Part shown: one piece after another, positions 1 to 60,830 of the stretch
Layout of the letters: each line of letters begins with the position of its first letter
Numbering within the stretch: position 1 is the first letter of the stretch
Assembly: GCA_007695355.1 (NCBI GenBank)
Contig: REDX01000164.1
Coordinates: 1-60,830 of the forward strand
Length of the DNA: 60,830 bases
Source: Planctomycetota bacterium
Lineage (GTDB): Bacteria > Planctomycetota > UBA11346
Reading direction: 5' to 3'
The notes under the pieces: generated by a model
What the model was told of the DNA's origin: nothing
The model's database searches: none
The model's input: only the letters and a program-made list of their open reading frames with translations
Made by a program: the position numbers and the translations under genes

Positions 1-341
1 CCAACACCCCTCGGCGCCAGGTCGGTGGCTTGCGCCACCTCCTGTTTCGGGGGCTGTGCCCCCGGAACCCCCCCCCACCGGAAGGTGTTTGTCGGGACTC
101 AGGTGAAACGGGCAAGCGGTTTCACCTGTGGCCCAGGGGGTTTGGGGGCGCAGCACCGCAGGCTCCATAGAATCGAGCTTGCTCGATGGAGCCGGAGGTG
201 TCGTAGCCCCCAAGAAACAAAGAGCGCTGCGCGATGGTATCCATCCAACACCCCTCGGCGCCAGGTCGGTGGCATGCGCCACCTCCTGTTTCGGGGGCGG
301 TGCCCCCGGACCCCCCCGCACCGGAAGGTGTTTGTCGGGAC
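1..341. repeat. Two ~97-bp direct repeats (1-98 and 245-341) of a GC-rich palindromic REP-like unit flanking a long nested hairpin (142-213)
   Basis: ccaacacccctcggcgccaggtcggtggc.tgcgccacctcctgtttcggggg...ccggaaggtgtttgtcgggac occurs twice with few differences; the spacer contains ttgggggc...atcgagcttgctcgat...gcccccaa. Confidence 0.85.
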
Positions 342-572
342 GGTGCCCCTTAGGGCCTACCCCACCATTTGCAGGAGGGCTTGGGGGGAGGAGACCACGC
401 CTCGTCCCCGCAAGAGCACAGGATGTAACGTCTTCTTTGCAGGCGGCAAGTCGGGGAATTTTCGTACTTGCACCTGGACACCTCCTTGGCAGTATGCCCG
501 CCTTGCCGGTGGAAGGGCCTCAAACGGCTGTCCCCGGCGCTTATGGGCAGCACCCTGCTGCACCGCTTATTC

Positions 573-648
573 GGGGGCATAGCTCAGCTGGTAGAGCGTC
601 TGCATGGCATGCAGAAGGTCAGGGGTTCGACTCCCCTTGCCTCCACCA
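573..648 (+). tRNA. tRNA-Ala(GGC)
   Basis: 76-nt cloverleaf; acceptor GGGGGCA/TGCCTCC with G3:U70, anticodon arm tctgc-ATGGCAT-gcaga, GTTCGA T-loop, encoded CCA. Confidence 0.97.
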
Positions 649-652
649 TTTT

Positions 653-683
653 CACCCACGGCTTTGCCCGTGGGTGTTTTTTT
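653..683 (+). terminator. Intrinsic terminator after tRNA-Ala
   Basis: cacccacgg / ccgtgggtg stem followed by T7. Confidence 0.8.
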
Positions 684-727
684 GCCCTAATTTCCTCTGT
701 ATTTACTTCTCTCGTCCGTTTCTCATA

Positions 728-1159
728 ATGGGAATTGTGACCAGCACTAACTCGCAAACCATTGTTCGCTGCGGCATCTTGTGGCAGGATCAGCAGCATA
801 GCGAACTCTTGCGCTGCATTCGCAATCTGCAGCAAAAGATCCTGGATAAGACCCTGGATATGACCGAACTCAATCGCATTCGCACCTTTCTGGTGTGGTA
901 TGTTGATCTGCACTTTGCCACCGAAGAGGCCTATATGGCTGAATTGGCATACCCTGGCAGGGCGGCCCATAAGGCTGAGCACGAGGGAATGACAAACAAG
1001 CTTATGAACCTTTTTGAGGTCATCGAAGATGGCATGGGACACCCCGACCTACACGCTTGCGCCCAACTCTGCGTCGATCTGAATAAGTGGTACCTCAGCC
1101 ACATTGCCGGCCCAGACCAAGACTTAGCCGCCTTTTTGAAGCAGCAGGGAGTCCGCTAA
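728..1159 (+). CDS. Single-domain bacteriohemerythrin (143 aa)
   Basis: Motifs WQDQQH, HFATEE, HKAEH, WYLSHI..D; start moved to ATG 728 because the longer ORF runs through the tRNA. Confidence 0.88.
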   Translation: MGIVTSTNSQTIVRCGILWQDQQHSELLRCIRNLQQKILDKTLDMTELNRIRTFLVWYVDLHFATEEAYMAELAYPGRAAHKAEHEGMTNKLMNLFEVIEDGMGHPDLHACAQLCVDLNKWYLSHIAGPDQDLAAFLKQQGVR

Positions 1160-1214
1160 GCCTGGACTTATGTAAAGTCTCGTACAGGATTAGTGCCGAC
1201 GAAAGGACTATCCC

Positions 1215-2168
1215 ATGCGCCTTCTCCATTTGGGCCTCATTGCCCTGCTCTGCCTCCTCGGCACCCTAACCCTGGCGACAGAAGAGATTAATCCCCCAGA
1301 CCATCCCTTTCTCTGGCGCATCAGCGGCATTGATGGCGGGCCGGACTCCTTTGCTTTTGGCACCATCCATCTCTCCGATCCCCAGGTGACCACCTTCCAT
1401 CCTCAAGTGCTAGCGGCCCTGGAAGCGGCTGATGTCACCTACACTGAAATCCCCATGGGGCCCGCAGATATGGCGGAAATGATGATGGCCGCCTACCTGC
1501 CGGCTGGCCAGCGCCTCAGCACCCTGCTTCCGGCTGAATTACAGCAGCAGCTCGATAGAGAATTACGCCTCATCAATCGTCACCTTTCTCTCGTCCAGTT
1601 TGATCGCATTAAAGTGTGGGCCATCGCCGCAAGCATTTGGGTGTTGGAGAATGAGATGAAGCACGCCGGTAAACCATCGGTGGATCTCATCGTTTGGCGC
1701 GAGGGTCAACAAGAGGGTAAGGAATCACGGGCCCTGGAAACCATCGCCGATCAACTGGCCATTTTTGATAATATGCCGATGAATGAGCAGCTCGACATGC
1801 TACGCGAGACTTTAGAACTCCGTGCCCAATTGCGCGAAGAGGGCCGGGATGCTCTGCAGGAACTCATCGCTTTCTACCGTGCCGGCCGCACCGATAATTT
1901 TGACGAATACCTCGAGTTATTTGGCTTCAATAGTGAAGACGAACAAAGCCTGAAGTTCATGGATAAATTGCTGGGCCAGCGCAATGTGCAGATGGTCGAA
2001 AAGATGGTGAAGCACATGCGCGCTGAACCGGATCGGGTCCACTTCTTTGCCGCCGGGGCAGCTCACTTTATTGATGCCGACGATGGCATTCCAGCCCTGC
2101 TACGTCAGGCCGGAGTAGAGATCGAGCGCCTGCTGCCGCCGCCAGTTCTCGAAGCGGCTACTCCGTAA
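1215..2168 (+). CDS. TraB/GumN family exported protein
   Basis: Signal peptide; LWRI...FGTIH, ALETIADQL, RNVQM and GAAH motifs. Confidence 0.88.
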   Translation: MRLLHLGLIALLCLLGTLTLATEEINPPDHPFLWRISGIDGGPDSFAFGTIHLSDPQVTTFHPQVLAALEAADVTYTEIPMGPADMAEMMMAAYLPAGQRLSTLLPAELQQQLDRELRLINRHLSLVQFDRIKVWAIAASIWVLENEMKHAGKPSVDLIVWREGQQEGKESRALETIADQLAIFDNMPMNEQLDMLRETLELRAQLREEGRDALQELIAFYRAGRTDNFDEYLELFGFNSEDEQSLKFMDKLLGQRNVQMVEKMVKHMRAEPDRVHFFAAGAAHFIDADDGIPALLRQAGVEIERLLPPPVLEAATP

Positions 2169-2853
2169 CCACCAGCAACTGATCCACAGGCACTCGGCCC
2201 CGCCGGCCGCGAGCATCCTCGACCAGCACCCCGGCGCTAGTCGCGTTAGCGTCGACGAGACGCAGCAGGCTGGCCGGAGGGATGGTGAGCGGCTCATCGG
2301 CATCCAACTGCACCAGGGCCAGGGCGCTGGAGCTGACCGCCCAGGTCTGTCGGTGATCAAGGCTGCGCAGTACCAGCACCGTCAACCATAGGGAAAGCAC
2401 TAATACGGCGATCTGGACCAGGGGCCGGGGCAGCCGTGCGCTCAGCGACCAGCCAACGAGCAGGCTGGCGACTAAGCCGAGTGCGCCTCCCCACCAGGGC
2501 CCTGCCAGAATGGCAAGGGGACCCAAGTAGGCGCTCAATAGGGGCGGCAGCTGATCTTCTAGCTGGGCCTGCAAGGCCTGCCGCGGCGGCTCCGCCCAGG
2601 GAGCGAGGCGGTGCGCCGTGGCCATGGCCCAGAGGGCCTGGGCCGGTTCATCGGCAGCCGCTGCCACCACGCCAAGATCATACCAGCGCGTCCAGCGCGC
2701 CGAGTCTCGGGCCTGTTCCTCGATAAGGGGCAGCAGATCGCGGGCGCGGTCCTGCTCCCAGGCGGTGCGCCGGGGATCTTCCCCTGCCAGCCACACCTGA
2801 TTCCCCATATGCAGCACCAACAACAGCACGGTGAGTCGCCAAACCGAAAACAT
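2158..2853 (-). CDS. BatE-like TPR/membrane protein
   Basis: WYDLG TPR-like helix, two TM segments, SH3-like C-terminus (RGRVP); last gene of the bat operon. Confidence 0.6.
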   Translation of the reverse strand: MFSVWRLTVLLLVLHMGNQVWLAGEDPRRTAWEQDRARDLLPLIEEQARDSARWTRWYDLGVVAAAADEPAQALWAMATAHRLAPWAEPPRQALQAQLEDQLPPLLSAYLGPLAILAGPWWGGALGLVASLLVGWSLSARLPRPLVQIAVLVLSLWLTVLVLRSLDHRQTWAVSSSALALVQLDADEPLTIPPASLLRLVDANATSAGVLVEDARGRRGRVPVDQLLVVTE

Positions 2854-4406
2854 TAGGGATACTCCTGCAGTTCCATGAGAATCGCTCGCTCCTCGGCGCT
2901 CAGGGGCTGGTCACCAAAGCGTGCTGCCTCCAGGGCGCGCAGGGCCTGCAGGGCCCGCTGCCGCTGGGGCAAAGGTAGCGCGGGGCCGATGAGGGCATCG
3001 GCGAGGCGATTGGCCTGGGCCAAATCACCGCTGGCCAAGGCTCGCGCCAATTGCCGGCCGCGGTGTGGCTGGGGACGCCAATGGCGCAGCCGCCAGGCCC
3101 AGGGAAGGAGGGCACCGCAAACCAAGGCAAGAACAAAACCCCACCACAGCCAGCCCAGGGGCAGGCGCGCAGAGACCTCGCGCCACAGGGGCACGAGGGG
3201 GGCCTGGGGTTCATCCGCCAATGCCGTCCGCGCGGGCAGAACCGGCGCCGCAGGGGCCTGCGCAATTTGTCCTGGAGCTTCCGGCGCCCCGAACACCTCC
3301 AGATTCAGGGCTTCGCTGGTCGATTGCCGGTAGCTGCGGGTCTGCGGATCAAGCCAGCTGAGTTCAAAGGCAGGAATGGTGTAATCGCCAGCGGTTTCGG
3401 GAATCACCTGGAAATCCCAATCCCGCTGCCCCCGCTCTGATCCCCCGCGCTGGGGCACCGGATAAATACGCAGGCCGGGAATAGCTGGGATCTGCGGTGC
3501 CGGCAGTTGGTCCAACTGGGGGCCGCGTATGCGCAGGCGTAAACGGGCCCCCTCGCCCACCCGAATGCGTTCTCGGTCTAATTCGGCACTCATCGCCAAA
3601 GGTCCAATAATCGGGCTGACTCCGCTAGCCAGCCCAAGGTGCGAAATATCGTGGACGAGGAGGGTTGCCGGTGCCAGGTTCAAACGGCGCTCTTGTACCG
3701 GGCCTTGACGGTTCCGTCGCTGCAGCGGTACTGGAGCCCCATAAACCTGCCCACCACTCACCGCACTGGTCAAACCCATGCGTAAGCTAGTCACCTCCCA
3801 AAGTCGGCCCTGGGCGTCTAGAGCATAGCCGCGTTGGCGAGAGGTGCTGCCCAGGGAGCGCGCCCAGGAGCCCAAGCGAGGCTGCCAATCGCTATCGACT
3901 TCCCAACCGCTGCGCTCGGGCGCGAACACCCTCAAAAGCATCTCGGTGGCCTGACCAGGCAGGATATGGTCGGGCTGGAAACGCACCTGGGCGCTGGCTT
4001 CGTGGCCGAGAAAGCCCTGCCGCCCCTGCACTTCCAAAAACTGTCCGCTATCAAGTTGCTGCCGCTGTCCTTGTCGCTGGATTTCGACCTGCGGCAGAGC
4101 CCAATTACCCTCCAAGCGGGCAATGACATCCACCTCCATAATCACCCCTGCAGTACCAGCGGCGGTGACAAAGCGACCCGTCCGATGGTGTAGTAGGCGC
4201 AACTCCAGCCCCTCCGTCGGCAGCAGTTTGAGATCGCTTATCTGGTCAACGTGCTCTCCCGTGAGACGCAGCTGGCCGGTGGCTTCCATGCCCACCGGAA
4301 GCGGATCGGGCAGGACGTAGGCCAGCTCCAGCGCATCCATGCGAGGCGCCAGCAAGGAAGCCAGCAGCAGGAGAAATGGCCAAGCCATAGACGAACGCAC
4401 TACCAT
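2853..4406 (-). CDS. batD: BatD family protein
   Basis: Signal peptide, beta-rich repeats, IPETAGDYTIPAFELSWLDPQTRSY motif, C-terminal TM. Confidence 0.75.
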   Translation of the reverse strand: MVVRSSMAWPFLLLLASLLAPRMDALELAYVLPDPLPVGMEATGQLRLTGEHVDQISDLKLLPTEGLELRLLHHRTGRFVTAAGTAGVIMEVDVIARLEGNWALPQVEIQRQGQRQQLDSGQFLEVQGRQGFLGHEASAQVRFQPDHILPGQATEMLLRVFAPERSGWEVDSDWQPRLGSWARSLGSTSRQRGYALDAQGRLWEVTSLRMGLTSAVSGGQVYGAPVPLQRRNRQGPVQERRLNLAPATLLVHDISHLGLASGVSPIIGPLAMSAELDRERIRVGEGARLRLRIRGPQLDQLPAPQIPAIPGLRIYPVPQRGGSERGQRDWDFQVIPETAGDYTIPAFELSWLDPQTRSYRQSTSEALNLEVFGAPEAPGQIAQAPAAPVLPARTALADEPQAPLVPLWREVSARLPLGWLWWGFVLALVCGALLPWAWRLRHWRPQPHRGRQLARALASGDLAQANRLADALIGPALPLPQRQRALQALRALEAARFGDQPLSAEERAILMELQEYP

Positions 4407-7400
4407 GGCTGACTCCGATCCGGCTCGCCTTGGGCATTGCGGCGCAGCATACGACGAAGGGCATCATAAGGACTTTGCCCCTCCTCTCCAAGCACCGTTT
4501 CCAACCAGCGTTCGGCATCAAGGGCCTCCGGATCAACCGGGGCAGGTGGCGGTGATGGATCCCGGCCCGATCCCCGGACATCATCATCGGGGAGATCCTG
4601 GGCCAATGGCTCATCGGCGCCGGCGCGCCCTGGTTCCCTTTGCTCATCGTCATCGTCCTCGGCGCTGCCCGGCTGCTGGCCCAGCTGCGGCGGGCTGGGC
4701 TCGTCGGCGCCCGGATCTTCAGCGCCGGGATCAGAACCGGTTTCGGCCCGTTCATCCCCTTCAGCGCCTTCATCGCCGGGGCTGGACTCTTCCCCGCTCT
4801 GGCTCTCGTCTGGCTCACCCTCTTCGGCGCCAGCAGCGGCGACTCCGGTGCCAGCGGCATCCTCGCCAGCGGATTCATCGGATCCCTGATCACCTTCGCT
4901 GCCCTCACCGGTCTCGTCCTCGGCGGCGAGCTGGGGTTCTAGATCCGGGGGATCTTCAGCGGCAGCGGGAGCGACAATAATCTCGATCTGCGCCATCGCC
5001 GTGGCCGACCAGCGATCGCTGACTTGCAATTGCAGCTGCCAGCGACCGACCTCCTGGGGGGCACCCGTAAGAATGAGGCGGCGAGTGTCCTCGCCATCGA
5101 TGCGCCATTCCATACCCGGCGGCAGGGAACCCGAAAAGCGCTCCCAGTCCATAGGAGCGGTTCCATCCGCCACTGTCACCACCTGACGCAGCCCCCGGGC
5201 CTGGATGAGCTGCAGCCGTTGCGGAGGCACCTGGGGCGGCGGCACCACCGGCAGACTGAGGCTAAAGCTGCGCGATTCGCCGCCCAAGGCCGCCAAGTGC
5301 AGGGCCAAATCGACCCTTCCCGGCCGCGGCGGCGTGGCCTCAATCAATCCCCCGGAGCTCAAGGCCAGCCAGGGCAGGGGCTGCGGCTGTTCGGCCGCCA
5401 GCTGCCACTGGTAATTGCCCGGCCGACCGCGCACCCGCAGCGGATGGCGATAGGGATGGCCGGCGGTGGCCGGGGGCAGCTGTTGGCGATCCGGCGCAAA
5501 ATCCGCCACCACCCTAAGACTCAGTTCTTGGGCAAAGCGACTGCCATCGCGGTCAGCATACTGCAGCTGTAGGGGAAAGGTGCCGGACGCTTCGGGAATG
5601 CCCCAGATATGAAAACGATGGCCATAGGCGCGACCGCGTAAACCGGGCGGCAGGCCCTGGAGTTGCCAGTCCCCGGTGCTGGCCGCAGCCATGCTCAGCT
5701 CTGCCCGGTAGACCTGCCCCTGCACCGCCAGGGGCAACTCGCCGCCCTCAAGGGCCAGCGGGGGCAGCACCCGCCACTGCCAAAGCAGGGCTGGCGCTTC
5801 TGGATTATCGACGCTCAGCAGAAGCTGGTAGACACCGACCCGCTGGGGGCTGCCCCGCAAGCCTCTTTCATCTAGGGTCATACCCGCCGGCAGGCCGCTT
5901 ATCCGCACCGCCTCGGCCTGCCATTGGGAAGGCCAGCCGGGCAGGGTCTCCAGGGCATAGGGCTGCCCCACCCGGCCATCGGCAAGCTGGTGGCGACGGC
6001 GGGTGGTGGCAGCCAGGGGCAGCGCCGCCGCCCGCTCTTCCGCCAACTGCTGGCCAAGGATTCGCAGGCGGGCATCGTCATCCCGCCGTTCTAAGCCCTG
6101 GCTCACCGCCTCGAAGGCAGCCTCTAATCGGCCGGCGTGGCGCTCTAGCAAGGCCAGGGCAAAGAAGGCCGCCGCCGCCAAGCCATCGTCGTCGCTGCGG
6201 CTGGCCTGCTGCAGATGGCTGCGACGGCGGTGCTGGGCGGTCTCCGGCAGACGCTTAGCAAGGGCGTAGTGGGCGGCGCTAAAATCAGGGAATTGCTCAA
6301 GCAAGGCGGCCAGGCGACGACGGGCCTCGGACCCCTCCTCAAGCGCGCTGGCAAGGGTCAACTCCTGCCAAACGCTGGGCGGCCAGGGGCTTTCCGCCGC
6401 CATTAAACCCTGGCTGGCGCTGCCCCCCCAGGCCAAGAGAACGATAAGAGCGAGACTGCGCCGGGGCAGGCCGATGAGCAGCAGGCCCAAGCTCAGGCTG
6501 ATCAGGGCCAGCAATAGGGGCAGTTGGTAGCGCCCCTGGGCCTGATTACGATACACCGTCTGCCAGGGCGAAGCCTGGAGATGGCGATCCATGTGGTTGA
6601 GGATGGCCTGCAGATCGCTGCCATCGGTGGTTGTCAGCTGACTCATGCCGCCGCTCTGAGCGCTCACCCATTCCATGGTCGCCGTGGCCACCGGCATCGG
6701 CCGTTCCATACCATCCAAGAACAGACTCACCTCTTGGCGAGGATCTCCCATAATCAAAGAATAGATGGGAACACCCATGCTACGCGCCCGTGATAAGGCC
6801 CGGCGCAGTTCCTCTTCATTGGGGTCATCGCCATCGCTAATCAGAAGGATCGCGCGACTGGCCGGATCCACCGATTCCAATAAACTCAAAGCAGCGGAAA
6901 TTCCCGAGCCAATGGCGGTACCCTGGTCTTGACGCAAGAAAAGTTCTGGTCGTAGTTCCTCCAACATTCGGCCCAGGGCCAGGTGATCGGAGGTGGGGGG
7001 ATGGCGCACCGTGGCGATGCCGGCGAAGGGCACCAGGGCGAGGCGCAAATCCGGGCGCATCTCCACCAGGTCGCGAATCTTAAAGTGGGCATAGTCAATA
7101 CGGCTCGGATAAAGATCGGTGGCATCCATCGAACGCGAGCAGTCCAAGAGAATGACCAGGGTAATCCCGCTCTCACCCCGCTCTTCATCCGCCTGACCCC
7201 AGCGCGGTGAAGCCAGGGCCAAGACCATCGCCGCCAAGGCGCAGAGCACCAAAACATCATGCAGCAGCACCCGCGGGCCAACGCCGTGGCGGTGTAGCCG
7301 CGGCTCATCGGCACCCAAGGAGCGCTGGCGACGATGGGCCACCGCCATCAGCACTCGCCGCACCAGCAGAACCAGGGCCAAGGCCGGCAGCAGCCACAGC

Positions 7401-7441
7401 CAGCCAGGGCTGCCAAAGGAGATGGCAAGATCGGCGTTCAC
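4400..7441 (-). CDS. BatB/BatC-like fusion: TM-vWA-TM-TPR-4x putative Ig (He_PIG-like) repeats-acidic linker (1013 aa)
   Basis: LALASPRWG, MIDAS DCSRSM, QGTAIG, LISDG; four G(Q/H)xY...LP(P/A)G repeats; D/E-rich tail ending AERWLE...QPW. Confidence 0.8.
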   Translation of the reverse strand: MNADLAISFGSPGWLWLLPALALVLLVRRVLMAVAHRRQRSLGADEPRLHRHGVGPRVLLHDVLVLCALAAMVLALASPRWGQADEERGESGITLVILLDCSRSMDATDLYPSRIDYAHFKIRDLVEMRPDLRLALVPFAGIATVRHPPTSDHLALGRMLEELRPELFLRQDQGTAIGSGISAALSLLESVDPASRAILLISDGDDPNEEELRRALSRARSMGVPIYSLIMGDPRQEVSLFLDGMERPMPVATATMEWVSAQSGGMSQLTTTDGSDLQAILNHMDRHLQASPWQTVYRNQAQGRYQLPLLLALISLSLGLLLIGLPRRSLALIVLLAWGGSASQGLMAAESPWPPSVWQELTLASALEEGSEARRRLAALLEQFPDFSAAHYALAKRLPETAQHRRRSHLQQASRSDDDGLAAAAFFALALLERHAGRLEAAFEAVSQGLERRDDDARLRILGQQLAEERAAALPLAATTRRRHQLADGRVGQPYALETLPGWPSQWQAEAVRISGLPAGMTLDERGLRGSPQRVGVYQLLLSVDNPEAPALLWQWRVLPPLALEGGELPLAVQGQVYRAELSMAAASTGDWQLQGLPPGLRGRAYGHRFHIWGIPEASGTFPLQLQYADRDGSRFAQELSLRVVADFAPDRQQLPPATAGHPYRHPLRVRGRPGNYQWQLAAEQPQPLPWLALSSGGLIEATPPRPGRVDLALHLAALGGESRSFSLSLPVVPPPQVPPQRLQLIQARGLRQVVTVADGTAPMDWERFSGSLPPGMEWRIDGEDTRRLILTGAPQEVGRWQLQLQVSDRWSATAMAQIEIIVAPAAAEDPPDLEPQLAAEDETGEGSEGDQGSDESAGEDAAGTGVAAAGAEEGEPDESQSGEESSPGDEGAEGDERAETGSDPGAEDPGADEPSPPQLGQQPGSAEDDDDEQREPGRAGADEPLAQDLPDDDVRGSGRDPSPPPAPVDPEALDAERWLETVLGEEGQSPYDALRRMLRRNAQGEPDRSQPW

Positions 7442-8508
7442 CGCGGCACCCCCCGCAGGCGGGGCTCGGCCAAGAAGGCCAAGAGCAAGAAGGCCAAGGC
7501 CAGGCCCAGGGGCAGGGTATGGCGATCAATGAAATGCTCGCGCCGCCGCACCCGATGGACGGTGGGCTCGAGTTCATCGAGGCGGGCAAAGATTTCGATC
7601 ATATCTTCCCGCGTATCGGCGTGCATGGCGTAGCCATCGGCCTCGGCGACGATTTCTTCCAGGCGCTCCTGCTCAGGTAAAAATTCCGGCCAATGATCGC
7701 GGATCGACACCAGACGCCGCTGGCCAAAGCGGTGCAGGGCAATGGGATCGGTCATTAGGCCATTGCGGTCACCAACGCCAATGGCATGCACGCGAACGCC
7801 CATGCGATAGGCATTGGCCGCCGCTACCACCGGATCCACCCAATTGGGAAGACGGCGGGAATCGCGGCCGTCGGTGAGAATAATAATCGCCCGTCCATCG
7901 GCATCCTCATCGCGCAGATAGGGCAGGCAGACGGCAATGCCGAGGCCGGTATTGGTCCCCGGCCCCACCACCCCCCGGGTAGGAATGCCATGGGGGCCCA
8001 GGCTGCGCCAATCCTCGCGCATTTGCCGCTCCACCGTGCGCAGCATCTGCACTAAGCTATCGTGATCGAGGGTGGGCGGTGTCGCCATGAGGGCGGTGGA
8101 ACCGAAGAGCCCAAGGCCAATGCGATCCGATGGACGATTGGCGATAAAAACTTCAGCATCGGCGAACACCGCCTCCAGGCGATCCATTCGCGTCCCATCG
8201 GCGGCGAACATATCATCAGCCACCATCGAGGCCGAAAGATCCATCAGCAGCACCAGATCCCGGCCGCTGTATTCCCGCTCGACAATCGTCCGCCCGTACT
8301 GGGGCCGCGCCAAGGCGATAACCATCGCTGCCAAACTAACGGCCAGCAGTAAGCGGTGCAGCAGCGGCCCGCGGCTCGGCCGCAGGGCGCGGGCCGCAAG
8401 GAGGTAGGCGCCAAAATAAATGGCATTCTGCCGCGGCCGCCACAGCAGCAGCAGCAGAGGCAGAATCAGCGCCAGCAGCCACCAAGGATCGGCCAGACGC
8501 CAACTCAT
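7438..8508 (-). CDS. batA: BatA-like vWA domain protein
   Basis: N-terminal double-TM (DPWWL...LARPQ), MIDAS DLSASM, DRIGL, ILTDG; ATG overlaps upstream TGA. Confidence 0.85.
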   Translation of the reverse strand: MSWRLADPWWLLALILPLLLLLWRPRQNAIYFGAYLLAARALRPSRGPLLHRLLLAVSLAAMVIALARPQYGRTIVEREYSGRDLVLLMDLSASMVADDMFAADGTRMDRLEAVFADAEVFIANRPSDRIGLGLFGSTALMATPPTLDHDSLVQMLRTVERQMREDWRSLGPHGIPTRGVVGPGTNTGLGIAVCLPYLRDEDADGRAIIILTDGRDSRRLPNWVDPVVAAANAYRMGVRVHAIGVGDRNGLMTDPIALHRFGQRRLVSIRDHWPEFLPEQERLEEIVAEADGYAMHADTREDMIEIFARLDELEPTVHRVRRREHFIDRHTLPLGLALAFLLLAFLAEPRLRGVPR

Positions 8509-9473
8509 GGAGCTGACTTTCCAGAAGCTGAAGGCGAACGCTGAGAGGACTGCTGCAGCTCCATCTGTAGCTGTTGCAGCAGGCGCTCCTGCTGATCGAG
8601 CCAATTCTGGCTGCGCTGGATGAGGACCTGCACGGGCAGGGCAGCGGCCCCCTGCGGGGCCCAGCGGCTTCCTTCAATCTCCTCCAAAATGGCCAGGGCA
8701 GTGCTGAAATCGCCGGCGGCTTCTTGCCGGCTCTGCAGGTGCTGCAGGCACTCATGAAGGGTGGCATTGGCACCGGCAAAGCCGAGCACCGCCCCCAGAT
8801 ACTCGCGCAGGGCCAGGGAGAGGCCGTGCGCCTGGTCGGCGCTGGCCAGGCCATCGAGCTGGGCCAGGCGCTGACGGCAGCGCGGCAGGGGTGGCAGGGC
8901 CAATGGGGCCAGGGGACGGCGGCGCCACCACAGCCAGCCCCCAAGCAGGGCGAGCAGCAGCAGGCCCAGGCCAAGCATCCACCAGGGAGAGGGTGCCGCC
9001 GGCAGCGTCCACGGCTGCTCCGGTGCCGCCGGCAGGCCTAGGCTGGACATGGCGCCGGCGGGCAGCACCTCGATCAGCAGATCTTCGGAGCGCAGCTGCT
9101 GCAGTTGCCCATCGGCATCCCGGGCCAGCACCTCGATGCCGGCCAGGCGCAGGGCCCCGGCTTCGTCAGGGCGCAGCTGAAAGCGCTGATACCAGCGCCA
9201 GCGCTCCTGGTCAAATTGGGCCTCCGCCGCCGCCACCGAGCTCAGCGGCAGCTCATCCAGGGCCACCGTCCAATCCGCCTCCCCCTGCAGCTGCCAGGAG
9301 CGGGGGATGCTCACGGTAATTTCCACGCCGACGCTTTCACCCGCCGCCAAAGCCGGACGATCCGCCGCCAGGATGACCCGCGCCGGCTCGGGCTCGACGG
9401 CCATGAGCGCCGAGGCAAAGACGAGCCAGCTGGCAAACAGCAACGCCAAGCATGAACGAGGGCGAGGGAGCAT
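8505..9473 (-). CDS. Bat-operon membrane protein (DUF4381-like)
   Basis: Signal peptide, Ig-like region, TM followed by WWRRR and LREYL motif; position between DUF58 and batA. Confidence 0.65.
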   Translation of the reverse strand: MLPRPRSCLALLFASWLVFASALMAVEPEPARVILAADRPALAAGESVGVEITVSIPRSWQLQGEADWTVALDELPLSSVAAAEAQFDQERWRWYQRFQLRPDEAGALRLAGIEVLARDADGQLQQLRSEDLLIEVLPAGAMSSLGLPAAPEQPWTLPAAPSPWWMLGLGLLLLALLGGWLWWRRRPLAPLALPPLPRCRQRLAQLDGLASADQAHGLSLALREYLGAVLGFAGANATLHECLQHLQSRQEAAGDFSTALAILEEIEGSRWAPQGAAALPVQVLIQRSQNWLDQQERLLQQLQMELQQSSQRSPSASGKSAP

Positions 9474-9478
9474 GGGGC

Positions 9479-10411
9479 CTACCGTCTCCGTGAGCGCCGC
9501 GCCCGGCGCTGCAGGTGACGGCTTATATCCATCACCACATCGCTGTCGCTGCGCAGGTCAAAAAGGTCGCATCCAGCGTGCACAAAAGCCGCTTCAACCG
9601 CTGCGCGCTGCTGCTGCCAAAGATCGGCATAGGCGCGGGCTGCCCGGCGACCGCCGGCGAATACCCGCTGCCCGGCGTATTCCGGATCCGCCAAATTCAA
9701 AGGACCGCCGCCGCTAGGCAGGGCCTCTTCGCTGGGGTCCACCACCCGTAATCCCAGCATTTGATGGCTGCGACCGGCATGGCCCAGCGCCGTCTCCAGG
9801 CCCAGCACCGGATCAAGAAAATCGCTGATCACCACCATACAGCCAGGCCGCTGCAGGGCGCGAGCGCTCTCCTGAACCAATTTCGCCAGATCGCCCTCGC
9901 CGTGGCGTTGGGGAGTAACCAGGATTTCACGCAAGATACGCAAGAGATGGTTGCGCCCACGGCGGCAAGGTACGTGCCGTAATTGGCCCTGACGTTCAAT
10001 GTTCAGACCTACCTTATCACCGTTCTGTAAGGCGATAAGTGCGACCACCGCTGCCGCCTCGGCTGCCGCCACCATTTTACTGCGGCTATCGTTTATTCCC
10101 CCGCAGCCCATACTTCCGGAAGCATCGACAATCAACATCACCGAGAGCTGTCGCTCTTCGCGGTACACTTTGACAAAGGGCCGGCCCGAGCGGGCGGTGA
10201 CATTCCAATCGATGTGCCGAATATCATCGCCGGCCTGATACTGTCGGACCTCGTCGAATTCCATACCCTGGCCGCGAAAGCGACTGCGGTATTGGCCACT
10301 CTGGCGATTGAGATGGCGGGCGCGCACGCCGAGGGCGAGACGCTTTACCCGGCCGAGCAGAGCAGCGAGCTCCTCGGGATCGTGTTCCGGGGCTTGCGCC
10401 TCAGGCCTCAC
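9479..10411 (-). CDS. DUF58 domain protein
   Basis: GQGMEFDEVRQYQAGDDIRHIDWNVTAR, DASGSM, ISDF. Confidence 0.93.
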   Translation of the reverse strand: MRPEAQAPEHDPEELAALLGRVKRLALGVRARHLNRQSGQYRSRFRGQGMEFDEVRQYQAGDDIRHIDWNVTARSGRPFVKVYREERQLSVMLIVDASGSMGCGGINDSRSKMVAAAEAAAVVALIALQNGDKVGLNIERQGQLRHVPCRRGRNHLLRILREILVTPQRHGEGDLAKLVQESARALQRPGCMVVISDFLDPVLGLETALGHAGRSHQMLGLRVVDPSEEALPSGGGPLNLADPEYAGQRVFAGGRRAARAYADLWQQQRAAVEAAFVHAGCDLFDLRSDSDVVMDISRHLQRRARRSRRR

Positions 10412-11433
10412 GGCACCGGCACCTGACGTAAAAGCTGGGCAATCACCGCATCGCTATCGAGATCCTCGGCCTCGGCCTCGAAGCTCAAAATCAGACGATG
10501 GCGCAGAATGTCTGGGGCCACCGCTTTGACATCCTGCGGGGTGACAAAGTGCTGGCCGGAAAGCATGGCGTGGGCGCGGGCCGCCTGGGCCAGACTCATC
10601 ACCGCCCGCGGCGATGCCCCAACTTGAATCAGCCGCGGCAATTCACCGGCCTCGGCAGAACGATCGCGGCTGCGCCGCACCAGGGCCAAACAATAGTCTT
10701 TGAGCCGATCATCGATGTGAACCCCATGCAGGGCGCTGCGCAAAAGGCCCAGGTCCTCCAATCTCAGCACCGGCTCGACCCAGGATTCCTGGGGCGAAAG
10801 GGAGCGATCGAGGACCTCGCGCTCTTCGGCAGCGGATGGGTAATCGACGCGCACCTTCATGAGAAAGCGGTCGGTCTGAGCTTCGGGCAGAGGATAGGTG
10901 CCCTCTTGCTCGATGGGGTTCTGGGTTGCCAATACCAGAAAGGGGCGGGGCAGGGGAAAGGTTTCATCACCAATGGTCACCTGGCGCTCCTGCATCGCCT
11001 CCAGCAGGGCCGACTGCACCTTGGCCGGAGCCCGGTTAATCTCATCGGCGAGCACCAGGTTGGCAAAAATCGGCCCGCGCTTGGCGGCAAATATACCGCC
11101 CTCGTAAATGCGGGTGCCGATAATATCGGCCGGCAGCAGATCTGGGGTAAACTGCACCCGAGCAAAACTGGCGTGCCAGCAGGCGGCGAGGGCCTTCACC
11201 ACCGTGGTCTTGGCGAGGCCCGGCAGGCCTTCGAGCAGACAGTGACCATCGCAGAGCAGGCAGATAATCAAGCGGCGCAGTAGCTCACGCTGCCCCACCA
11301 AGACCTTCGCCATCTCCGTTTCCAGGGTGGCAATCATCTGCGCCGCCTGGGCCGGCGAAAGGGAGGGAGAAGTGGCAGGAGAAGTGGCAGGAGAAGTGGC
11401 ACCGGAATCCGTGCCGTCAGCGGTTGTGGTCAT
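10408..11433 (-). CDS. moxR: MoxR family AAA+ ATPase
   Basis: GLPGLAKT, RVQFTPDLLPAD, DEINRAPAKVQSALLEAM, ATQNPIEQEGTYPLPEAQ; ATG 11433 with GGAGG RBS. Confidence 0.95.
   Translation of the reverse strand: MTTTADGTDSGATSPATSPATSPSLSPAQAAQMIATLETEMAKVLVGQRELLRRLIICLLCDGHCLLEGLPGLAKTTVVKALAACWHASFARVQFTPDLLPADIIGTRIYEGGIFAAKRGPIFANLVLADEINRAPAKVQSALLEAMQERQVTIGDETFPLPRPFLVLATQNPIEQEGTYPLPEAQTDRFLMKVRVDYPSAAEEREVLDRSLSPQESWVEPVLRLEDLGLLRSALHGVHIDDRLKDYCLALVRRSRDRSAEAGELPRLIQVGASPRAVMSLAQAARAHAMLSGQHFVTPQDVKAVAPDILRHRLILSFEAEAEDLDSDAVIAQLLRQVPVP
11366..11401. repeat. 3 x 12-bp in-frame tandem repeat (ATSP)3 in the MoxR N-terminus
   Basis: ggagaagtggca x3. Confidence 0.85.
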
Positions 11434-11656
11434 GCGCCCTCCAGATTGAGTACTGCAAATCAAGGCCTCAGCCTGCCCCAGGTCCCTGCCCTGACAACCG
11501 GCCGGCAAGAAGCGTGACGGTTCCGCACCTCACACCCCCAGCCCGGCTGCGTAGCCGGCGAGACCAGGCAGTGGGCAATAAAGGAACAGCCCCCCTTCCA
11601 TCTCCAGACGGAGTAAGGAAGGGAGGCTGTCAGCCCAAGCAACAGAATAGGAGCGA

Positions 11657-14314
11657 CTACCTGGTCAGATTCGCCAATTCTTCGAGGATGCGGTCGGTGG
11701 TTTGAATCACACGAGCCGATACCTGGAAGCCACGCTGGGAAGTAATCAACTTCGTGAATTCAGTGGCGATATCGACATTCGAACCTTCCAAGGCCGAGCC
11801 GGTTATAAAGCCGGCATTTTCACCGGGCACCCGGCGAATGGGATCACCGGAGGCGGTGGAGCGCTGCCAGAGATTGCCCTCGGCGCCGGTGAGGCCCTCA
11901 GGATTGCGGAAGGTGGTGAGCGGCAGCTGCACCAGCTTGCGGCTAATACCGTTGGTATAGAGGGCGATAATATCGCCTTCTGGAGTCACCGAGAGGCTAT
12001 CCAACTTACCATCACCATAACCATCCTGGCTCACCGCCGCAGCGGTACTGGCCGAGCCAAATCCGGTGAGGCCATTAAAGGTCCGACTCTGACCAAAATT
12101 CATGAACATGGTGGCCGGGGTGGTGGGACCGGTGGAATTCCAATTGACCTGGATGCTTTGATTGGACGGCCGGCCAACGTGGGTGAGCTCGGAGAGGGCG
12201 GTGCCGAAAATAGTGGCATTGACCCCCAGAAAGCGACCGCTCTGGTCAAACTCAATGCCGGTCACCAAATCATCGACCAGCTCACCGCGCTCCTGGTTCA
12301 CATTGACCACCATATCCCAGCTATTGATCTTGGCGCCGGAACCGGGCTCGGTACGGGTGCCGACGCGGAAGTAGCGGGCCTCCACCGTATGACGACCGCC
12401 TTGGGCATCGTAGACCTGAATCGAGGAACTGACAAATTCCGGAACCAGACGCGAACGATACCAATCAAAGGTGCCATTGGTTTCATTGAGGTACTGCCAG
12501 GCATGGGCATCGGTGCCGCCGCCTTCTTGGAACATATTGGGCACGCCATCGCCATTGGCATCGTTGGTGAGATTAATCCCGAAGGCATCGGGAATAATCA
12601 GGGTTTCCAATTCGATGGGATTGGCCATCGCCCCCGCGGAAATCACCGAATATTCAATGCGATCACCGGGGCCGACATGGGGGAAGCTGGGCAAGCGGAA
12701 GGCGCGTTCGTCTGCCGAAAGGCCGGTATAATCGCCGGCGGGAATAATAATATTGCCGCGCTCAGTCCCATTAATCCGCATCGAGATGCCGATCGGCTGA
12801 GTAATATTATCCGCGGGAACCGTAAAGCGGGGATCCACCAAACCGACATCGGCGGTATCGGCCACGGTCACCGGGCCATGGGTCACCGGCACATTGACCT
12901 GGGTCAGATTAATCGACTGATTAAGGCCGGGCCGGAGGGTGCGGATATTGAGGTCGTTATAAGGCGTTGCCGTATTATTGGTAATGCGATAGGCGAAATC
13001 GGTGCCCAGGCCCAATTGCGGCACCGAGGGCATGGAAAAATCGCGGCCGCTGGGATAGGTGCCACCGGGGATGGTAAAGCTGCCGCGCACGGTGCCGCCG
13101 GGCTGCTCCAGAATCTCCACCGTCATCTCGGGCACTGGGGTTGCCGAGGCGGGGACCGAAAACCGCGGATTAAAGAGGTCGACGTCGGCCTGGGTATTGA
13201 GGGTAAAGGTGGCGGTGGTGACGGAGCCATTGGCCGGCACATTGACGCCGGCCAAATGGGGATTGCCGGACAGGGCCGGCGAGGGTTCATTGGTGAAGGT
13301 GGTCTTAACTGGAATCGGATTATTGGTGGGTACCGCCGCCATATCCGATTCACCCTCGCCAAAGAATACCGAGAAGCCATCGCCAGAACCGATTGAGGTA
13401 ATCAGCAGATTACCATTTTCAATACGGGCATTGGCAAAGCGATCCGAGCCCTGGCTGAAAACATCGTTGAGCTGGCTCACCAATTCACCGACGGTGCCGC
13501 GATTCGATCCTGGGGTAATCGGCGCCCAAGGATTAATACTGAAGGTGCCTGCGTAAGCTTCGCCATCGGGCCGAGTGCCAAAGACATACATGGTAATAAT
13601 GTCATCTTCGGGGCTGCCGCCGGGCTGGGTTGAGGGCGGAACCGCATCGCCATTAAAAAGATTGAGGTTGAGAAGGCCGGTTTCCTCAGTGGCAGTTTGA
13701 TTGGTGAGGGTATCGCGCAGGGGAAAGATGGAGGTCAGATTGGTACCGCGCAGGGCCGGGGTATTGGAATTGAGGTTGCCCTGGAATTCAATCTCGGAGG
13801 TACGGCGGGGAGGGAAGGCGTCATCGACCGGCACCTCCAAGGGCTCGGCAGTGGAGGCCAGGCTCTGATTGCCCTGGTTATCCACATCCAAATTGTAGCG
13901 ATTACCGATGAGGCGATAACCGGTAGAAAGGTGGACCAAATTATTGGCTTCATCCAGGCCGAAATTACCAACCCGAGTATAGAAAGAGCGGGTGCCATCG
14001 GTGACTTCGAAGAAGCCTGCGCCCTGGATGGCCAAGTCTAGGGTACGGCCGGTGGCCTGCAGGGCACCCTGGCTCATATCCACCTCAATCGAGGCGCCGT
14101 CCACACCCAAGCCCACCTGCCGTGGGTTTTGACCACCAACATTATTACCGGCCGCTGCGCCGGCAAAGGTGGTTTGGATCAGGCTGGTAGCAAAGGTAAC
14201 ACGACTACCTTTAAAGCCCGGGGTATTGACATTGGCCAGGTTGTTGGAGGTCACATCCAGCGCCAGCTGGTTGGTGAGCATTCCGGTTACACCGCTGGAG
14301 AGAGCGCGTTGCAT
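11657..14314 (-). CDS. flgE: Flagellar hook protein FlgE, unusually long (885 aa)
   Basis: SNNLANVNTPGFK, DLAIQGAGFF, YTRVGNF, QDGYGDG, LEGSNVDIATEFTKLITSQRGFQ; ATG 14314 with AAGGA RBS. Confidence 0.92.
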   Translation of the reverse strand: MQRALSSGVTGMLTNQLALDVTSNNLANVNTPGFKGSRVTFATSLIQTTFAGAAAGNNVGGQNPRQVGLGVDGASIEVDMSQGALQATGRTLDLAIQGAGFFEVTDGTRSFYTRVGNFGLDEANNLVHLSTGYRLIGNRYNLDVDNQGNQSLASTAEPLEVPVDDAFPPRRTSEIEFQGNLNSNTPALRGTNLTSIFPLRDTLTNQTATEETGLLNLNLFNGDAVPPSTQPGGSPEDDIITMYVFGTRPDGEAYAGTFSINPWAPITPGSNRGTVGELVSQLNDVFSQGSDRFANARIENGNLLITSIGSGDGFSVFFGEGESDMAAVPTNNPIPVKTTFTNEPSPALSGNPHLAGVNVPANGSVTTATFTLNTQADVDLFNPRFSVPASATPVPEMTVEILEQPGGTVRGSFTIPGGTYPSGRDFSMPSVPQLGLGTDFAYRITNNTATPYNDLNIRTLRPGLNQSINLTQVNVPVTHGPVTVADTADVGLVDPRFTVPADNITQPIGISMRINGTERGNIIIPAGDYTGLSADERAFRLPSFPHVGPGDRIEYSVISAGAMANPIELETLIIPDAFGINLTNDANGDGVPNMFQEGGGTDAHAWQYLNETNGTFDWYRSRLVPEFVSSSIQVYDAQGGRHTVEARYFRVGTRTEPGSGAKINSWDMVVNVNQERGELVDDLVTGIEFDQSGRFLGVNATIFGTALSELTHVGRPSNQSIQVNWNSTGPTTPATMFMNFGQSRTFNGLTGFGSASTAAAVSQDGYGDGKLDSLSVTPEGDIIALYTNGISRKLVQLPLTTFRNPEGLTGAEGNLWQRSTASGDPIRRVPGENAGFITGSALEGSNVDIATEFTKLITSQRGFQVSARVIQTTDRILEELANLTR

Positions 14315-14520
14315 GGCTGTTTCCTTTCCCACCGCAATGGGGAGCGAGCGTTGTGCCCGCGTGCTGGAAAGGATGACGCAACCGCCGTGCCGAAACTCCC
14401 ACCGGGCCTCAGAAGGCCCCAGAGCCCTCCGGGGCAAGCCGGTGCCAAGGGCTAGCCGGTGGCCGAGAAGGCAATTCAACCACCTGTAAGTAATAGCTTT
14501 AAGTGAAAACAGCCGCCGTA

Positions 14521-14684
14521 TCGTGGTCTGAGTCAAGCAGAGTGCAACATATCCGCAGCCCCGGAATGCTGGATTCAAGGCGGGATGACGACGGTGTGGC
14601 AACGCCACCTCGAGGAAATCCCTACGCAGAAGACGGCGTTGTGCGGCTAGGATAGGATGCCGGATTTCTGGCTCAGACCACTAG
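14521..14684. mobile_element. 164-bp MITE-like repeat, copy 1
   Basis: Terminal inverted repeats gtggtctgag/ctcagaccac; near-identical copy at 36528-36691. Confidence 0.8.
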
Positions 14685-14692
14685 TGACAGGT

Positions 14693-15043
14693 CTAGAGGG
14701 CAATCAATCCCAGCAGCAGGCATGCGATAAGGGCCATGCTGGTGGCCGCATATTTGTAGACGATCCACTGCTTAACCCCGGCGCGGCTGCCGTGCTGGGC
14801 GATGAGATCGGCGGCCACCGGGCCGCCACGCTGGAGATTCAGCTGGGTTTCCCGGGCCAAGGCCCCCTTAAAGCAGGCGAAGGCAAAGAGAAAGGGGAGC
14901 ATGACCATCGCCATGCTGGAGGGGCTACTCATGCCTTCTGAGCCCAGCATCTGCCACAAGAGGCTGGCCAGGGCAAGCAGGCCTGCCGCCACGGCCAAGC
15001 GCTGGAGAAGTTTGGGCAGGGGATGGGAAAAGGCGACCAGCAT
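14693..15043 (-). CDS. Hypothetical membrane protein (116 aa, 3 TM)
   Basis: ATG 15043 right after the grpE stop; hydrophobic segments. Confidence 0.6.
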   Translation of the reverse strand: MLVAFSHPLPKLLQRLAVAAGLLALASLLWQMLGSEGMSSPSSMAMVMLPFLFAFACFKGALARETQLNLQRGGPVAADLIAQHGSRAGVKQWIVYKYAATSMALIACLLLGLIAL

Positions 15044-15050
15044 GAAAAGC

Positions 15051-15740
15051 TTACGCCGTCTCGTCGATATCGTTGGTGGTATCCACGGGGGCATCTTTTT
15101 CCGCATCCTGTCCCGCCGATACCACCACTTGGGCGGCCCGTACCAGTTGCTCACCCAATTTAAAGCCGGCCCGCTGCACCGCGACAATATGGCCCTTGGG
15201 CAGATCGCTGGGGATTTCCGCCACCACCTCGTGGTGCGCCGGATTAAAGGGGCCTTGGCTCTCGATGGGGGCAATGCCTCCTTCATTGAGGGCACTCAGG
15301 AGGCCATCGCGAATCATTGTCACGCCCATGGCGAAATCCATAAAGGCATCGGGATTGGCGGCCTCCAAGGCATGACCAAAATTATCCATCTGCAGCAGTA
15401 ATGGCCGCGCAAAGCGGGCAATGGCGCGATTACCAGCCTCTGCCGCTTCGCGGCGCAGGCGCTTACGAATATTATCAAAGTCCGCGCGCTCGCGCAGCAG
15501 TTGTTCTTTAAGCCCTTGATTTTCCTGCCGCAAGAGGGCAAAGGCGTCGAGAGGAGCCTCGGCTTCTGCGCCCTGCTCTTCGTTTGCTGCCATACTTTCA
15601 GCCAGTTGCTCTGCCAATTCATCATGCTGATCGTCGTCGATCTCAGCGGCCGCCTCCTCGTGGTTATCGGCGGCATGAATTGGCTCATGCTCGTGCTGAT
15701 CATCGGTGGCGGAGTTGGGATTCGATGCGTCGTGGGTCAC
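15051..15740 (-). CDS. grpE: Nucleotide exchange factor GrpE
   Basis: LRERADFDNIRKR, FNPAHHEVV, RAAQVVV; GTG 15740 has an RBS (alternative TTG 15758). Confidence 0.93.
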   Translation of the reverse strand: MTHDASNPNSATDDQHEHEPIHAADNHEEAAAEIDDDQHDELAEQLAESMAANEEQGAEAEAPLDAFALLRQENQGLKEQLLRERADFDNIRKRLRREAAEAGNRAIARFARPLLLQMDNFGHALEAANPDAFMDFAMGVTMIRDGLLSALNEGGIAPIESQGPFNPAHHEVVAEIPSDLPKGHIVAVQRAGFKLGEQLVRAAQVVVSAGQDAEKDAPVDTTNDIDETA

Positions 15741-15817
15741 TGCAGGTCCTTTAGTCAATTATGATTCATTCAGGGTCACTCAATGGGAAGCCGGGGATCT
15801 ATGCCACCCCGGAATAT

Positions 15818-16948
15818 CTATTCAAAGAGGCTTTTGAGCTTATCGAAAAAACCGCGATTCGCCTCTTCGATGGAGGTGGCTTCAAGATCCGCTAACTCCC
15901 GCAGCAACTCACCATGGCGGCCAGCGGGCTTCTTCGGTACATGCACATTCACCACCACCAGTTGATCACCACGGCGGCCATAGCCATTGGGCACGCCCTG
16001 CCCGCGCATACGCAAGATCTCGCCGGGCTGGGTGCCGGGGGGGATCTTCAGCTTGGCTTTGCCTTCAAGGGTGGGCACTTCGATATCGGCGCCCAAACTC
16101 GCCTGAGCATAGCCCACCGGCACCCGGCAGACCACGTCATCGCCATGACGCTCGAAAATATCGTCGGCCTTTATCGAGATATAGACGTAGAGATCACCCC
16201 GTGGCCCGCCCTCGCGGGAAGGTTCACCCTCACCGGAAACCCGCAGCCGCGAGCCATCCTCAATGCCGGCCGGGATCGGCACCTTAATTTGCACCTTACG
16301 GCTAATCAGACCCTCGCCATGGCAGCTCTCGCAGGGGTCGGTGATAATCGTTCCCCGACCATGGCAGGTGGGGCAGGTGGTTTGCACGACAAAGAAACCT
16401 CGGCCTTGGCGAACTTGGCCGACACCGCCGCAGGTTTGGCAGGTGGTAGGTTTAGTGCCCGGCTTGGCGCCGCTGCCATGGCAGGTATCGCAGACCTCAT
16501 GGCGGCGCAGATCGATGGTTTTGGTGACCCCAAAGACGGCCTCACGGAAAGTGAGCTCAATGCCAATCTTGAGGCTGGCACCGGCCGCCGGCCCTGATCT
16601 GCCGCCACCACCGCCACCGAAGAAGGATTCGAAAATCGAGCCACCACCACCGCCAAAAATATCACCAAAGGATTGGAAAATATCCTCCATCGATGAGAAA
16701 CCGCGACCTGCGTGCCCCATGCCATCAACACCAGAATGGCCGTATTGGTCGTAACGCTGACGCTTGGCGTCATCGCTCAATACTTCGTAGGCCTCTGCGG
16801 CTTGCTTAAACTTGGTCTCGGCCTCTTTATCGCCGGGATTGCGGTCTGGATGGTATTGCATCGCCAGCTTGCGATAGGAGCGCTTAATCTCATCGGCGCT
16901 GGCCTCGCGACTGACTCCCAATACTTCGTAGTAATCCCGTTTCGACAT
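15818..16948 (-). CDS. dnaJ: Chaperone DnaJ
   Basis: [12 protein letters not shown] motif, G/F region, four CxxCxGxG motifs. Confidence 0.97.
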
Positions 16949-17144
16949 AATCGCATGTGCTCCTGAAAGGGCCATCCCGCCCGTCACTGATCGGCAAGCA
17001 GGGACCATCGGTGGTCGATCCGACGGGTTTCGCCGGTCGTTTTGACCCAGAAACGCCAGAGTTTAGGGCATGTATGGGAATGACCAGCAATCATCAAGCC
17101 ATGAATTCAGGGCGCCTCAAAGCTTGTCTCCGGGAGCGCCGATC

Positions 17145-17255
17145 CAATGGCGGGAAGCTAAGGCCAACCTGGGACTGGCGCACTCCAGTGCGCCAGGGAA
17201 AACAGCACCCGCGCAGCGGGTTTCCCCTGTTTTTGGCCTTAGCTTCCCGCCATTG
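17145..17255. repeat. 111-bp palindromic element with perfect 23-bp terminal inverted repeats
   Basis: caatggcgggaagctaaggccaa (17145-17167) and its reverse complement (17233-17255); internal hairpin ctggcgcac-tcca-gtgcgccag. Confidence 0.85.
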
Positions 17256-17314
17256 ATCGCCGAGTCATGATTTTAGGCAGACACTGGGGAAGGCGCCGTC
17301 ACGGGCGTTGCCGT

Positions 17315-17920
17315 TCAGGGATCCGTTGCGGCATCGCCATCGGCTGCCGATTCGCCCTCAATCTCTAAGCCAGGGCCGAGGGCTTCCTCGTCCGGCACAA
17401 GCACCGGCGCCTCGGTGACTTCTGCAAGGTCAGCCGACGGCGCTTCCGGCGCCCCATCAGCCTCCTCGGCGGCGACTTCTTCACGCTGTGGCTGGAGGTA
17501 TTCGTGATTCAGCAGGCGCCTAGCCAGTTGCAGGCGGGCCTGTTCGGCCTGCCGTAAACGGGGCTGCAGCAGCGGGTGCAGTTCCTCATCAATCTCGGCG
17601 AGAATGGTTCCGGCCTCAACAAAGACCTTGCCGGCTTCGGCCGGGGATTCCCGATCGAGCCAGGCCCGGGCTTCAAGCAGCGCGACCTCTACCGCCTGCA
17701 GTTGGGAACGGGCCCGACTCAGGCGCTCGCGCTTGGCGGCATCAAGATCCCGTTCTGCCTCCACATCGGCGGCCAGGGCGCGCAGCAATTCAGCAGCCCG
17801 CTGCTCTTCCTCGGGAGTCAATTCCTGAGTAAAGCCAAGGGGACTCAAGCTGAAGGCAAGGGAGAGGACAAGACCAAGGGCGCCGCCTACTCGGCAAACT
17901 GCAAGAAAACGATGGTTCAT
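17315..17920 (-). CDS. Hypothetical exported coiled-coil protein
   Basis: Signal peptide-like N-terminus, helical E/A/R-rich body; ATGA-coupled to hisF. Confidence 0.7.
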
Positions 17921-18690
17921 CGCACAGCCACTCCCTGGGATCGCATGGCATCCTTAATCGCCCCCACGGTATAGGCGCCAGAGTGAACCATGCTCGCCAC
18001 GAGGGCGGCATCGGCGCCACCAGTGGTAACCGCATCCACCAGGTGCTCTGGCTTGCCGCCGCCACCGGAGGCAATTACCGGAATACCCACCGCATCGGCG
18101 ACGCGGCGGGTAATGGTCAGTTCATAGCCTTCTTTAACCCCGTCGGTGTCGATGGCATTGAGACAGATCTCACCGGCGCCCAGGGCCTCAGCCTCGCGCA
18201 CCCAGGCCACCACATCGCGACCGGTAGCGGTGCGGCCACCATCGATCCAAACCTCATAGCCACTAGGAAACTGGCTGCTTTCACCCACCTGCTTGGCGTC
18301 CACGCCCAGTACCACGCACTGGGCGCCAAAGGCCCGAGCCCCCTCGCGAATCAGCTCAGGGTCGCGCACTGCCGGGGAATTAAGACTCACCTTCTCTGCC
18401 CCCGCCAACAATACCGTCCGCATCTGTTCTACCGAACGAATGCCGCCACCCACCGAAAAGGGGATGAAAATTTCCGCCGCCACCCGAGACACCACGTCGA
18501 TAAAGAGATCGCGCTTTTCGGCGGAAGCTGTAATGTCGTAAAACACTAATTCATCGACGCCCTGCTGATAATAGCTGCGGGCGAAGTCAACCGGGTCACC
18601 AAGATCTACATTGCCTTGGAAACGCACGCCTTTGGTGACTTGGCCAGAGCGCACATCTAGGCACACAATGACGCGCTTGGTGAGAGCCAT
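17917..18690 (-). CDS. hisF: Imidazole glycerol phosphate synthase cyclase subunit
   Basis: [33 protein letters not shown]. Confidence 0.96.
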
Positions 18691-18697
18691 CGCTCCC

Positions 18698-19417
18698 TCA
18701 GCTTTCGTCGCCGACGGCTTCGGTAAGGTAGAGAATGCCGTTGGTCATGGGATCAGTAACCAACTGCCCATTACGGATGCGCTCGCAGTCATTATGGGAG
18801 ATGATCTGCCCCAGGGGGGTGGCCCGTGTCAGGGGGTGAATCGGGATGAGGGGGTGCTTATGCCGGGCCTCAATCAAGCGCTCGTAAACCTCTAGGAACT
18901 TGGCATCACAATTGCGCCGTTTCTCTTGGTAGATGCGCTCAAGCTCTTCGGCTGAAGTTGCCGCATCCGCCGGCTCTTCCAAACCGGCCATAAAGTTGTC
19001 GTATTTGCCTTGAATTTCATCCAGCTTAGCCTGCGCCGCCGCGGCTTGGGCCTGCAGCGCTTCGACTTGGGACCCGAGGCTGGTTAAACTTTCTTGGCGC
19101 AGCTTTTTTTCTGCCTTGGCGTGCTCGACGCCATTGATGCATTCCAAATACTCTTTATTTGTCTTGGCTTCCATCTGTTTGCCGCGCAACTCCTGAATCT
19201 GCGCATCACAGCGTTCGACATCGGCGGTATACTGGCGAATCAAGGCGCCCTGATCGTCAACCTTCTTGGCTGCAGCTTGTTGGAGGCGCTGGAATTTGGC
19301 CAGCGCTGCTTCGGCCTGCTGGCGCTTGCTGTCCCGCCCTTCGCGGGTGGATCGCAGGCGTTGGCGCTGTTCGTTGACCTGATGAAGGTCCAGCAGTTGG
19401 GCGATGGCAGGATGCAT
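18698..19417 (-). CDS. CT398/HP0958-like coiled-coil protein with degenerate (Cys-less) zinc-ribbon region
   Basis: LLDL.QV N-terminus, long coiled coil with KTNKEY hairpin, L..YERL, C-terminal GILY. Confidence 0.72.
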
Positions 19418-19644
19418 GTGGTATTCTCCGTGGGCTCGGCACCGGGTAACGGCGCCACCCCCGGGCATGACCGCAGCGAGCAGATGGAGCCATCCGGGGG
19501 CAGGGCCACATGGTGTAAGCGGTGGCCGAGTCAGCAAGGGTCTGTTTCCCCTTTGCCACTCAGGCGACGGTGGGCCGTACACCGCCGCCAGACCCTTCGG
19601 GGACCGGGGATGGTCTTTTCAGCATTTCCCCTAGTCTTAAGGCA

Positions 19645-21570
<1,926 letters not shown>

Positions 21571-21576
21571 GCGATT

Positions 21577-22578
21577 ATGGAGCTGCGCTTCCTCGGCACC
21601 TCCGCCGGCACCCCCTCGCGTCATCGCAATGTCAGTTCCCTCGCCCTGCGCCGGGAAGATGGTTTAGTCTGGATCTTCGACTGCGGCGAAGGTACCCAGC
21701 AGCAAATTCTCCGCAGTTCCATTAAGCCCAGCAGCATCGACCGCATTTTCCTTACCCACCTCCACGGTGACCATAGCTATGGCCTCTTCGGCCTCATCTC
21801 GGCCCTTGCCGTACATGGCCGCGGCCGCCGCCCCCTGGCGGTGGTGGGCCCGAAGGGTCTGCGCGACATGCTGACATGCGTCCTACGCTGCTCCCATGCC
21901 CACTTTGCCTTCCCCCTCGAAATTGAGGAAATCGACGGTGCCGACTGGCAGGGCAGTCTCGACGGTTGGCAGATCCAGGCCCGCCCGCTACAGCACCGCG
22001 CCCCCTGCTTTGGCTACGCCCTGCAGGAACCCCCAGGCCTTGGGCGCCTAAATCGAGAACGGGCCGAGGCCCTCGGCATCCCCCCGGGCCCAGAGCGCGG
22101 ACGGCTAGTGCGCGGTGAAAGCATTACCCTCGCCGATGGTCGGCAGATTCACCCGGAGATGGCAGTGGAACCAGCCAAACCTGGCCGACGCATCGTTATC
22201 CTCGGCGACACCAGTGATTCTCGCGCCATCTACGAAGCCGGCGCCGGCGCCGATATCCTCGTCCACGAGGCCACCTTCACCGGCGACCTTGAGGCCAAGG
22301 CCCGGGAATGGGGCCATTCAACCGCAGCGATGGCGGGAGACTGCGCCCGCGATATGGGCGTCGCCCATCTCGTCCTCACCCATTTCTCTTCCCGCTATGG
22401 CGATCACGGCGAGGATTGGCAGCGGGCACGAGCAACCCTCATCGCCGAAGCGGCAGACCGCTGCCCAGGAGTCCATGTGCATGCCGCCGAAGATTTTGCC
22501 ATCGCCAGCTTGGCCCGCCGCGCCGATGCCGAAAGCCAGCCAGCACTCCACTGGCGGCGGGATGAGGCGCAGTCATGA
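21577..22578 (+). CDS. rnz: Ribonuclease Z
   Basis: FLGTSAG.P, DCGEGTQ, THLHGDH, GP-rich exosite, HEATF, GHST, LTHFSSRY. Confidence 0.95.
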   Translation: MELRFLGTSAGTPSRHRNVSSLALRREDGLVWIFDCGEGTQQQILRSSIKPSSIDRIFLTHLHGDHSYGLFGLISALAVHGRGRRPLAVVGPKGLRDMLTCVLRCSHAHFAFPLEIEEIDGADWQGSLDGWQIQARPLQHRAPCFGYALQEPPGLGRLNRERAEALGIPPGPERGRLVRGESITLADGRQIHPEMAVEPAKPGRRIVILGDTSDSRAIYEAGAGADILVHEATFTGDLEAKAREWGHSTAAMAGDCARDMGVAHLVLTHFSSRYGDHGEDWQRARATLIAEAADRCPGVHVHAAEDFAIASLARRADAESQPALHWRRDEAQS

Positions 22579-23297
22579 GCCGCCGCCTCGATGCCTGGCT
22601 AGCCAGCTGCGGCCTTGGTAGCCGCAGCGAAACCCGCATCCTTATCCGCAAGGGTCAGGTCCAGGTGAATGGTGAAACCACCAAGCAACTAGCCCTGCAG
22701 GTGGGCCCAGATGACTTGATTGAAATCGCTGGCAAGCCAGTGATTCCGCCTCGCAGTATCCCCCTCACCCTGCTGCTGCACAAACCCCTGGGCTATAGCT
22801 GTAGCCATGATGTGCGCGAACAGCCGATTATCGACGATTTACTCACGCAGTGGTCTGGGCATAGCCTCAATAGCGTCGGCCGACTCGATCGAGACACCAG
22901 CGGCCTCCTCGTCCTCACGGATGACGGACAGTTACTGCACCGCCTCATCCACCCCAAGCGCAAGGTGCCCAAGCGCTACCGCATGACCTACCGCGGGACC
23001 CTTGACCCCCGGGCGGTAGAGTTCGTTGCCGCAGGCCTGCAATTGCCGGACGAGGACAAGCCCTGCCTGCCCGCCCGGCTAGAGCTCCAGCAGCCGGGGG
23101 CTGCCACCATGATCCTCCACGAGGGCCGCTACCACCAAGTACGGCGAATGATTCAGGCCCTCGGCGGCGAGGTTGAAACCCTGCACCGCGATGCGGTGGG
23201 CAGCCTCCGCCTCCCCGCAGACCTCGCCCCCGGCGAACTGCGGGAAATCCGCGAGGACGAATTGGCCCTGCTGCAGGGCCTAGACTCCCCAGATTAA
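22575..23297 (+). CDS. rsuA: RsuA-family rRNA pseudouridine synthase
   Basis: S4 domain, GRLDRDTSGLL, EGRYHQVRRM. Confidence 0.88.
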   Translation: MSRRLDAWLASCGLGSRSETRILIRKGQVQVNGETTKQLALQVGPDDLIEIAGKPVIPPRSIPLTLLLHKPLGYSCSHDVREQPIIDDLLTQWSGHSLNSVGRLDRDTSGLLVLTDDGQLLHRLIHPKRKVPKRYRMTYRGTLDPRAVEFVAAGLQLPDEDKPCLPARLELQQPGAATMILHEGRYHQVRRMIQALGGEVETLHRDAVGSLRLPADLAPGELREIREDELALLQGLDSPD

Positions 23298-23435
23298 GTC
23301 AGAGACTGGCCACGATGACAAGGCTTAAGCGAGATGAGAAGAGCCAGACTGCTGCGCTCTGTCGCTTGAGCCAGCCGGAAGTGGTTTAGGCTGCGGCCCA
23401 TTGCCCGGCAACGACGGGTTGGGAAGGATGGCCGC

Positions 23436-24767
23436 ATGGCTCAAAGGACAGCAGGAGGCATTCCACCTGCACAGGGGCGCCAAGCTACTGGTTGGCCATG
23501 GTGGCGTCACTGCGCCCTATGGGTCTGTCTGGTGATAACTGGAAGCATCCTTCAGGCCCAAGAGTCGGTGATTGCTGATCGCGTCGTGCGCTACGTCAAC
23601 GACGAAGTCATCACCCAAAACGAAGTTTGGCAGGAAGTGCGCTCGCGCTTTTTAATCATGCAGCGGGCCGGAGCCGAGATTCCCAGCGAAGAGCGAGCGC
23701 ACCGGGCATTTATCGAAAACCTTCGCCAAGAAACCCTCGAACGCCTCACCGATGAAATGCTCTTGGTGCAGGAAGCCAGGCGTCTGGGCGTACAGTTGGA
23801 CCTCGTCTTTATTCGCCGGCAGGTGCGTGATTTTATCCGCGATAATAATCTCAGCCCCACCGTTGCCCAAGAGGCACGGGAACAGCGCCGGCGCATTCGC
23901 GAGAATCAAATCCATGCCGTGCAGCGCTTTTACGAAAGTCGATCGCCAGCTATTACGCCCAGCGATATCCATCGCTTCTACACCGAAAATCCCGATATCT
24001 TCGCCATGCCGCAGCAGGTTTGGGGACACCGCCTGCTTCTGCGCCCATCCAGCCCCGAAGACCACCGCCGCTATCAGCGGGATCTCATGGCGCTATTGCA
24101 ACGGGTGCAGACCGATCCCCTTCCGGCAGTCGCCGGTGCCATCGAGGATGAACAATTGTCGCAGATTGCCCGCGCCGAGGAGGGCGAACGAACCCAGCTG
24201 CTCACCCAGGCCCTGCGCAGCGTTTTAGAACGCATTCCGGCAGAGGCTCCGGCCCGCACCCGCCAATTAGCCGAACAGCTGCAAGACACCCTCGCCCGGG
24301 GGACGCGCATGCGCGACAGCGCCAGCGTGCGCCACCTCCTCAGCGCCATCGCCGAGGAAGTCAATGCCCTTGAAGATGCGGAAATGAGACTCCAGCGTTT
24401 CATCGAACGCACCCGCGAACATAGCCAGGGGCCCCGCGCCGAGCAGGGCGGAGATCTTGAGTGGCAGGAAATCGGCAGCCAAGACGCCACCATGGAAGAG
24501 TTCCTCTTCGCCACCCCCGTCGGCCAGAGCTCTCAGCCCTTCACCCTTGGTGAGTTCCTCTGCCTCGTATTTGTCCGCGATCGCGTCGATGACACCCTCC
24601 TTGGCCTGCGTGAATCAACCCCACAAATTCGTAGCCACCTCCGTCGTGAGCGCGAGCAGGCGGTTCGACAACGTCTGGTCAGCCAGCTGCGGCGCCGCGC
24701 GCTGATCCGCGATATGGATATTGATATGCGCCTGCCACCGGAATGGTTTATACATGAAGGCTCCTAA
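23436..24767 (+). CDS. SurA-like chaperone / parvulin-type PPIase
   Basis: DRVVRYVNDEVIT SurA N-domain; HSQG..AEQGGDLEW parvulin motif. Confidence 0.8.
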   Translation: MAQRTAGGIPPAQGRQATGWPWWRHCALWVCLVITGSILQAQESVIADRVVRYVNDEVITQNEVWQEVRSRFLIMQRAGAEIPSEERAHRAFIENLRQETLERLTDEMLLVQEARRLGVQLDLVFIRRQVRDFIRDNNLSPTVAQEAREQRRRIRENQIHAVQRFYESRSPAITPSDIHRFYTENPDIFAMPQQVWGHRLLLRPSSPEDHRRYQRDLMALLQRVQTDPLPAVAGAIEDEQLSQIARAEEGERTQLLTQALRSVLERIPAEAPARTRQLAEQLQDTLARGTRMRDSASVRHLLSAIAEEVNALEDAEMRLQRFIERTREHSQGPRAEQGGDLEWQEIGSQDATMEEFLFATPVGQSSQPFTLGEFLCLVFVRDRVDDTLLGLRESTPQIRSHLRREREQAVRQRLVSQLRRRALIRDMDIDMRLPPEWFIHEGS

Positions 24768-24770
24768 ACC

Positions 24771-26252
24771 TTGCCTCTGATCTTAGAGCCCCATGGCACC
24801 GCCGTGGTGCTTTTAATTGGTGGCGTCCTATTGGCTGTCAGCGTCCTTGCTAGCCGCTTTGCCACCCGTCGTGGTATTCCCCTGGCGCTTCTGTTTCTCT
24901 TTATTGGCATGGCGGCCGGTACCGATGGCATCGGTGGCATCATCTTTGAAGATTACCACCTCACCTTTCGCGTCGGCACGGTTGCCCTAATTCTCATTCT
25001 CTTTGATGGCGGCCTCAATACGCCCCTGCGCAGCCTGCGTACCTCCATCGCCCCGGCTTCCATGCTCGCCACCTTGGGGGTGGTGCTGACCGCTGCCCTC
25101 GTCGCCGCCGCAGCCGCCCTCTCTGGCATGCTGCCCTGGCAGCATGCCATTCTCCTCGGTGCCGTGGTGAGCTCTACCGATGCGGCGGCGGTATTTTCCA
25201 TTCTCCGCTCGTCGAATCTAAATTTACGCAAGCGCACCGCCAGCACGCTAGAGCTGGAATCCGGCGCCAATGACCCCATGGCGGTCATTCTCACCATGGC
25301 CGCCGCCACCGCCATCGCCCAGGATAGCTTCATCGGCTGGGGCTCCCTCTTGGAAGCGGTGGTGCAATTAGCCGTTGGCATGGGCCTAGGCATTGCCGCC
25401 GGCTATGGCTGCTCACACCTCTTGGCCCGGGTACGCTTCATTAGCGGCGGGCTCTATCCCGTACTTACCGTAGCCCTGGCCATGCTCACCTTTGCCATGC
25501 CCAGCCTCATGTGGGGTTCGGGCTTCCTTGCTGTCTACGTAGCGGCAGTGATTATCGGCAATAATCGCCTGCCCCACCGTAGCAGTCTGCGCCGGGTGCA
25601 CGATGCCCTGGCCTGGTTTTCCCAGGTGGGCCTCTTCCTCATGATGGGACTCCTGGTTACCCCCAGCGAACTCTGGCGCATCGCCGGTTGGGGATTATTC
25701 ATCGCCTTCTTCCTTGCCCTGGTGGCCCGTCCCCTCGCCGTTTTCCTGTGCCTGCTGCCCTTCCGCTTTGCCCCCCGCGAAACCCTCTTCCTCGGCTGGG
25801 TGGGACTGCGTGGAGCAGTGCCCATTCTCCTTGCCACCATCCCGGTCCTGCAAGGAGTTGAACACGCCCACTACATTTTCAACGTGGTCTTCTTTATTGT
25901 GGTGATTAATGCGATTATACCCGGCATGACCGTGGGCTGGGCCACTCATCGCCTGGGTCTCAATGTGTCTGCTCCGCCCAATCCGGGGGCGGTTATGGAA
26001 ATTGACGCCCTCTATGATTTAGACAAGGAAGTGCATTCCTTCTTTATCCAGGAAGCCTCCTCTGTGGCCGGCACCCACATCTGCGATATCCCTTGGCCCG
26101 ATGATGCCTCTGCCCTCATGATCGTCCGCGGTCGCGCCCTCATCACCCCCAAGGGCCATACCGAAGTCATGGTAAACGACCACGTTTATGTCCTCTGCAA
26201 TGCCGAAGATCTCGTCTTTTTGCAATTGCTGATGGGCACCCAAGAAGACTAG
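24771..26252 (+). CDS. cvrA: K+/H+ antiporter NhaP2/CvrA with TrkA-C domain
   Basis: LILFDGGL, STDAAAVFS, LELESGANDP, WVGLRGAVPI. Confidence 0.92.
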   Translation: MPLILEPHGTAVVLLIGGVLLAVSVLASRFATRRGIPLALLFLFIGMAAGTDGIGGIIFEDYHLTFRVGTVALILILFDGGLNTPLRSLRTSIAPASMLATLGVVLTAALVAAAAALSGMLPWQHAILLGAVVSSTDAAAVFSILRSSNLNLRKRTASTLELESGANDPMAVILTMAAATAIAQDSFIGWGSLLEAVVQLAVGMGLGIAAGYGCSHLLARVRFISGGLYPVLTVALAMLTFAMPSLMWGSGFLAVYVAAVIIGNNRLPHRSSLRRVHDALAWFSQVGLFLMMGLLVTPSELWRIAGWGLFIAFFLALVARPLAVFLCLLPFRFAPRETLFLGWVGLRGAVPILLATIPVLQGVEHAHYIFNVVFFIVVINAIIPGMTVGWATHRLGLNVSAPPNPGAVMEIDALYDLDKEVHSFFIQEASSVAGTHICDIPWPDDASALMIVRGRALITPKGHTEVMVNDHVYVLCNAEDLVFLQLLMGTQED

Positions 26253-26443
26253 CTCTTTGCCGTCGGGTCACCGTCGGGAGAATTGGCCAAAGCCAATTAC
26301 GGATAGGCGCCGTTCTCAACCATCGCTGCATCCCTAGCGGTAGCCGGCCCAAACAAATCCCGGCAGGCGTGCAATCGCGCATGCCACAATCGCCCTTCGC
26401 CCTGCCTCAGGCCAGCAAAACCCTGCCTTGCGGCCGGCAAATC

Positions 26444-26854
26444 CTAAACCTGCTTGGTCTCAGGCACGGCCTTGCCGGCGCTCTGCAATTGGGTTTTAAG
26501 CCAGTGGGCGCGGGCCTTGGCCTGGGTGAGGGCCATCGGGTCGTCATAGCTGGCGGCATCAAGGGCTAAGAGCTCGTCAATCAGGCGGCCTTCTGACACA
26601 TCGGCAAGCAAGGCGGCAGATTCAGCGAGAATGGTAATCTGATCATCCACCACCTGCAGCACGCCACCATCAACCACGTAGACCACCCGCGGGTGACTGG
26701 CGTGCTCTAAGGTCAACTTGCCGGAGCCCAATTGACAGACCATCGGGGCGTGGCGGGGAAGAATACCGCGCAAGCCATCGTGGGCCGGCAGGATAACGTG
26801 ATCCGCCGGATGGTTAGGGAGCTGGCGCTCGGGAGTGAGGATGGTCACCTGCAT
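26444..26854 (-). CDS. atpC: F1 epsilon subunit
   Basis: VTILTPER, GILPRHAPM, DGG.LQV. Confidence 0.9.
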   Translation of the reverse strand: MQVTILTPERQLPNHPADHVILPAHDGLRGILPRHAPMVCQLGSGKLTLEHASHPRVVYVVDGGVLQVVDDQITILAESAALLADVSEGRLIDELLALDAASYDDPMALTQAKARAHWLKTQLQSAGKAVPETKQV

Positions 26855-26858
26855 GGCT

Positions 26859-28418
<1,560 letters not shown>

Positions 28419-29309
28419 TCACGACATGGCCTCCACGGCACCAACGATTTCGGCAATCTCTTGGGTGATTTTGCCTTGGCGCACCCGGTTATAGGTGCGA
28501 TTGATCGTCTTGAGAATATCGGAGGCAGCATCGGTGGCATTTTTCATCGCCACCCGACGAGCATTGTGTTCACCGGCGGAGGTTTGCAGCAGGGTGCTGA
28601 AAAGGGCGGTCCGCACGGTTTGCGGGATCAGCGCCTCAAGCATTTCCACCGGCGATGGGCTGTAGAAATATTCCGGGCCGATGGCAGGCAGGGTTTCCGC
28701 GGCCATCTCCAAGCTGCCGCCCTGACTGCCTCCACCGGCGGGAAGCAACACCGCAACGCTAGGCTCTTGACGGGCAACATTGATAAAGCGGGGGTAGACC
28801 ACTTCGACACGATCAATCTCGCCGGCGAGGTAGCGTTCCATCAGAGGCTCAATCACTTCAAGGGCCTGACTGTAACGCGGGGCATCCATAATCCCGCCAA
28901 AGCCCTGGGCTGGCTCGTAGCCAAAATAACGCAGGGTCGAATACCCCTTCTTGCCCAGGGAAATGATTTCAACCTCGGCCGCCTGTGCTTCGTGGGCCTT
29001 AATCGTTTCTAGAGCATGGCGCAGAATATTGGCATTAAAGGCACCGCAGAGTCCGCGATCTGAGGTAGCCACCAAAAGCACCACCCGCTTGACCTCGCGG
29101 CTGGCGAGGAGGGGATGCTCTGCGGCCCCTTCACTGGCAGCGCAGTCGCGCACCAGCTTGGCCAGGGCCTCGGCATAGGGCCGAGAGGCGTCAGCTGCCT
29201 CCTGGGCCTTACGCGCCTTGGACGACGCCACCAATTCCATGGTACGCGTTATCTTACGCGTATTGGCGATGGTCTTGCGCCGCTTGAGGAGTTCCTGGGT
29301 ATTGGCCAT
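28419..29309 (-). CDS. atpG: F1 gamma subunit
   Basis: KITRTMELV, DRGLCGAFN, AMKNATD, RQGKITQEI. Confidence 0.96.
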   Translation of the reverse strand: MANTQELLKRRKTIANTRKITRTMELVASSKARKAQEAADASRPYAEALAKLVRDCAASEGAAEHPLLASREVKRVVLLVATSDRGLCGAFNANILRHALETIKAHEAQAAEVEIISLGKKGYSTLRYFGYEPAQGFGGIMDAPRYSQALEVIEPLMERYLAGEIDRVEVVYPRFINVARQEPSVAVLLPAGGGSQGGSLEMAAETLPAIGPEYFYSPSPVEMLEALIPQTVRTALFSTLLQTSAGEHNARRVAMKNATDAASDILKTINRTYNRVRQGKITQEIAEIVGAVEAMS

Positions 29310-29354
29310 GAATCTACTTGGGGCTGAGGTGAATGGGGATGGAAGGGCTGGAGA

Positions 29355-30971
29355 TCACGCGATCCCCTGCTCCTGCTTAAAAGCGCTAACAATGCGGGGA
29401 ATGGCCTGCTTGAGGGTGGTGAGACCCTCGTCAGTCAGGGCCTTCTTAGCATTGAGTTCGTCGATTAGCACGTGGAACTCGGCGTGGATGCGTTCGATAA
29501 AGAACTTCTCGAAGGCCAAAACCTGATCCACGGGCAGGCTGTCCAGCATGCCCAGGCCGGCGCCCTGAATGGCGAGCACCTGATCGGCAACTTCCATCGG
29601 GGAACCCTGGCCCTGTTTGAGCAGTTCCACCATGCGTGCGCCGCGATCCAGCTGGCGCTGGGTGGAGGGATCCAACTCGGTGCCGAGCTGGGCGAAGGCT
29701 TCCAACTCGCGGTAAGCAGCGAGGTCCAAGCGCAGGGTGCCGGCAACCTTTTTCATGCCCTTAATTTGAGCCGCACCGCCAACCCGGGACACCGAGATAC
29801 CGACGTCCACCGCCGGCCGCTGACCACCGTTGAAGAGGTCCGGCTGGAGGTAGATCTGGCCATCGGTAATCGAAATCACATTGGTGGGAATATAGGCTGA
29901 AACCTCGCCCTCCTGGGTTTCAATCACCGGGAAGGCGGTCAACGAACCACCGCCGAGGGGATCAGAAAGCTTGGCCGAGCGCTCGAGCAAGCGGGAGTGG
30001 AGATAGAAAACGTCACCAGGGTAGGCTTCACGGCCGGGTGGACGACGCAGCAAAAGCGACATTTCGCGGTAGGCGGCAGCCTGCTTGGAAAGATCGTCAT
30101 AGGCGATAAAGGTGGCAAAGCCACGGCCGCCATCGGCCACCGACTGCAGGCTATAACGGCCATCGCTGCCTAATTCAGGCAGACCATTCGCCCCGTGTTT
30201 CCAGGTATTATACATAAAGTATTCAGCCATGGCGGCGCCAGCATAAGGCGCCAGGAACTGCAGCGGAGCCGGCGCCGAGGCCGGAGCAGAAACGACAATG
30301 GTGTAATCAAGGGCGCCGGTTTTTTCTAGCTCGCGGACGATGCCAGCAACGGTGGACTCTTTCTGGCCGATGGCGACGTAGACGCAGATAACGCCCTTGC
30401 CCTTTTGGTTCATAATGGTGTCAACGCAGATCACGGTTTTGCCGGTCTTGCGGTCGCCGATCACCAATTCGCGCTGACCGCGGCCCACCGGGATCATGGC
30501 ATCAATGCACTTCAGGCCGGTTTGCAGGGGTTCGTGCACGCTCTTACGATCGGCCAAGCCGGGGGCCGGACTCTCAACCTTGCGGGTGCCATCGGCCTTA
30601 ATCGGGCCCTTGCCGTCCAAGGGACGCCCCAGGGGATCCACCACGCGGCCAAGCAGGCCCTGGCCCACCGGCACCTCAAGCACGCGCTGGGTACGCTTGA
30701 CCGTGTCGCCTTCGCTTAAACCCCGGTAGTCGCCCAGGATCACGCTGCCCACGGACTCTTCTTCGAGGTTCAGCGCCAGACCGTAGTTACCGCCAGGAAA
30801 CTCCAGCATCTCGCCGGCCAGGCAGTTACCGAGGCCGGAGATACGGGCGATGCCGTCGCCAACTTGGAGAATGGTGCCCACCTCTTCCACCGCGATATCG
30901 CCGCTGGTGGCGCCAAAGTTGCGCAGCTGTTCCTTAATGACCGCAGTCATCTCATCAGCACGGATTTTCAC
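29355..30971 (-). CDS. atpA: F1 alpha subunit
   Basis: [38 protein letters not shown]. Confidence 0.98.
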
Positions 30972-31549
30972 GCAGCATCTCCTTCTTCCAATTCTACCAG
31001 CGCCAGGGGGGCGCTGCGGATGGCAGCACGGGCGTCGCGCAGACGTCGGCGCGCGCTGCCATCAATGAGGGTGTCGCCATAACGCAGACTCAGGCCGGCG
31101 ACAAGGCCTTCATCCACCTGCCAGTCGATCCGGGTGCCAAGACCCAAAACCCGCTTTAGGCTGCTTTCCACAGATCGCCGCACGATCTCATCGGCTGGGG
31201 TAGCCGTGGACACCACCACCCGCACAATGCCGAGGCGCTGCTCTTCGAGCAAGACCAGGGTGCGCAAAATAGCCGGCAGCGCTTCTAAGCGTCCGCGGTT
31301 GGCCAAGAGGCAGAGAAAATCCACCAAAAGCGGGCTCAGGCGTTCGGCGAATATGGTGCGCAGGGCTTCGCGAACCTTGGCCCGGGGCCGACCACCACCA
31401 GCAAGGGTGGCGATAAGCTCTGGACTCGCGGCCACCGATTCGGCAAGCATGGCCGCTTCTGCCACCACCGATTCACGCTGGCCGGCTTCCTCTGCGGCCT
31501 CAATGAGGGCGCTGGCGTAGACGTGAGGGACGGTGGCCGGGGTGCTCAT
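30968..31549 (-). CDS. atpH: F1 delta subunit
   Basis: YASAL, L..RGRL, VD..LVAG...GD.LIDGS. Confidence 0.9.
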
Positions 31550-32058
31550 GCCTGCACCCCAAAGACGTCTTCTTCATAGGCCGTGACGGCGGTCTGCACC
31601 AGTTCTTGCTGCAACTGTGCATCAAGGTTCCGGCGAATCACGGCTTCAGCGACTTGGGTGGCGATCACTGCCACCTCTTCGCGCAGGGCCACCACCGCGC
31701 CGTGGCGGGCGGTGTCGATATCACGAAGGGCGCGAACGCGCAGCCGATCGGCCTCGGCACGACCCGCCTCGACAATGCGATTCTTGTGCTCGTTACCTTC
31801 GGCTTCGGCACGGCGAATCATCTCGGCGATCTTGGCTTCGGCTCCGGCCAATTGGCGATCTAATTCGGCCTGCAATTCGGCAGACCGACGGTTATTGGCT
31901 TCGGCCTGCTCGATCTGCGAAGCGATACGCGCTTCCCGAGCATCAATGGCTGAGACCACCGGCTTAATGCCCCACTTCAACACAATCAGCACCGCCACCA
32001 CGAAGGCAAAGAGGCCGAAGAAGAAGTCGGGGATGCTATTGGCGATAAACTCGATCAT
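31546..32058 (-). CDS. atpF: F0 b subunit
   Basis: N-terminal TM, KP....IDAREARI, long helix; start ATG 32058 or GTG 32061. Confidence 0.9.
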   Translation of the reverse strand: MIEFIANSIPDFFFGLFAFVVAVLIVLKWGIKPVVSAIDAREARIASQIEQAEANNRRSAELQAELDRQLAGAEAKIAEMIRRAEAEGNEHKNRIVEAGRAEADRLRVRALRDIDTARHGAVVALREEVAVIATQVAEAVIRRNLDAQLQQELVQTAVTAYEEDVFGVQA

Positions 32059-32164
32059 CACGTCCTCATTTCCCCAGTCCGGGGACTCGGGATCCAGGGT
32101 GAACGGGCTATCACCACCACTGGACATTCATGCCCAGGGGGGGCGATTTCCAGGTACCACCCGA

Positions 32165-32392
32165 TCAGAGGATCAGGCAGAGCAGACCAACCACCACGCC
32201 GAAGAGGGCTACGCCTTCAATCAGCGCGGCGGCGATAATCATGGTACCCTTGAGGTCACCAGCGGCAGAGGGCTGACGGGCAATGCCTTCAAGGGCAGCG
32301 GCGGCCAGCTTGGAGATACCGAGACCAGCACCGATGACAGCGAAAGCGGCGGCGATGCCGGCACCGATGGGAGCAAGGCTGATGACGTCCAT
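32165..32392 (-). CDS. atpE: F0 c subunit (H+-type)
   Basis: GAGLGI, ARQP loop, ALIEG carboxylate; no Na+-binding Q/ES(T) signature. Confidence 0.95.
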   Translation of the reverse strand: MDVISLAPIGAGIAAAFAVIGAGLGISKLAAAALEGIARQPSAAGDLKGTMIIAAALIEGVALFGVVVGLLCLIL

Positions 32393-32437
32393 GAAAAGAC
32401 TCCTTCGATTGCACACCCCATTGTGGGGTGATGGGGG

Positions 32438-33574
32438 TTAATGATCAGGATGCACCGAGGCACCCACGAAGAGGGCGCTCAGCAGGGTGAAAACGTAGGC
32501 TTGGATAAACGAAACCAAGAGCTTCAGCAGGAAAATCGCCACAGCAATGAGGATGCCAAAGCCGCCAAGGGCAGTTGCCATGATTTCGCTGGCACCCGCC
32601 GAAATAACAATGAAGAAAAGGGTGGTGAAACTCAAGACCACCACATGGCCGGCAAACATATTGGCAAACAAACGAATCGCCAAGGCGGCAGGCTTAATGA
32701 TCAAACCCGCCACTTCAATGACCGCCAAAATAAGCCAAATGCCCAACCCCATGGGGTTGAGGGTGAAGGGCACGGGGACCAAGGTTTTCCAGTAGGTGCC
32801 CACCCCCTGCGCCCGCATACCGCAAAAGAGCATGGTTACCAAGGTGGCGAAGGCGAAAGCCCCGGTAATCGCAATATGGGCCGAGGCAGCGCCGCCCCCC
32901 GGCACCAAACCAAAGAGATTAAAGGCCAGAACCGCGAAGAAAATCGCGGTAAAATGGGCAGTCCAGGCATCGCCATGATGGATATTGGGGCGCACCACCT
33001 CGTTACGAATGTAGATGGTGACAGCCTCAATCATGTGCTGAACCCGATTCACCGGCTTCAACTGTTCAGGACGACGGCGGCCCCAAACGCAGACAAAGAG
33101 GGCTACCAGCAGCAGGGCAACGCTGCCGAAGAAGGTCATATGATTGAAAAAGGCCAGGGGCTTGGGGAAAGTGCCAATTACCGCCTGGTTTTCCGCCAGG
33201 GCCATGGCCTGGGCCAGGGAATTGGCGTCAAAGGCCAATTCACCTTCGCGGAGTTCTTGAACCCGCAGCACGTACTCGCCGGCCCAGGTCAGTTGACTGG
33301 CAGTGGGCTCGACGGTGCCAAAAGCTGGGTCTACCTTCAGATATTTAAAGGCGTAATCGGCATATTTAGGGGAATTAAAGATCAGTAGGGGGCGCCCGGT
33401 GGGATCCCAGGCCGGCCATGGCAAACTGTGATGCTTAAGCGCACCGATAAAGGAAAAGCCGCCGCTGGCCGCTTCTGCCGTTGGCGCCGATTGCTCGAGT
33501 TCGACGGCTGCTGCCGCGGAAGCGTCAACCGTCTCGGCTGTCTCGGCCGCAGGGTATTCCAAGATATCATCCAC
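32438..33574 (-). CDS. atpB: F0 a subunit with long N-terminal extension
   Basis: ALAIRLFANMFAGH, IQAYVFTLL; start GTG 33574 (or TTG 33580). Confidence 0.93.
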   Translation of the reverse strand: MDDILEYPAAETAETVDASAAAAVELEQSAPTAEAASGGFSFIGALKHHSLPWPAWDPTGRPLLIFNSPKYADYAFKYLKVDPAFGTVEPTASQLTWAGEYVLRVQELREGELAFDANSLAQAMALAENQAVIGTFPKPLAFFNHMTFFGSVALLLVALFVCVWGRRRPEQLKPVNRVQHMIEAVTIYIRNEVVRPNIHHGDAWTAHFTAIFFAVLAFNLFGLVPGGGAASAHIAITGAFAFATLVTMLFCGMRAQGVGTYWKTLVPVPFTLNPMGLGIWLILAVIEVAGLIIKPAALAIRLFANMFAGHVVVLSFTTLFFIVISAGASEIMATALGGFGILIAVAIFLLKLLVSFIQAYVFTLLSALFVGASVHPDH

Positions 33575-33950
33575 CGGCAATCTCCGTCGCGCTCATGGCA
33601 GATACGGCTTTGACACTCAAACTCCGCGCCACCAGGGCACTGTCAATGATCAAGGCAGCGACGAGACCAGCAGCCGCAGCCAGACAGGCAGTTAAAAGGT
33701 GGACTTCTGGCACCTGCGCCATGAGCAAACAAAAAACCGCCACCAGTACCAAGCGCAGCATCATGCCGCCAACAATGCCCGCCAATACCGCGGTTACGCC
33801 ATGGGCCGCCACCAAGCGCAGGGTGACCAGACCCATTAGCGCCGTTACCGCGGTAAGGCCCGAAGCGGCCAGCAAGGCCAATGAATAGGGCCCCTGCGGA
33901 AGGATCAGGCCCAGCACAGCCAAGCACAGCGCTGGCAGCAGGGCCATCAT
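33567..33950 (-). CDS. ATP synthase accessory membrane protein (AtpI-like, 4 TM)
   Basis: Hydrophobic, G...RL motif, position upstream of atpB. Confidence 0.6.
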   Translation of the reverse strand: MMALLPALCLAVLGLILPQGPYSLALLAASGLTAVTALMGLVTLRLVAAHGVTAVLAGIVGGMMLRLVLVAVFCLLMAQVPEVHLLTACLAAAAGLVAALIIDSALVARSLSVKAVSAMSATEIAGG

Positions 33951-34354
33951 CGCAGGAACTCCTTGACCACCTGATAAAGGCCGGCCGCGATAAAGAAGAG
34001 GGCGCCGCCAACCATCCCCCAGGGCAGGGAGTCAAGCCAGACATCAATGCCATAACCAATGCCCAGGCCAATCATCACCGAGGCGGCAAGAACATAGCCA
34101 ACGTGCAGGCCCTGCCAGTGGCCGTTGGTGGCATGAGCGGGGCGGCTATCCTGATCTTGACTATTCTGCGCTTGGTCAGATTGAGACGACTCGAGATTCC
34201 CCCCCCTTGGCTCTGGCGGCAGGGCCTGCGACCAGAGTCCCACCGGCCCAATCAGCGCAGAGCCTTGGGCGACAGCACAGGTCACTGGCCGAGCAGGAAG
34301 CCAGGCGCCGAGCGGCAGCATACGAAATGGTGAATCGACCATGGGGGACGGCAC
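33947..34354 (-). CDS. AtpZ/AtpI family protein (start uncertain)
   Basis: G..IGYGID.WL.S.PW two-TM motif. Confidence 0.75.
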   Translation of the reverse strand: MPSPMVDSPFRMLPLGAWLPARPVTCAVAQGSALIGPVGLWSQALPPEPRGGNLESSQSDQAQNSQDQDSRPAHATNGHWQGLHVGYVLAASVMIGLGIGYGIDVWLDSLPWGMVGGALFFIAAGLYQVVKEFLR

Positions 34355-34576
34355 CGTAACTCCTGTGCTGCAATTTGGAGGAGTTGGCAGTGTGGTCTCC
34401 CCTTTCCTCTGTCAACAAGGGGCAATGTGGCATGGATAGAAGATGCAAGGTCTTACCCCTTCCAGCTTCCACAAAACTCAATCAAGGCCTCTAACACCTT
34501 CCAGTGAGGCCAGTAAACAACTGGAATTCACCATCGAACCGGCCATGCTCGGTTTGACAGCCACCAACGCCAGGAG

Positions 34577-35230
34577 ATGCCCATGCACCCATTCCGCGCC
34601 CTACTGATAACTGCCCTCTGCTGCAGCCCCCTGCTGGCCGCCGATGACGAGGCCGTCGCCGCCCTGGAAGGCGGCACCCCGCTGCCCGCGGGAGAACACC
34701 ACTTCACCTTCCCCAGCATTGCCAAGCAAAGCATTAGTTTCATCTCCGAGGCCGATGAGCGCATCGCTGGTGTCGTCGCCTTCTCTGGGGAAGCCGCCCT
34801 CGGCCATGCCACCTTTGATGTCAACGGCGGCAGTGGCAGCGCCTCGCTCAGCCTGGCAGTTGCCGATATGCGCACCGGTGACGCCACCCGCGACGAACAT
34901 ATGTGGAGCAGCGGCTGGCTCGATGCTGAAAACCATCCCACCATCACCTTTTCTGATGTCAGCTTGCGCCAGCGTTCGCCAACCGTATGGGAAGTTACCG
35001 GCACCTGGACGATCAAGGGCGTAAGCCGCGAGAAGACCAGCCTCGCCAATATCCGCTTTATCCCCACCTTCCCGCGCTTTGGCGAGAATATTGTGCGGGT
35101 GCGCACCAGCTTTGACATTCCAATCAAGGAATTCGGCATTACCAATGCAGCCGTGGGCACCCCTGCGGTGGCCGAAGTTTGGCAGATTGAAGTTACCCTG
35201 CTTGGTAAATTGGGCGCCAAAGAGGAATGA
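34577..35230 (+). CDS. YceI family protein
   Basis: Signal peptide; TG...RDEHM...WLDAENHPTITF; GTWTIKGVSR. Confidence 0.88.
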   Translation: MPMHPFRALLITALCCSPLLAADDEAVAALEGGTPLPAGEHHFTFPSIAKQSISFISEADERIAGVVAFSGEAALGHATFDVNGGSGSASLSLAVADMRTGDATRDEHMWSSGWLDAENHPTITFSDVSLRQRSPTVWEVTGTWTIKGVSREKTSLANIRFIPTFPRFGENIVRVRTSFDIPIKEFGITNAAVGTPAVAEVWQIEVTLLGKLGAKEE

Positions 35231-35739
35231 GCCGAGCCTCGCGCAGCTGTGGCATCGGCGCCCTGATAACCCTCGGCTTGTGCCTTTCCATCATCCCCCT
35301 GGCATGGTTATTTGACCGCGCCAGCGGGGTGACCGGCTGGGAAATGGCGGAGGTGGACAGCGAGATGCTGGCGGCAGCCAGCGAGGCCGAGGACCGTCAA
35401 TCCTTTCTCGATCTCTTTGGCTTTAGCGAGCGTGATCCGGTAAGCGAGCAGCTAAGCCTCATCGGCCGCACCGGGCCCTTCACCCAGCGCGGCCAAATGA
35501 CGCGCTTTGTTTGGGTTGCCCCAGAGCGGATAATCGATTCGCCCTTTGGCCCCCTCATCGTCTTTGACCGCAGCGCCGGCGAAGAGCTGCTGCAGGCGCA
35601 AAGCCTGCGCAATATTGCCCGCCTGACTACGGTGGCGATGGCCCTGCTCGCCAGCCTCCTCGCCATCGGCTGGCTGAGCTTACGGCGCCGCCGCCCAGCG
35701 ACGCATCGCAATGCTATCGATGGCAATCCGGCGGGGTAA
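35227..35739 (+). CDS. Hypothetical membrane protein (2 TM)
   Basis: ATGA-coupled to the YceI gene; two hydrophobic segments. Confidence 0.65.
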   Translation: MSRASRSCGIGALITLGLCLSIIPLAWLFDRASGVTGWEMAEVDSEMLAAASEAEDRQSFLDLFGFSERDPVSEQLSLIGRTGPFTQRGQMTRFVWVAPERIIDSPFGPLIVFDRSAGEELLQAQSLRNIARLTTVAMALLASLLAIGWLSLRRRRPATHRNAIDGNPAG

Positions 35740-36390
35740 ATCCACCAAGTAGCGGGTGGCCTCGGCGACGTCCTCGGGCTGAATCATCGCCTCGTCATCC
35801 AGATCCGGACGGGTTGCCCGTACCATATCCGTAGCCACCCCGCCGGGCATTATACAGGCAACGCGCACCCCAAAGGGTTGCGCCTCCGCGCAGAGAGACT
35901 TGGTAAACCCGGCAATCGCATGCTTGGAGGCAGTGTAGGCAGCCTGATTCGGGTAACCACGATGGGATACCACCGAGCCGATCGTAATAATCGTGCCCGC
36001 TTCAGCTAAGCGCATGTGGCGAAAGGCGGCGCGGCAACAGGCAAAGGTGCCCAATACATTGACCCGCATGATCTCCTCTAAAAGGCCATCGTCAGTGTCG
36101 ACAAAGGGGCGGTTGACAGCAATACCGGCATTGGCCACCAGGACATCTAAACGGCCGTGCCGAGCCACAATCTCTGCCACCAACTCATCAACCGCCGCAC
36201 TATCGGTCATATCACAAGCCCGGGGATGGGCCTCACAGCCGAATCCGCGCAGCTCCTCGGCCTGCTGGGTTAAGGGCTCCAGCCGCCGCCCACAACCATA
36301 GATCACGGTCCCTGGCGCCGCAAAATGGCGGGCGATGGCGGCACCGATGCCACTTCCAGCCCCGGTAATCAACATAATGCGCTCTGCCAT
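35680..36390 (-). CDS. Short-chain dehydrogenase/reductase
   Basis: TGAGSGIG, NAG, YTASK; start ATG 36390 or 36402. Confidence 0.92.
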   Translation of the reverse strand: MAERIMLITGAGSGIGAAIARHFAAPGTVIYGCGRRLEPLTQQAEELRGFGCEAHPRACDMTDSAAVDELVAEIVARHGRLDVLVANAGIAVNRPFVDTDDGLLEEIMRVNVLGTFACCRAAFRHMRLAEAGTIITIGSVVSHRGYPNQAAYTASKHAIAGFTKSLCAEAQPFGVRVACIMPGGVATDMVRATRPDLDDEAMIQPEDVAEATRYLVDLPRRIAIDSIAMRRWAAAP

Positions 36391-36527
36391 CTCTCTCCCC
36401 ATGCCACCCCCCTCCCGTCGCCAGCGCGAACAGCCAGCCCTGGACCTGTCAATGGCAGCGACAATGAACCCGCAGTCAAGCCCCTGCGTTTTGGCATGAG
36501 GAAAGCTAATGTCTAGGAGATCAGACC

Positions 36528-36691
36528 TCGTCGTCTGAGTCAAGCAGAGTGCAGCATATCCGCAGCCCCAGAATGCTGGATTCAAGGCGGGATGACGACG
36601 GTGTGGCAACGCCACAGCGAGGAAATCCCAACGCAGAAGACGGCGTTCCGCGGCAAGGATAGGTTGCAGGATTTCTAGCGCAGACCACTAG
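36528..36691. mobile_element. 164-bp MITE-like repeat, copy 2
   Basis: Same length and near-identical to 14521-14684. Confidence 0.8.
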
Positions 36692-36726
36692 GGCAGCCGC
36701 CACAGCGGCGATAGGTGAGGACAGCC

Positions 36727-37926
36727 ATGCAACATCGCTATTCGGTACAGGTCTCTTGGGAGATGCGCCTGCATTTTACCAATCAAACCTTCGCCCTCGA
36801 TAATGATTGCCTCCTGCGGGTACTCAGCGAAGGCGAACCACCGCCAAGTCAGCGCCCTCGGCGCTGCCTCATTTTCATCGATTCAGGTGCCCTTGCCGCC
36901 GATCCCGGCTTAAACGCCCGCATTCACGCCTGGTTTGCCCACCATGCCGAGGCCGGCATCCACCTTGCCGCCGAGCCACAAATCGTCAGCGGTGGCGAAA
37001 GCGCCAAAGATGGCCTCGCCATTGCCGAGCGGGTAGGCCGCTGCTGCCTCCAGCACGGCATCTGCCGTCACAGTTTTATCATCATTATTGGCGGCGGTGC
37101 TGTCCTCGATGCGGTGGGCCTGGGTGCCAGCCTGGTTCACCGTGGGGTTCGTCAAATTCGCATGCCCAGCACCGTGTTGGCCCAGGACGATGCGGGACTA
37201 GGGGTCAAGAATGGAGTCAATGCCTTCGGCAATAAAAACTTCTTCGGCACCTTCCAGCCACCCTGGGCGGTCATTAACGATGCGGCCTTTGTCGCCCTCT
37301 GTCCCGAACGCGAGCGTCGCTCCGGACTCGCCGAGGCGGTGAAAGTGGCAATTATCAAGGATGCGCGCTTTTTTAGCTGGCTGGCTGGGCACGCCCCGCA
37401 GTTGCTCGACCGCCAGCGTCCCGAGCTCCTCCAGCAGGCGATTCAGCGCTGCGCCGAACTGCACCTTGATCATATTACCGGTAATGGCGATCCCTTTGAA
37501 CAGGGCTCCTCCAGACCCCTGGATTTCGGCCACTGGTCGGCCCACTGCCTCGAGGTCCTCTCCCAGCACCGCCTCAACCATGGCGAGGCGGTGGCCATCG
37601 GCATCGCCATTGATTGCTGCTACGCCGTGGCCATCGGCGCCTTAAGCCAGCACGAATGTGCCGCCGTCCTCGACTGCCTCGAGACCATCGGCTTTCGCCT
37701 TTGGGACCAAGCCCTGCACCTACGCGACGCCCACGGCCAGCGCTGCATTTTCCAAGGCCTTCAGCAATTCCGTGAACATCTCGGCGGTGAATTAACCCTG
37801 GCCATGCCCCGCGGCCTAGGTGCACGCCAAGACATTGGGACCTACGATCTGCAACTTGCTGAACACGCCCTGCTGCAGTTGGCAAAACGCAGCAAGCAGC
37901 GGATCGGCCATCTTACTCAATCTTGA
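36727..37926 (+). CDS. 3-dehydroquinate synthase-like protein (EboD-type)
   Basis: GGE..K, GGGAVLDAVG, GVKNGVN, AEAVKVA, RPLDFGHWSAH, HGEAVAIG. Confidence 0.85.
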   Translation: MQHRYSVQVSWEMRLHFTNQTFALDNDCLLRVLSEGEPPPSQRPRRCLIFIDSGALAADPGLNARIHAWFAHHAEAGIHLAAEPQIVSGGESAKDGLAIAERVGRCCLQHGICRHSFIIIIGGGAVLDAVGLGASLVHRGVRQIRMPSTVLAQDDAGLGVKNGVNAFGNKNFFGTFQPPWAVINDAAFVALCPERERRSGLAEAVKVAIIKDARFFSWLAGHAPQLLDRQRPELLQQAIQRCAELHLDHITGNGDPFEQGSSRPLDFGHWSAHCLEVLSQHRLNHGEAVAIGIAIDCCYAVAIGALSQHECAAVLDCLETIGFRLWDQALHLRDAHGQRCIFQGLQQFREHLGGELTLAMPRGLGARQDIGTYDLQLAEHALLQLAKRSKQRIGHLTQS

Positions 37927-37999
37927 GCCAGCCCCCCCAAAAAAAAGATCGGTGACTGAATTCCCAGCAGTGACTTCTGCCGAGGGCTGCTAGACTGTC

Positions 38000-40801
38000 A
38001 TGAGCATGAGCACCGAGGACATCGCCCGCGCCGAAACGGTGGGCTTTTCGCAGATGGTCGTCCCGGCCAGTATGCTGGGCAAAGGCCATCGCATTGGCCC
38101 CTATGAAATCATCAGACCCCTCGGCCGTGGCGGGGTGGGAGTGGTCTATCATGCCCGCGTGATCGAGAGCTGCGCCCTGCCCGTGGGCCGCGAAGTAGCA
38201 CTGAAAGTCCTGCGTCAAGAACACCTCTCAGAGGCTGATCACCGACGCTTTACCAGGGAAGCTGCCTACCTTCAAGCCCTAAGCCATCATGGCATTACGC
38301 GAATCTATGACATCGGCGACTACCACGGCCGGCCCTATATGGTCATGGAATTAGTTGATGGACAGTGCCTTGACGACCTGCTTAACCGACGCGATAGCGC
38401 CGAACCCAGCGCCCTTGCCCCAGGCCATGCCTCTGATTTGGTTATCCAGGTACTCGAAGCTCTCCACGTCGCCCATATCGCCGGCATTACTCACCGCGAC
38501 CTGAAACCCGGTAATCTGATGATCACCCCGGCTGGCCAGGTGAAGGTTCTTGACTTTGGCATGGCGCAGCGAGTGGGCGGCGAAAGTCGCCTTACCGCTT
38601 CTGGATCCATCCTTGGCACCCCCGCCTATATGAGCCCCGAGCAAGCCCGGGGTCATCGCGAATGGATTGGCGCTCACTCCGACATCTACGCCATGGGTGC
38701 AGTGCTCTACGAATTGGTTACCGGCTACCAGCCCTTCCGCGCAGAAAATTCCGTGGCCGTCCTACGCGCGATTATTGAAGAACCCCTCACGCCCCCTTCA
38801 CAATTGGTACCCAATCTACCCGTCCACCTTGAGACCATCATTCTCACCAGCATGGCCAAGGATCCCAGAGACCGCTACCCAAGCGCTGAATCCATGGCCG
38901 AGGACCTGCGCCGCTTTCGCCGTGGCAATAAACCCCGAGCCCAGCGCATACCCTTCTATCGACCCTGGCTGCGGGCCGCCTATTACCACCGCAGTGTCAT
39001 TGCCACTTCTGGCCTAGTTCTTTTTGCCGTTTCCGCAGTGGCGACGGCTGCCATCGCTCAACCCTGGGCACAAGAAAAGCCCCCAGAGCTAACGCCCACG
39101 CCCATACTCATCGCCAATGATGCCCCGGACCCCTGGCTAACCAACTGGCAGCATCCAGAATCCCTTGGCGCCTCCATTACTGCCGCCGCTCGCTGGGATC
39201 AAGAACGGGCCCCTGGCCTTACCATTTTTACGCCGGTTCAACCCGATAATCGAGATCGTAGTATCACCGCAGAGTCCGATGTGCGCATACGCTTCACCGC
39301 CCAGCACCAACGAGGTGGCACACCCGCCCGGATCCTCTTTAGCGATCGCAGTCTCGGCCAAGGCTATAGCCTGGTACTTGGCGAAAACCTGCGCCTTAAG
39401 CGCCCGCGACTTGGTGAAAGTAGTCAGCAACTGGCCATTATCTCTAGCAACCCCTGGCCTGACGATGAACCGGAAACGATTTTCACCATAGAACGGCAAG
39501 GAAATGTCATTGAAGTTTATGCTCAATCGCCTCGATTGAACAACGGCCCCGCAAGCCTCGTCCTGCGCCACGTTGACCTGATCCCCCTCGAAGGATCCGA
39601 TCACAGCGGCATTCACTTCCTTATCCAACCGGATAGCACCGCCATTCGTCAAATCACCATTGAGCGACGACGGCGCTCGGAAATGGTTTCCCGCCTTGAA
39701 CTCGGCGACGCCCTGCGCCAGGACGGCCAATTTGTCCGCGCCGAGCGGTTTTACCGGGATTTCCTCCGCGATTTTCCTGATTCACCACGGGCCCGAGATG
39801 CTCGCTATCGCCGCGGCCTCTGCCTGAGCGCCCTAGGACGTCATAATGAAGCCCTCGAAGTCTTTCTTCAGGTGGCGGCCGAATCCGAAAATGACCCCCT
39901 CTACTCAGTTTCCGCAAGCTTTCAGGCCTGGCAATCCACCCTCAGACTAGGCCGACTCAGTGAGGCCGAACGCTACTTCGAATCAATTCGTTCGCGCTAC
40001 GATCTCGCTACGTTGCTTGCCTATGCCAGTGAAGACTTGATTAGCGCCCTACCCCAGCGCTATATCGACACTGCCCGCCAAGAAGGCCCGATTGACCCCT
40101 GGCGCGCCATTTCCCTCTTCGATACCGCCGCCGATATCGGCGAATACCTTCAATTAGTCCCGGTTCAAGCCGCTGCCCGCATTGGTGCCGCAGATATCCT
40201 AGCCAGCCTCGAACGCTGGGAGGAGGCAGAAGAGCGACTGCTGCAAATCTTGGCCAACGAACAGACAGGACGCCAAATACGGCTAGGGACCCTTGTTCGC
40301 CTGGCCCAAATGCAACGTCTACGCGAGGAGTATCAGGCTGCCGAAGCCACCTACCGCATCGCCCTGGAACTCGCCGATAATCCCCATGGAGATTTCGCAC
40401 AATGGACGCGATTATGGCTTTCTGATCTCCTTACCACTATGAATCGCCACACCGAAACCTATTCCCTATGGAATGATTTATCATCCTACGATTCGCTGGT
40501 TGGCGCCATCGCCCGCAACCTGCTTGGTCCATTAATCGACATGCCATTAGATGGCCCCCCCCATCGCATCAACGACATCGCTTACTTTAACGCCATTGCC
40601 GGAATCCTCGCCGGCAATCGGGATCGTTTTGAAGAATGGTTTCAAACCGCCCTTTCATTAAGTGAACCCTTCGAATGGCCCCAACTCCTGCTTGGCGACG
40701 CTTGGCAAAGCGAAGAACATCTCATGCAAACCTGGCATCGCTATCCTTCGCGCATCAATGTACGGGATCCTGAGATGGACGCTGGCTACCCTGTCGACTA
40801 G
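38000..40801 (+). CDS. Hanks-type Ser/Thr kinase with TM, lectin-like beta region and TPR repeats
   Basis: LGRGGVGVVY, VALK, HRDLKPGN, DFG, GTPAYMSPEQ; TPR-like FPDSPRARDARYRRG. Confidence 0.9.
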   Translation: MSMSTEDIARAETVGFSQMVVPASMLGKGHRIGPYEIIRPLGRGGVGVVYHARVIESCALPVGREVALKVLRQEHLSEADHRRFTREAAYLQALSHHGITRIYDIGDYHGRPYMVMELVDGQCLDDLLNRRDSAEPSALAPGHASDLVIQVLEALHVAHIAGITHRDLKPGNLMITPAGQVKVLDFGMAQRVGGESRLTASGSILGTPAYMSPEQARGHREWIGAHSDIYAMGAVLYELVTGYQPFRAENSVAVLRAIIEEPLTPPSQLVPNLPVHLETIILTSMAKDPRDRYPSAESMAEDLRRFRRGNKPRAQRIPFYRPWLRAAYYHRSVIATSGLVLFAVSAVATAAIAQPWAQEKPPELTPTPILIANDAPDPWLTNWQHPESLGASITAAARWDQERAPGLTIFTPVQPDNRDRSITAESDVRIRFTAQHQRGGTPARILFSDRSLGQGYSLVLGENLRLKRPRLGESSQQLAIISSNPWPDDEPETIFTIERQGNVIEVYAQSPRLNNGPASLVLRHVDLIPLEGSDHSGIHFLIQPDSTAIRQITIERRRRSEMVSRLELGDALRQDGQFVRAERFYRDFLRDFPDSPRARDARYRRGLCLSALGRHNEALEVFLQVAAESENDPLYSVSASFQAWQSTLRLGRLSEAERYFESIRSRYDLATLLAYASEDLISALPQRYIDTARQEGPIDPWRAISLFDTAADIGEYLQLVPVQAAARIGAADILASLERWEEAEERLLQILANEQTGRQIRLGTLVRLAQMQRLREEYQAAEATYRIALELADNPHGDFAQWTRLWLSDLLTTMNRHTETYSLWNDLSSYDSLVGAIARNLLGPLIDMPLDGPPHRINDIAYFNAIAGILAGNRDRFEEWFQTALSLSEPFEWPQLLLGDAWQSEEHLMQTWHRYPSRINVRDPEMDAGYPVD

Positions 40802-40894
40802 CAACAGGGCAATACAACGACAGGGGTTCGACCGCATCGAAATACTGAAACTTCAGAATCGCATGATTGCCATACCATTCGCAAGGGTCCAACG

Positions 40895-42280
40895 TCAGGA
40901 ATAGGCCTGGACAGAAATGGCGTCCACTGGTCGGACAATGTGGGCCGACCACCGCAATCCCTCGTATTCACGGTACCCTTGAGTACGAGAACTGCCTATG
41001 AGGTAGCGAATCTGGTCATGCAGCAAAAGTCCGGAACAACTAGCCCCGCGGTCTAAGCAGTGATGTTCATCGGCAATGCGCGGCTTCATGCCAACGGCGA
41101 AACGCTGTGGGTCAGTGGTTTCAATAATGATTCCATCGCGATTCGTGTAAAAGGCCGCTGCTCCTGGTATCGGTGACCCTAAGCGGTCCATCGGCAGGCA
41201 GGTGCGTAAAATAGTCTGCGCCTCGGTATCCCAATCAAAGAGAATGCCAAGGACGCCAATCGCCTCGCCCTGGCGCACGCCGTTGCGGCGTATGCCCCCA
41301 ACATAAATGAGGGAACGATCCTTGGTGCGTTCAAGGGGCGACTGCACCACGTCCTGAACCGCATATTCGCTGGAATCAGCAGTGCGCATGCCCGATTGAA
41401 ACCACTCGTGATCACTCACATTAAGCTTGCGCAATTCATTGCGCATTTCCAATCGCGAGCAGGCAACGATATCGCCATTACGATCCGCCAGCACCAGATT
41501 ACGATACATGGTGTAACTCGCATTAATCACCTTAAGACGCTTACTGGCGGCCTCATAAACATCCTCCCCCGGACTCTCCAAGGCTGACCAGAAGTATTGA
41601 TCGGTACTCCACCAGCGAATATCCGCAGCCCTTTCGAAAAGATTGCGATCGATAACGTCGATGGCCTGTTTTGAACTATTCTCCAATGCCCGAAGGTTCA
41701 TCTCGAGTTCACCAACGGCCATTTCAGCCAGGAGTTTTTCCATCATGCTCGTGGCAAAATCACCGGTCTTGGTGATTTGGTCAAAAATTGGCCCCAATGC
41801 CACCCCACGCTTGCCCAGTTTACTGGCAAAGACGATTCCGTTCAAGGAAATCAATTGGATAGATTCTTTATCGTCTTGAATTTTTATGTAAGTCTCTTTA
41901 TTCACATCCGGAATAATCTGCGAGTGCAGCAAATCCTCAGGCTGCAGCAAGCTCTTACTGGCATCCACTCGCTGACTAAAGATTGCTGATTTAGGCAAGA
42001 CAAGATGGCTATTCCAGCCCAGACCTGGATATTCGAGATAGCCATCCGTTTTCGCGGTGAAAATAGCAGAATCTTCGCCCTCAAAAATCAAGTAGTCATT
42101 AATTCGCTCACCCTTTGAGAGGCTCCGATGCCGACGTGGGAGATGGGCATAGGTTGATACCGGAACCACCGCGGGATCGCTGGAGCCAATAATGGTTCCC
42201 GTTCCATCGGTGAAAAAACTGTACCATCCATCCAATACTCGGCCCCGGGAATCAGTCGGCATGTAATCATCGAGGATCAT
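40895..42280 (-). CDS. C-terminal part of a frameshifted soluble Cache-domain chemoreceptor-like protein
   Basis: Contains an MCP-tip-like segment IQLISLNGIVFASKLGKRG, DRNLFERAADIRWW and a Cache-like module; continues the upstream ORF after a one-base shift. Confidence 0.7.
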   Translation of the reverse strand: MILDDYMPTDSRGRVLDGWYSFFTDGTGTIIGSSDPAVVPVSTYAHLPRRHRSLSKGERINDYLIFEGEDSAIFTAKTDGYLEYPGLGWNSHLVLPKSAIFSQRVDASKSLLQPEDLLHSQIIPDVNKETYIKIQDDKESIQLISLNGIVFASKLGKRGVALGPIFDQITKTGDFATSMMEKLLAEMAVGELEMNLRALENSSKQAIDVIDRNLFERAADIRWWSTDQYFWSALESPGEDVYEAASKRLKVINASYTMYRNLVLADRNGDIVACSRLEMRNELRKLNVSDHEWFQSGMRTADSSEYAVQDVVQSPLERTKDRSLIYVGGIRRNGVRQGEAIGVLGILFDWDTEAQTILRTCLPMDRLGSPIPGAAAFYTNRDGIIIETTDPQRFAVGMKPRIADEHHCLDRGASCSGLLLHDQIRYLIGSSRTQGYREYEGLRWSAHIVRPVDAISVQAYS

Positions 42281-42299
42281 CTGTGCCTCACCCTGGAAA

Positions 42300-43322
42300 T
42301 CAAAAAAACACACCCATGGCGCCCAAAGTCCGGCCGGCACTGTCGCCATTCTCCCGCACCGCAGTTGAATAGATCAGAGAATTGTCCTGATCTGGCTCGA
42401 CGTGACTTCCGCATAAATCCCGCACCGCATATTGTGTGGCATCTTTGGTCTGCATGGCATCAAGAAACCATGACTCGTCCGCCACCGAGGTTCCCAATAA
42501 GCCCTCTCGCGTTTGCTCATTGCTGCTCGCAACAATACATCCTTGCCTGTCTGTAATTACAAGATCACGATAAAGCGTGTAGCTATTGTTTATGTCTTCA
42601 AGGCGATCGCAGGCAAACCTCACTTTACCGCCAATATCTTCGCAGGCAGCGCGAAGCTTGGCGATCACATCCGTGGTGTCTTCAGTCAGCAGCAAACAAT
42701 TGTCTGCGTCGATGAGACAGTCAAGCGCTCCACGAAACCGGCTTAGATTTTCAGGGTTAGCGAGCTTACCAGCAGACACACCTGATTGCGATCGCAGGTA
42801 TTCGCAGGCCTTAACGACTGGGTCTGAAGCCCCTGGTTTAACTCCAATGGCTTCCGCAGACTGTAAAAGATTCGTTACCGCATCGAAAAGCGACAAGCAA
42901 TCAGCAAAGGCCGTTTCCAAACTCCACCAACGCACATCGCAAGTGCGTTCAAGTAAGTTACGGTCCAACAAATTGATTTTAATATAAGCCGTTGTCGAGA
43001 AGATACTCTTGCAGAAATCCTCTTTTGCCTGGTAAAACTGATCAAATAAGCGCTTCGTAACTCCAAGCAGTTGAAAAGAAAAGTTTTCGACCTTTTTCAT
43101 AAGGTCCGTGATTTGTTCTTGCTCGGTGACATTTTCGGATATTTCAACGGCGGTACATTTTCCCTGGTTACAAATCGGAAAAATCCCACTTAACTCTCCT
43201 ATAATTCGCTCATAAAATTCTCGGTGCTCATACGTGATCACGGGATTGAAAATCGAGAATTTTGCCGCCTCAGCGGCCATTACGGATGGAGAATCAGTGG
43301 GCTGTGTATCCATTGGCTTCAT
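42300..43322 (-). CDS. N-terminal part of a frameshifted soluble Cache-domain chemoreceptor-like protein
   Basis: DRNLLERTCDVRWW, YTLYRDLVITD, WF..AM; ends at TTT-TTT-TGA in the middle of the conserved G(V/I)xFD motif. Confidence 0.7.
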   Translation of the reverse strand: MKPMDTQPTDSPSVMAAEAAKFSIFNPVITYEHREFYERIIGELSGIFPICNQGKCTAVEISENVTEQEQITDLMKKVENFSFQLLGVTKRLFDQFYQAKEDFCKSIFSTTAYIKINLLDRNLLERTCDVRWWSLETAFADCLSLFDAVTNLLQSAEAIGVKPGASDPVVKACEYLRSQSGVSAGKLANPENLSRFRGALDCLIDADNCLLLTEDTTDVIAKLRAACEDIGGKVRFACDRLEDINNSYTLYRDLVITDRQGCIVASSNEQTREGLLGTSVADESWFLDAMQTKDATQYAVRDLCGSHVEPDQDNSLIYSTAVRENGDSAGRTLGAMGVFF

Positions 43323-43873
43323 GATTGTTCACCTCCTCCTGCTGGCAGGAGATCGTTTAAGATATTGAGTACTGATATTTCAGACAAAAATCCGTCTTCC
43401 AGTTCATAAACCGCAGTTATGAAGTCATGGCTGAGATTAGCCGGTGGCGGGTGGCGAACCGTCGAGCGCACTCGGTGCACCCGGTCCATACTGTCGACCA
43501 GCAAGGCTACCGGTTCATCAAAAGCCTGAATATTGAGCTCGGCCGCCTCCTGACATAGATGAAAGCGATCTTCCATTAACATCAAACGGCAACCATGGTC
43601 TTCGCGGCCAATTTTCATAATTCGACTGATATCCAAGTAATTTAGCGTGCCTGTCGATGGCGAGTGATCCGATTCCTCGCCACGATCGGCCAAACACAGC
43701 CGCAAGTCAATCACCGCAGCGCTGACCCCGCGCAGACTGATAATACCTGCCAAGCGACGATCGCTGCCCGGGACCGGGGTTATCGGCAAAGGACGCACAA
43801 TTTCTTCCACCGAAAATACCGGCACTCCATAGCGATAACCATTCACCATGAACCCACATATGTCCGCATTCAT
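43319..43873 (-). CDS. cheW: Chemotaxis coupling protein CheW
   Basis: F.V.GYRYGVPV..VEEIV, ITPVPG, GIISLRG, ALLVD. Confidence 0.85.
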   Translation of the reverse strand: MNADICGFMVNGYRYGVPVFSVEEIVRPLPITPVPGSDRRLAGIISLRGVSAAVIDLRLCLADRGEESDHSPSTGTLNYLDISRIMKIGREDHGCRLMLMEDRFHLCQEAAELNIQAFDEPVALLVDSMDRVHRVRSTVRHPPPANLSHDFITAVYELEDGFLSEISVLNILNDLLPAGGGEQS

Positions 43874-44070
43874 GCTTTACCCCTGCGGCTCTTCATTACC
43901 TGCTCCGCCAGACGATGGACGATGCCAATAAGATCATGTTTGTCTATCTTAACCGCATATTCATCAAATCCCGCCTTCAAACCTCGACGTCGAGATTCAT
44001 CGTCTGCCAGAGACGTTAATGCAAGAACGGGCAAATGACGAAGACCTGGATCGCCTTTAATTCGCTGAAC
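43870..44070 (-). pseudogene. cheA: Remainder of the CheA receiver domain beyond an in-frame TGA
   Basis: Same frame reads VQRIKGDPGLRHLPVLALTSLADDESRRRGLKAGFDEYAVKIDK...GKA* and ends in an ATGA overlap with cheW. Confidence 0.8.
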
Positions 44071-46920
44071 TCATTCAAAGCCGTTCATCCGCGGCATCTC
44101 AATGTCTGATATAATAAAATCAAAATATTCACGCTGGCGCTGCAAGAGATCCCATGCCTGCTGACCATCCTCCACAACCTCCAATTCGATGCCTGGGATT
44201 TGAAGGTAAGAACTGACGAGCTTGGCGAAGAATTTATTATCCTCAGCCAATAGTACTCGGGTTACCCCGGACAGCTTCTGCTGTGCCGCAAAGGCTTCCG
44301 GCATGGCGCGTTCAGCCAAGGCATACAAGTCTACCAAGGTTACGACGTGGCCTTCATAATATGCCGTACCCACCACCCCATTCTTAGAGTCATTATGTGC
44401 ATCAAAGGATTCGGAGAAATCCGCTATGCGCAAATTAGAGCCCACCAGAATGCCAAGCGGCTTGGGCACCCGAGCCGGTAAGATCAGATGGTAGGCTTCA
44501 ACTTCACGATGGGGCGTTACCTCAAGATGCTCTTCTAGTCGTAACAAAGGAATGGTGGCATCCTTGAGTTGGTAGTATTCTCGCTTACCTATACGATGAA
44601 TGTCCTTGGCTGCGATTTGCTCTATCAAAGTGATCATCATTAAGGGGATGGCGAAAAATTCCCCCGGCGCATTCTCAAAGGTAATCATCTGCTGCGCTGT
44701 CTTCAAAGCTGATTTTGCCTGAAAGCGATGCTCTGGTAAATCATGCAGCCGCAGGCCTCGCTTCTCGACAATCCCCGCTACATCCAGCATCATAACCACC
44801 GATCCATCCCCCAGCACCGTGTGCCCGCAAAATCCCGGAACCGACTGTAAAAGTTTGGGGGTAGAACGCACCACCACCTCTTCGACGCCAACCACAGCAT
44901 CGACTAAAATGCCAAAGAGAGCACGGCGGAAATCTAATACGATCAGCGTCTGCCTATTTCTCCGGCGGTCTCCACCAGTGCGCTGATGGGCAAAGCGTTG
45001 GGCATTTTCATGGCTTTCTGTTTGTCGGCGATCAGCGATGCGAGATCGACGATCAAGCTTCACTTCACCAGTAAGCGGGTGAAGGAAGGTGCGTTCAAGA
45101 CTGAGGCAGTCTTCGAGATGGACGATGGCTAATACTTTATCGCGCAATTGATAGACATCTTCACCGTCTAACTGCTTAATGTAATCCCGCTGATCCTGGG
45201 GATCAATTTGGATAATCTCGTTCACCGCGGTCTGCGGCAAAACAAAGCGCTGACCTGCCACCTCGACAACAATGGCGGAAATCAGCGACGACGAGACAAC
45301 GGTCTGGGTGAGCGGCAGGCGAAATGCAAAGATCGTCCCGGCCCCAAGATTGGTGTGCACCTCTACGGCACCGCCAATGCGCTCGACATTGGTCTTCACC
45401 ACATCCATGCCGACACCACGACCTGAAACATCGGTGCTTTGATCTTTAGTGCTAAAACCAGGAGAAAAAATCAAATGCAATATCTCGCGTGGACTCATCG
45501 CGCGGGCCTTTTCTGCGCTAATCAATCCCTTGTCAATCGCCTTGGACCTTACCCGTTCATGATCGATGCCGCCGCCGTCATCCTCAATTTCGACAATAAC
45601 CTCACCGCTTTGATGGTAGGCCCGCAGCATAATCCGGCCAACTCGCGATTTTCCGCGCTCTTGACGCACAGCGGGATCCTCGATGGCATGATCAACAGCA
45701 TTGCGCACCATGTGATTCAAAGGATCGGCGAAGGCCTCGATGATCGTCCGGTCTAATTCTATGTCTGCTCCAATTGCCTGAAATTCTACTTCCTTGCCTA
45801 ATTTATTCGCCAGATCACGAACCGGCCGGCGAAAGCGCTCAAACAAGCTGCCAATGTGTTGCATCCGCTGCTGAACCACACTCTTGTGCATTTCCGTAAT
45901 GCATCGAGACAGCACCGCAAACGATATATCTTCTTGGAAATTGTAGCGCGAAAGCATTTGATTGCGCGCCATAACCATATTGCCAGTGGCCTCTAATAAC
46001 TCATCGAGTAAACGGGTACTCACCCGCATCGACGAGCCTTCGCTTGCCGCCGCATGGCCACCGGAGCTTTTCTTCTCCTTGGCCTGGGAAGAGGGTGGGG
46101 CAGGAGGCGGGGAAGAGATCGATTTGACTGGCGGTGAGGGGGCGACTTGCACTACTGCCTGATCCGCCGCCGGCTGCGGTCGATCAGGCACCGCAGCTGA
46201 AGCCTTCGCAAGGGGCAGGGCCGGCACCAACTGCCCCGCATGAAGCTCATAAAGGGAGGCAATGATATCTGCGGGCATTTCACTCTGCAGCTCTAACTCG
46301 ACCATCTGCCCAGCCTCGCTTGGCCGGATGTGCAGAGAGCACACCTCACCAATTTTGCTGAAACCCTCAAAAATGCCCTGGGCACAGTCGGGCAACCCAC
46401 GCAGCTGCGCTAATGGCGCCTCGATGCAATACCTTGTCACCGCCGACACAGACGGTGATGCTGGCACGCGATCCAGGGCCGATGCCTCTGACGCATCAAC
46501 CTCCACCGCCGCCGTTTCTACATCAGGCCTCGCTATTCCATCGATCTGCGGTGCCGCCGCAGCTGGGATTTGCCCATTCAAACGGCGACAAAGGTCAGCG
46601 ACATCGGCGTCCTCGCCCTCCAGCAAGCAGCCTAAACCGTCTACGGCGGCCAGCATTTGGTCGGCGATGGCAGGCGTCAGGGATAGGTTCCCCTTGCGTA
46701 CCTCGTCCATCAAAGCCTCGGCATGATGGGCCAAAGTCACTAAATCATTGAGATCGAGAAAGCCAGCACCGCCCTTAATTGAATGCACGGCGCGAAAGAT
46801 TTCATCCACGGTTTCAGCATCAACACCACCGCTGGACTCCAGACGCAGCAGATGCCGCTCCACCTGCGCCAGGGCGGCAAGGGATTCAGCCTTAAATTCC
46901 TCGGCCAAGGCTTCATCCAC
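44071..46920 (-). CDS. cheA: Hybrid chemotaxis histidine kinase CheA (HPt-dimer-HATPase-2xCheW-REC), REC interrupted by TGA
   Basis: FRAVHSIKG, HMVRNAVDHAIE, DDGGGID, PGFST, SGRGVGMDVVK, VLLAED, SDIEMP. Confidence 0.93.
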   Translation of the reverse strand: MDEALAEEFKAESLAALAQVERHLLRLESSGGVDAETVDEIFRAVHSIKGGAGFLDLNDLVTLAHHAEALMDEVRKGNLSLTPAIADQMLAAVDGLGCLLEGEDADVADLCRRLNGQIPAAAAPQIDGIARPDVETAAVEVDASEASALDRVPASPSVSAVTRYCIEAPLAQLRGLPDCAQGIFEGFSKIGEVCSLHIRPSEAGQMVELELQSEMPADIIASLYELHAGQLVPALPLAKASAAVPDRPQPAADQAVVQVAPSPPVKSISSPPPAPPSSQAKEKKSSGGHAAASEGSSMRVSTRLLDELLEATGNMVMARNQMLSRYNFQEDISFAVLSRCITEMHKSVVQQRMQHIGSLFERFRRPVRDLANKLGKEVEFQAIGADIELDRTIIEAFADPLNHMVRNAVDHAIEDPAVRQERGKSRVGRIMLRAYHQSGEVIVEIEDDGGGIDHERVRSKAIDKGLISAEKARAMSPREILHLIFSPGFSTKDQSTDVSGRGVGMDVVKTNVERIGGAVEVHTNLGAGTIFAFRLPLTQTVVSSSLISAIVVEVAGQRFVLPQTAVNEIIQIDPQDQRDYIKQLDGEDVYQLRDKVLAIVHLEDCLSLERTFLHPLTGEVKLDRRSRIADRRQTESHENAQRFAHQRTGGDRRRNRQTLIVLDFRRALFGILVDAVVGVEEVVVRSTPKLLQSVPGFCGHTVLGDGSVVMMLDVAGIVEKRGLRLHDLPEHRFQAKSALKTAQQMITFENAPGEFFAIPLMMITLIEQIAAKDIHRIGKREYYQLKDATIPLLRLEEHLEVTPHREVEAYHLILPARVPKPLGILVGSNLRIADFSESFDAHNDSKNGVVGTAYYEGHVVTLVDLYALAERAMPEAFAAQQKLSGVTRVLLAEDNKFFAKLVSSYLQIPGIELEVVEDGQQAWDLLQRQREYFDFIISDIEMPRMNGFE

Positions 46921-47217
46921 AGCGGAAGCCCAAGAGCAGATAGACTAGCACCGAAGTGCACTTTCGAGAGTTGGCTAATATTTGTCCATTATGAATGCTG
47001 GCCAAACCTTCCGCAACCATTAATTCCTTGGATCGACTGATAGGTTTGGATGTACAGCTTTGGCTATCAGCACCATTCTTTAAACAGTGTTAAGTAAGTA
47101 GACACACTACAGGACTATGATATAATAATATAGCATTTACTGACTGTGACACAGTCTCATGAAGCGGTACAGATAGAGGGGTTTTCCTTCATTTCGTTAC
47201 CCTCCAAAAAAAAAATC

Positions 47218-48384
47218 TCAAGCCAAGAATAACCCACGCACCTTTGAAGCCGGAACGGCATGCTCCATATCATCTCGGCGCAGCATCGTTACTGGTGTGA
47301 TTTTCCCCTCGTGCACCAAACGCCTAAGATCCCTGGCTGACACAATCATTTGCTCACGTGGCTTGACCGACACTGTCCACCGCTGCAATGGCGCCCCAGA
47401 CTGTGGGTTACCCTGCGATAAAACCGCCGCCAGCGCCCGCGAATCGGACCTATTTTCATCGTTCCGACGAGCCACTACTGGCCTGCCGATGAGGGTTGAA
47501 GGTGGGCGGAAAAGTCCCCTGCAGCGCACTGCTGCTATATATTGGCCACCTCCCTCTGGACGTAGCAAGGTTTTATGCTCAAGGCGTCCGCGGCGGGCTA
47601 GATTGCAGACATGCTCCCAACTTACCGCTGCACATTCAGACCCTTCAAGGACTACGTGCCAACGATGGGCCTCCGGATGATCCTCTGGTTGCACTACCAA
47701 AGAGCGTCCAAGGCTACTGAGATCCTGAGTGCTGAAGGCTCCGCTATCTTGGCGGGCAAACCCACTGCTTAGGGGTTTTGCCACTGGTGGCGTTGCCGTG
47801 CGATGATAACAGGGCAATTCGGCGGTAGCCATAGGATCTCCACCATTAAGCAGGGCATCAAGCCCTTGCCGCGGCAGCAGAGAATCTTCTGGCGCACCGC
47901 GAAGTCTTGCCGCCACTGGGCAATCCACCAACACTTGAGCCATGGCTTGCAAGGTTTCACGATTCAAACGGTTGTCTCCACAACTCACTGATGGTTGCCA
48001 AGTTCCGCTAAAAGGATTGAGCCAGCATCTATTGATGCGATCAAAGTAGCGCAATCGGGGTTCCCGCATAATGGTTTCGCGAATCCAATAATACCACCGA
48101 AGGCAATGCAGAATCCGCAGGCTTTTACGCGGTGCACTTACCCAGCGAGGATGGTTCTGCAGCCATCGAATCATCGCTTCCTGACCATCAAAGCCGATAT
48201 CTACTCGCTGGCAGGTTAATGGCTCGATCCAGTGTAAGCGGTCAAAGGTGAACACCTGAAACAGGACATCAGAACGCAAGAGCTCGATGATATCAGCCCG
48301 ACCAATACGCTGGGAGCCGGGGGGAACAGTGAGGCCATTATCTGCACGGCGTTGAGTGACCTGAGTAATAATCTGAGGTGGCAT
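47218..48384 (-). CDS. Hypothetical protein with two C-terminal GYF_2 (DUF4339)-like domains
   Basis: Two W...VS...L...G.(L/I)...T.LR......A....GLF units. Confidence 0.7.
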   Translation of the reverse strand: MPPQIITQVTQRRADNGLTVPPGSQRIGRADIIELLRSDVLFQVFTFDRLHWIEPLTCQRVDIGFDGQEAMIRWLQNHPRWVSAPRKSLRILHCLRWYYWIRETIMREPRLRYFDRINRCWLNPFSGTWQPSVSCGDNRLNRETLQAMAQVLVDCPVAARLRGAPEDSLLPRQGLDALLNGGDPMATAELPCYHRTATPPVAKPLSSGFARQDSGAFSTQDLSSLGRSLVVQPEDHPEAHRWHVVLEGSECAAVSWEHVCNLARRGRLEHKTLLRPEGGGQYIAAVRCRGLFRPPSTLIGRPVVARRNDENRSDSRALAAVLSQGNPQSGAPLQRWTVSVKPREQMIVSARDLRRLVHEGKITPVTMLRRDDMEHAVPASKVRGLFLA

Positions 48385-48547
48385 GCAGCGACTCCTGTAG
48401 CATAACGAGACATGGGGATGTCTTAGACCACACCGTTAAGTATCTCTTCGTTAATGGCAATTGTCTACGCACATACTGTTCCAAAGTCCAGTTCCTTCCC
48501 TCATCTTAGAGGCTTGGCCCCATCGGGAATTACGACATTATGCCCGC

Positions 48548-49300
48548 ATGCTAAATCTGATGGATGTATCGAAGACCTTCGTCGATCCGGGCCGAGGGGT
48601 GGTACGGGCGGTGGATGGGATCAGCCTGCGGGCTGAGGATGGGGTAGTGGTATTGGTGGGGGCCAATGGCGCCGGTAAAACCACCCTCCTGCGCCTGATC
48701 TCGGGGATTCTTAAGCCCGATAGCGGGCGCATTACCGTATGCGGCCATGATGTCAGCCAGGATCCCGATGCGGTGCGCCGACGTCTCGGCTATCTCTCCC
48801 CTGCCACCAAACTGTATCCACGCCTGACCGGGCGCGAAATGCTGGCCTATGCCGCGGGCTTTTACGGCCTTGAAACCAACGCCTGCAAGCAGGCCATTGA
48901 GCGGGTGACCAGCGCCTTCGGCCTGGAGGAATTTCTCAACCAGGCCTGCGGCAAGCTGTCGACGGGCCAGGCCCAACGGGTGAATCTCGCCCGCGCCCTG
49001 ATTGCCGACCCCCCCCTGCTGGTGCTCGATGAACCGACCACCGGCATGGATTTGGTGGCCGCCGCCGAAGTGGTTAAAGCCGTGGAGCAAGGCTCCCGCC
49101 CTGGCCGGCTGATCCTTTTCTGCACCCACGATACCTCGGAAGTCGAAGCGGTGGGCGGGCGTCTCCTGGTCATGCGCCGGGGCCAGATCGTTGAAGATGG
49201 GCCGGTCGCCGATTTGGGCGGCGGTCACCAGCTACGCAGCCATATCTATGCCGCCCTGGAGCATCAGCGCGGGGCTCCGGCGTCGGAGACATCGCCATGA
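48548..49300 (+). CDS. ABC transporter ATP-binding protein, NatA-like
   Basis: GANGAGKT, LSTGQ signature variant, LDEPT, CTH. Confidence 0.9.
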   Translation: MLNLMDVSKTFVDPGRGVVRAVDGISLRAEDGVVVLVGANGAGKTTLLRLISGILKPDSGRITVCGHDVSQDPDAVRRRLGYLSPATKLYPRLTGREMLAYAAGFYGLETNACKQAIERVTSAFGLEEFLNQACGKLSTGQAQRVNLARALIADPPLLVLDEPTTGMDLVAAAEVVKAVEQGSRPGRLILFCTHDTSEVEAVGGRLLVMRRGQIVEDGPVADLGGGHQLRSHIYAALEHQRGAPASETSP

Positions 49301-51495
49301 ATCCCCGCCTCGTCGCCCATATTTTCCGCAAGGAGGGTTTGGAAATCCTCCGCGATCGCCGCACCCTCTTCGTCAATGTCCTGCTGCCGATTCTGCTCTA
49401 TCCGGTGCTGGCAATTATGGGCATTCAACTCAGCCAGGTGGCGCAGCCGGGGCCCAGCGACTGGATGCGCCTGGCCATTGTCGACGGCGACCAGCGACTT
49501 TTAGGGGCCCTGCCCCTGGTCGGGCCCGAGGCCGCCAGCGAGCTGGCCGAGGTCGATGAGGGCCTGTTACGCAGCGGTGAACAGCCCTTGAGCCTGGTCA
49601 GCCTGGCCAGCGAGGATGCCGACTGGTTCCGCCAGCGGGCCAGCGATCTACGCGCCGCCGAGGACACCGACTCCATGCGCGAAGAGACGGTGAGCCGCCT
49701 GCGCCAGCAGCGCCTGGCAGTGGTCCTGGTTGCCGACCAGGATGAGCACCAACGCCAGCGCTACACCTTGCTGGTCGACGATGCCCACCCCCGCTTTGAT
49801 ATCGGCTGGCCGGTATTGCAGCGCCAACTGGGGGAGCTGCGCCAGCAACGCCTGCGCGAACACCTCAGCGGCCACGGTCTAGATGCCGAGACCGTTCTCG
49901 ACGCCCAGCCCAGCAGCACCTTCCGGCTCGCCGCCTCGGCGGAAAACCTGCGCGTGCGCTTAGCCGCGATTATCCCTATTATTCTCGTGATGCTGGCCAT
50001 TAGCGGTGCCTTCATGCCCGCCATCGACCTCATCGCCGGCGAGCGCGAACGCGGCACCCTCGAAACCCTCCTCGCCCTGCCCGGTGATCGCGGCGATATG
50101 TTTACCGGCAAGCTGCTGGTGGTGGCCGCCTCCAGCATTATCAATGTCTGCCTGAATTTGCTGAGCCTGGGGGTCACCGTGGCAATTATTGGCAGTAATC
50201 TGCCCATCCCCGGGGCCAGCGGCGGCAGCCTCATCGATCCGGTGACCCTTGCCCTGGCCGCCGTCATGCTGCTTCCCCTCTGCCTCACCCTGGCCGCGGT
50301 CTGCCTCGGCGTGGCTGGCCTCGCGGCCAGCACCAAGGAAGCGCAAAACTACCTCGGCCCCCTCTTTATTGTTATCCTCGCCCCCGCCATGGCCGCCCTA
50401 CTGCCCACCCTGGGCCCCAGCGCCGGCATCGATTTGGTACCCATTCTCGGCCAGGTTTTAGTTCTTAAGGAAATCCTCCAAGGCCCTGAAATTCCCTGGG
50501 GCCACGTCATTCTCTCCACCGTCAGTGCGGTGGTGGTGGCCTGGGTGGTGATCGGCTGGTCGGCGCGACTGCTGGAACAAGAGCACTTCCTCTTTCCCGG
50601 CATGCAGCGCGGCGGCTGGGGCATTTTCCGCCGCCCCGGAACCCTCCAGCCCAGCACCCCCGGCGGCCTGGAAGTGCTTGCCCTTTTCGCCGCCGCCATG
50701 GGCAGCTTCCTGGTGGTATCGGTGCTGGTAAGCGGACTGCCGCCGGGCCCGGCACTGATCCTCGCCCAGGCCGGCGGACTCCTCGCCCCCGTCCTTATCC
50801 ACACCACCCTCGGTGATTACAATCGCGAACAAACCCTCTTCCTGCGGCGCCCCAATGCCCGCGCCCTGGGCGTTTCCCTGGCCCTGGTGCCGCTGGCGAT
50901 GGCCCTCTCGATTGCCCTCGGCCAGGTTCAGGCCCCCTTTATCCCGCCCTCAAACATGGAGGAGCTGCGCATGCTGGAGGAGGTCTTGAATCGCATCCGT
51001 GCCCAGGGGGGCATCGTCCTGCTGCTGATTGTGGCGGCGGTAACCCCCGGTATCTGCGAAGAATTCCTCTGCCGCGGCTCCCTGCTCTCCGGCCTGCGCC
51101 GCAGCCTTGGCCCCATCGGCGCCATTGTCCTCTCGTCGATTATTTTCGGCCTTATGCACATGAGCCCCTGGCGCTTTGCGCCGCAGGCGGTGCTGGGAGT
51201 GGTGCTGGCGGTGCTGGTCCTGCGCAGCGGCAGCCTGTGGACCGCAGTCATCGTCCACATTGGCCACAACGCCCTGATTTTGGTGCTGGCCCTCAGCTTT
51301 GGCGAGGCCAGCGGCGCCGACGAACTTGACCCCTTAGCCATAAACCACCCAGCCGCCCCCCTCATGTGGCTGGGAATAGCCGCCTTCATTGGCCTCATTA
51401 TCTGGCGCCTGCTCGTCCTCTTGCCTAGCTCGCCAGGGGATTATGGTTCCACCATCAAGGATGACCACCATGCCCCACCAGATCGAGATCAGTGA
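49297..51495 (+). CDS. NatB-like ABC permease fused to CPBP (Abi/CAAX) intramembrane protease
   Basis: FRKE..EILRDRRT, AIDLIAGERERGTLETLL; EEFLCRG, FGLMH, HIGHN. Confidence 0.88.
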   Translation: MNPRLVAHIFRKEGLEILRDRRTLFVNVLLPILLYPVLAIMGIQLSQVAQPGPSDWMRLAIVDGDQRLLGALPLVGPEAASELAEVDEGLLRSGEQPLSLVSLASEDADWFRQRASDLRAAEDTDSMREETVSRLRQQRLAVVLVADQDEHQRQRYTLLVDDAHPRFDIGWPVLQRQLGELRQQRLREHLSGHGLDAETVLDAQPSSTFRLAASAENLRVRLAAIIPIILVMLAISGAFMPAIDLIAGERERGTLETLLALPGDRGDMFTGKLLVVAASSIINVCLNLLSLGVTVAIIGSNLPIPGASGGSLIDPVTLALAAVMLLPLCLTLAAVCLGVAGLAASTKEAQNYLGPLFIVILAPAMAALLPTLGPSAGIDLVPILGQVLVLKEILQGPEIPWGHVILSTVSAVVVAWVVIGWSARLLEQEHFLFPGMQRGGWGIFRRPGTLQPSTPGGLEVLALFAAAMGSFLVVSVLVSGLPPGPALILAQAGGLLAPVLIHTTLGDYNREQTLFLRRPNARALGVSLALVPLAMALSIALGQVQAPFIPPSNMEELRMLEEVLNRIRAQGGIVLLLIVAAVTPGICEEFLCRGSLLSGLRRSLGPIGAIVLSSIIFGLMHMSPWRFAPQAVLGVVLAVLVLRSGSLWTAVIVHIGHNALILVLALSFGEASGADELDPLAINHPAAPLMWLGIAAFIGLIIWRLLVLLPSSPGDYGSTIKDDHHAPPDRDQ

Positions 51496-51868
51496 CCAAA
51501 GCATCCGTATCGATGGAAAGCTCACCCCCCTGAGCGATGTCCTGCATGCAGAGGCCAGCATTATTGAAGACTGGATCCGCGTTGCAGTCATCCTCGCGGT
51601 GGCCTTGGTGGCACCGATTTTGGTTATGGTTGCCATTACCTTGGCTGATGGCAGCGCCCAACTGGGCCTGTGGTTTGGCCCGATTACCTTTGTCATCACC
51701 GCCATCCTTGGCCTCATCGGCTGCGCCATCGGCGCTGCCTGGAAAAAGCCGTGGGGGGTGATTATCGAGCGCGTCGAATTTGGCCACAGCACCCTGCTGC
51801 GCTGCGACTCCGCTGATGAGGCCGAGAGCCTCGCCGAGCGCATCCGCGCAACCATCAGCAAAGCCTAA
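51461..51868 (+). CDS. Hypothetical membrane protein (2 TM)
   Basis: ORF with two TM segments overlapping the natB end. Confidence 0.6.
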   Translation: MTTMPHQIEISDQSIRIDGKLTPLSDVLHAEASIIEDWIRVAVILAVALVAPILVMVAITLADGSAQLGLWFGPITFVITAILGLIGCAIGAAWKKPWGVIIERVEFGHSTLLRCDSADEAESLAERIRATISKA

Positions 51869-52136
51869 GAAAAGGCTCAGTCCACTCGCCGAAATTCGGC
51901 ACCGGCTCATGGGCGGCTCAAAGCTCACCCTGGATGAGGAATCCCCGCTTCGCGGTGGATGCTTTTAGCGCAAAAGCGCCCTGCTCAGGGTATTTTGCTG
52001 GCCGATCAGGAGATCGGCGATCCCGGGGGCAAGCCTTGAGCCGCCCTGGCGCAGGCCCCATCTTCGGCGTGGACTCGCCAGCGGATCAGCTAGGGTGCGG
52101 GCTCGTTTCGGGGCCATGCGCCCCAGGGAGTTCGCC

Positions 52137-52778
52137 ATGGGTCGCCTTATCTGTCTATACGCCACCTCCATTACCTGCGGTTTTTGCATGATGGCTCTGG
52201 AAATCCTCGGCGCCAGAGTCCTGCAGCCCTTCTTCGGCTCCGGCATTGATGTCTGGGCAGCGATTATTTCGGTCTTCATTCTCAGCCTTTCCATTGGTTA
52301 CTGGATGGGCGGCCGGATTGCCGACAAGGCCACCAACAATCGCCCCCTGGCGATTGTTATTATTATTGCCGCCATTTGCTATCTTCTGCTGCCGATCTGG
52401 GCGCGGCCAGCCCTTGAGGCCATGGGCCCAGAGGTGCACACTGCCCGCGGTGGCGTGCTCTTCGCCGCCCTGGTGCTCTTCCTCCCGCCCTCCCTCCTCC
52501 TTGGCTGCATTTCACCCATGCTGGTCAAGCTGGTCTTCGTTGGCGCCGAGCGGGTTGGCCGCTCCACCGGCACCCTCTATGCGGTCGGCAGCTTCGGCAA
52601 TGTCATGGGCATCCTGGCAACCGATTATATCCTCCTCGTCTCCTTTGATCTCAACCCCAATATTCAGGGCATGGGCATCGTTATGGGCCTGCTCGGCATT
52701 GCTCACTTACTGATCCCCATCGCCGGCACCAGCGAACGCAAGATCGACCCCCAAACCCTGGTTGAGGCCGCGCCATGA
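52137..52778 (+). CDS. Membrane half of a split MFS/spermidine-synthase-like protein
   Basis: GFCMMALEI...R.LQPFFGS, GYWMGGRIAD, GTLYA...G...G. Confidence 0.8.
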   Translation: MGRLICLYATSITCGFCMMALEILGARVLQPFFGSGIDVWAAIISVFILSLSIGYWMGGRIADKATNNRPLAIVIIIAAICYLLLPIWARPALEAMGPEVHTARGGVLFAALVLFLPPSLLLGCISPMLVKLVFVGAERVGRSTGTLYAVGSFGNVMGILATDYILLVSFDLNPNIQGMGIVMGLLGIAHLLIPIAGTSERKIDPQTLVEAAP

Positions 52779-54379
52779 ACCACCCTCCGGCCCCAGCCCA
52801 CCGTGGCGCTGTGCGCATGAGCTCGATGGTGCTGATCGCCAGCTTTGTCCTCGCCATCGTGCTGAGTTTCAGCTTTGCCGACGATCCCTACCGCCTCTCC
52901 ACCATTGGACACCCGGTGGATCAAATCGCCCTTGCTCACCGCGATAGCCCCTACTCCCATATTACCTGGGTCATCTCAGAAGCGCATAATTACGCTGAGC
53001 TGCGTTTCTTTGATAAGGTGGAAGGCGGCGTCTGCCTCGTGCCCAGTTGGGCTGACCTCGCGCAATTCAATCGCGATGGGGCCTTGGATCACCTGCTGAT
53101 GCCCGCCGACGCAAACCTTGACGGCGCTCCGCCAAGCCGTTCCTGGCCAGCCGATCGCCCCAAGCCCAATCCCGGCACCCTCACCAAGTCGGCCTATGTA
53201 AATATGTTCTCGGCAGGCGTCTTACTTAACGATCGCCTGATCGCCGAGGCCGGTGGTGACCCCCGCCAGGCCAAGGCCAATATTCTCGTCGTTGGCCTGG
53301 GCTCTGGGGTCGGCATTAGCCTGCTTACCCATCACTTCCCCGAAGCCTCCATCGCCGTCGTCGATATCGATCGCGTGGTCATCGATATGGTGGTCGATCA
53401 CTATCCTTTCCTTGCCTGGCTGCGTCATCAGCAGACCAGCGATGGCCGGCCACGCCTAAAAATGGGCCGCGAAGAGGCCGTGGATGCCCGCCAATACATT
53501 CGCCACGAATCCCTGCGCAATGACGATGGGCGGCGCTATGATCTGGTGATTATCGATGCTTTTACCGATGGCAGCACCATTCCTCCACACCTCATGACCA
53601 GGGAATTCTATGAAGAAGTCCGGGCCATTATGCCCGATGACGGCATTGTCCTCTCAAATATTATTGGCAGCTACACCGGTCGACAGCATCGCATTCTTGG
53701 CGGCAGCATGCGCGCTCAACAAGATGCCGGCTTCAGCCACGTTCACAATATTCCCCTCATGCACGGGGCGCGCGAACTCAATCCCGAGCAAACCCGCAAT
53801 AATATTGTCCTTGCCAGCGCCGTGCCCATAGACCCTGAAGGTCACGCCGCCGGCTGGCAGCGCCTCAACCGCTGGCAGCCCTATCCCGAACTTCCCACCC
53901 GCCGCTTTATTTCCCGTCTGATCTGGCTCATTGATAACAACCCGAACCGCATCTATGCGATCTCAGCCCAGGCCCCGATTTCCGCCGATGGGCGCTGGGA
54001 CAGCCTACGCAGTCGCCTGCGCCAGCTGGTGGGCAATCAGGCCGGCATGGATAATCCAGCGCTCTGGGGCATGAGCCAAGACAGCAGCCTGATCGAGGAA
54101 GCGCAAGCCATGGTGCTCGCCGATTTTCCCCGCGCGGTGGGCTGGAATAGCCCTATCCCCCGTGGCACCCGCATCCTCTTTCAGGAGATCGACTGGGTAC
54201 AACTGGCCCGAGATAATTGGCAGGGGGCGATAAACGAATCAAGTCGTCGACAAGTTCCCGGCCGGCGTTTACTGCACCGGGCAGATCACCTTATTGGCGA
54301 AGACGCCCGGGGCGGCTGGATCCCCAGGGTCCCTCGCTTTACCGACGCCCGGCCCAACGCCGATCTCTATAATCGCTAA
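52775..54379 (+). CDS. Spermidine-synthase-like class I SAM-fold protein (catalytic half)
   Basis: DSPY, LVVGLGSG, VDID, DARQYI, YDLVIIDAF, IPPHLMTREF. Confidence 0.8.
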   Translation: MNHPPAPAHRGAVRMSSMVLIASFVLAIVLSFSFADDPYRLSTIGHPVDQIALAHRDSPYSHITWVISEAHNYAELRFFDKVEGGVCLVPSWADLAQFNRDGALDHLLMPADANLDGAPPSRSWPADRPKPNPGTLTKSAYVNMFSAGVLLNDRLIAEAGGDPRQAKANILVVGLGSGVGISLLTHHFPEASIAVVDIDRVVIDMVVDHYPFLAWLRHQQTSDGRPRLKMGREEAVDARQYIRHESLRNDDGRRYDLVIIDAFTDGSTIPPHLMTREFYEEVRAIMPDDGIVLSNIIGSYTGRQHRILGGSMRAQQDAGFSHVHNIPLMHGARELNPEQTRNNIVLASAVPIDPEGHAAGWQRLNRWQPYPELPTRRFISRLIWLIDNNPNRIYAISAQAPISADGRWDSLRSRLRQLVGNQAGMDNPALWGMSQDSSLIEEAQAMVLADFPRAVGWNSPIPRGTRILFQEIDWVQLARDNWQGAINESSRRQVPGRRLLHRADHLIGEDARGGWIPRVPRFTDARPNADLYNR

Positions 54380-54393
54380 GCGCGGAGGCTGCC

Positions 54394-55287
54394 ATGGCGC
54401 GCATTCTCACCATTACCGCCAATCCCCTCCTCGATTTCCTGAGTAGTCAGGCCCTGGTTCCTGGTAAGGTGACCCGCTGCCCGGCACTCAGTCCCATGGC
54501 CGCCGGCAAGGGCATTAATGTCGCCCGCGTGCTCCAGCGCCACGGCCACCAGACCTGCGCCTGTTTTTTCGCCGGTTCCCACACCGGTGCCATGCTGAGC
54601 GAAGCGGTTGCCGCCGATGGCATCCCCACCCTCGCCATCCCCACCCGGGCGCGCCTGCGCATTGGCCTCATCAGCGCAGCCAATGAAAACCAAGCCCAAG
54701 GATCCTTATTGGAGGATGGCTTCGCCGTTGAAGAGGATGAGGCCCAGGCCCTCCTCGACGCCGTCAATGGGCGCATCGCCGATCAGGACCTCGTCATCAT
54801 AAGCGGCAGCGTTCCTGACCCCCGTCTGCAGCAGCTCTACGCCAAGATCGCCGCCGAGTGCCAAAATCAGCAGGTGACCTGCTGGATCGACAGCTATGGA
54901 GCAGTCATGGATGCGGCCCTTGACTCCCCCCATCCACCCAGCTTAAGCAAGCCCAATCGAGAAGAATACGCCATGGGCAGCCAGTGGGCAAACGTCGAAG
55001 AACTCCATATTACCGATGGCGGCAAGGGCACCACCATCCGCCGCCCGGAGGCCAGCTACCAGCTTAGCCCACCGCCAGTGCAAGAGATCAACCCCGTTGG
55101 CAGCGGCGACTGCTACCTCGCTGGCCTCGCCCATGCGCGACTCAGCGGCTGGGAACTCAGCGATCAGTTCCGCTATGCTGCCGCCTGCGGCGCCGCCAAT
55201 GCCGCGCGCTGGGATGTGGCGCAAATTGCACCCGGCCCCGCCATCGATGTCCTGCTGCCCCAGGTGCGCATAAGCGAAGCCCGTTGA
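54394..55287 (+). CDS. PfkB family hexose kinase (1-phosphofructokinase-like)
   Basis: T.NP..D, AGKGINVA, KPNREE, NPVGSGD. Confidence 0.9.
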   Translation: MARILTITANPLLDFLSSQALVPGKVTRCPALSPMAAGKGINVARVLQRHGHQTCACFFAGSHTGAMLSEAVAADGIPTLAIPTRARLRIGLISAANENQAQGSLLEDGFAVEEDEAQALLDAVNGRIADQDLVIISGSVPDPRLQQLYAKIAAECQNQQVTCWIDSYGAVMDAALDSPHPPSLSKPNREEYAMGSQWANVEELHITDGGKGTTIRRPEASYQLSPPPVQEINPVGSGDCYLAGLAHARLSGWELSDQFRYAAACGAANAARWDVAQIAPGPAIDVLLPQVRISEAR

Positions 55288-55343
55288 AGCCGGCCAATGA
55301 TTCGGCCTTCTCCCCGGCCCCAGCGCCCTAGCATGACAGCACC

Positions 55344-55835
55344 ATGGCCCTGATTCCCGTTCGTGTCAGCAACCTCATCATCGATGCCGCAAACGACCAT
55401 CAGGCCCTTGTACTGCGGGAAATTGACGGCGAGCGCCACCTTGATATCGCCATTGGCCTCTTTGAAGCCCTGGCCATTCAGCGCTCCTTGCATCAGGAAG
55501 ACTTTCCCCGCCCCCTCACCCATGATCTCTGCGCCATGCTTATCACTGCCTGTGAAGCCCAACTGCAAGGGCTGCGCATTACCGGCTGCGAAGAGGGCAC
55601 CTACCTTGCCCACCTACATCTCGCATGCGCCCATAAAGACATCGAAATGGACTGCCGCCCCTCCGACGGCGTCGCCCTCGCCCTGCGCAGCCCCGGCTGC
55701 GGCATCCTCATCAATGAAGAGCTTCTCAATCAGCCAGCCAGCAGCAGCGACGACGCAACTGAGAACGATCAAGCCTCGGAGGACGACGCTTATAACGAAG
55801 AGGATGACGAGAGCGACGATTGGGACGAGGACTGA
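55344..55835 (+). CDS. Bifunctional nuclease family (DUF151) protein
   Basis: IAIG.FEA, RPLTHDL, DCRPSD.VALA. Confidence 0.9.
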   Translation: MALIPVRVSNLIIDAANDHQALVLREIDGERHLDIAIGLFEALAIQRSLHQEDFPRPLTHDLCAMLITACEAQLQGLRITGCEEGTYLAHLHLACAHKDIEMDCRPSDGVALALRSPGCGILINEELLNQPASSSDDATENDQASEDDAYNEEDDESDDWDED

Positions 55836-55928
55836 ACTCGAAACCAGGTCTTGAGCTACCCTGCCCCCGAATCCGAGTCCGCGCTTGCCTCAGCGCAGAC
55901 AGAGCCATTATCCGGCCTTCCCGTTTGA

Positions 55929-56006
55929 CGGGGCGTAGCTCAGCCTGGCTAGAGCGCCTGGTTTGGGACCAGGAGGTCGCATGTTCGAATCATGTCGCCC
56001 CGACCA
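55929..56006 (+). tRNA. tRNA-Pro(TGG)
   Basis: CGGGGCG/CGCCCCG acceptor stem, anticodon arm cctgg-TTTGGGA-ccagg, GTTCGAA T-loop, CCA. Confidence 0.97.
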
Positions 56007-56415
56007 AAATAAAGACCCCGCTTAAGAAAGTGGGGTCTTTTTTTATGGGGATCGCCTTGCTGCATGGATTCGAACATGCGGCTCTTACCTCTTGTGATCA
56101 GCAAAGCTGATCACAGGTCCGGGGGGACGGGCTTGCCAACCCCGGCAAGCCCTACGCGCTGCGCGCGTTCCCCCCGGACGGTCGCATGTTCGAATCATGT
56201 CGCCCCGACCAAGAGAAAGCCTCCACTTCAGTAAGTGGGGGCTTTTTTATGGCCATCGCCTTGGTGCATGGATTCGAACATGCGGCTTTTAGCTCTTGTG
56301 ATCAGCAAAGCTGATCACAGGTCCGGGGGGACGGGCTTGCCAACCCCGGCAAGCCCTACGCGCTGCGCGCGTTCCCCCCGGACGGTCGCATGTTCGAATC
56401 ATGTCGCCCCGACCA
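55975..56415 (+). repeat. tRNA-linked tandem repeat: three copies of the 32-bp tRNA-Pro 3' end delimiting two ~205-bp structured units
   Basis: ggtcgcatgttcgaatcatgtcgccccgacca at 55975, 56180 and 56384; intervening sequences nearly identical. Confidence 0.92.
56011..56044 (+). terminator. Intrinsic terminator after tRNA-Pro
   Basis: aaagaccccgct / agtggggtcttt stem plus T-run. Confidence 0.8.
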
Positions 56416-56650
56416 CTTTTAGCTCAGGGGCGATGCCCCTACGGCTGCTGCGCAGCCTACCCCACTGGCTTTGGCGGGGTTCACCCGAATCGGCAAGCCG
56501 ATTCGCCTGTGGGCGCATCGCGGCGCGATCATATGCGCCCACCACCCCTTGGCGCCAGGTCCCCGCTTAAGTAAGTGGGTCTTTTTATGGCGAATAAACC
56601 TCGTTACCAAGGCGGAAGCCACGGACGGTGGGACTCTTGTCCCACCAGAG
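56416..56650. repeat. Cluster of short REP-like palindromes, partly related to the 1-341 repeat
   Basis: aggggcgatgcccct, gaatcggcaagccgattc, gtgggactcttgtcccac; ccaccaccccttggcgccaggtc (56539-56561) matches the start of the 1-98 repeat. Confidence 0.6.
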
Positions 56651-56722
56651 TGCCTGGCCGAGCTAGCGCTCGGGAAACCCGCGACCACAAAGCGAAAAGC
56701 CACCCATTCTGCAAGCACCTGC

Positions 56723-57325
56723 TCAATCCTTCTGCCCTTCGCCCTCCGGCGCCGGAACCGCCATCTCCGACTGCCAACTGGCGAGCAATGATGCCGGATC
56801 AAGATCGTCCAATGCCTTTTCCTCCTCGGCTAGTATGCCCTCGACCCAGATCGCTAGGCGCGTGTAAGCCCCCTGCAATTCCTGGGGAATCGTTTGGTAC
56901 CAAGTGCTGGTGCGGGTCGGATTGGGCAGATAGTGCCAGGTGCCATCAAGGCGGATGAGATAAAAGGGCATAAGGATCAACTGGCGACGAGCATCCGCAT
57001 TCACCACCCGCAAGACCAGCACCGCCGCATCATCGTCCTGGCGGCTGGCAATGGCAGCAAAGCCGTGCACACCTTGTTCAATCCGCTCGATGTTTTCCCG
57101 CGTTGCGCTGCGCGAGCGCCGCAGCACAAACTCCCTAGAGATCGGCGCCAAAAACTCCAGAACTGCGTCCGCATCTCCCTGATATTTGAGCTGGCGCAGG
57201 TGGGCCAGGGCTTCCTCGGCGCTGCCCTGCATCGGCAGGGCGGCCGGGGAAGGCTCTGCTGCAGCTAGGCGCTGGGACAGGCCCATGACGCCAATAAAAA
57301 GGAAAACTGCAAGCATGCGTATCAT
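56723..57325 (-). CDS. Hypothetical exported protein
   Basis: Signal peptide (MIRMLAVFLFIG...AAA), DUF4878/NTF2-like DGTWH motif. Confidence 0.6.
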   Translation of the reverse strand: MIRMLAVFLFIGVMGLSQRLAAAEPSPAALPMQGSAEEALAHLRQLKYQGDADAVLEFLAPISREFVLRRSRSATRENIERIEQGVHGFAAIASRQDDDAAVLVLRVVNADARRQLILMPFYLIRLDGTWHYLPNPTRTSTWYQTIPQELQGAYTRLAIWVEGILAEEEKALDDLDPASLLASWQSEMAVPAPEGEGQKD

Positions 57326-57590
57326 CGAAGCCTCCCGCTTACTGGGGCTTAGCTGAGAGCTCAGGGCAGCACTCAACCTTCTCACCGTCCCTATCCTATT
57401 AACGCCAATCGCCGCTGGCTGTTGGTTTGACTTAACGACAAGCCACCATGCAGGGCTTGGGCAAGATTGGGAAATCGGGCATTAAGGTAAATGACTACCT
57501 CAGTAATAAACAGTCCAATGGTGGACTGCCACACTTCTGGCCCATGCTGCGCCACAAGCCCTTCCCCTGCCCCGTCACCCCGGAGCTGCC

Positions 57591-58232
57591 ATGCGCCCCG
57601 CCTACCAGGTCAAAACCTGCTTTGGCCCCACCATTCAAGGTGAGGGCCCGCGCCAGGGTGCGCCCTGTGTCTTTCTACGCCTGGCCGGCTGCAATGCCTG
57701 GGACGGCCGCAGCGAGACCCGGGCGGAAAGCGCCTGCCCCTACTGCGATACCGATTTTCGCGGCGGTGAGCCCCTGGACGCGGCGGCGATTCTGCAGCGC
57801 CTGCGGGAGCTCTGCCAGGGGCGCAGCGGCCTCGGCCTAGTAATCAGCGGTGGCGAGCCCCTGCTGCAGGTGGACGAGGAGCTCATAGCCCTGCTCGCCC
57901 CCCACTTCCCCTGGATCGATATTGAAACCAATGGCACCCGCCCGGCTCCGCCCCGCCCGCCCCAGGTGCAGGTGGTCTGCTCACCCAAGGCGGTGCCAGG
58001 CCAGCCCCTGGTGGTGGTCCCCGATGCCTGGAAAATCCTCATCCCGGCCCAAGAGCAATTTTTAGCCCAGGCCCTGGAGAGCCCGGCCCCGGTGTGGCTG
58101 CAGCCCGTATGCCCAGACCACGGCCCCAGCGGTCCCGCCTATGCCGCCAACCTCGCCCGCTGCCTCGATCTCGCCTACCGCCATGGCTGCCGCATAAGCA
58201 TCCAAGCCCATAAATACCTTGGCGTCGAATAG
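57591..58232 (+). CDS. queE: 7-carboxy-7-deazaguanine synthase (radical SAM, Cx14CxxC type)
   Basis: TIQGEG, FLRLAGCN, C-x14-CPYC-DT, SGGEPLLQ, IETNG, SPK, Q.HKYLG. Confidence 0.9.
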   Translation: MRPAYQVKTCFGPTIQGEGPRQGAPCVFLRLAGCNAWDGRSETRAESACPYCDTDFRGGEPLDAAAILQRLRELCQGRSGLGLVISGGEPLLQVDEELIALLAPHFPWIDIETNGTRPAPPRPPQVQVVCSPKAVPGQPLVVVPDAWKILIPAQEQFLAQALESPAPVWLQPVCPDHGPSGPAYAANLARCLDLAYRHGCRISIQAHKYLGVE

Positions 58233-58373
58233 GCCCAGCCCCTTTCGTCCATGGCAGCGATTGCCGCGACAGCCTCTCCCCCACCAGCCCAAGAAGAACA
58301 GGCTGTGCCACAGCCGCCCCCCCAGCCCAGGACCTGCCTTGCAGCAGGGCCGCAAGACCCTTCCAATGGCAGC

Positions 58374-60221
58374 ATGCCCAGTGTGCGAATTATAGATGGC
58401 CCCGGCGCCGGCCTAGCGGTGGAGCTCCAAGACGCCTTAAGCATTGGCCGCGATCCCAGTTGCGGCCTGCAATTGGCTGATGTTAAGGCCAGCCGCCGCC
58501 ACGCCCTCATCTCCCCCCAGGCCGAGGGTTGGCAATTGCGCGATAGCGGCAGCGCCAACGGCATTTGGCAGGGCAAGGAGCGCATTAGCCAGCTTGATTT
58601 GAGCGATGGCAGCGAATTCCGCATTGGCGGCACCGTCCTGCGCTTTGAAGATTCTCACCAGATTCCCCCGGGCAGCGCCGACGATCAGGCCTGGGGCGAA
58701 ACCATTACCGGCCTGGAAAGTAGCGGGCCCGGTGAGTCGGCGCTCTTCACCACCGAATCCAGCCTAAGCGCCGGGGCTAACGATTACCTCCTGCTGCTGC
58801 ATCAGGTGGTGCACCGCAGCCAGGGCACGGCCAGCCGGGAAGAACTTTTTGATATCCTCGACAATGTCGCCGCCGATGCCCTCGACGGCGATCGCTGCGC
58901 CGTCTTTCTCCCCAAGGATAGCGGCTGGCTGCTGTGGCCGCCGCACGAGCGACGGCTGCGCGCCCGCTTTGGCGCCACCCCCTTCGCCGGCACCCTGCTG
59001 AGCACCGCCCGCCAACGCCTGCAGCCCCTGCTGTGTACCGCCCGTGGCGACCTCGACCCCAGCATGAGCATGGCCCAGGCCGGCCTGCGCTCGGCCATGG
59101 TGGCCCCCCTGCGCATTGGCAGCGAGGTACATGCCCTGCTCTATGTCGATCGCCTGGAAAGCAGCACCCCCTTTAGCCGCCGCGATCTCGAATTTTTAGA
59201 GGCGGTGGCCAACCAGCTAGCGGTGCGCTTGCATAATATGAGCGAACTCTCCCGCCTCTCGGCCGAGGTTGAACGCCTCTCGGTAAGCCGGCCGCGGGAA
59301 CAGGTAACCCTCATCGCCAACGCAAGCAACCGCGAAACCTGGCGGCGCTTTATCGAGAGCGCAGCCCAGGTGCAGCAGCCGGTGCTGATAGTTGGCGAGC
59401 CCGGCACCGGCAAGCGCAGCCTGGCCAAGGCCATTCACCAGGCCTCGGAGCGCGCCAGCGCCCCCCTGCAAATGCTGGCCTGCGCCAGCTTGGATGAATC
59501 CGCCTGCGAATTGAGTCTCTTTGGCCGGGCTGCTGGCAGCGCCGACGAAGCCCGGCCCGGCCTGCTTGAGCTGGCCCACCAGGGCAGCCTGCTACTGGAC
59601 GACATTGGCAGCCTTAGCCCCCTCCTGCAGCGCCGCGTGCTGCAGGTCCTGGAGGAGGGCCAGTGCCAGCGCCTCGGCGAAACGGCCCCGCGCCAGGTCG
59701 AAGTCCGCCTCTTCGCCACCCTGCAACCCGGCGCTGAGGACGGACTGATTCCTGAACTCGCCCAGGCGCTCAGCACCATGCGCCTGGATCTCCCCCCCCT
59801 GCGCGAGCGCGGTGAGGATCTGGACCTGCTGATTGAGCACGCCATCGCCGAAAGCGCTGAACGCCTCGATCAACCGGTGCGCAGCCTCAGCCCCGAAGCT
59901 CGCAGCCTGCTCTTAGGTTACGCCTGGCCGGGGAATATCCGCCAATTGCGCAGCGTTATTGAGCGCGCCATGGTCATCGCCCACGGCCCCCTACTCCAGG
60001 CCGAAGATTTGCCCGAGCACCTGCGCGAGGACGCCGGCCACAGCCCCGCCCCCAATGGCAATACCCAGTTGCCCCTGCTTCCCCTCGCGGAAATGGAGCG
60101 CAGCCATATTCTGCGCATGCTCGAACACTGCGGCGGCAATAAAAAGGCCGCCGCCGAACTTCTCGGCATCGACCGCTCTACCCTCTACGCCAAGCTTCGC
60201 CAATATGGTGTCCATGGCTAA
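58374..60221 (+). CDS. FHA-GAF-AAA+-Fis-HTH transcriptional regulator (sigma54-activator family, degenerate)
   Basis: FHA IGR..SRRHA..SANG; GAF; GEPGTGK; PPLRERGED; WPGNIRQL; GNKKAAAELLGIDRSTLYAKL. Confidence 0.88.
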   Translation: MPSVRIIDGPGAGLAVELQDALSIGRDPSCGLQLADVKASRRHALISPQAEGWQLRDSGSANGIWQGKERISQLDLSDGSEFRIGGTVLRFEDSHQIPPGSADDQAWGETITGLESSGPGESALFTTESSLSAGANDYLLLLHQVVHRSQGTASREELFDILDNVAADALDGDRCAVFLPKDSGWLLWPPHERRLRARFGATPFAGTLLSTARQRLQPLLCTARGDLDPSMSMAQAGLRSAMVAPLRIGSEVHALLYVDRLESSTPFSRRDLEFLEAVANQLAVRLHNMSELSRLSAEVERLSVSRPREQVTLIANASNRETWRRFIESAAQVQQPVLIVGEPGTGKRSLAKAIHQASERASAPLQMLACASLDESACELSLFGRAAGSADEARPGLLELAHQGSLLLDDIGSLSPLLQRRVLQVLEEGQCQRLGETAPRQVEVRLFATLQPGAEDGLIPELAQALSTMRLDLPPLRERGEDLDLLIEHAIAESAERLDQPVRSLSPEARSLLLGYAWPGNIRQLRSVIERAMVIAHGPLLQAEDLPEHLREDAGHSPAPNGNTQLPLLPLAEMERSHILRMLEHCGGNKKAAAELLGIDRSTLYAKLRQYGVHG

Positions 60222-60295
60222 AGGTTAGCGATAGGCGATCGACCGGCGACCATCGCCGATAAACGACAGCCGATCGCCAAAAAACCATCGCTAGC

Positions 60296-60733
60296 TCACA
60301 CATCTCCGCCGGGCTGATCCAGTAATTCCCAAATCCGCTCTTCTTCTTCGGTTCCTTCGGAGCCAACGATAATTTCGCTATCAAACAAGCGAACTTCGCC
60401 AACTCCGCTCTTGTAGAAATATTCAAATTCCGATGTCGACACTTCGCTATCCACATCGAAGAAACCGGTGCCCGAGGTGCTGCCCACAGCCCGCCCCTCA
60501 ATGCGAATGCTGCCATCGATACCATTGGGCGATGTCGCCGCCACATCGCTAATGCGCCAGATGACCCGCCCCTCGCCGGAAATATTTCCCAGCGGGGTGA
60601 ACTGACTGTAATTGTAATCAAAAAAGTAGGCAAATCCGGCTTGCGGGTTAAGCGGCATGAAAGGCGTCATTAAGCCGACTACCTGTGACGCGGCATTGGT
60701 TGGCTCAAGATCGATATCGTAGCTAATGCTCAT
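60296..60733 (-). CDS. Hypothetical beta-rich protein, possibly the 3' part of a longer gene
   Basis: Open frame with coding-like codon usage extends upstream past ATG 60733 to an in-frame TGA at 60800-60802. Confidence 0.55.
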   Translation of the reverse strand: MSISYDIDLEPTNAASQVVGLMTPFMPLNPQAGFAYFFDYNYSQFTPLGNISGEGRVIWRISDVAATSPNGIDGSIRIEGRAVGSTSGTGFFDVDSEVSTSEFEYFYKSGVGEVRLFDSEIIVGSEGTEEEERIWELLDQPGGDV

Positions 60734-60830
60734 CCACCAAATCCAATCGCCAAAGGTGGTAAAGGCATCGCGATAGCTAGAGCCAGTCCCAAAATCGGCT
60801 CAGTCGGAACGGTCATAAAACGATGGCGCG

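Follow-up and report, generated by a model that had tools for sequence, protein, structure and literature searches.

A frameshifted gene in a cheA-REC/cheW cassette and its intact relatives: candidate soluble chemoreceptors with duplicated hairpin-dCache modules

The locus at positions 40895..43322 (minus strand) of the window, i.e. of the whole 60,830-nucleotide stretch analysed here, is probably a frameshifted and most likely inactivated third gene of a cheA-REC/cheW/receptor cassette, whose intact product of about 800 amino acids would be a soluble non-canonical chemoreceptor derived from a duplicated mini-MCP. The architecture of the protein is a tandem duplication of [hairpin + dCache]. 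Proteins of this type (about 800 aa, 50-73% identical) were found in about ten phyla, Methanolobus included, and the family is a widespread, unrecognised kind of soluble chemotaxis-type receptor. Among papers outside subscription journals, a literature search found none that treats the family, a receptor of tandem hairpin-dCache design or a cassette of CheA-REC, CheW and Cache. In the databases the members are named only 'cache domain-containing'.

In the ORF list the locus appears as two overlapping minus-strand ORFs. The upstream ORF (42300..43322, 340 aa) encodes receptor residues 1-340, which cover the N-terminal hairpin and the beginning of dCache 1; its stop codon, TGA, results from the frameshift. 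In the downstream ORF (40895..42349, 484 aa) the first 16 listed codons are out-of-frame overlap; true coding extends from 42301 (residue 341, GAT) to 40898 (residue 808), with the stop codon at 40895-40897. The frameshift site (42302..42308, minus strand) is a run of seven Ts on the coding strand (A7 on the plus strand), where the relatives have six (GTG TTT TTT GAY): the coding strand reads GGT GTG TTT TTT TGA, and relatives have GTG TTT TTT GAC at the same place. The relatives have an in-frame T6 there, and the two ORFs are one gene broken by an extra T. When one T is skipped (TGAT read as D), translation continues through GAMGVFF into DFQGEAQ and yields a receptor of 808 aa, the length obtained by joining the ORFs in a preliminary description of this DNA. 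The same description had reported the lack of a transmembrane segment, and this agrees with the read-through protein, whose maximum Kyte-Doolittle mean over 19 residues is 1.08; judged by its sequence, the receptor is a soluble protein. Intact relatives in related genomes are single ORFs of at least 789 aa, and the whole receptor lies in one ORF in 75 of the 78 genome loci with a receptor ORF, the remaining three being two contig-end cuts and one split gene (L069). An exact search with the 37-nt stretch beside the T run gave no match among metagenome contigs.

Upstream of the receptor gene lie its two cognate partners. The stop codon of cheW (43319..43873, minus strand, 184 aa) overlaps the receptor start by 4 nt, and the hybrid cheA (43870..46920, minus strand) encodes Hpt, dimerisation and HATPase domains, a pair of CheW-like domains and a receiver. 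An in-frame TGA at 44071-44073 (MNGFE-stop-VQRIK), at a position occupied by Leu in relatives, interrupts the receiver, whose remainder runs in frame to 43870, overlapping the cheW start by 4 nt. The cassette is conserved in the family, and no gene beyond its three members is. A CheA-REC gene was found on the same strand beside the receptor gene in 68 of 80 genome loci (59 upstream, 9 downstream), a stand-alone CheW ORF was present in 68 of the 80, and in the conserved neighbourhood of these loci the most frequent clusters were the receptor (78), CheA (66) and CheW (61), followed by the next cluster with 18. Nearby CheA/CheW was absent from five loci with enough flanking sequence (three from Methanolobus, L109 and L122). 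CheR/CheB genes were absent in 79 of the 80 loci and adjacent in L122 alone.

The preliminary description was largely right about the kind of protein. It had missed the pseudogene state of this gene copy, as well as the second lesion of the operon, the TGA in cheA. For this genome the finding is more modest than for the family: as far as can be read from the assembled MAG contig, the receptor gene copy is probably dead and the operon appears to be decaying. A less likely reading, although one that merits some weight, is that receptor and cheA are intact in the living organism, with a functional cassette, and that the lesions arose as errors of consensus or assembly, or are minority alleles that became fixed in the MAG. 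The source is a fragmented MAG (308 contigs, 86% complete, 5.8% contamination), the receptor lesion alters a homopolymer by a single base, and the residues past both lesions are still well conserved, all of which would fit such errors. Against them speaks that three neighbouring genes carry two independent lesions, different in kind, and that one of these is a substitution to TGA, which homopolymer errors do not typically produce. Moreover, the congeneric genome G001 has a third lesion, a different 1-nt deletion causing a frameshift in the same cheA, and among the 36 other window ORFs scanned with Pfam none with a family match looks split. Recoding of TGA was rejected since this is the commonest stop codon in the window, terminating 25 of 48 long ORFs.

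The clear internal duplication noted in the preliminary description was borne out by comparison of receptor residues 237-450 with 592-805, which are 39% identical over 214 gapless columns (E 8e-49); a second repeat match joins residues 116-143 and 554-581 (E 2e-07). What had been overlooked is the logic of the duplication, in which each repeat consists of a helical hairpin and then a complete dCache fold. In the AF2 model of the receptor (pLDDT 85, pTM 0.81) the N-terminal hairpin (42924..43259, minus strand, residues 22-133) comprises helices 31-45 and 47-61, a turn at 62-64 and a long helix, 65-133, that continues into dCache 1. The first dCache module (41957..42977, minus strand, residues 116-455) contains a variable helical insert (141-236) and spans the frameshift. 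In the middle hairpin (41609..41908, minus strand, residues 472-571) helix 472-501 is separated by a break at 502-509, the turn region, from helix 510-571, which enters the second dCache module (40907..41662, minus strand, residues 554-805). The model thus agrees with the earlier proposal of a helical hairpin in the middle of the protein. The proposed layout, a single hairpin bearing a sensor on either arm, was correct with regard to the two sensors but not with regard to the hairpin, as there is a second, N-terminal one (AF2 helices 31-61 and 65-133). Across the family, the frequency of the majority residue is 0.79-0.85 in the hairpins and 0.89-0.93 in the junction helices, and is lower, 0.67-0.69, in the sensors; for the N-terminal hairpin region the values are 0.76-0.93.

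On the read-through protein (P0001) the Pfam model dCache_1 (PF02743) scored 50.1 bits in two stretches, above the cut-off of 45, whereas the broken ORFs taken separately gave only 26.2 and 25.8 bits. When the AF2 model was compared with solved structures by VIA-align, module 2 (model residues 537-801) matched 3by9_B with Z 18.7, rmsd 2.7 and 227 aligned residues, and module 1 (100-449) matched 9hvj_A with Z 13.8. Foldseek with the predicted model returned DctB and Tlp3 (E about 1e-8, target-normalised TM about 0.7). Taken with the Pfam score, these matches to a predicted structure show that the two Cache-like modules seen earlier are both complete dCache folds. With DctB (3by9), Tlp3 (4xmr) and PscC (6mni), whose dCache sensors serve chemoreceptors and histidine kinases in the periplasm, the receptor shares the double PDC fold (Z up to 18.7). 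It differs from them in that its dCache domains are cytoplasmic and would signal through their N-terminal helix; the usual dCache setting between two membrane helices was not found, the receptor having no hydrophobic segment (see above) and no flanking membrane helices. The family adds a large set of intracellular dCache sensors, a setting that a preprint describes as a rare repurposing (bioRxiv 10.1101/2023.04.06.535858).

The MCP hairpin tip had been placed by eye at 41774-41860. On the minus strand these positions encode IQLISLNGIVFASKLGKRGVALGPIFDQI, residues 488-516 of the middle hairpin, a degenerate MCP-tip motif that aligns to the tip of single-module relatives (27 residues; see below). 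When this region was compared by hhalign with an MCPsignal alignment of 34 planctomycete MCPs, the best local match had the same register (17-28 columns, P 0.007-0.03), with a probability under 6%. The middle hairpin alone gave P 0.018 against MCPsignal (28 columns) and P 0.0034 against the single-module tips (39 columns). At E<=1 Pfam MCPsignal (PF00015) detected no match in the two window ORFs or in any of five members (P0001, P0002, P0031, P0097 and the L003 orthologue). An NCBIfam search of the receptor yielded nothing but a 21-bit PhyK match, the eight matches of the family profile to PDB sequences (E 0.17-7.1) included no MCP, and the hairpin part of the window ORF had no usable feature match in the ESM Atlas. 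Structure matches to MCPsignal clusters in the same atlas (TM about 0.7, about 80 residues) were all under the bar and serve as a lead only. The similarity to the MCP tip that the preliminary description saw by eye is not significant in direct comparison (hhalign P 0.003-0.03, no Pfam match), but homology does stand through intermediates that pass MCPsignal.

These intermediates are single-module relatives of about 330-390 aa, among them the L007 ORF (389 aa), the L009 ORF, P0231, P0243 and P0263, in which a segment passing Pfam MCPsignal (E 1.8e-16 to 1.6e-22) is followed by dCache. They match the receptor by BLASTP with E 2e-33 in an alignment that runs across the tip (residues 481-797). With hhalign, receptor residues 456-808 aligned to ten single-module sequences colinearly over 309 columns, tip included (probability 100, E 5e-60); as a positive control, the single-module tips matched MCPsignal with E 2e-31. 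Because relatives colinear with the receptor pass Pfam MCPsignal, the middle hairpin can be tied to the MCP tip and, on this chain of sequence comparisons, is homologous to it. The single-module mini-MCPs have the module order of the receptor, the junction helix DRNLxER..D.RWW and dCache (27-33% identity across the module), and differ from it in having one module and a canonical tip. Having one module only, they are presumably homodimeric. The small number of loci inspected showed none of them within a CheA-REC/CheW cassette. Automatic annotation calls them 'methyl-accepting chemotaxis protein'.

An intermediate form is represented by P0148 (714 aa), in which [MCPsignal + dCache] occurs twice, with two canonical tips. 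For the N-terminal hairpin, hhalign found nothing significant against the middle hairpin, the single-module tips or MCPsignal (P 0.04-0.3); that it may be a second tip by origin is suggested by two observations, its position and P0148. A by-eye match of ELNGIFPICNQGK to SLNGIVFASKLGK, which would have made this hairpin a second degenerate tip, was dropped; the model puts the turn elsewhere (62-64). In a sister subfamily CheW is fused to the receptor, together with two modules in P0147, P0153, P0181 and P0240 and with one module in P0239 and P0252. The tip motif is degraded further in these proteins, and CheA was never adjacent in 80 metagenome loci of the subfamily. A canonical MCP family of ~432 aa was found around the CheW-fused genes in 25 of the 80 loci; the other neighbours were housekeeping genes.

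Single-chain four-helix bundles aligned to the range 31..534 of the AF2 model, which includes both hairpins: 9u78_B with Z 13.3, rmsd 2.6 and 118/118 residues, and 1yo7_B with Z 11.8, rmsd 2.5 and 115/120 aligned. The evidence for the bundle is the span between the first and the last residue aligned when these structures are matched to a predicted model, and Z values under about 13 are common for helical bundles. With these qualifications, the two hairpins, N-terminal and middle, seem to pack together within the chain as a single four-helix bundle, which would make the receptor a single-chain mimic of the MCP dimer tip. No solved MCP cytoplasmic bundle was among the 50 structure matches listed, although with a model as long as 808 residues this absence means little. 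Complex prediction with CheW, proposed as a check in the preliminary description, gave weak support: for the two hairpins the median ipSAE was 0.45 (runs 0.59, 0.45 and 0.06) versus 0.00 for the best control, one of the controls having the middle hairpin replaced. The runs shared at least 71% of contacts and partner pLDDT was at least 57. Of 157 solved complexes, 116 reached the mark for complexes, as did 2 of 215 mismatches; those that reached it at 0.60 or under were only 18 of the 157 and both mismatches. From synteny, the CheW fusions in the sister subfamily and this weak prediction we infer a link of the receptor to CheA and CheW.

The following mechanism can be envisaged. In a mini-MCP ancestor a short MCP hairpin tip would have been directly followed by a cytoplasmic dCache domain, and tandem duplication would have produced the receptor. 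The second helix of each hairpin would run unbroken into the first helix of its dCache, and the two hairpins would pack as one short four-helix bundle, so that a single chain imitates the MCP dimer tip. A ligand bound by one dCache domain, or by both, could shift the helices and alter the bundle tip, which would couple to the kinase via CheW and CheA's CheW-like domains; CheA would then phosphorylate its own C-terminal receiver. Signalling would proceed without methylation-based adaptation. Bundle formation, docking of CheW/CheA at the tip, kinase control, ligand and output are all inferred steps of this scheme. In its fullest form, to which we give even chances, the proposal is that a self-contained cassette of hybrid CheA-REC, CheW and receptor has spread horizontally, the receptor being a single-chain pseudo-dimer unseen by MCP models, in which two ultra-short hairpins serve as the kinase-control bundle and two cytoplasmic dCache domains sense intracellular ligands, without adaptation by methylation.

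It is rather improbable that the receptor is a cytoplasmic double-Cache sensor which acts on CheA-REC/CheW in another way (for instance by dCache contacts, or by serving as scaffold or target), with the tip as a non-docking vestige. Such a role would account for the replacement of key tip residues, for the failure to detect MCPsignal, for the further degradation of the motif in the CheW-fused subfamily and for a complex prediction that reported no interface. In contrast, few parts of the protein are as well conserved across phyla as the hairpins, and this speaks for a constrained interaction surface; the single-module relatives have kept the canonical tip. Replacement of the middle hairpin also dropped the complex score to 0.00, a weak argument in the same direction.

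Taken as a chemoreceptor, the protein resembles MCPs (PF00015, cytoplasmic/soluble class) in the hairpin turn, which falls where the MCP U-turn aligns, in the residual motif L-x-x-L-N ... A-x-(K/R)-x-G-x-x-G, in a tip region more conserved than the sensors, in being encoded with CheW and CheA, and in a homology traceable via single-module relatives that pass Pfam. It differs in being missed by the Pfam model, in having the sensor C-terminal to the hairpin, with two hairpins and two sensors per chain, and in its arms of about 30 residues, which are too short for a methylation region; the preliminary description had already noted very short helices on which no such region was obvious. The shortest known MCP class (24H) has at least 12 heptads per arm. 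TlpD of Helicobacter pylori is a soluble chemoreceptor with a full-length MCP bundle and a C-terminal sensor, the zinc-binding CZB domain; it is like the present receptor in being soluble and in having its sensor C-terminal to the signalling hairpin, and unlike it in showing no duplication and no dCache.

If the proposal is true, the definition of a chemoreceptor extends to about four heptads per arm, no adaptation region, inverted domain order and fused protomers. The family would then offer a natural system for finding out what portion of the MCP bundle control of CheA requires and whether the two halves of a receptor dimer differ in function; with both halves in a single polypeptide, asymmetric signalling inside an MCP dimer could be tested directly. 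It would also explain CheA-REC/CheW pairs without an annotated receptor beside them in Planctomycetota, Desulfobacterota, Fibrobacterota, Verrucomicrobiota and other phyla; the receptor class would be invisible to current MCP models, and genome censuses would therefore score such cassettes as receptor-less CheA/CheW pairs.

That the break is a regulated site, through programmed +1 ribosomal frameshifting at UUU UGA (re-pairing of the P-site tRNA-Phe) or slipped-strand phase variation of the T run, is very hard to believe: UUU UUU UGA does permit perfect +1 re-pairing with a stop codon in the A site, and prfB undergoes +1 frameshifting by re-pairing on a U run at a stop codon, but relatives with the same codons have T6 in frame, one ORF spans the protein in 75 of 78 loci, the shift is not conserved, and cheA carries a second, unrelated lesion. 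A minor peculiarity of the cognate CheW is an insertion of about 23-29 residues, by which it differs from 29 aligned relatives.

The receptor gene is carried on the minus strand in two ORFs that overlap by 50 nt, an upstream one of 340 aa (42300-43322) and a downstream one of 484 aa (40895-42349). The upstream ORF ends, on the coding strand, in GGT GTG TTT TTT TGA TTT CCA, which contains a run of seven T. If one T of the run is skipped, the frame is regained (...GAMGVFF-DFQGEAQMILDDY...), and the product is the 808-aa read-through protein P0001. Relatives using the same codons (loci L052, L053 and L057) have six T (GTG TTT TTT GAC), and the gene is uninterrupted in related genomes, most clearly in locus L003, where a 789-aa ORF with 62% identity stands in the order CheA-REC, CheW, receptor. 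A single ORF covers the receptor in 75 of the 78 genome loci having a receptor ORF; of the remaining three, two stop at contig ends and the third is split. Taking into account the six-T run and the intact genes of the relatives, joining the two ORFs, as was done in the preliminary description, was right, and the window copy is the exception. The split locus (L069, 5647-8307) belongs to another planctomycete MAG and has the receptor in two ORFs of 661 and 204 aa.

The absence of a transmembrane segment, the internal duplication and the two Cache-like modules described from the sequence were all borne out. The 19-residue hydropathy of P0001 peaks at 1.08. Residues 237-450 and 592-805 align without gaps over 214 columns at 39% identity (E 8e-49), and a shorter pair of stretches, 116-143 and 554-581, also matches (E 2e-07). 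In an AlphaFold2 model made from a 27-sequence alignment (pLDDT 85, pTM 0.81), supported by structure matches, each repeat is a full double-PDC (dCache) fold. Foldseek with the model retrieved DctB and Tlp3 (E about 1e-8, target-normalised TM about 0.7), and VIA-align matched residues 537-801 to 3by9_B (Z 18.7, rmsd 2.7, 227 aligned) and residues 100-449 to 9hvj_A (Z 13.8). Pfam dCache_1 gave 50.1 bits in two stretches of the read-through protein (cut-off 45); on the separate broken ORFs it stayed below the cut-off, with 26.2 and 25.8 bits. Within module 1, residues 141-236 form a helical insert that is variable in sequence (majority-residue frequency 0.30).

Between the modules lies the segment (residues 488-516, 41774-41860, minus strand) that had been aligned by eye with the MCP hairpin tip. 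Its direct similarity to MCPs is weak. Pfam MCPsignal found nothing at E<=1 in the five family members scanned, a search with the profile of the receptor family found no MCP among PDB sequences, and when the hairpin was compared by hhalign with 34 planctomycete MCP signalling domains, the best local match, although in the register originally proposed, reached P 0.007-0.03 over 17-28 columns. The connection is provided by single-module relatives, which have an MCPsignal tip followed by a C-terminal dCache. Such proteins of ~380-390 aa are encoded in same-family genomes (L007:1486-2655, L008:614-1750), and others of ~350 aa occur in the representative library (P0231, P0243, P0263). In all five that were scanned (the L007 and L009 ORFs, P0231, P0243 and P0263) the hairpin passed Pfam MCPsignal with E 1.8e-16 to 1.6e-22, and in all of these except the L009 ORF a dCache_1 match followed it. 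Single-module relatives, L008 among them, align unbroken to P0001 residues 481-797 (E 2e-33 and 2e-30), which sets IQLISLNGIVFASKLGKRGVALGPIF of P0001 against their canonical tip. In a profile-profile comparison, residues 456-808 matched ten single-module sequences over 309 columns with probability 100 (E 5e-60). The control, in which the ten tips were compared with MCPsignal, gave E 2e-31. In the AlphaFold2 model the chain reverses at residues 502-509, coinciding in the alignment with the MCP U-turn (G-E-x-G, Tsr numbering). Because relatives passing MCPsignal align colinearly through the tip, we accept on sequence grounds that the middle hairpin is a diverged MCP tip, by transitive homology via intermediates and not by direct similarity.

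The architecture had been described as one mini-hairpin flanked by sensors. The middle hairpin and the two sensors are present, but a second, N-terminal hairpin was overlooked, and the repeat unit is a hairpin plus a dCache. Two canonical units in tandem make up P0148, a 714-aa protein of the representative library with two MCPsignal and two dCache stretches; it is apparently an intermediate linking the single-module mini-MCPs to the receptor family of the window. In P0001 the place of the first hairpin is taken by the N-terminal 115 residues, which are as conserved as the middle hairpin. In the model the two arrangements parallel each other, the N-terminal one having helices 31-45 and 47-61, a turn at 62-64 and a long helix 65-133 leading into dCache 1, the middle one helices 472-501 and 510-571, running into dCache 2. 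Since hhalign found no significant similarity of the N-terminal region to any tip (P 0.04-0.3), it is by its position that this region may be taken to derive from one.

A wide structure search matched single-chain up-down-up-down four-helix bundles to the model from residue ~31 to ~534 (first and last aligned residues). Among them were 9u78_B (Z 13.3, rmsd 2.6, 118/118) and 1yo7_B (Z 11.8, rmsd 2.5, 115/120), with Z values of a size common among helical bundles; a dozen further matches end at residues 531-546. In the simplest reading of the model, helices 31-61, 65-~95, 472-501 and 510-~535 would form one bundle with the turns at the same end, in which case a single chain would imitate an MCP dimer tip.

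A search of species-representative genomes gave 121 stretches coding for a relative, from which 80 loci were retained. A hybrid CheA-REC adjoins the receptor on the same strand in 68 of the 80, upstream (CheA-CheW-receptor) in 59 and downstream (receptor-CheA-CheW) in 9. The number of loci with a stand-alone CheW ORF (130-230 aa) is also 68. Seven of the 12 loci without adjacent CheA-REC have less than 1.1 kb upstream, and in five of these seven CheW is still visible. CheA and CheW are absent nearby despite flanks in five loci: three from Methanolobus, L109 and L122. The Methanolobus genomes of L078 and L090, the two searched, have CheW/CheA elsewhere. At L122 (96-2039, a Pseudomonadales MAG) CheR and CheB stand upstream of the receptor in place of CheA/CheW, an odd pairing with a receptor having no visible methylation region. 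Clustering of neighbours gave the receptor in 78, CheA in 66 and CheW in 61 loci, the next cluster in 18; the conserved neighbourhood consists of these three genes only. In the window, cheA-REC (43870-46920), cheW (43319-43873) and the receptor gene all lie on the minus strand, each sharing 4 nt with the next. The cassette CheA has two CheW-like domains and a receiver, and the cassette contains no CheY, CheB or CheR. Some 300 nt separate cheA from an upstream gene in the same orientation (47218-48384, minus strand), which encodes a 388-aa protein with GYF_2 at its C-terminus and is not kept beside the cassette in other loci.

In a sister subfamily CheW is fused to the C-terminus of two-module receptors (P0147, P0153, P0181, P0240), and single-module versions with CheW also exist (P0239, P0252). 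The CheW-fused subfamily has at least 579 relatives in metagenome contigs; its genes (loci L124-L203) are not beside CheA, but 25 of these 80 loci have a gene for a canonical MCP of ~432 aa in the vicinity. By the classical fusion argument, these proteins would indicate a functional link between receptor and CheW. The proposed docking on CheW was modelled with the hairpins only (residues 20-140 and 455-585, as alignments) and the window CheW. Median ipSAE was 0.45 (runs 0.59, 0.45 and 0.06) versus 0.00 in all three controls, in one of which the middle hairpin was replaced; at least 71% of contacts were shared between runs, and partner pLDDT was at least 57. Of 157 solved complexes, 116 reach the mark applied, as do 2 of 215 mismatches; only 18 of those 157, and both mismatches, reach it with scores of 0.60 or less. 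The predicted complex, with one run scoring low, lends weak support to the docking, and since MCP-CheW complexes have already been solved, the pass may reflect likeness to them.

The hairpins and the junction helices (DRNLxER..D.RWW) are the best-conserved parts (0.79-0.93 versus 0.67-0.69 for the sensors), and in the model the second helix of each hairpin is continuous with the first helix of its sensor. Ligand bound by the sensors in the cytoplasm would move the long helices and alter the short bundle, which would control CheA through CheW, the phosphoryl group passing to CheA's own receiver. Because the receptor offers no room for methylation and CheR/CheB are missing, signalling would proceed without methylation adaptation.

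A homologue search gave 269 matches at E<=1e-3 among 8000 candidates scored. The 120 matches listed are 748-838 aa long and 50-73% identical, and bear only the names 'cache domain-containing', 'PDC sensor domain-containing' or 'hypothetical'. A full HMM scan of 1.84 billion representatives gave 1066 matches at E<=1e-3, of which 337 reached E<=1e-30. Bacterial carriers among the 80 genome loci are Planctomycetota, Desulfobacterota, Fibrobacterota, Verrucomicrobiota/Opitutia, Lentisphaerota, Oligoflexales, Gammaproteobacteria and Gemmatimonadota; the archaeal carrier is Methanolobus. The Methanolobus copies (L073, L078, L090) are 52-54% identical to the planctomycete protein and have no adjacent CheA/CheW, which suggests that the receptor gene alone passed between domains of life.

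Besides the frameshift in the receptor gene, the cheA receiver of the window contains an in-frame TGA (44071-44073, minus strand; MNGFE-stop-VQRIK, where relatives have MNGFELVRNIK, with Leu), beyond which the remainder stays in frame to 43870. TGA is the commonest stop in the window (25 of 48 long ORFs), and among 36 other window ORFs scanned, none with a Pfam family match looks split. Around EESDHSPSTGTLNYLDISRIMKIG, some 23-29 residues are inserted in the window CheW that are missing from the 29 aligned cognate CheW. The genus has one other genome, G001, whose orthologous cheA is broken within the ATPase domain by a different deletion of one base (L208, G001:C155 about 2960-2980; ORFs of 499 aa and at least 394 aa). 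Between them, the two related MAGs carry three different lesions in this cassette, which points to relaxed selection, and the decay is probably real. The window organism retains ordinary chemotaxis: in addition to five canonical MCPs it has further CheA/CheW genes and a gene for a flagellar hook protein.

A literature search outside subscription journals found nothing on the receptor family or its architecture; a passage of the preprint 10.1101/2023.04.06.535858 calls intracellular dCache a rare repurposing. The MCP tip, dCache, CheW and CheA are known parts. New here are their arrangement, the extreme shortening, the reading as a single-chain pseudo-dimer and the compact mobile cassette, and the interest sits with the receptor family, the window copy being broken.

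Elsewhere in the window, a Bat/MoxR-type operon (2853-11508, minus strand) encodes a MoxR AAA ATPase, DUF58, several VWA proteins and a BatD-like protein, and the FlgE-type flagellar hook protein (11657-14608, minus strand) is unusually long, at 983 aa. Two Ser/Thr protein kinases and an FHA-GAF sigma-54 activator are encoded at 19522-21570, 38000-40801 and 58251-60221; the second kinase has a long TPR region, and its gene is convergent on the receptor gene.
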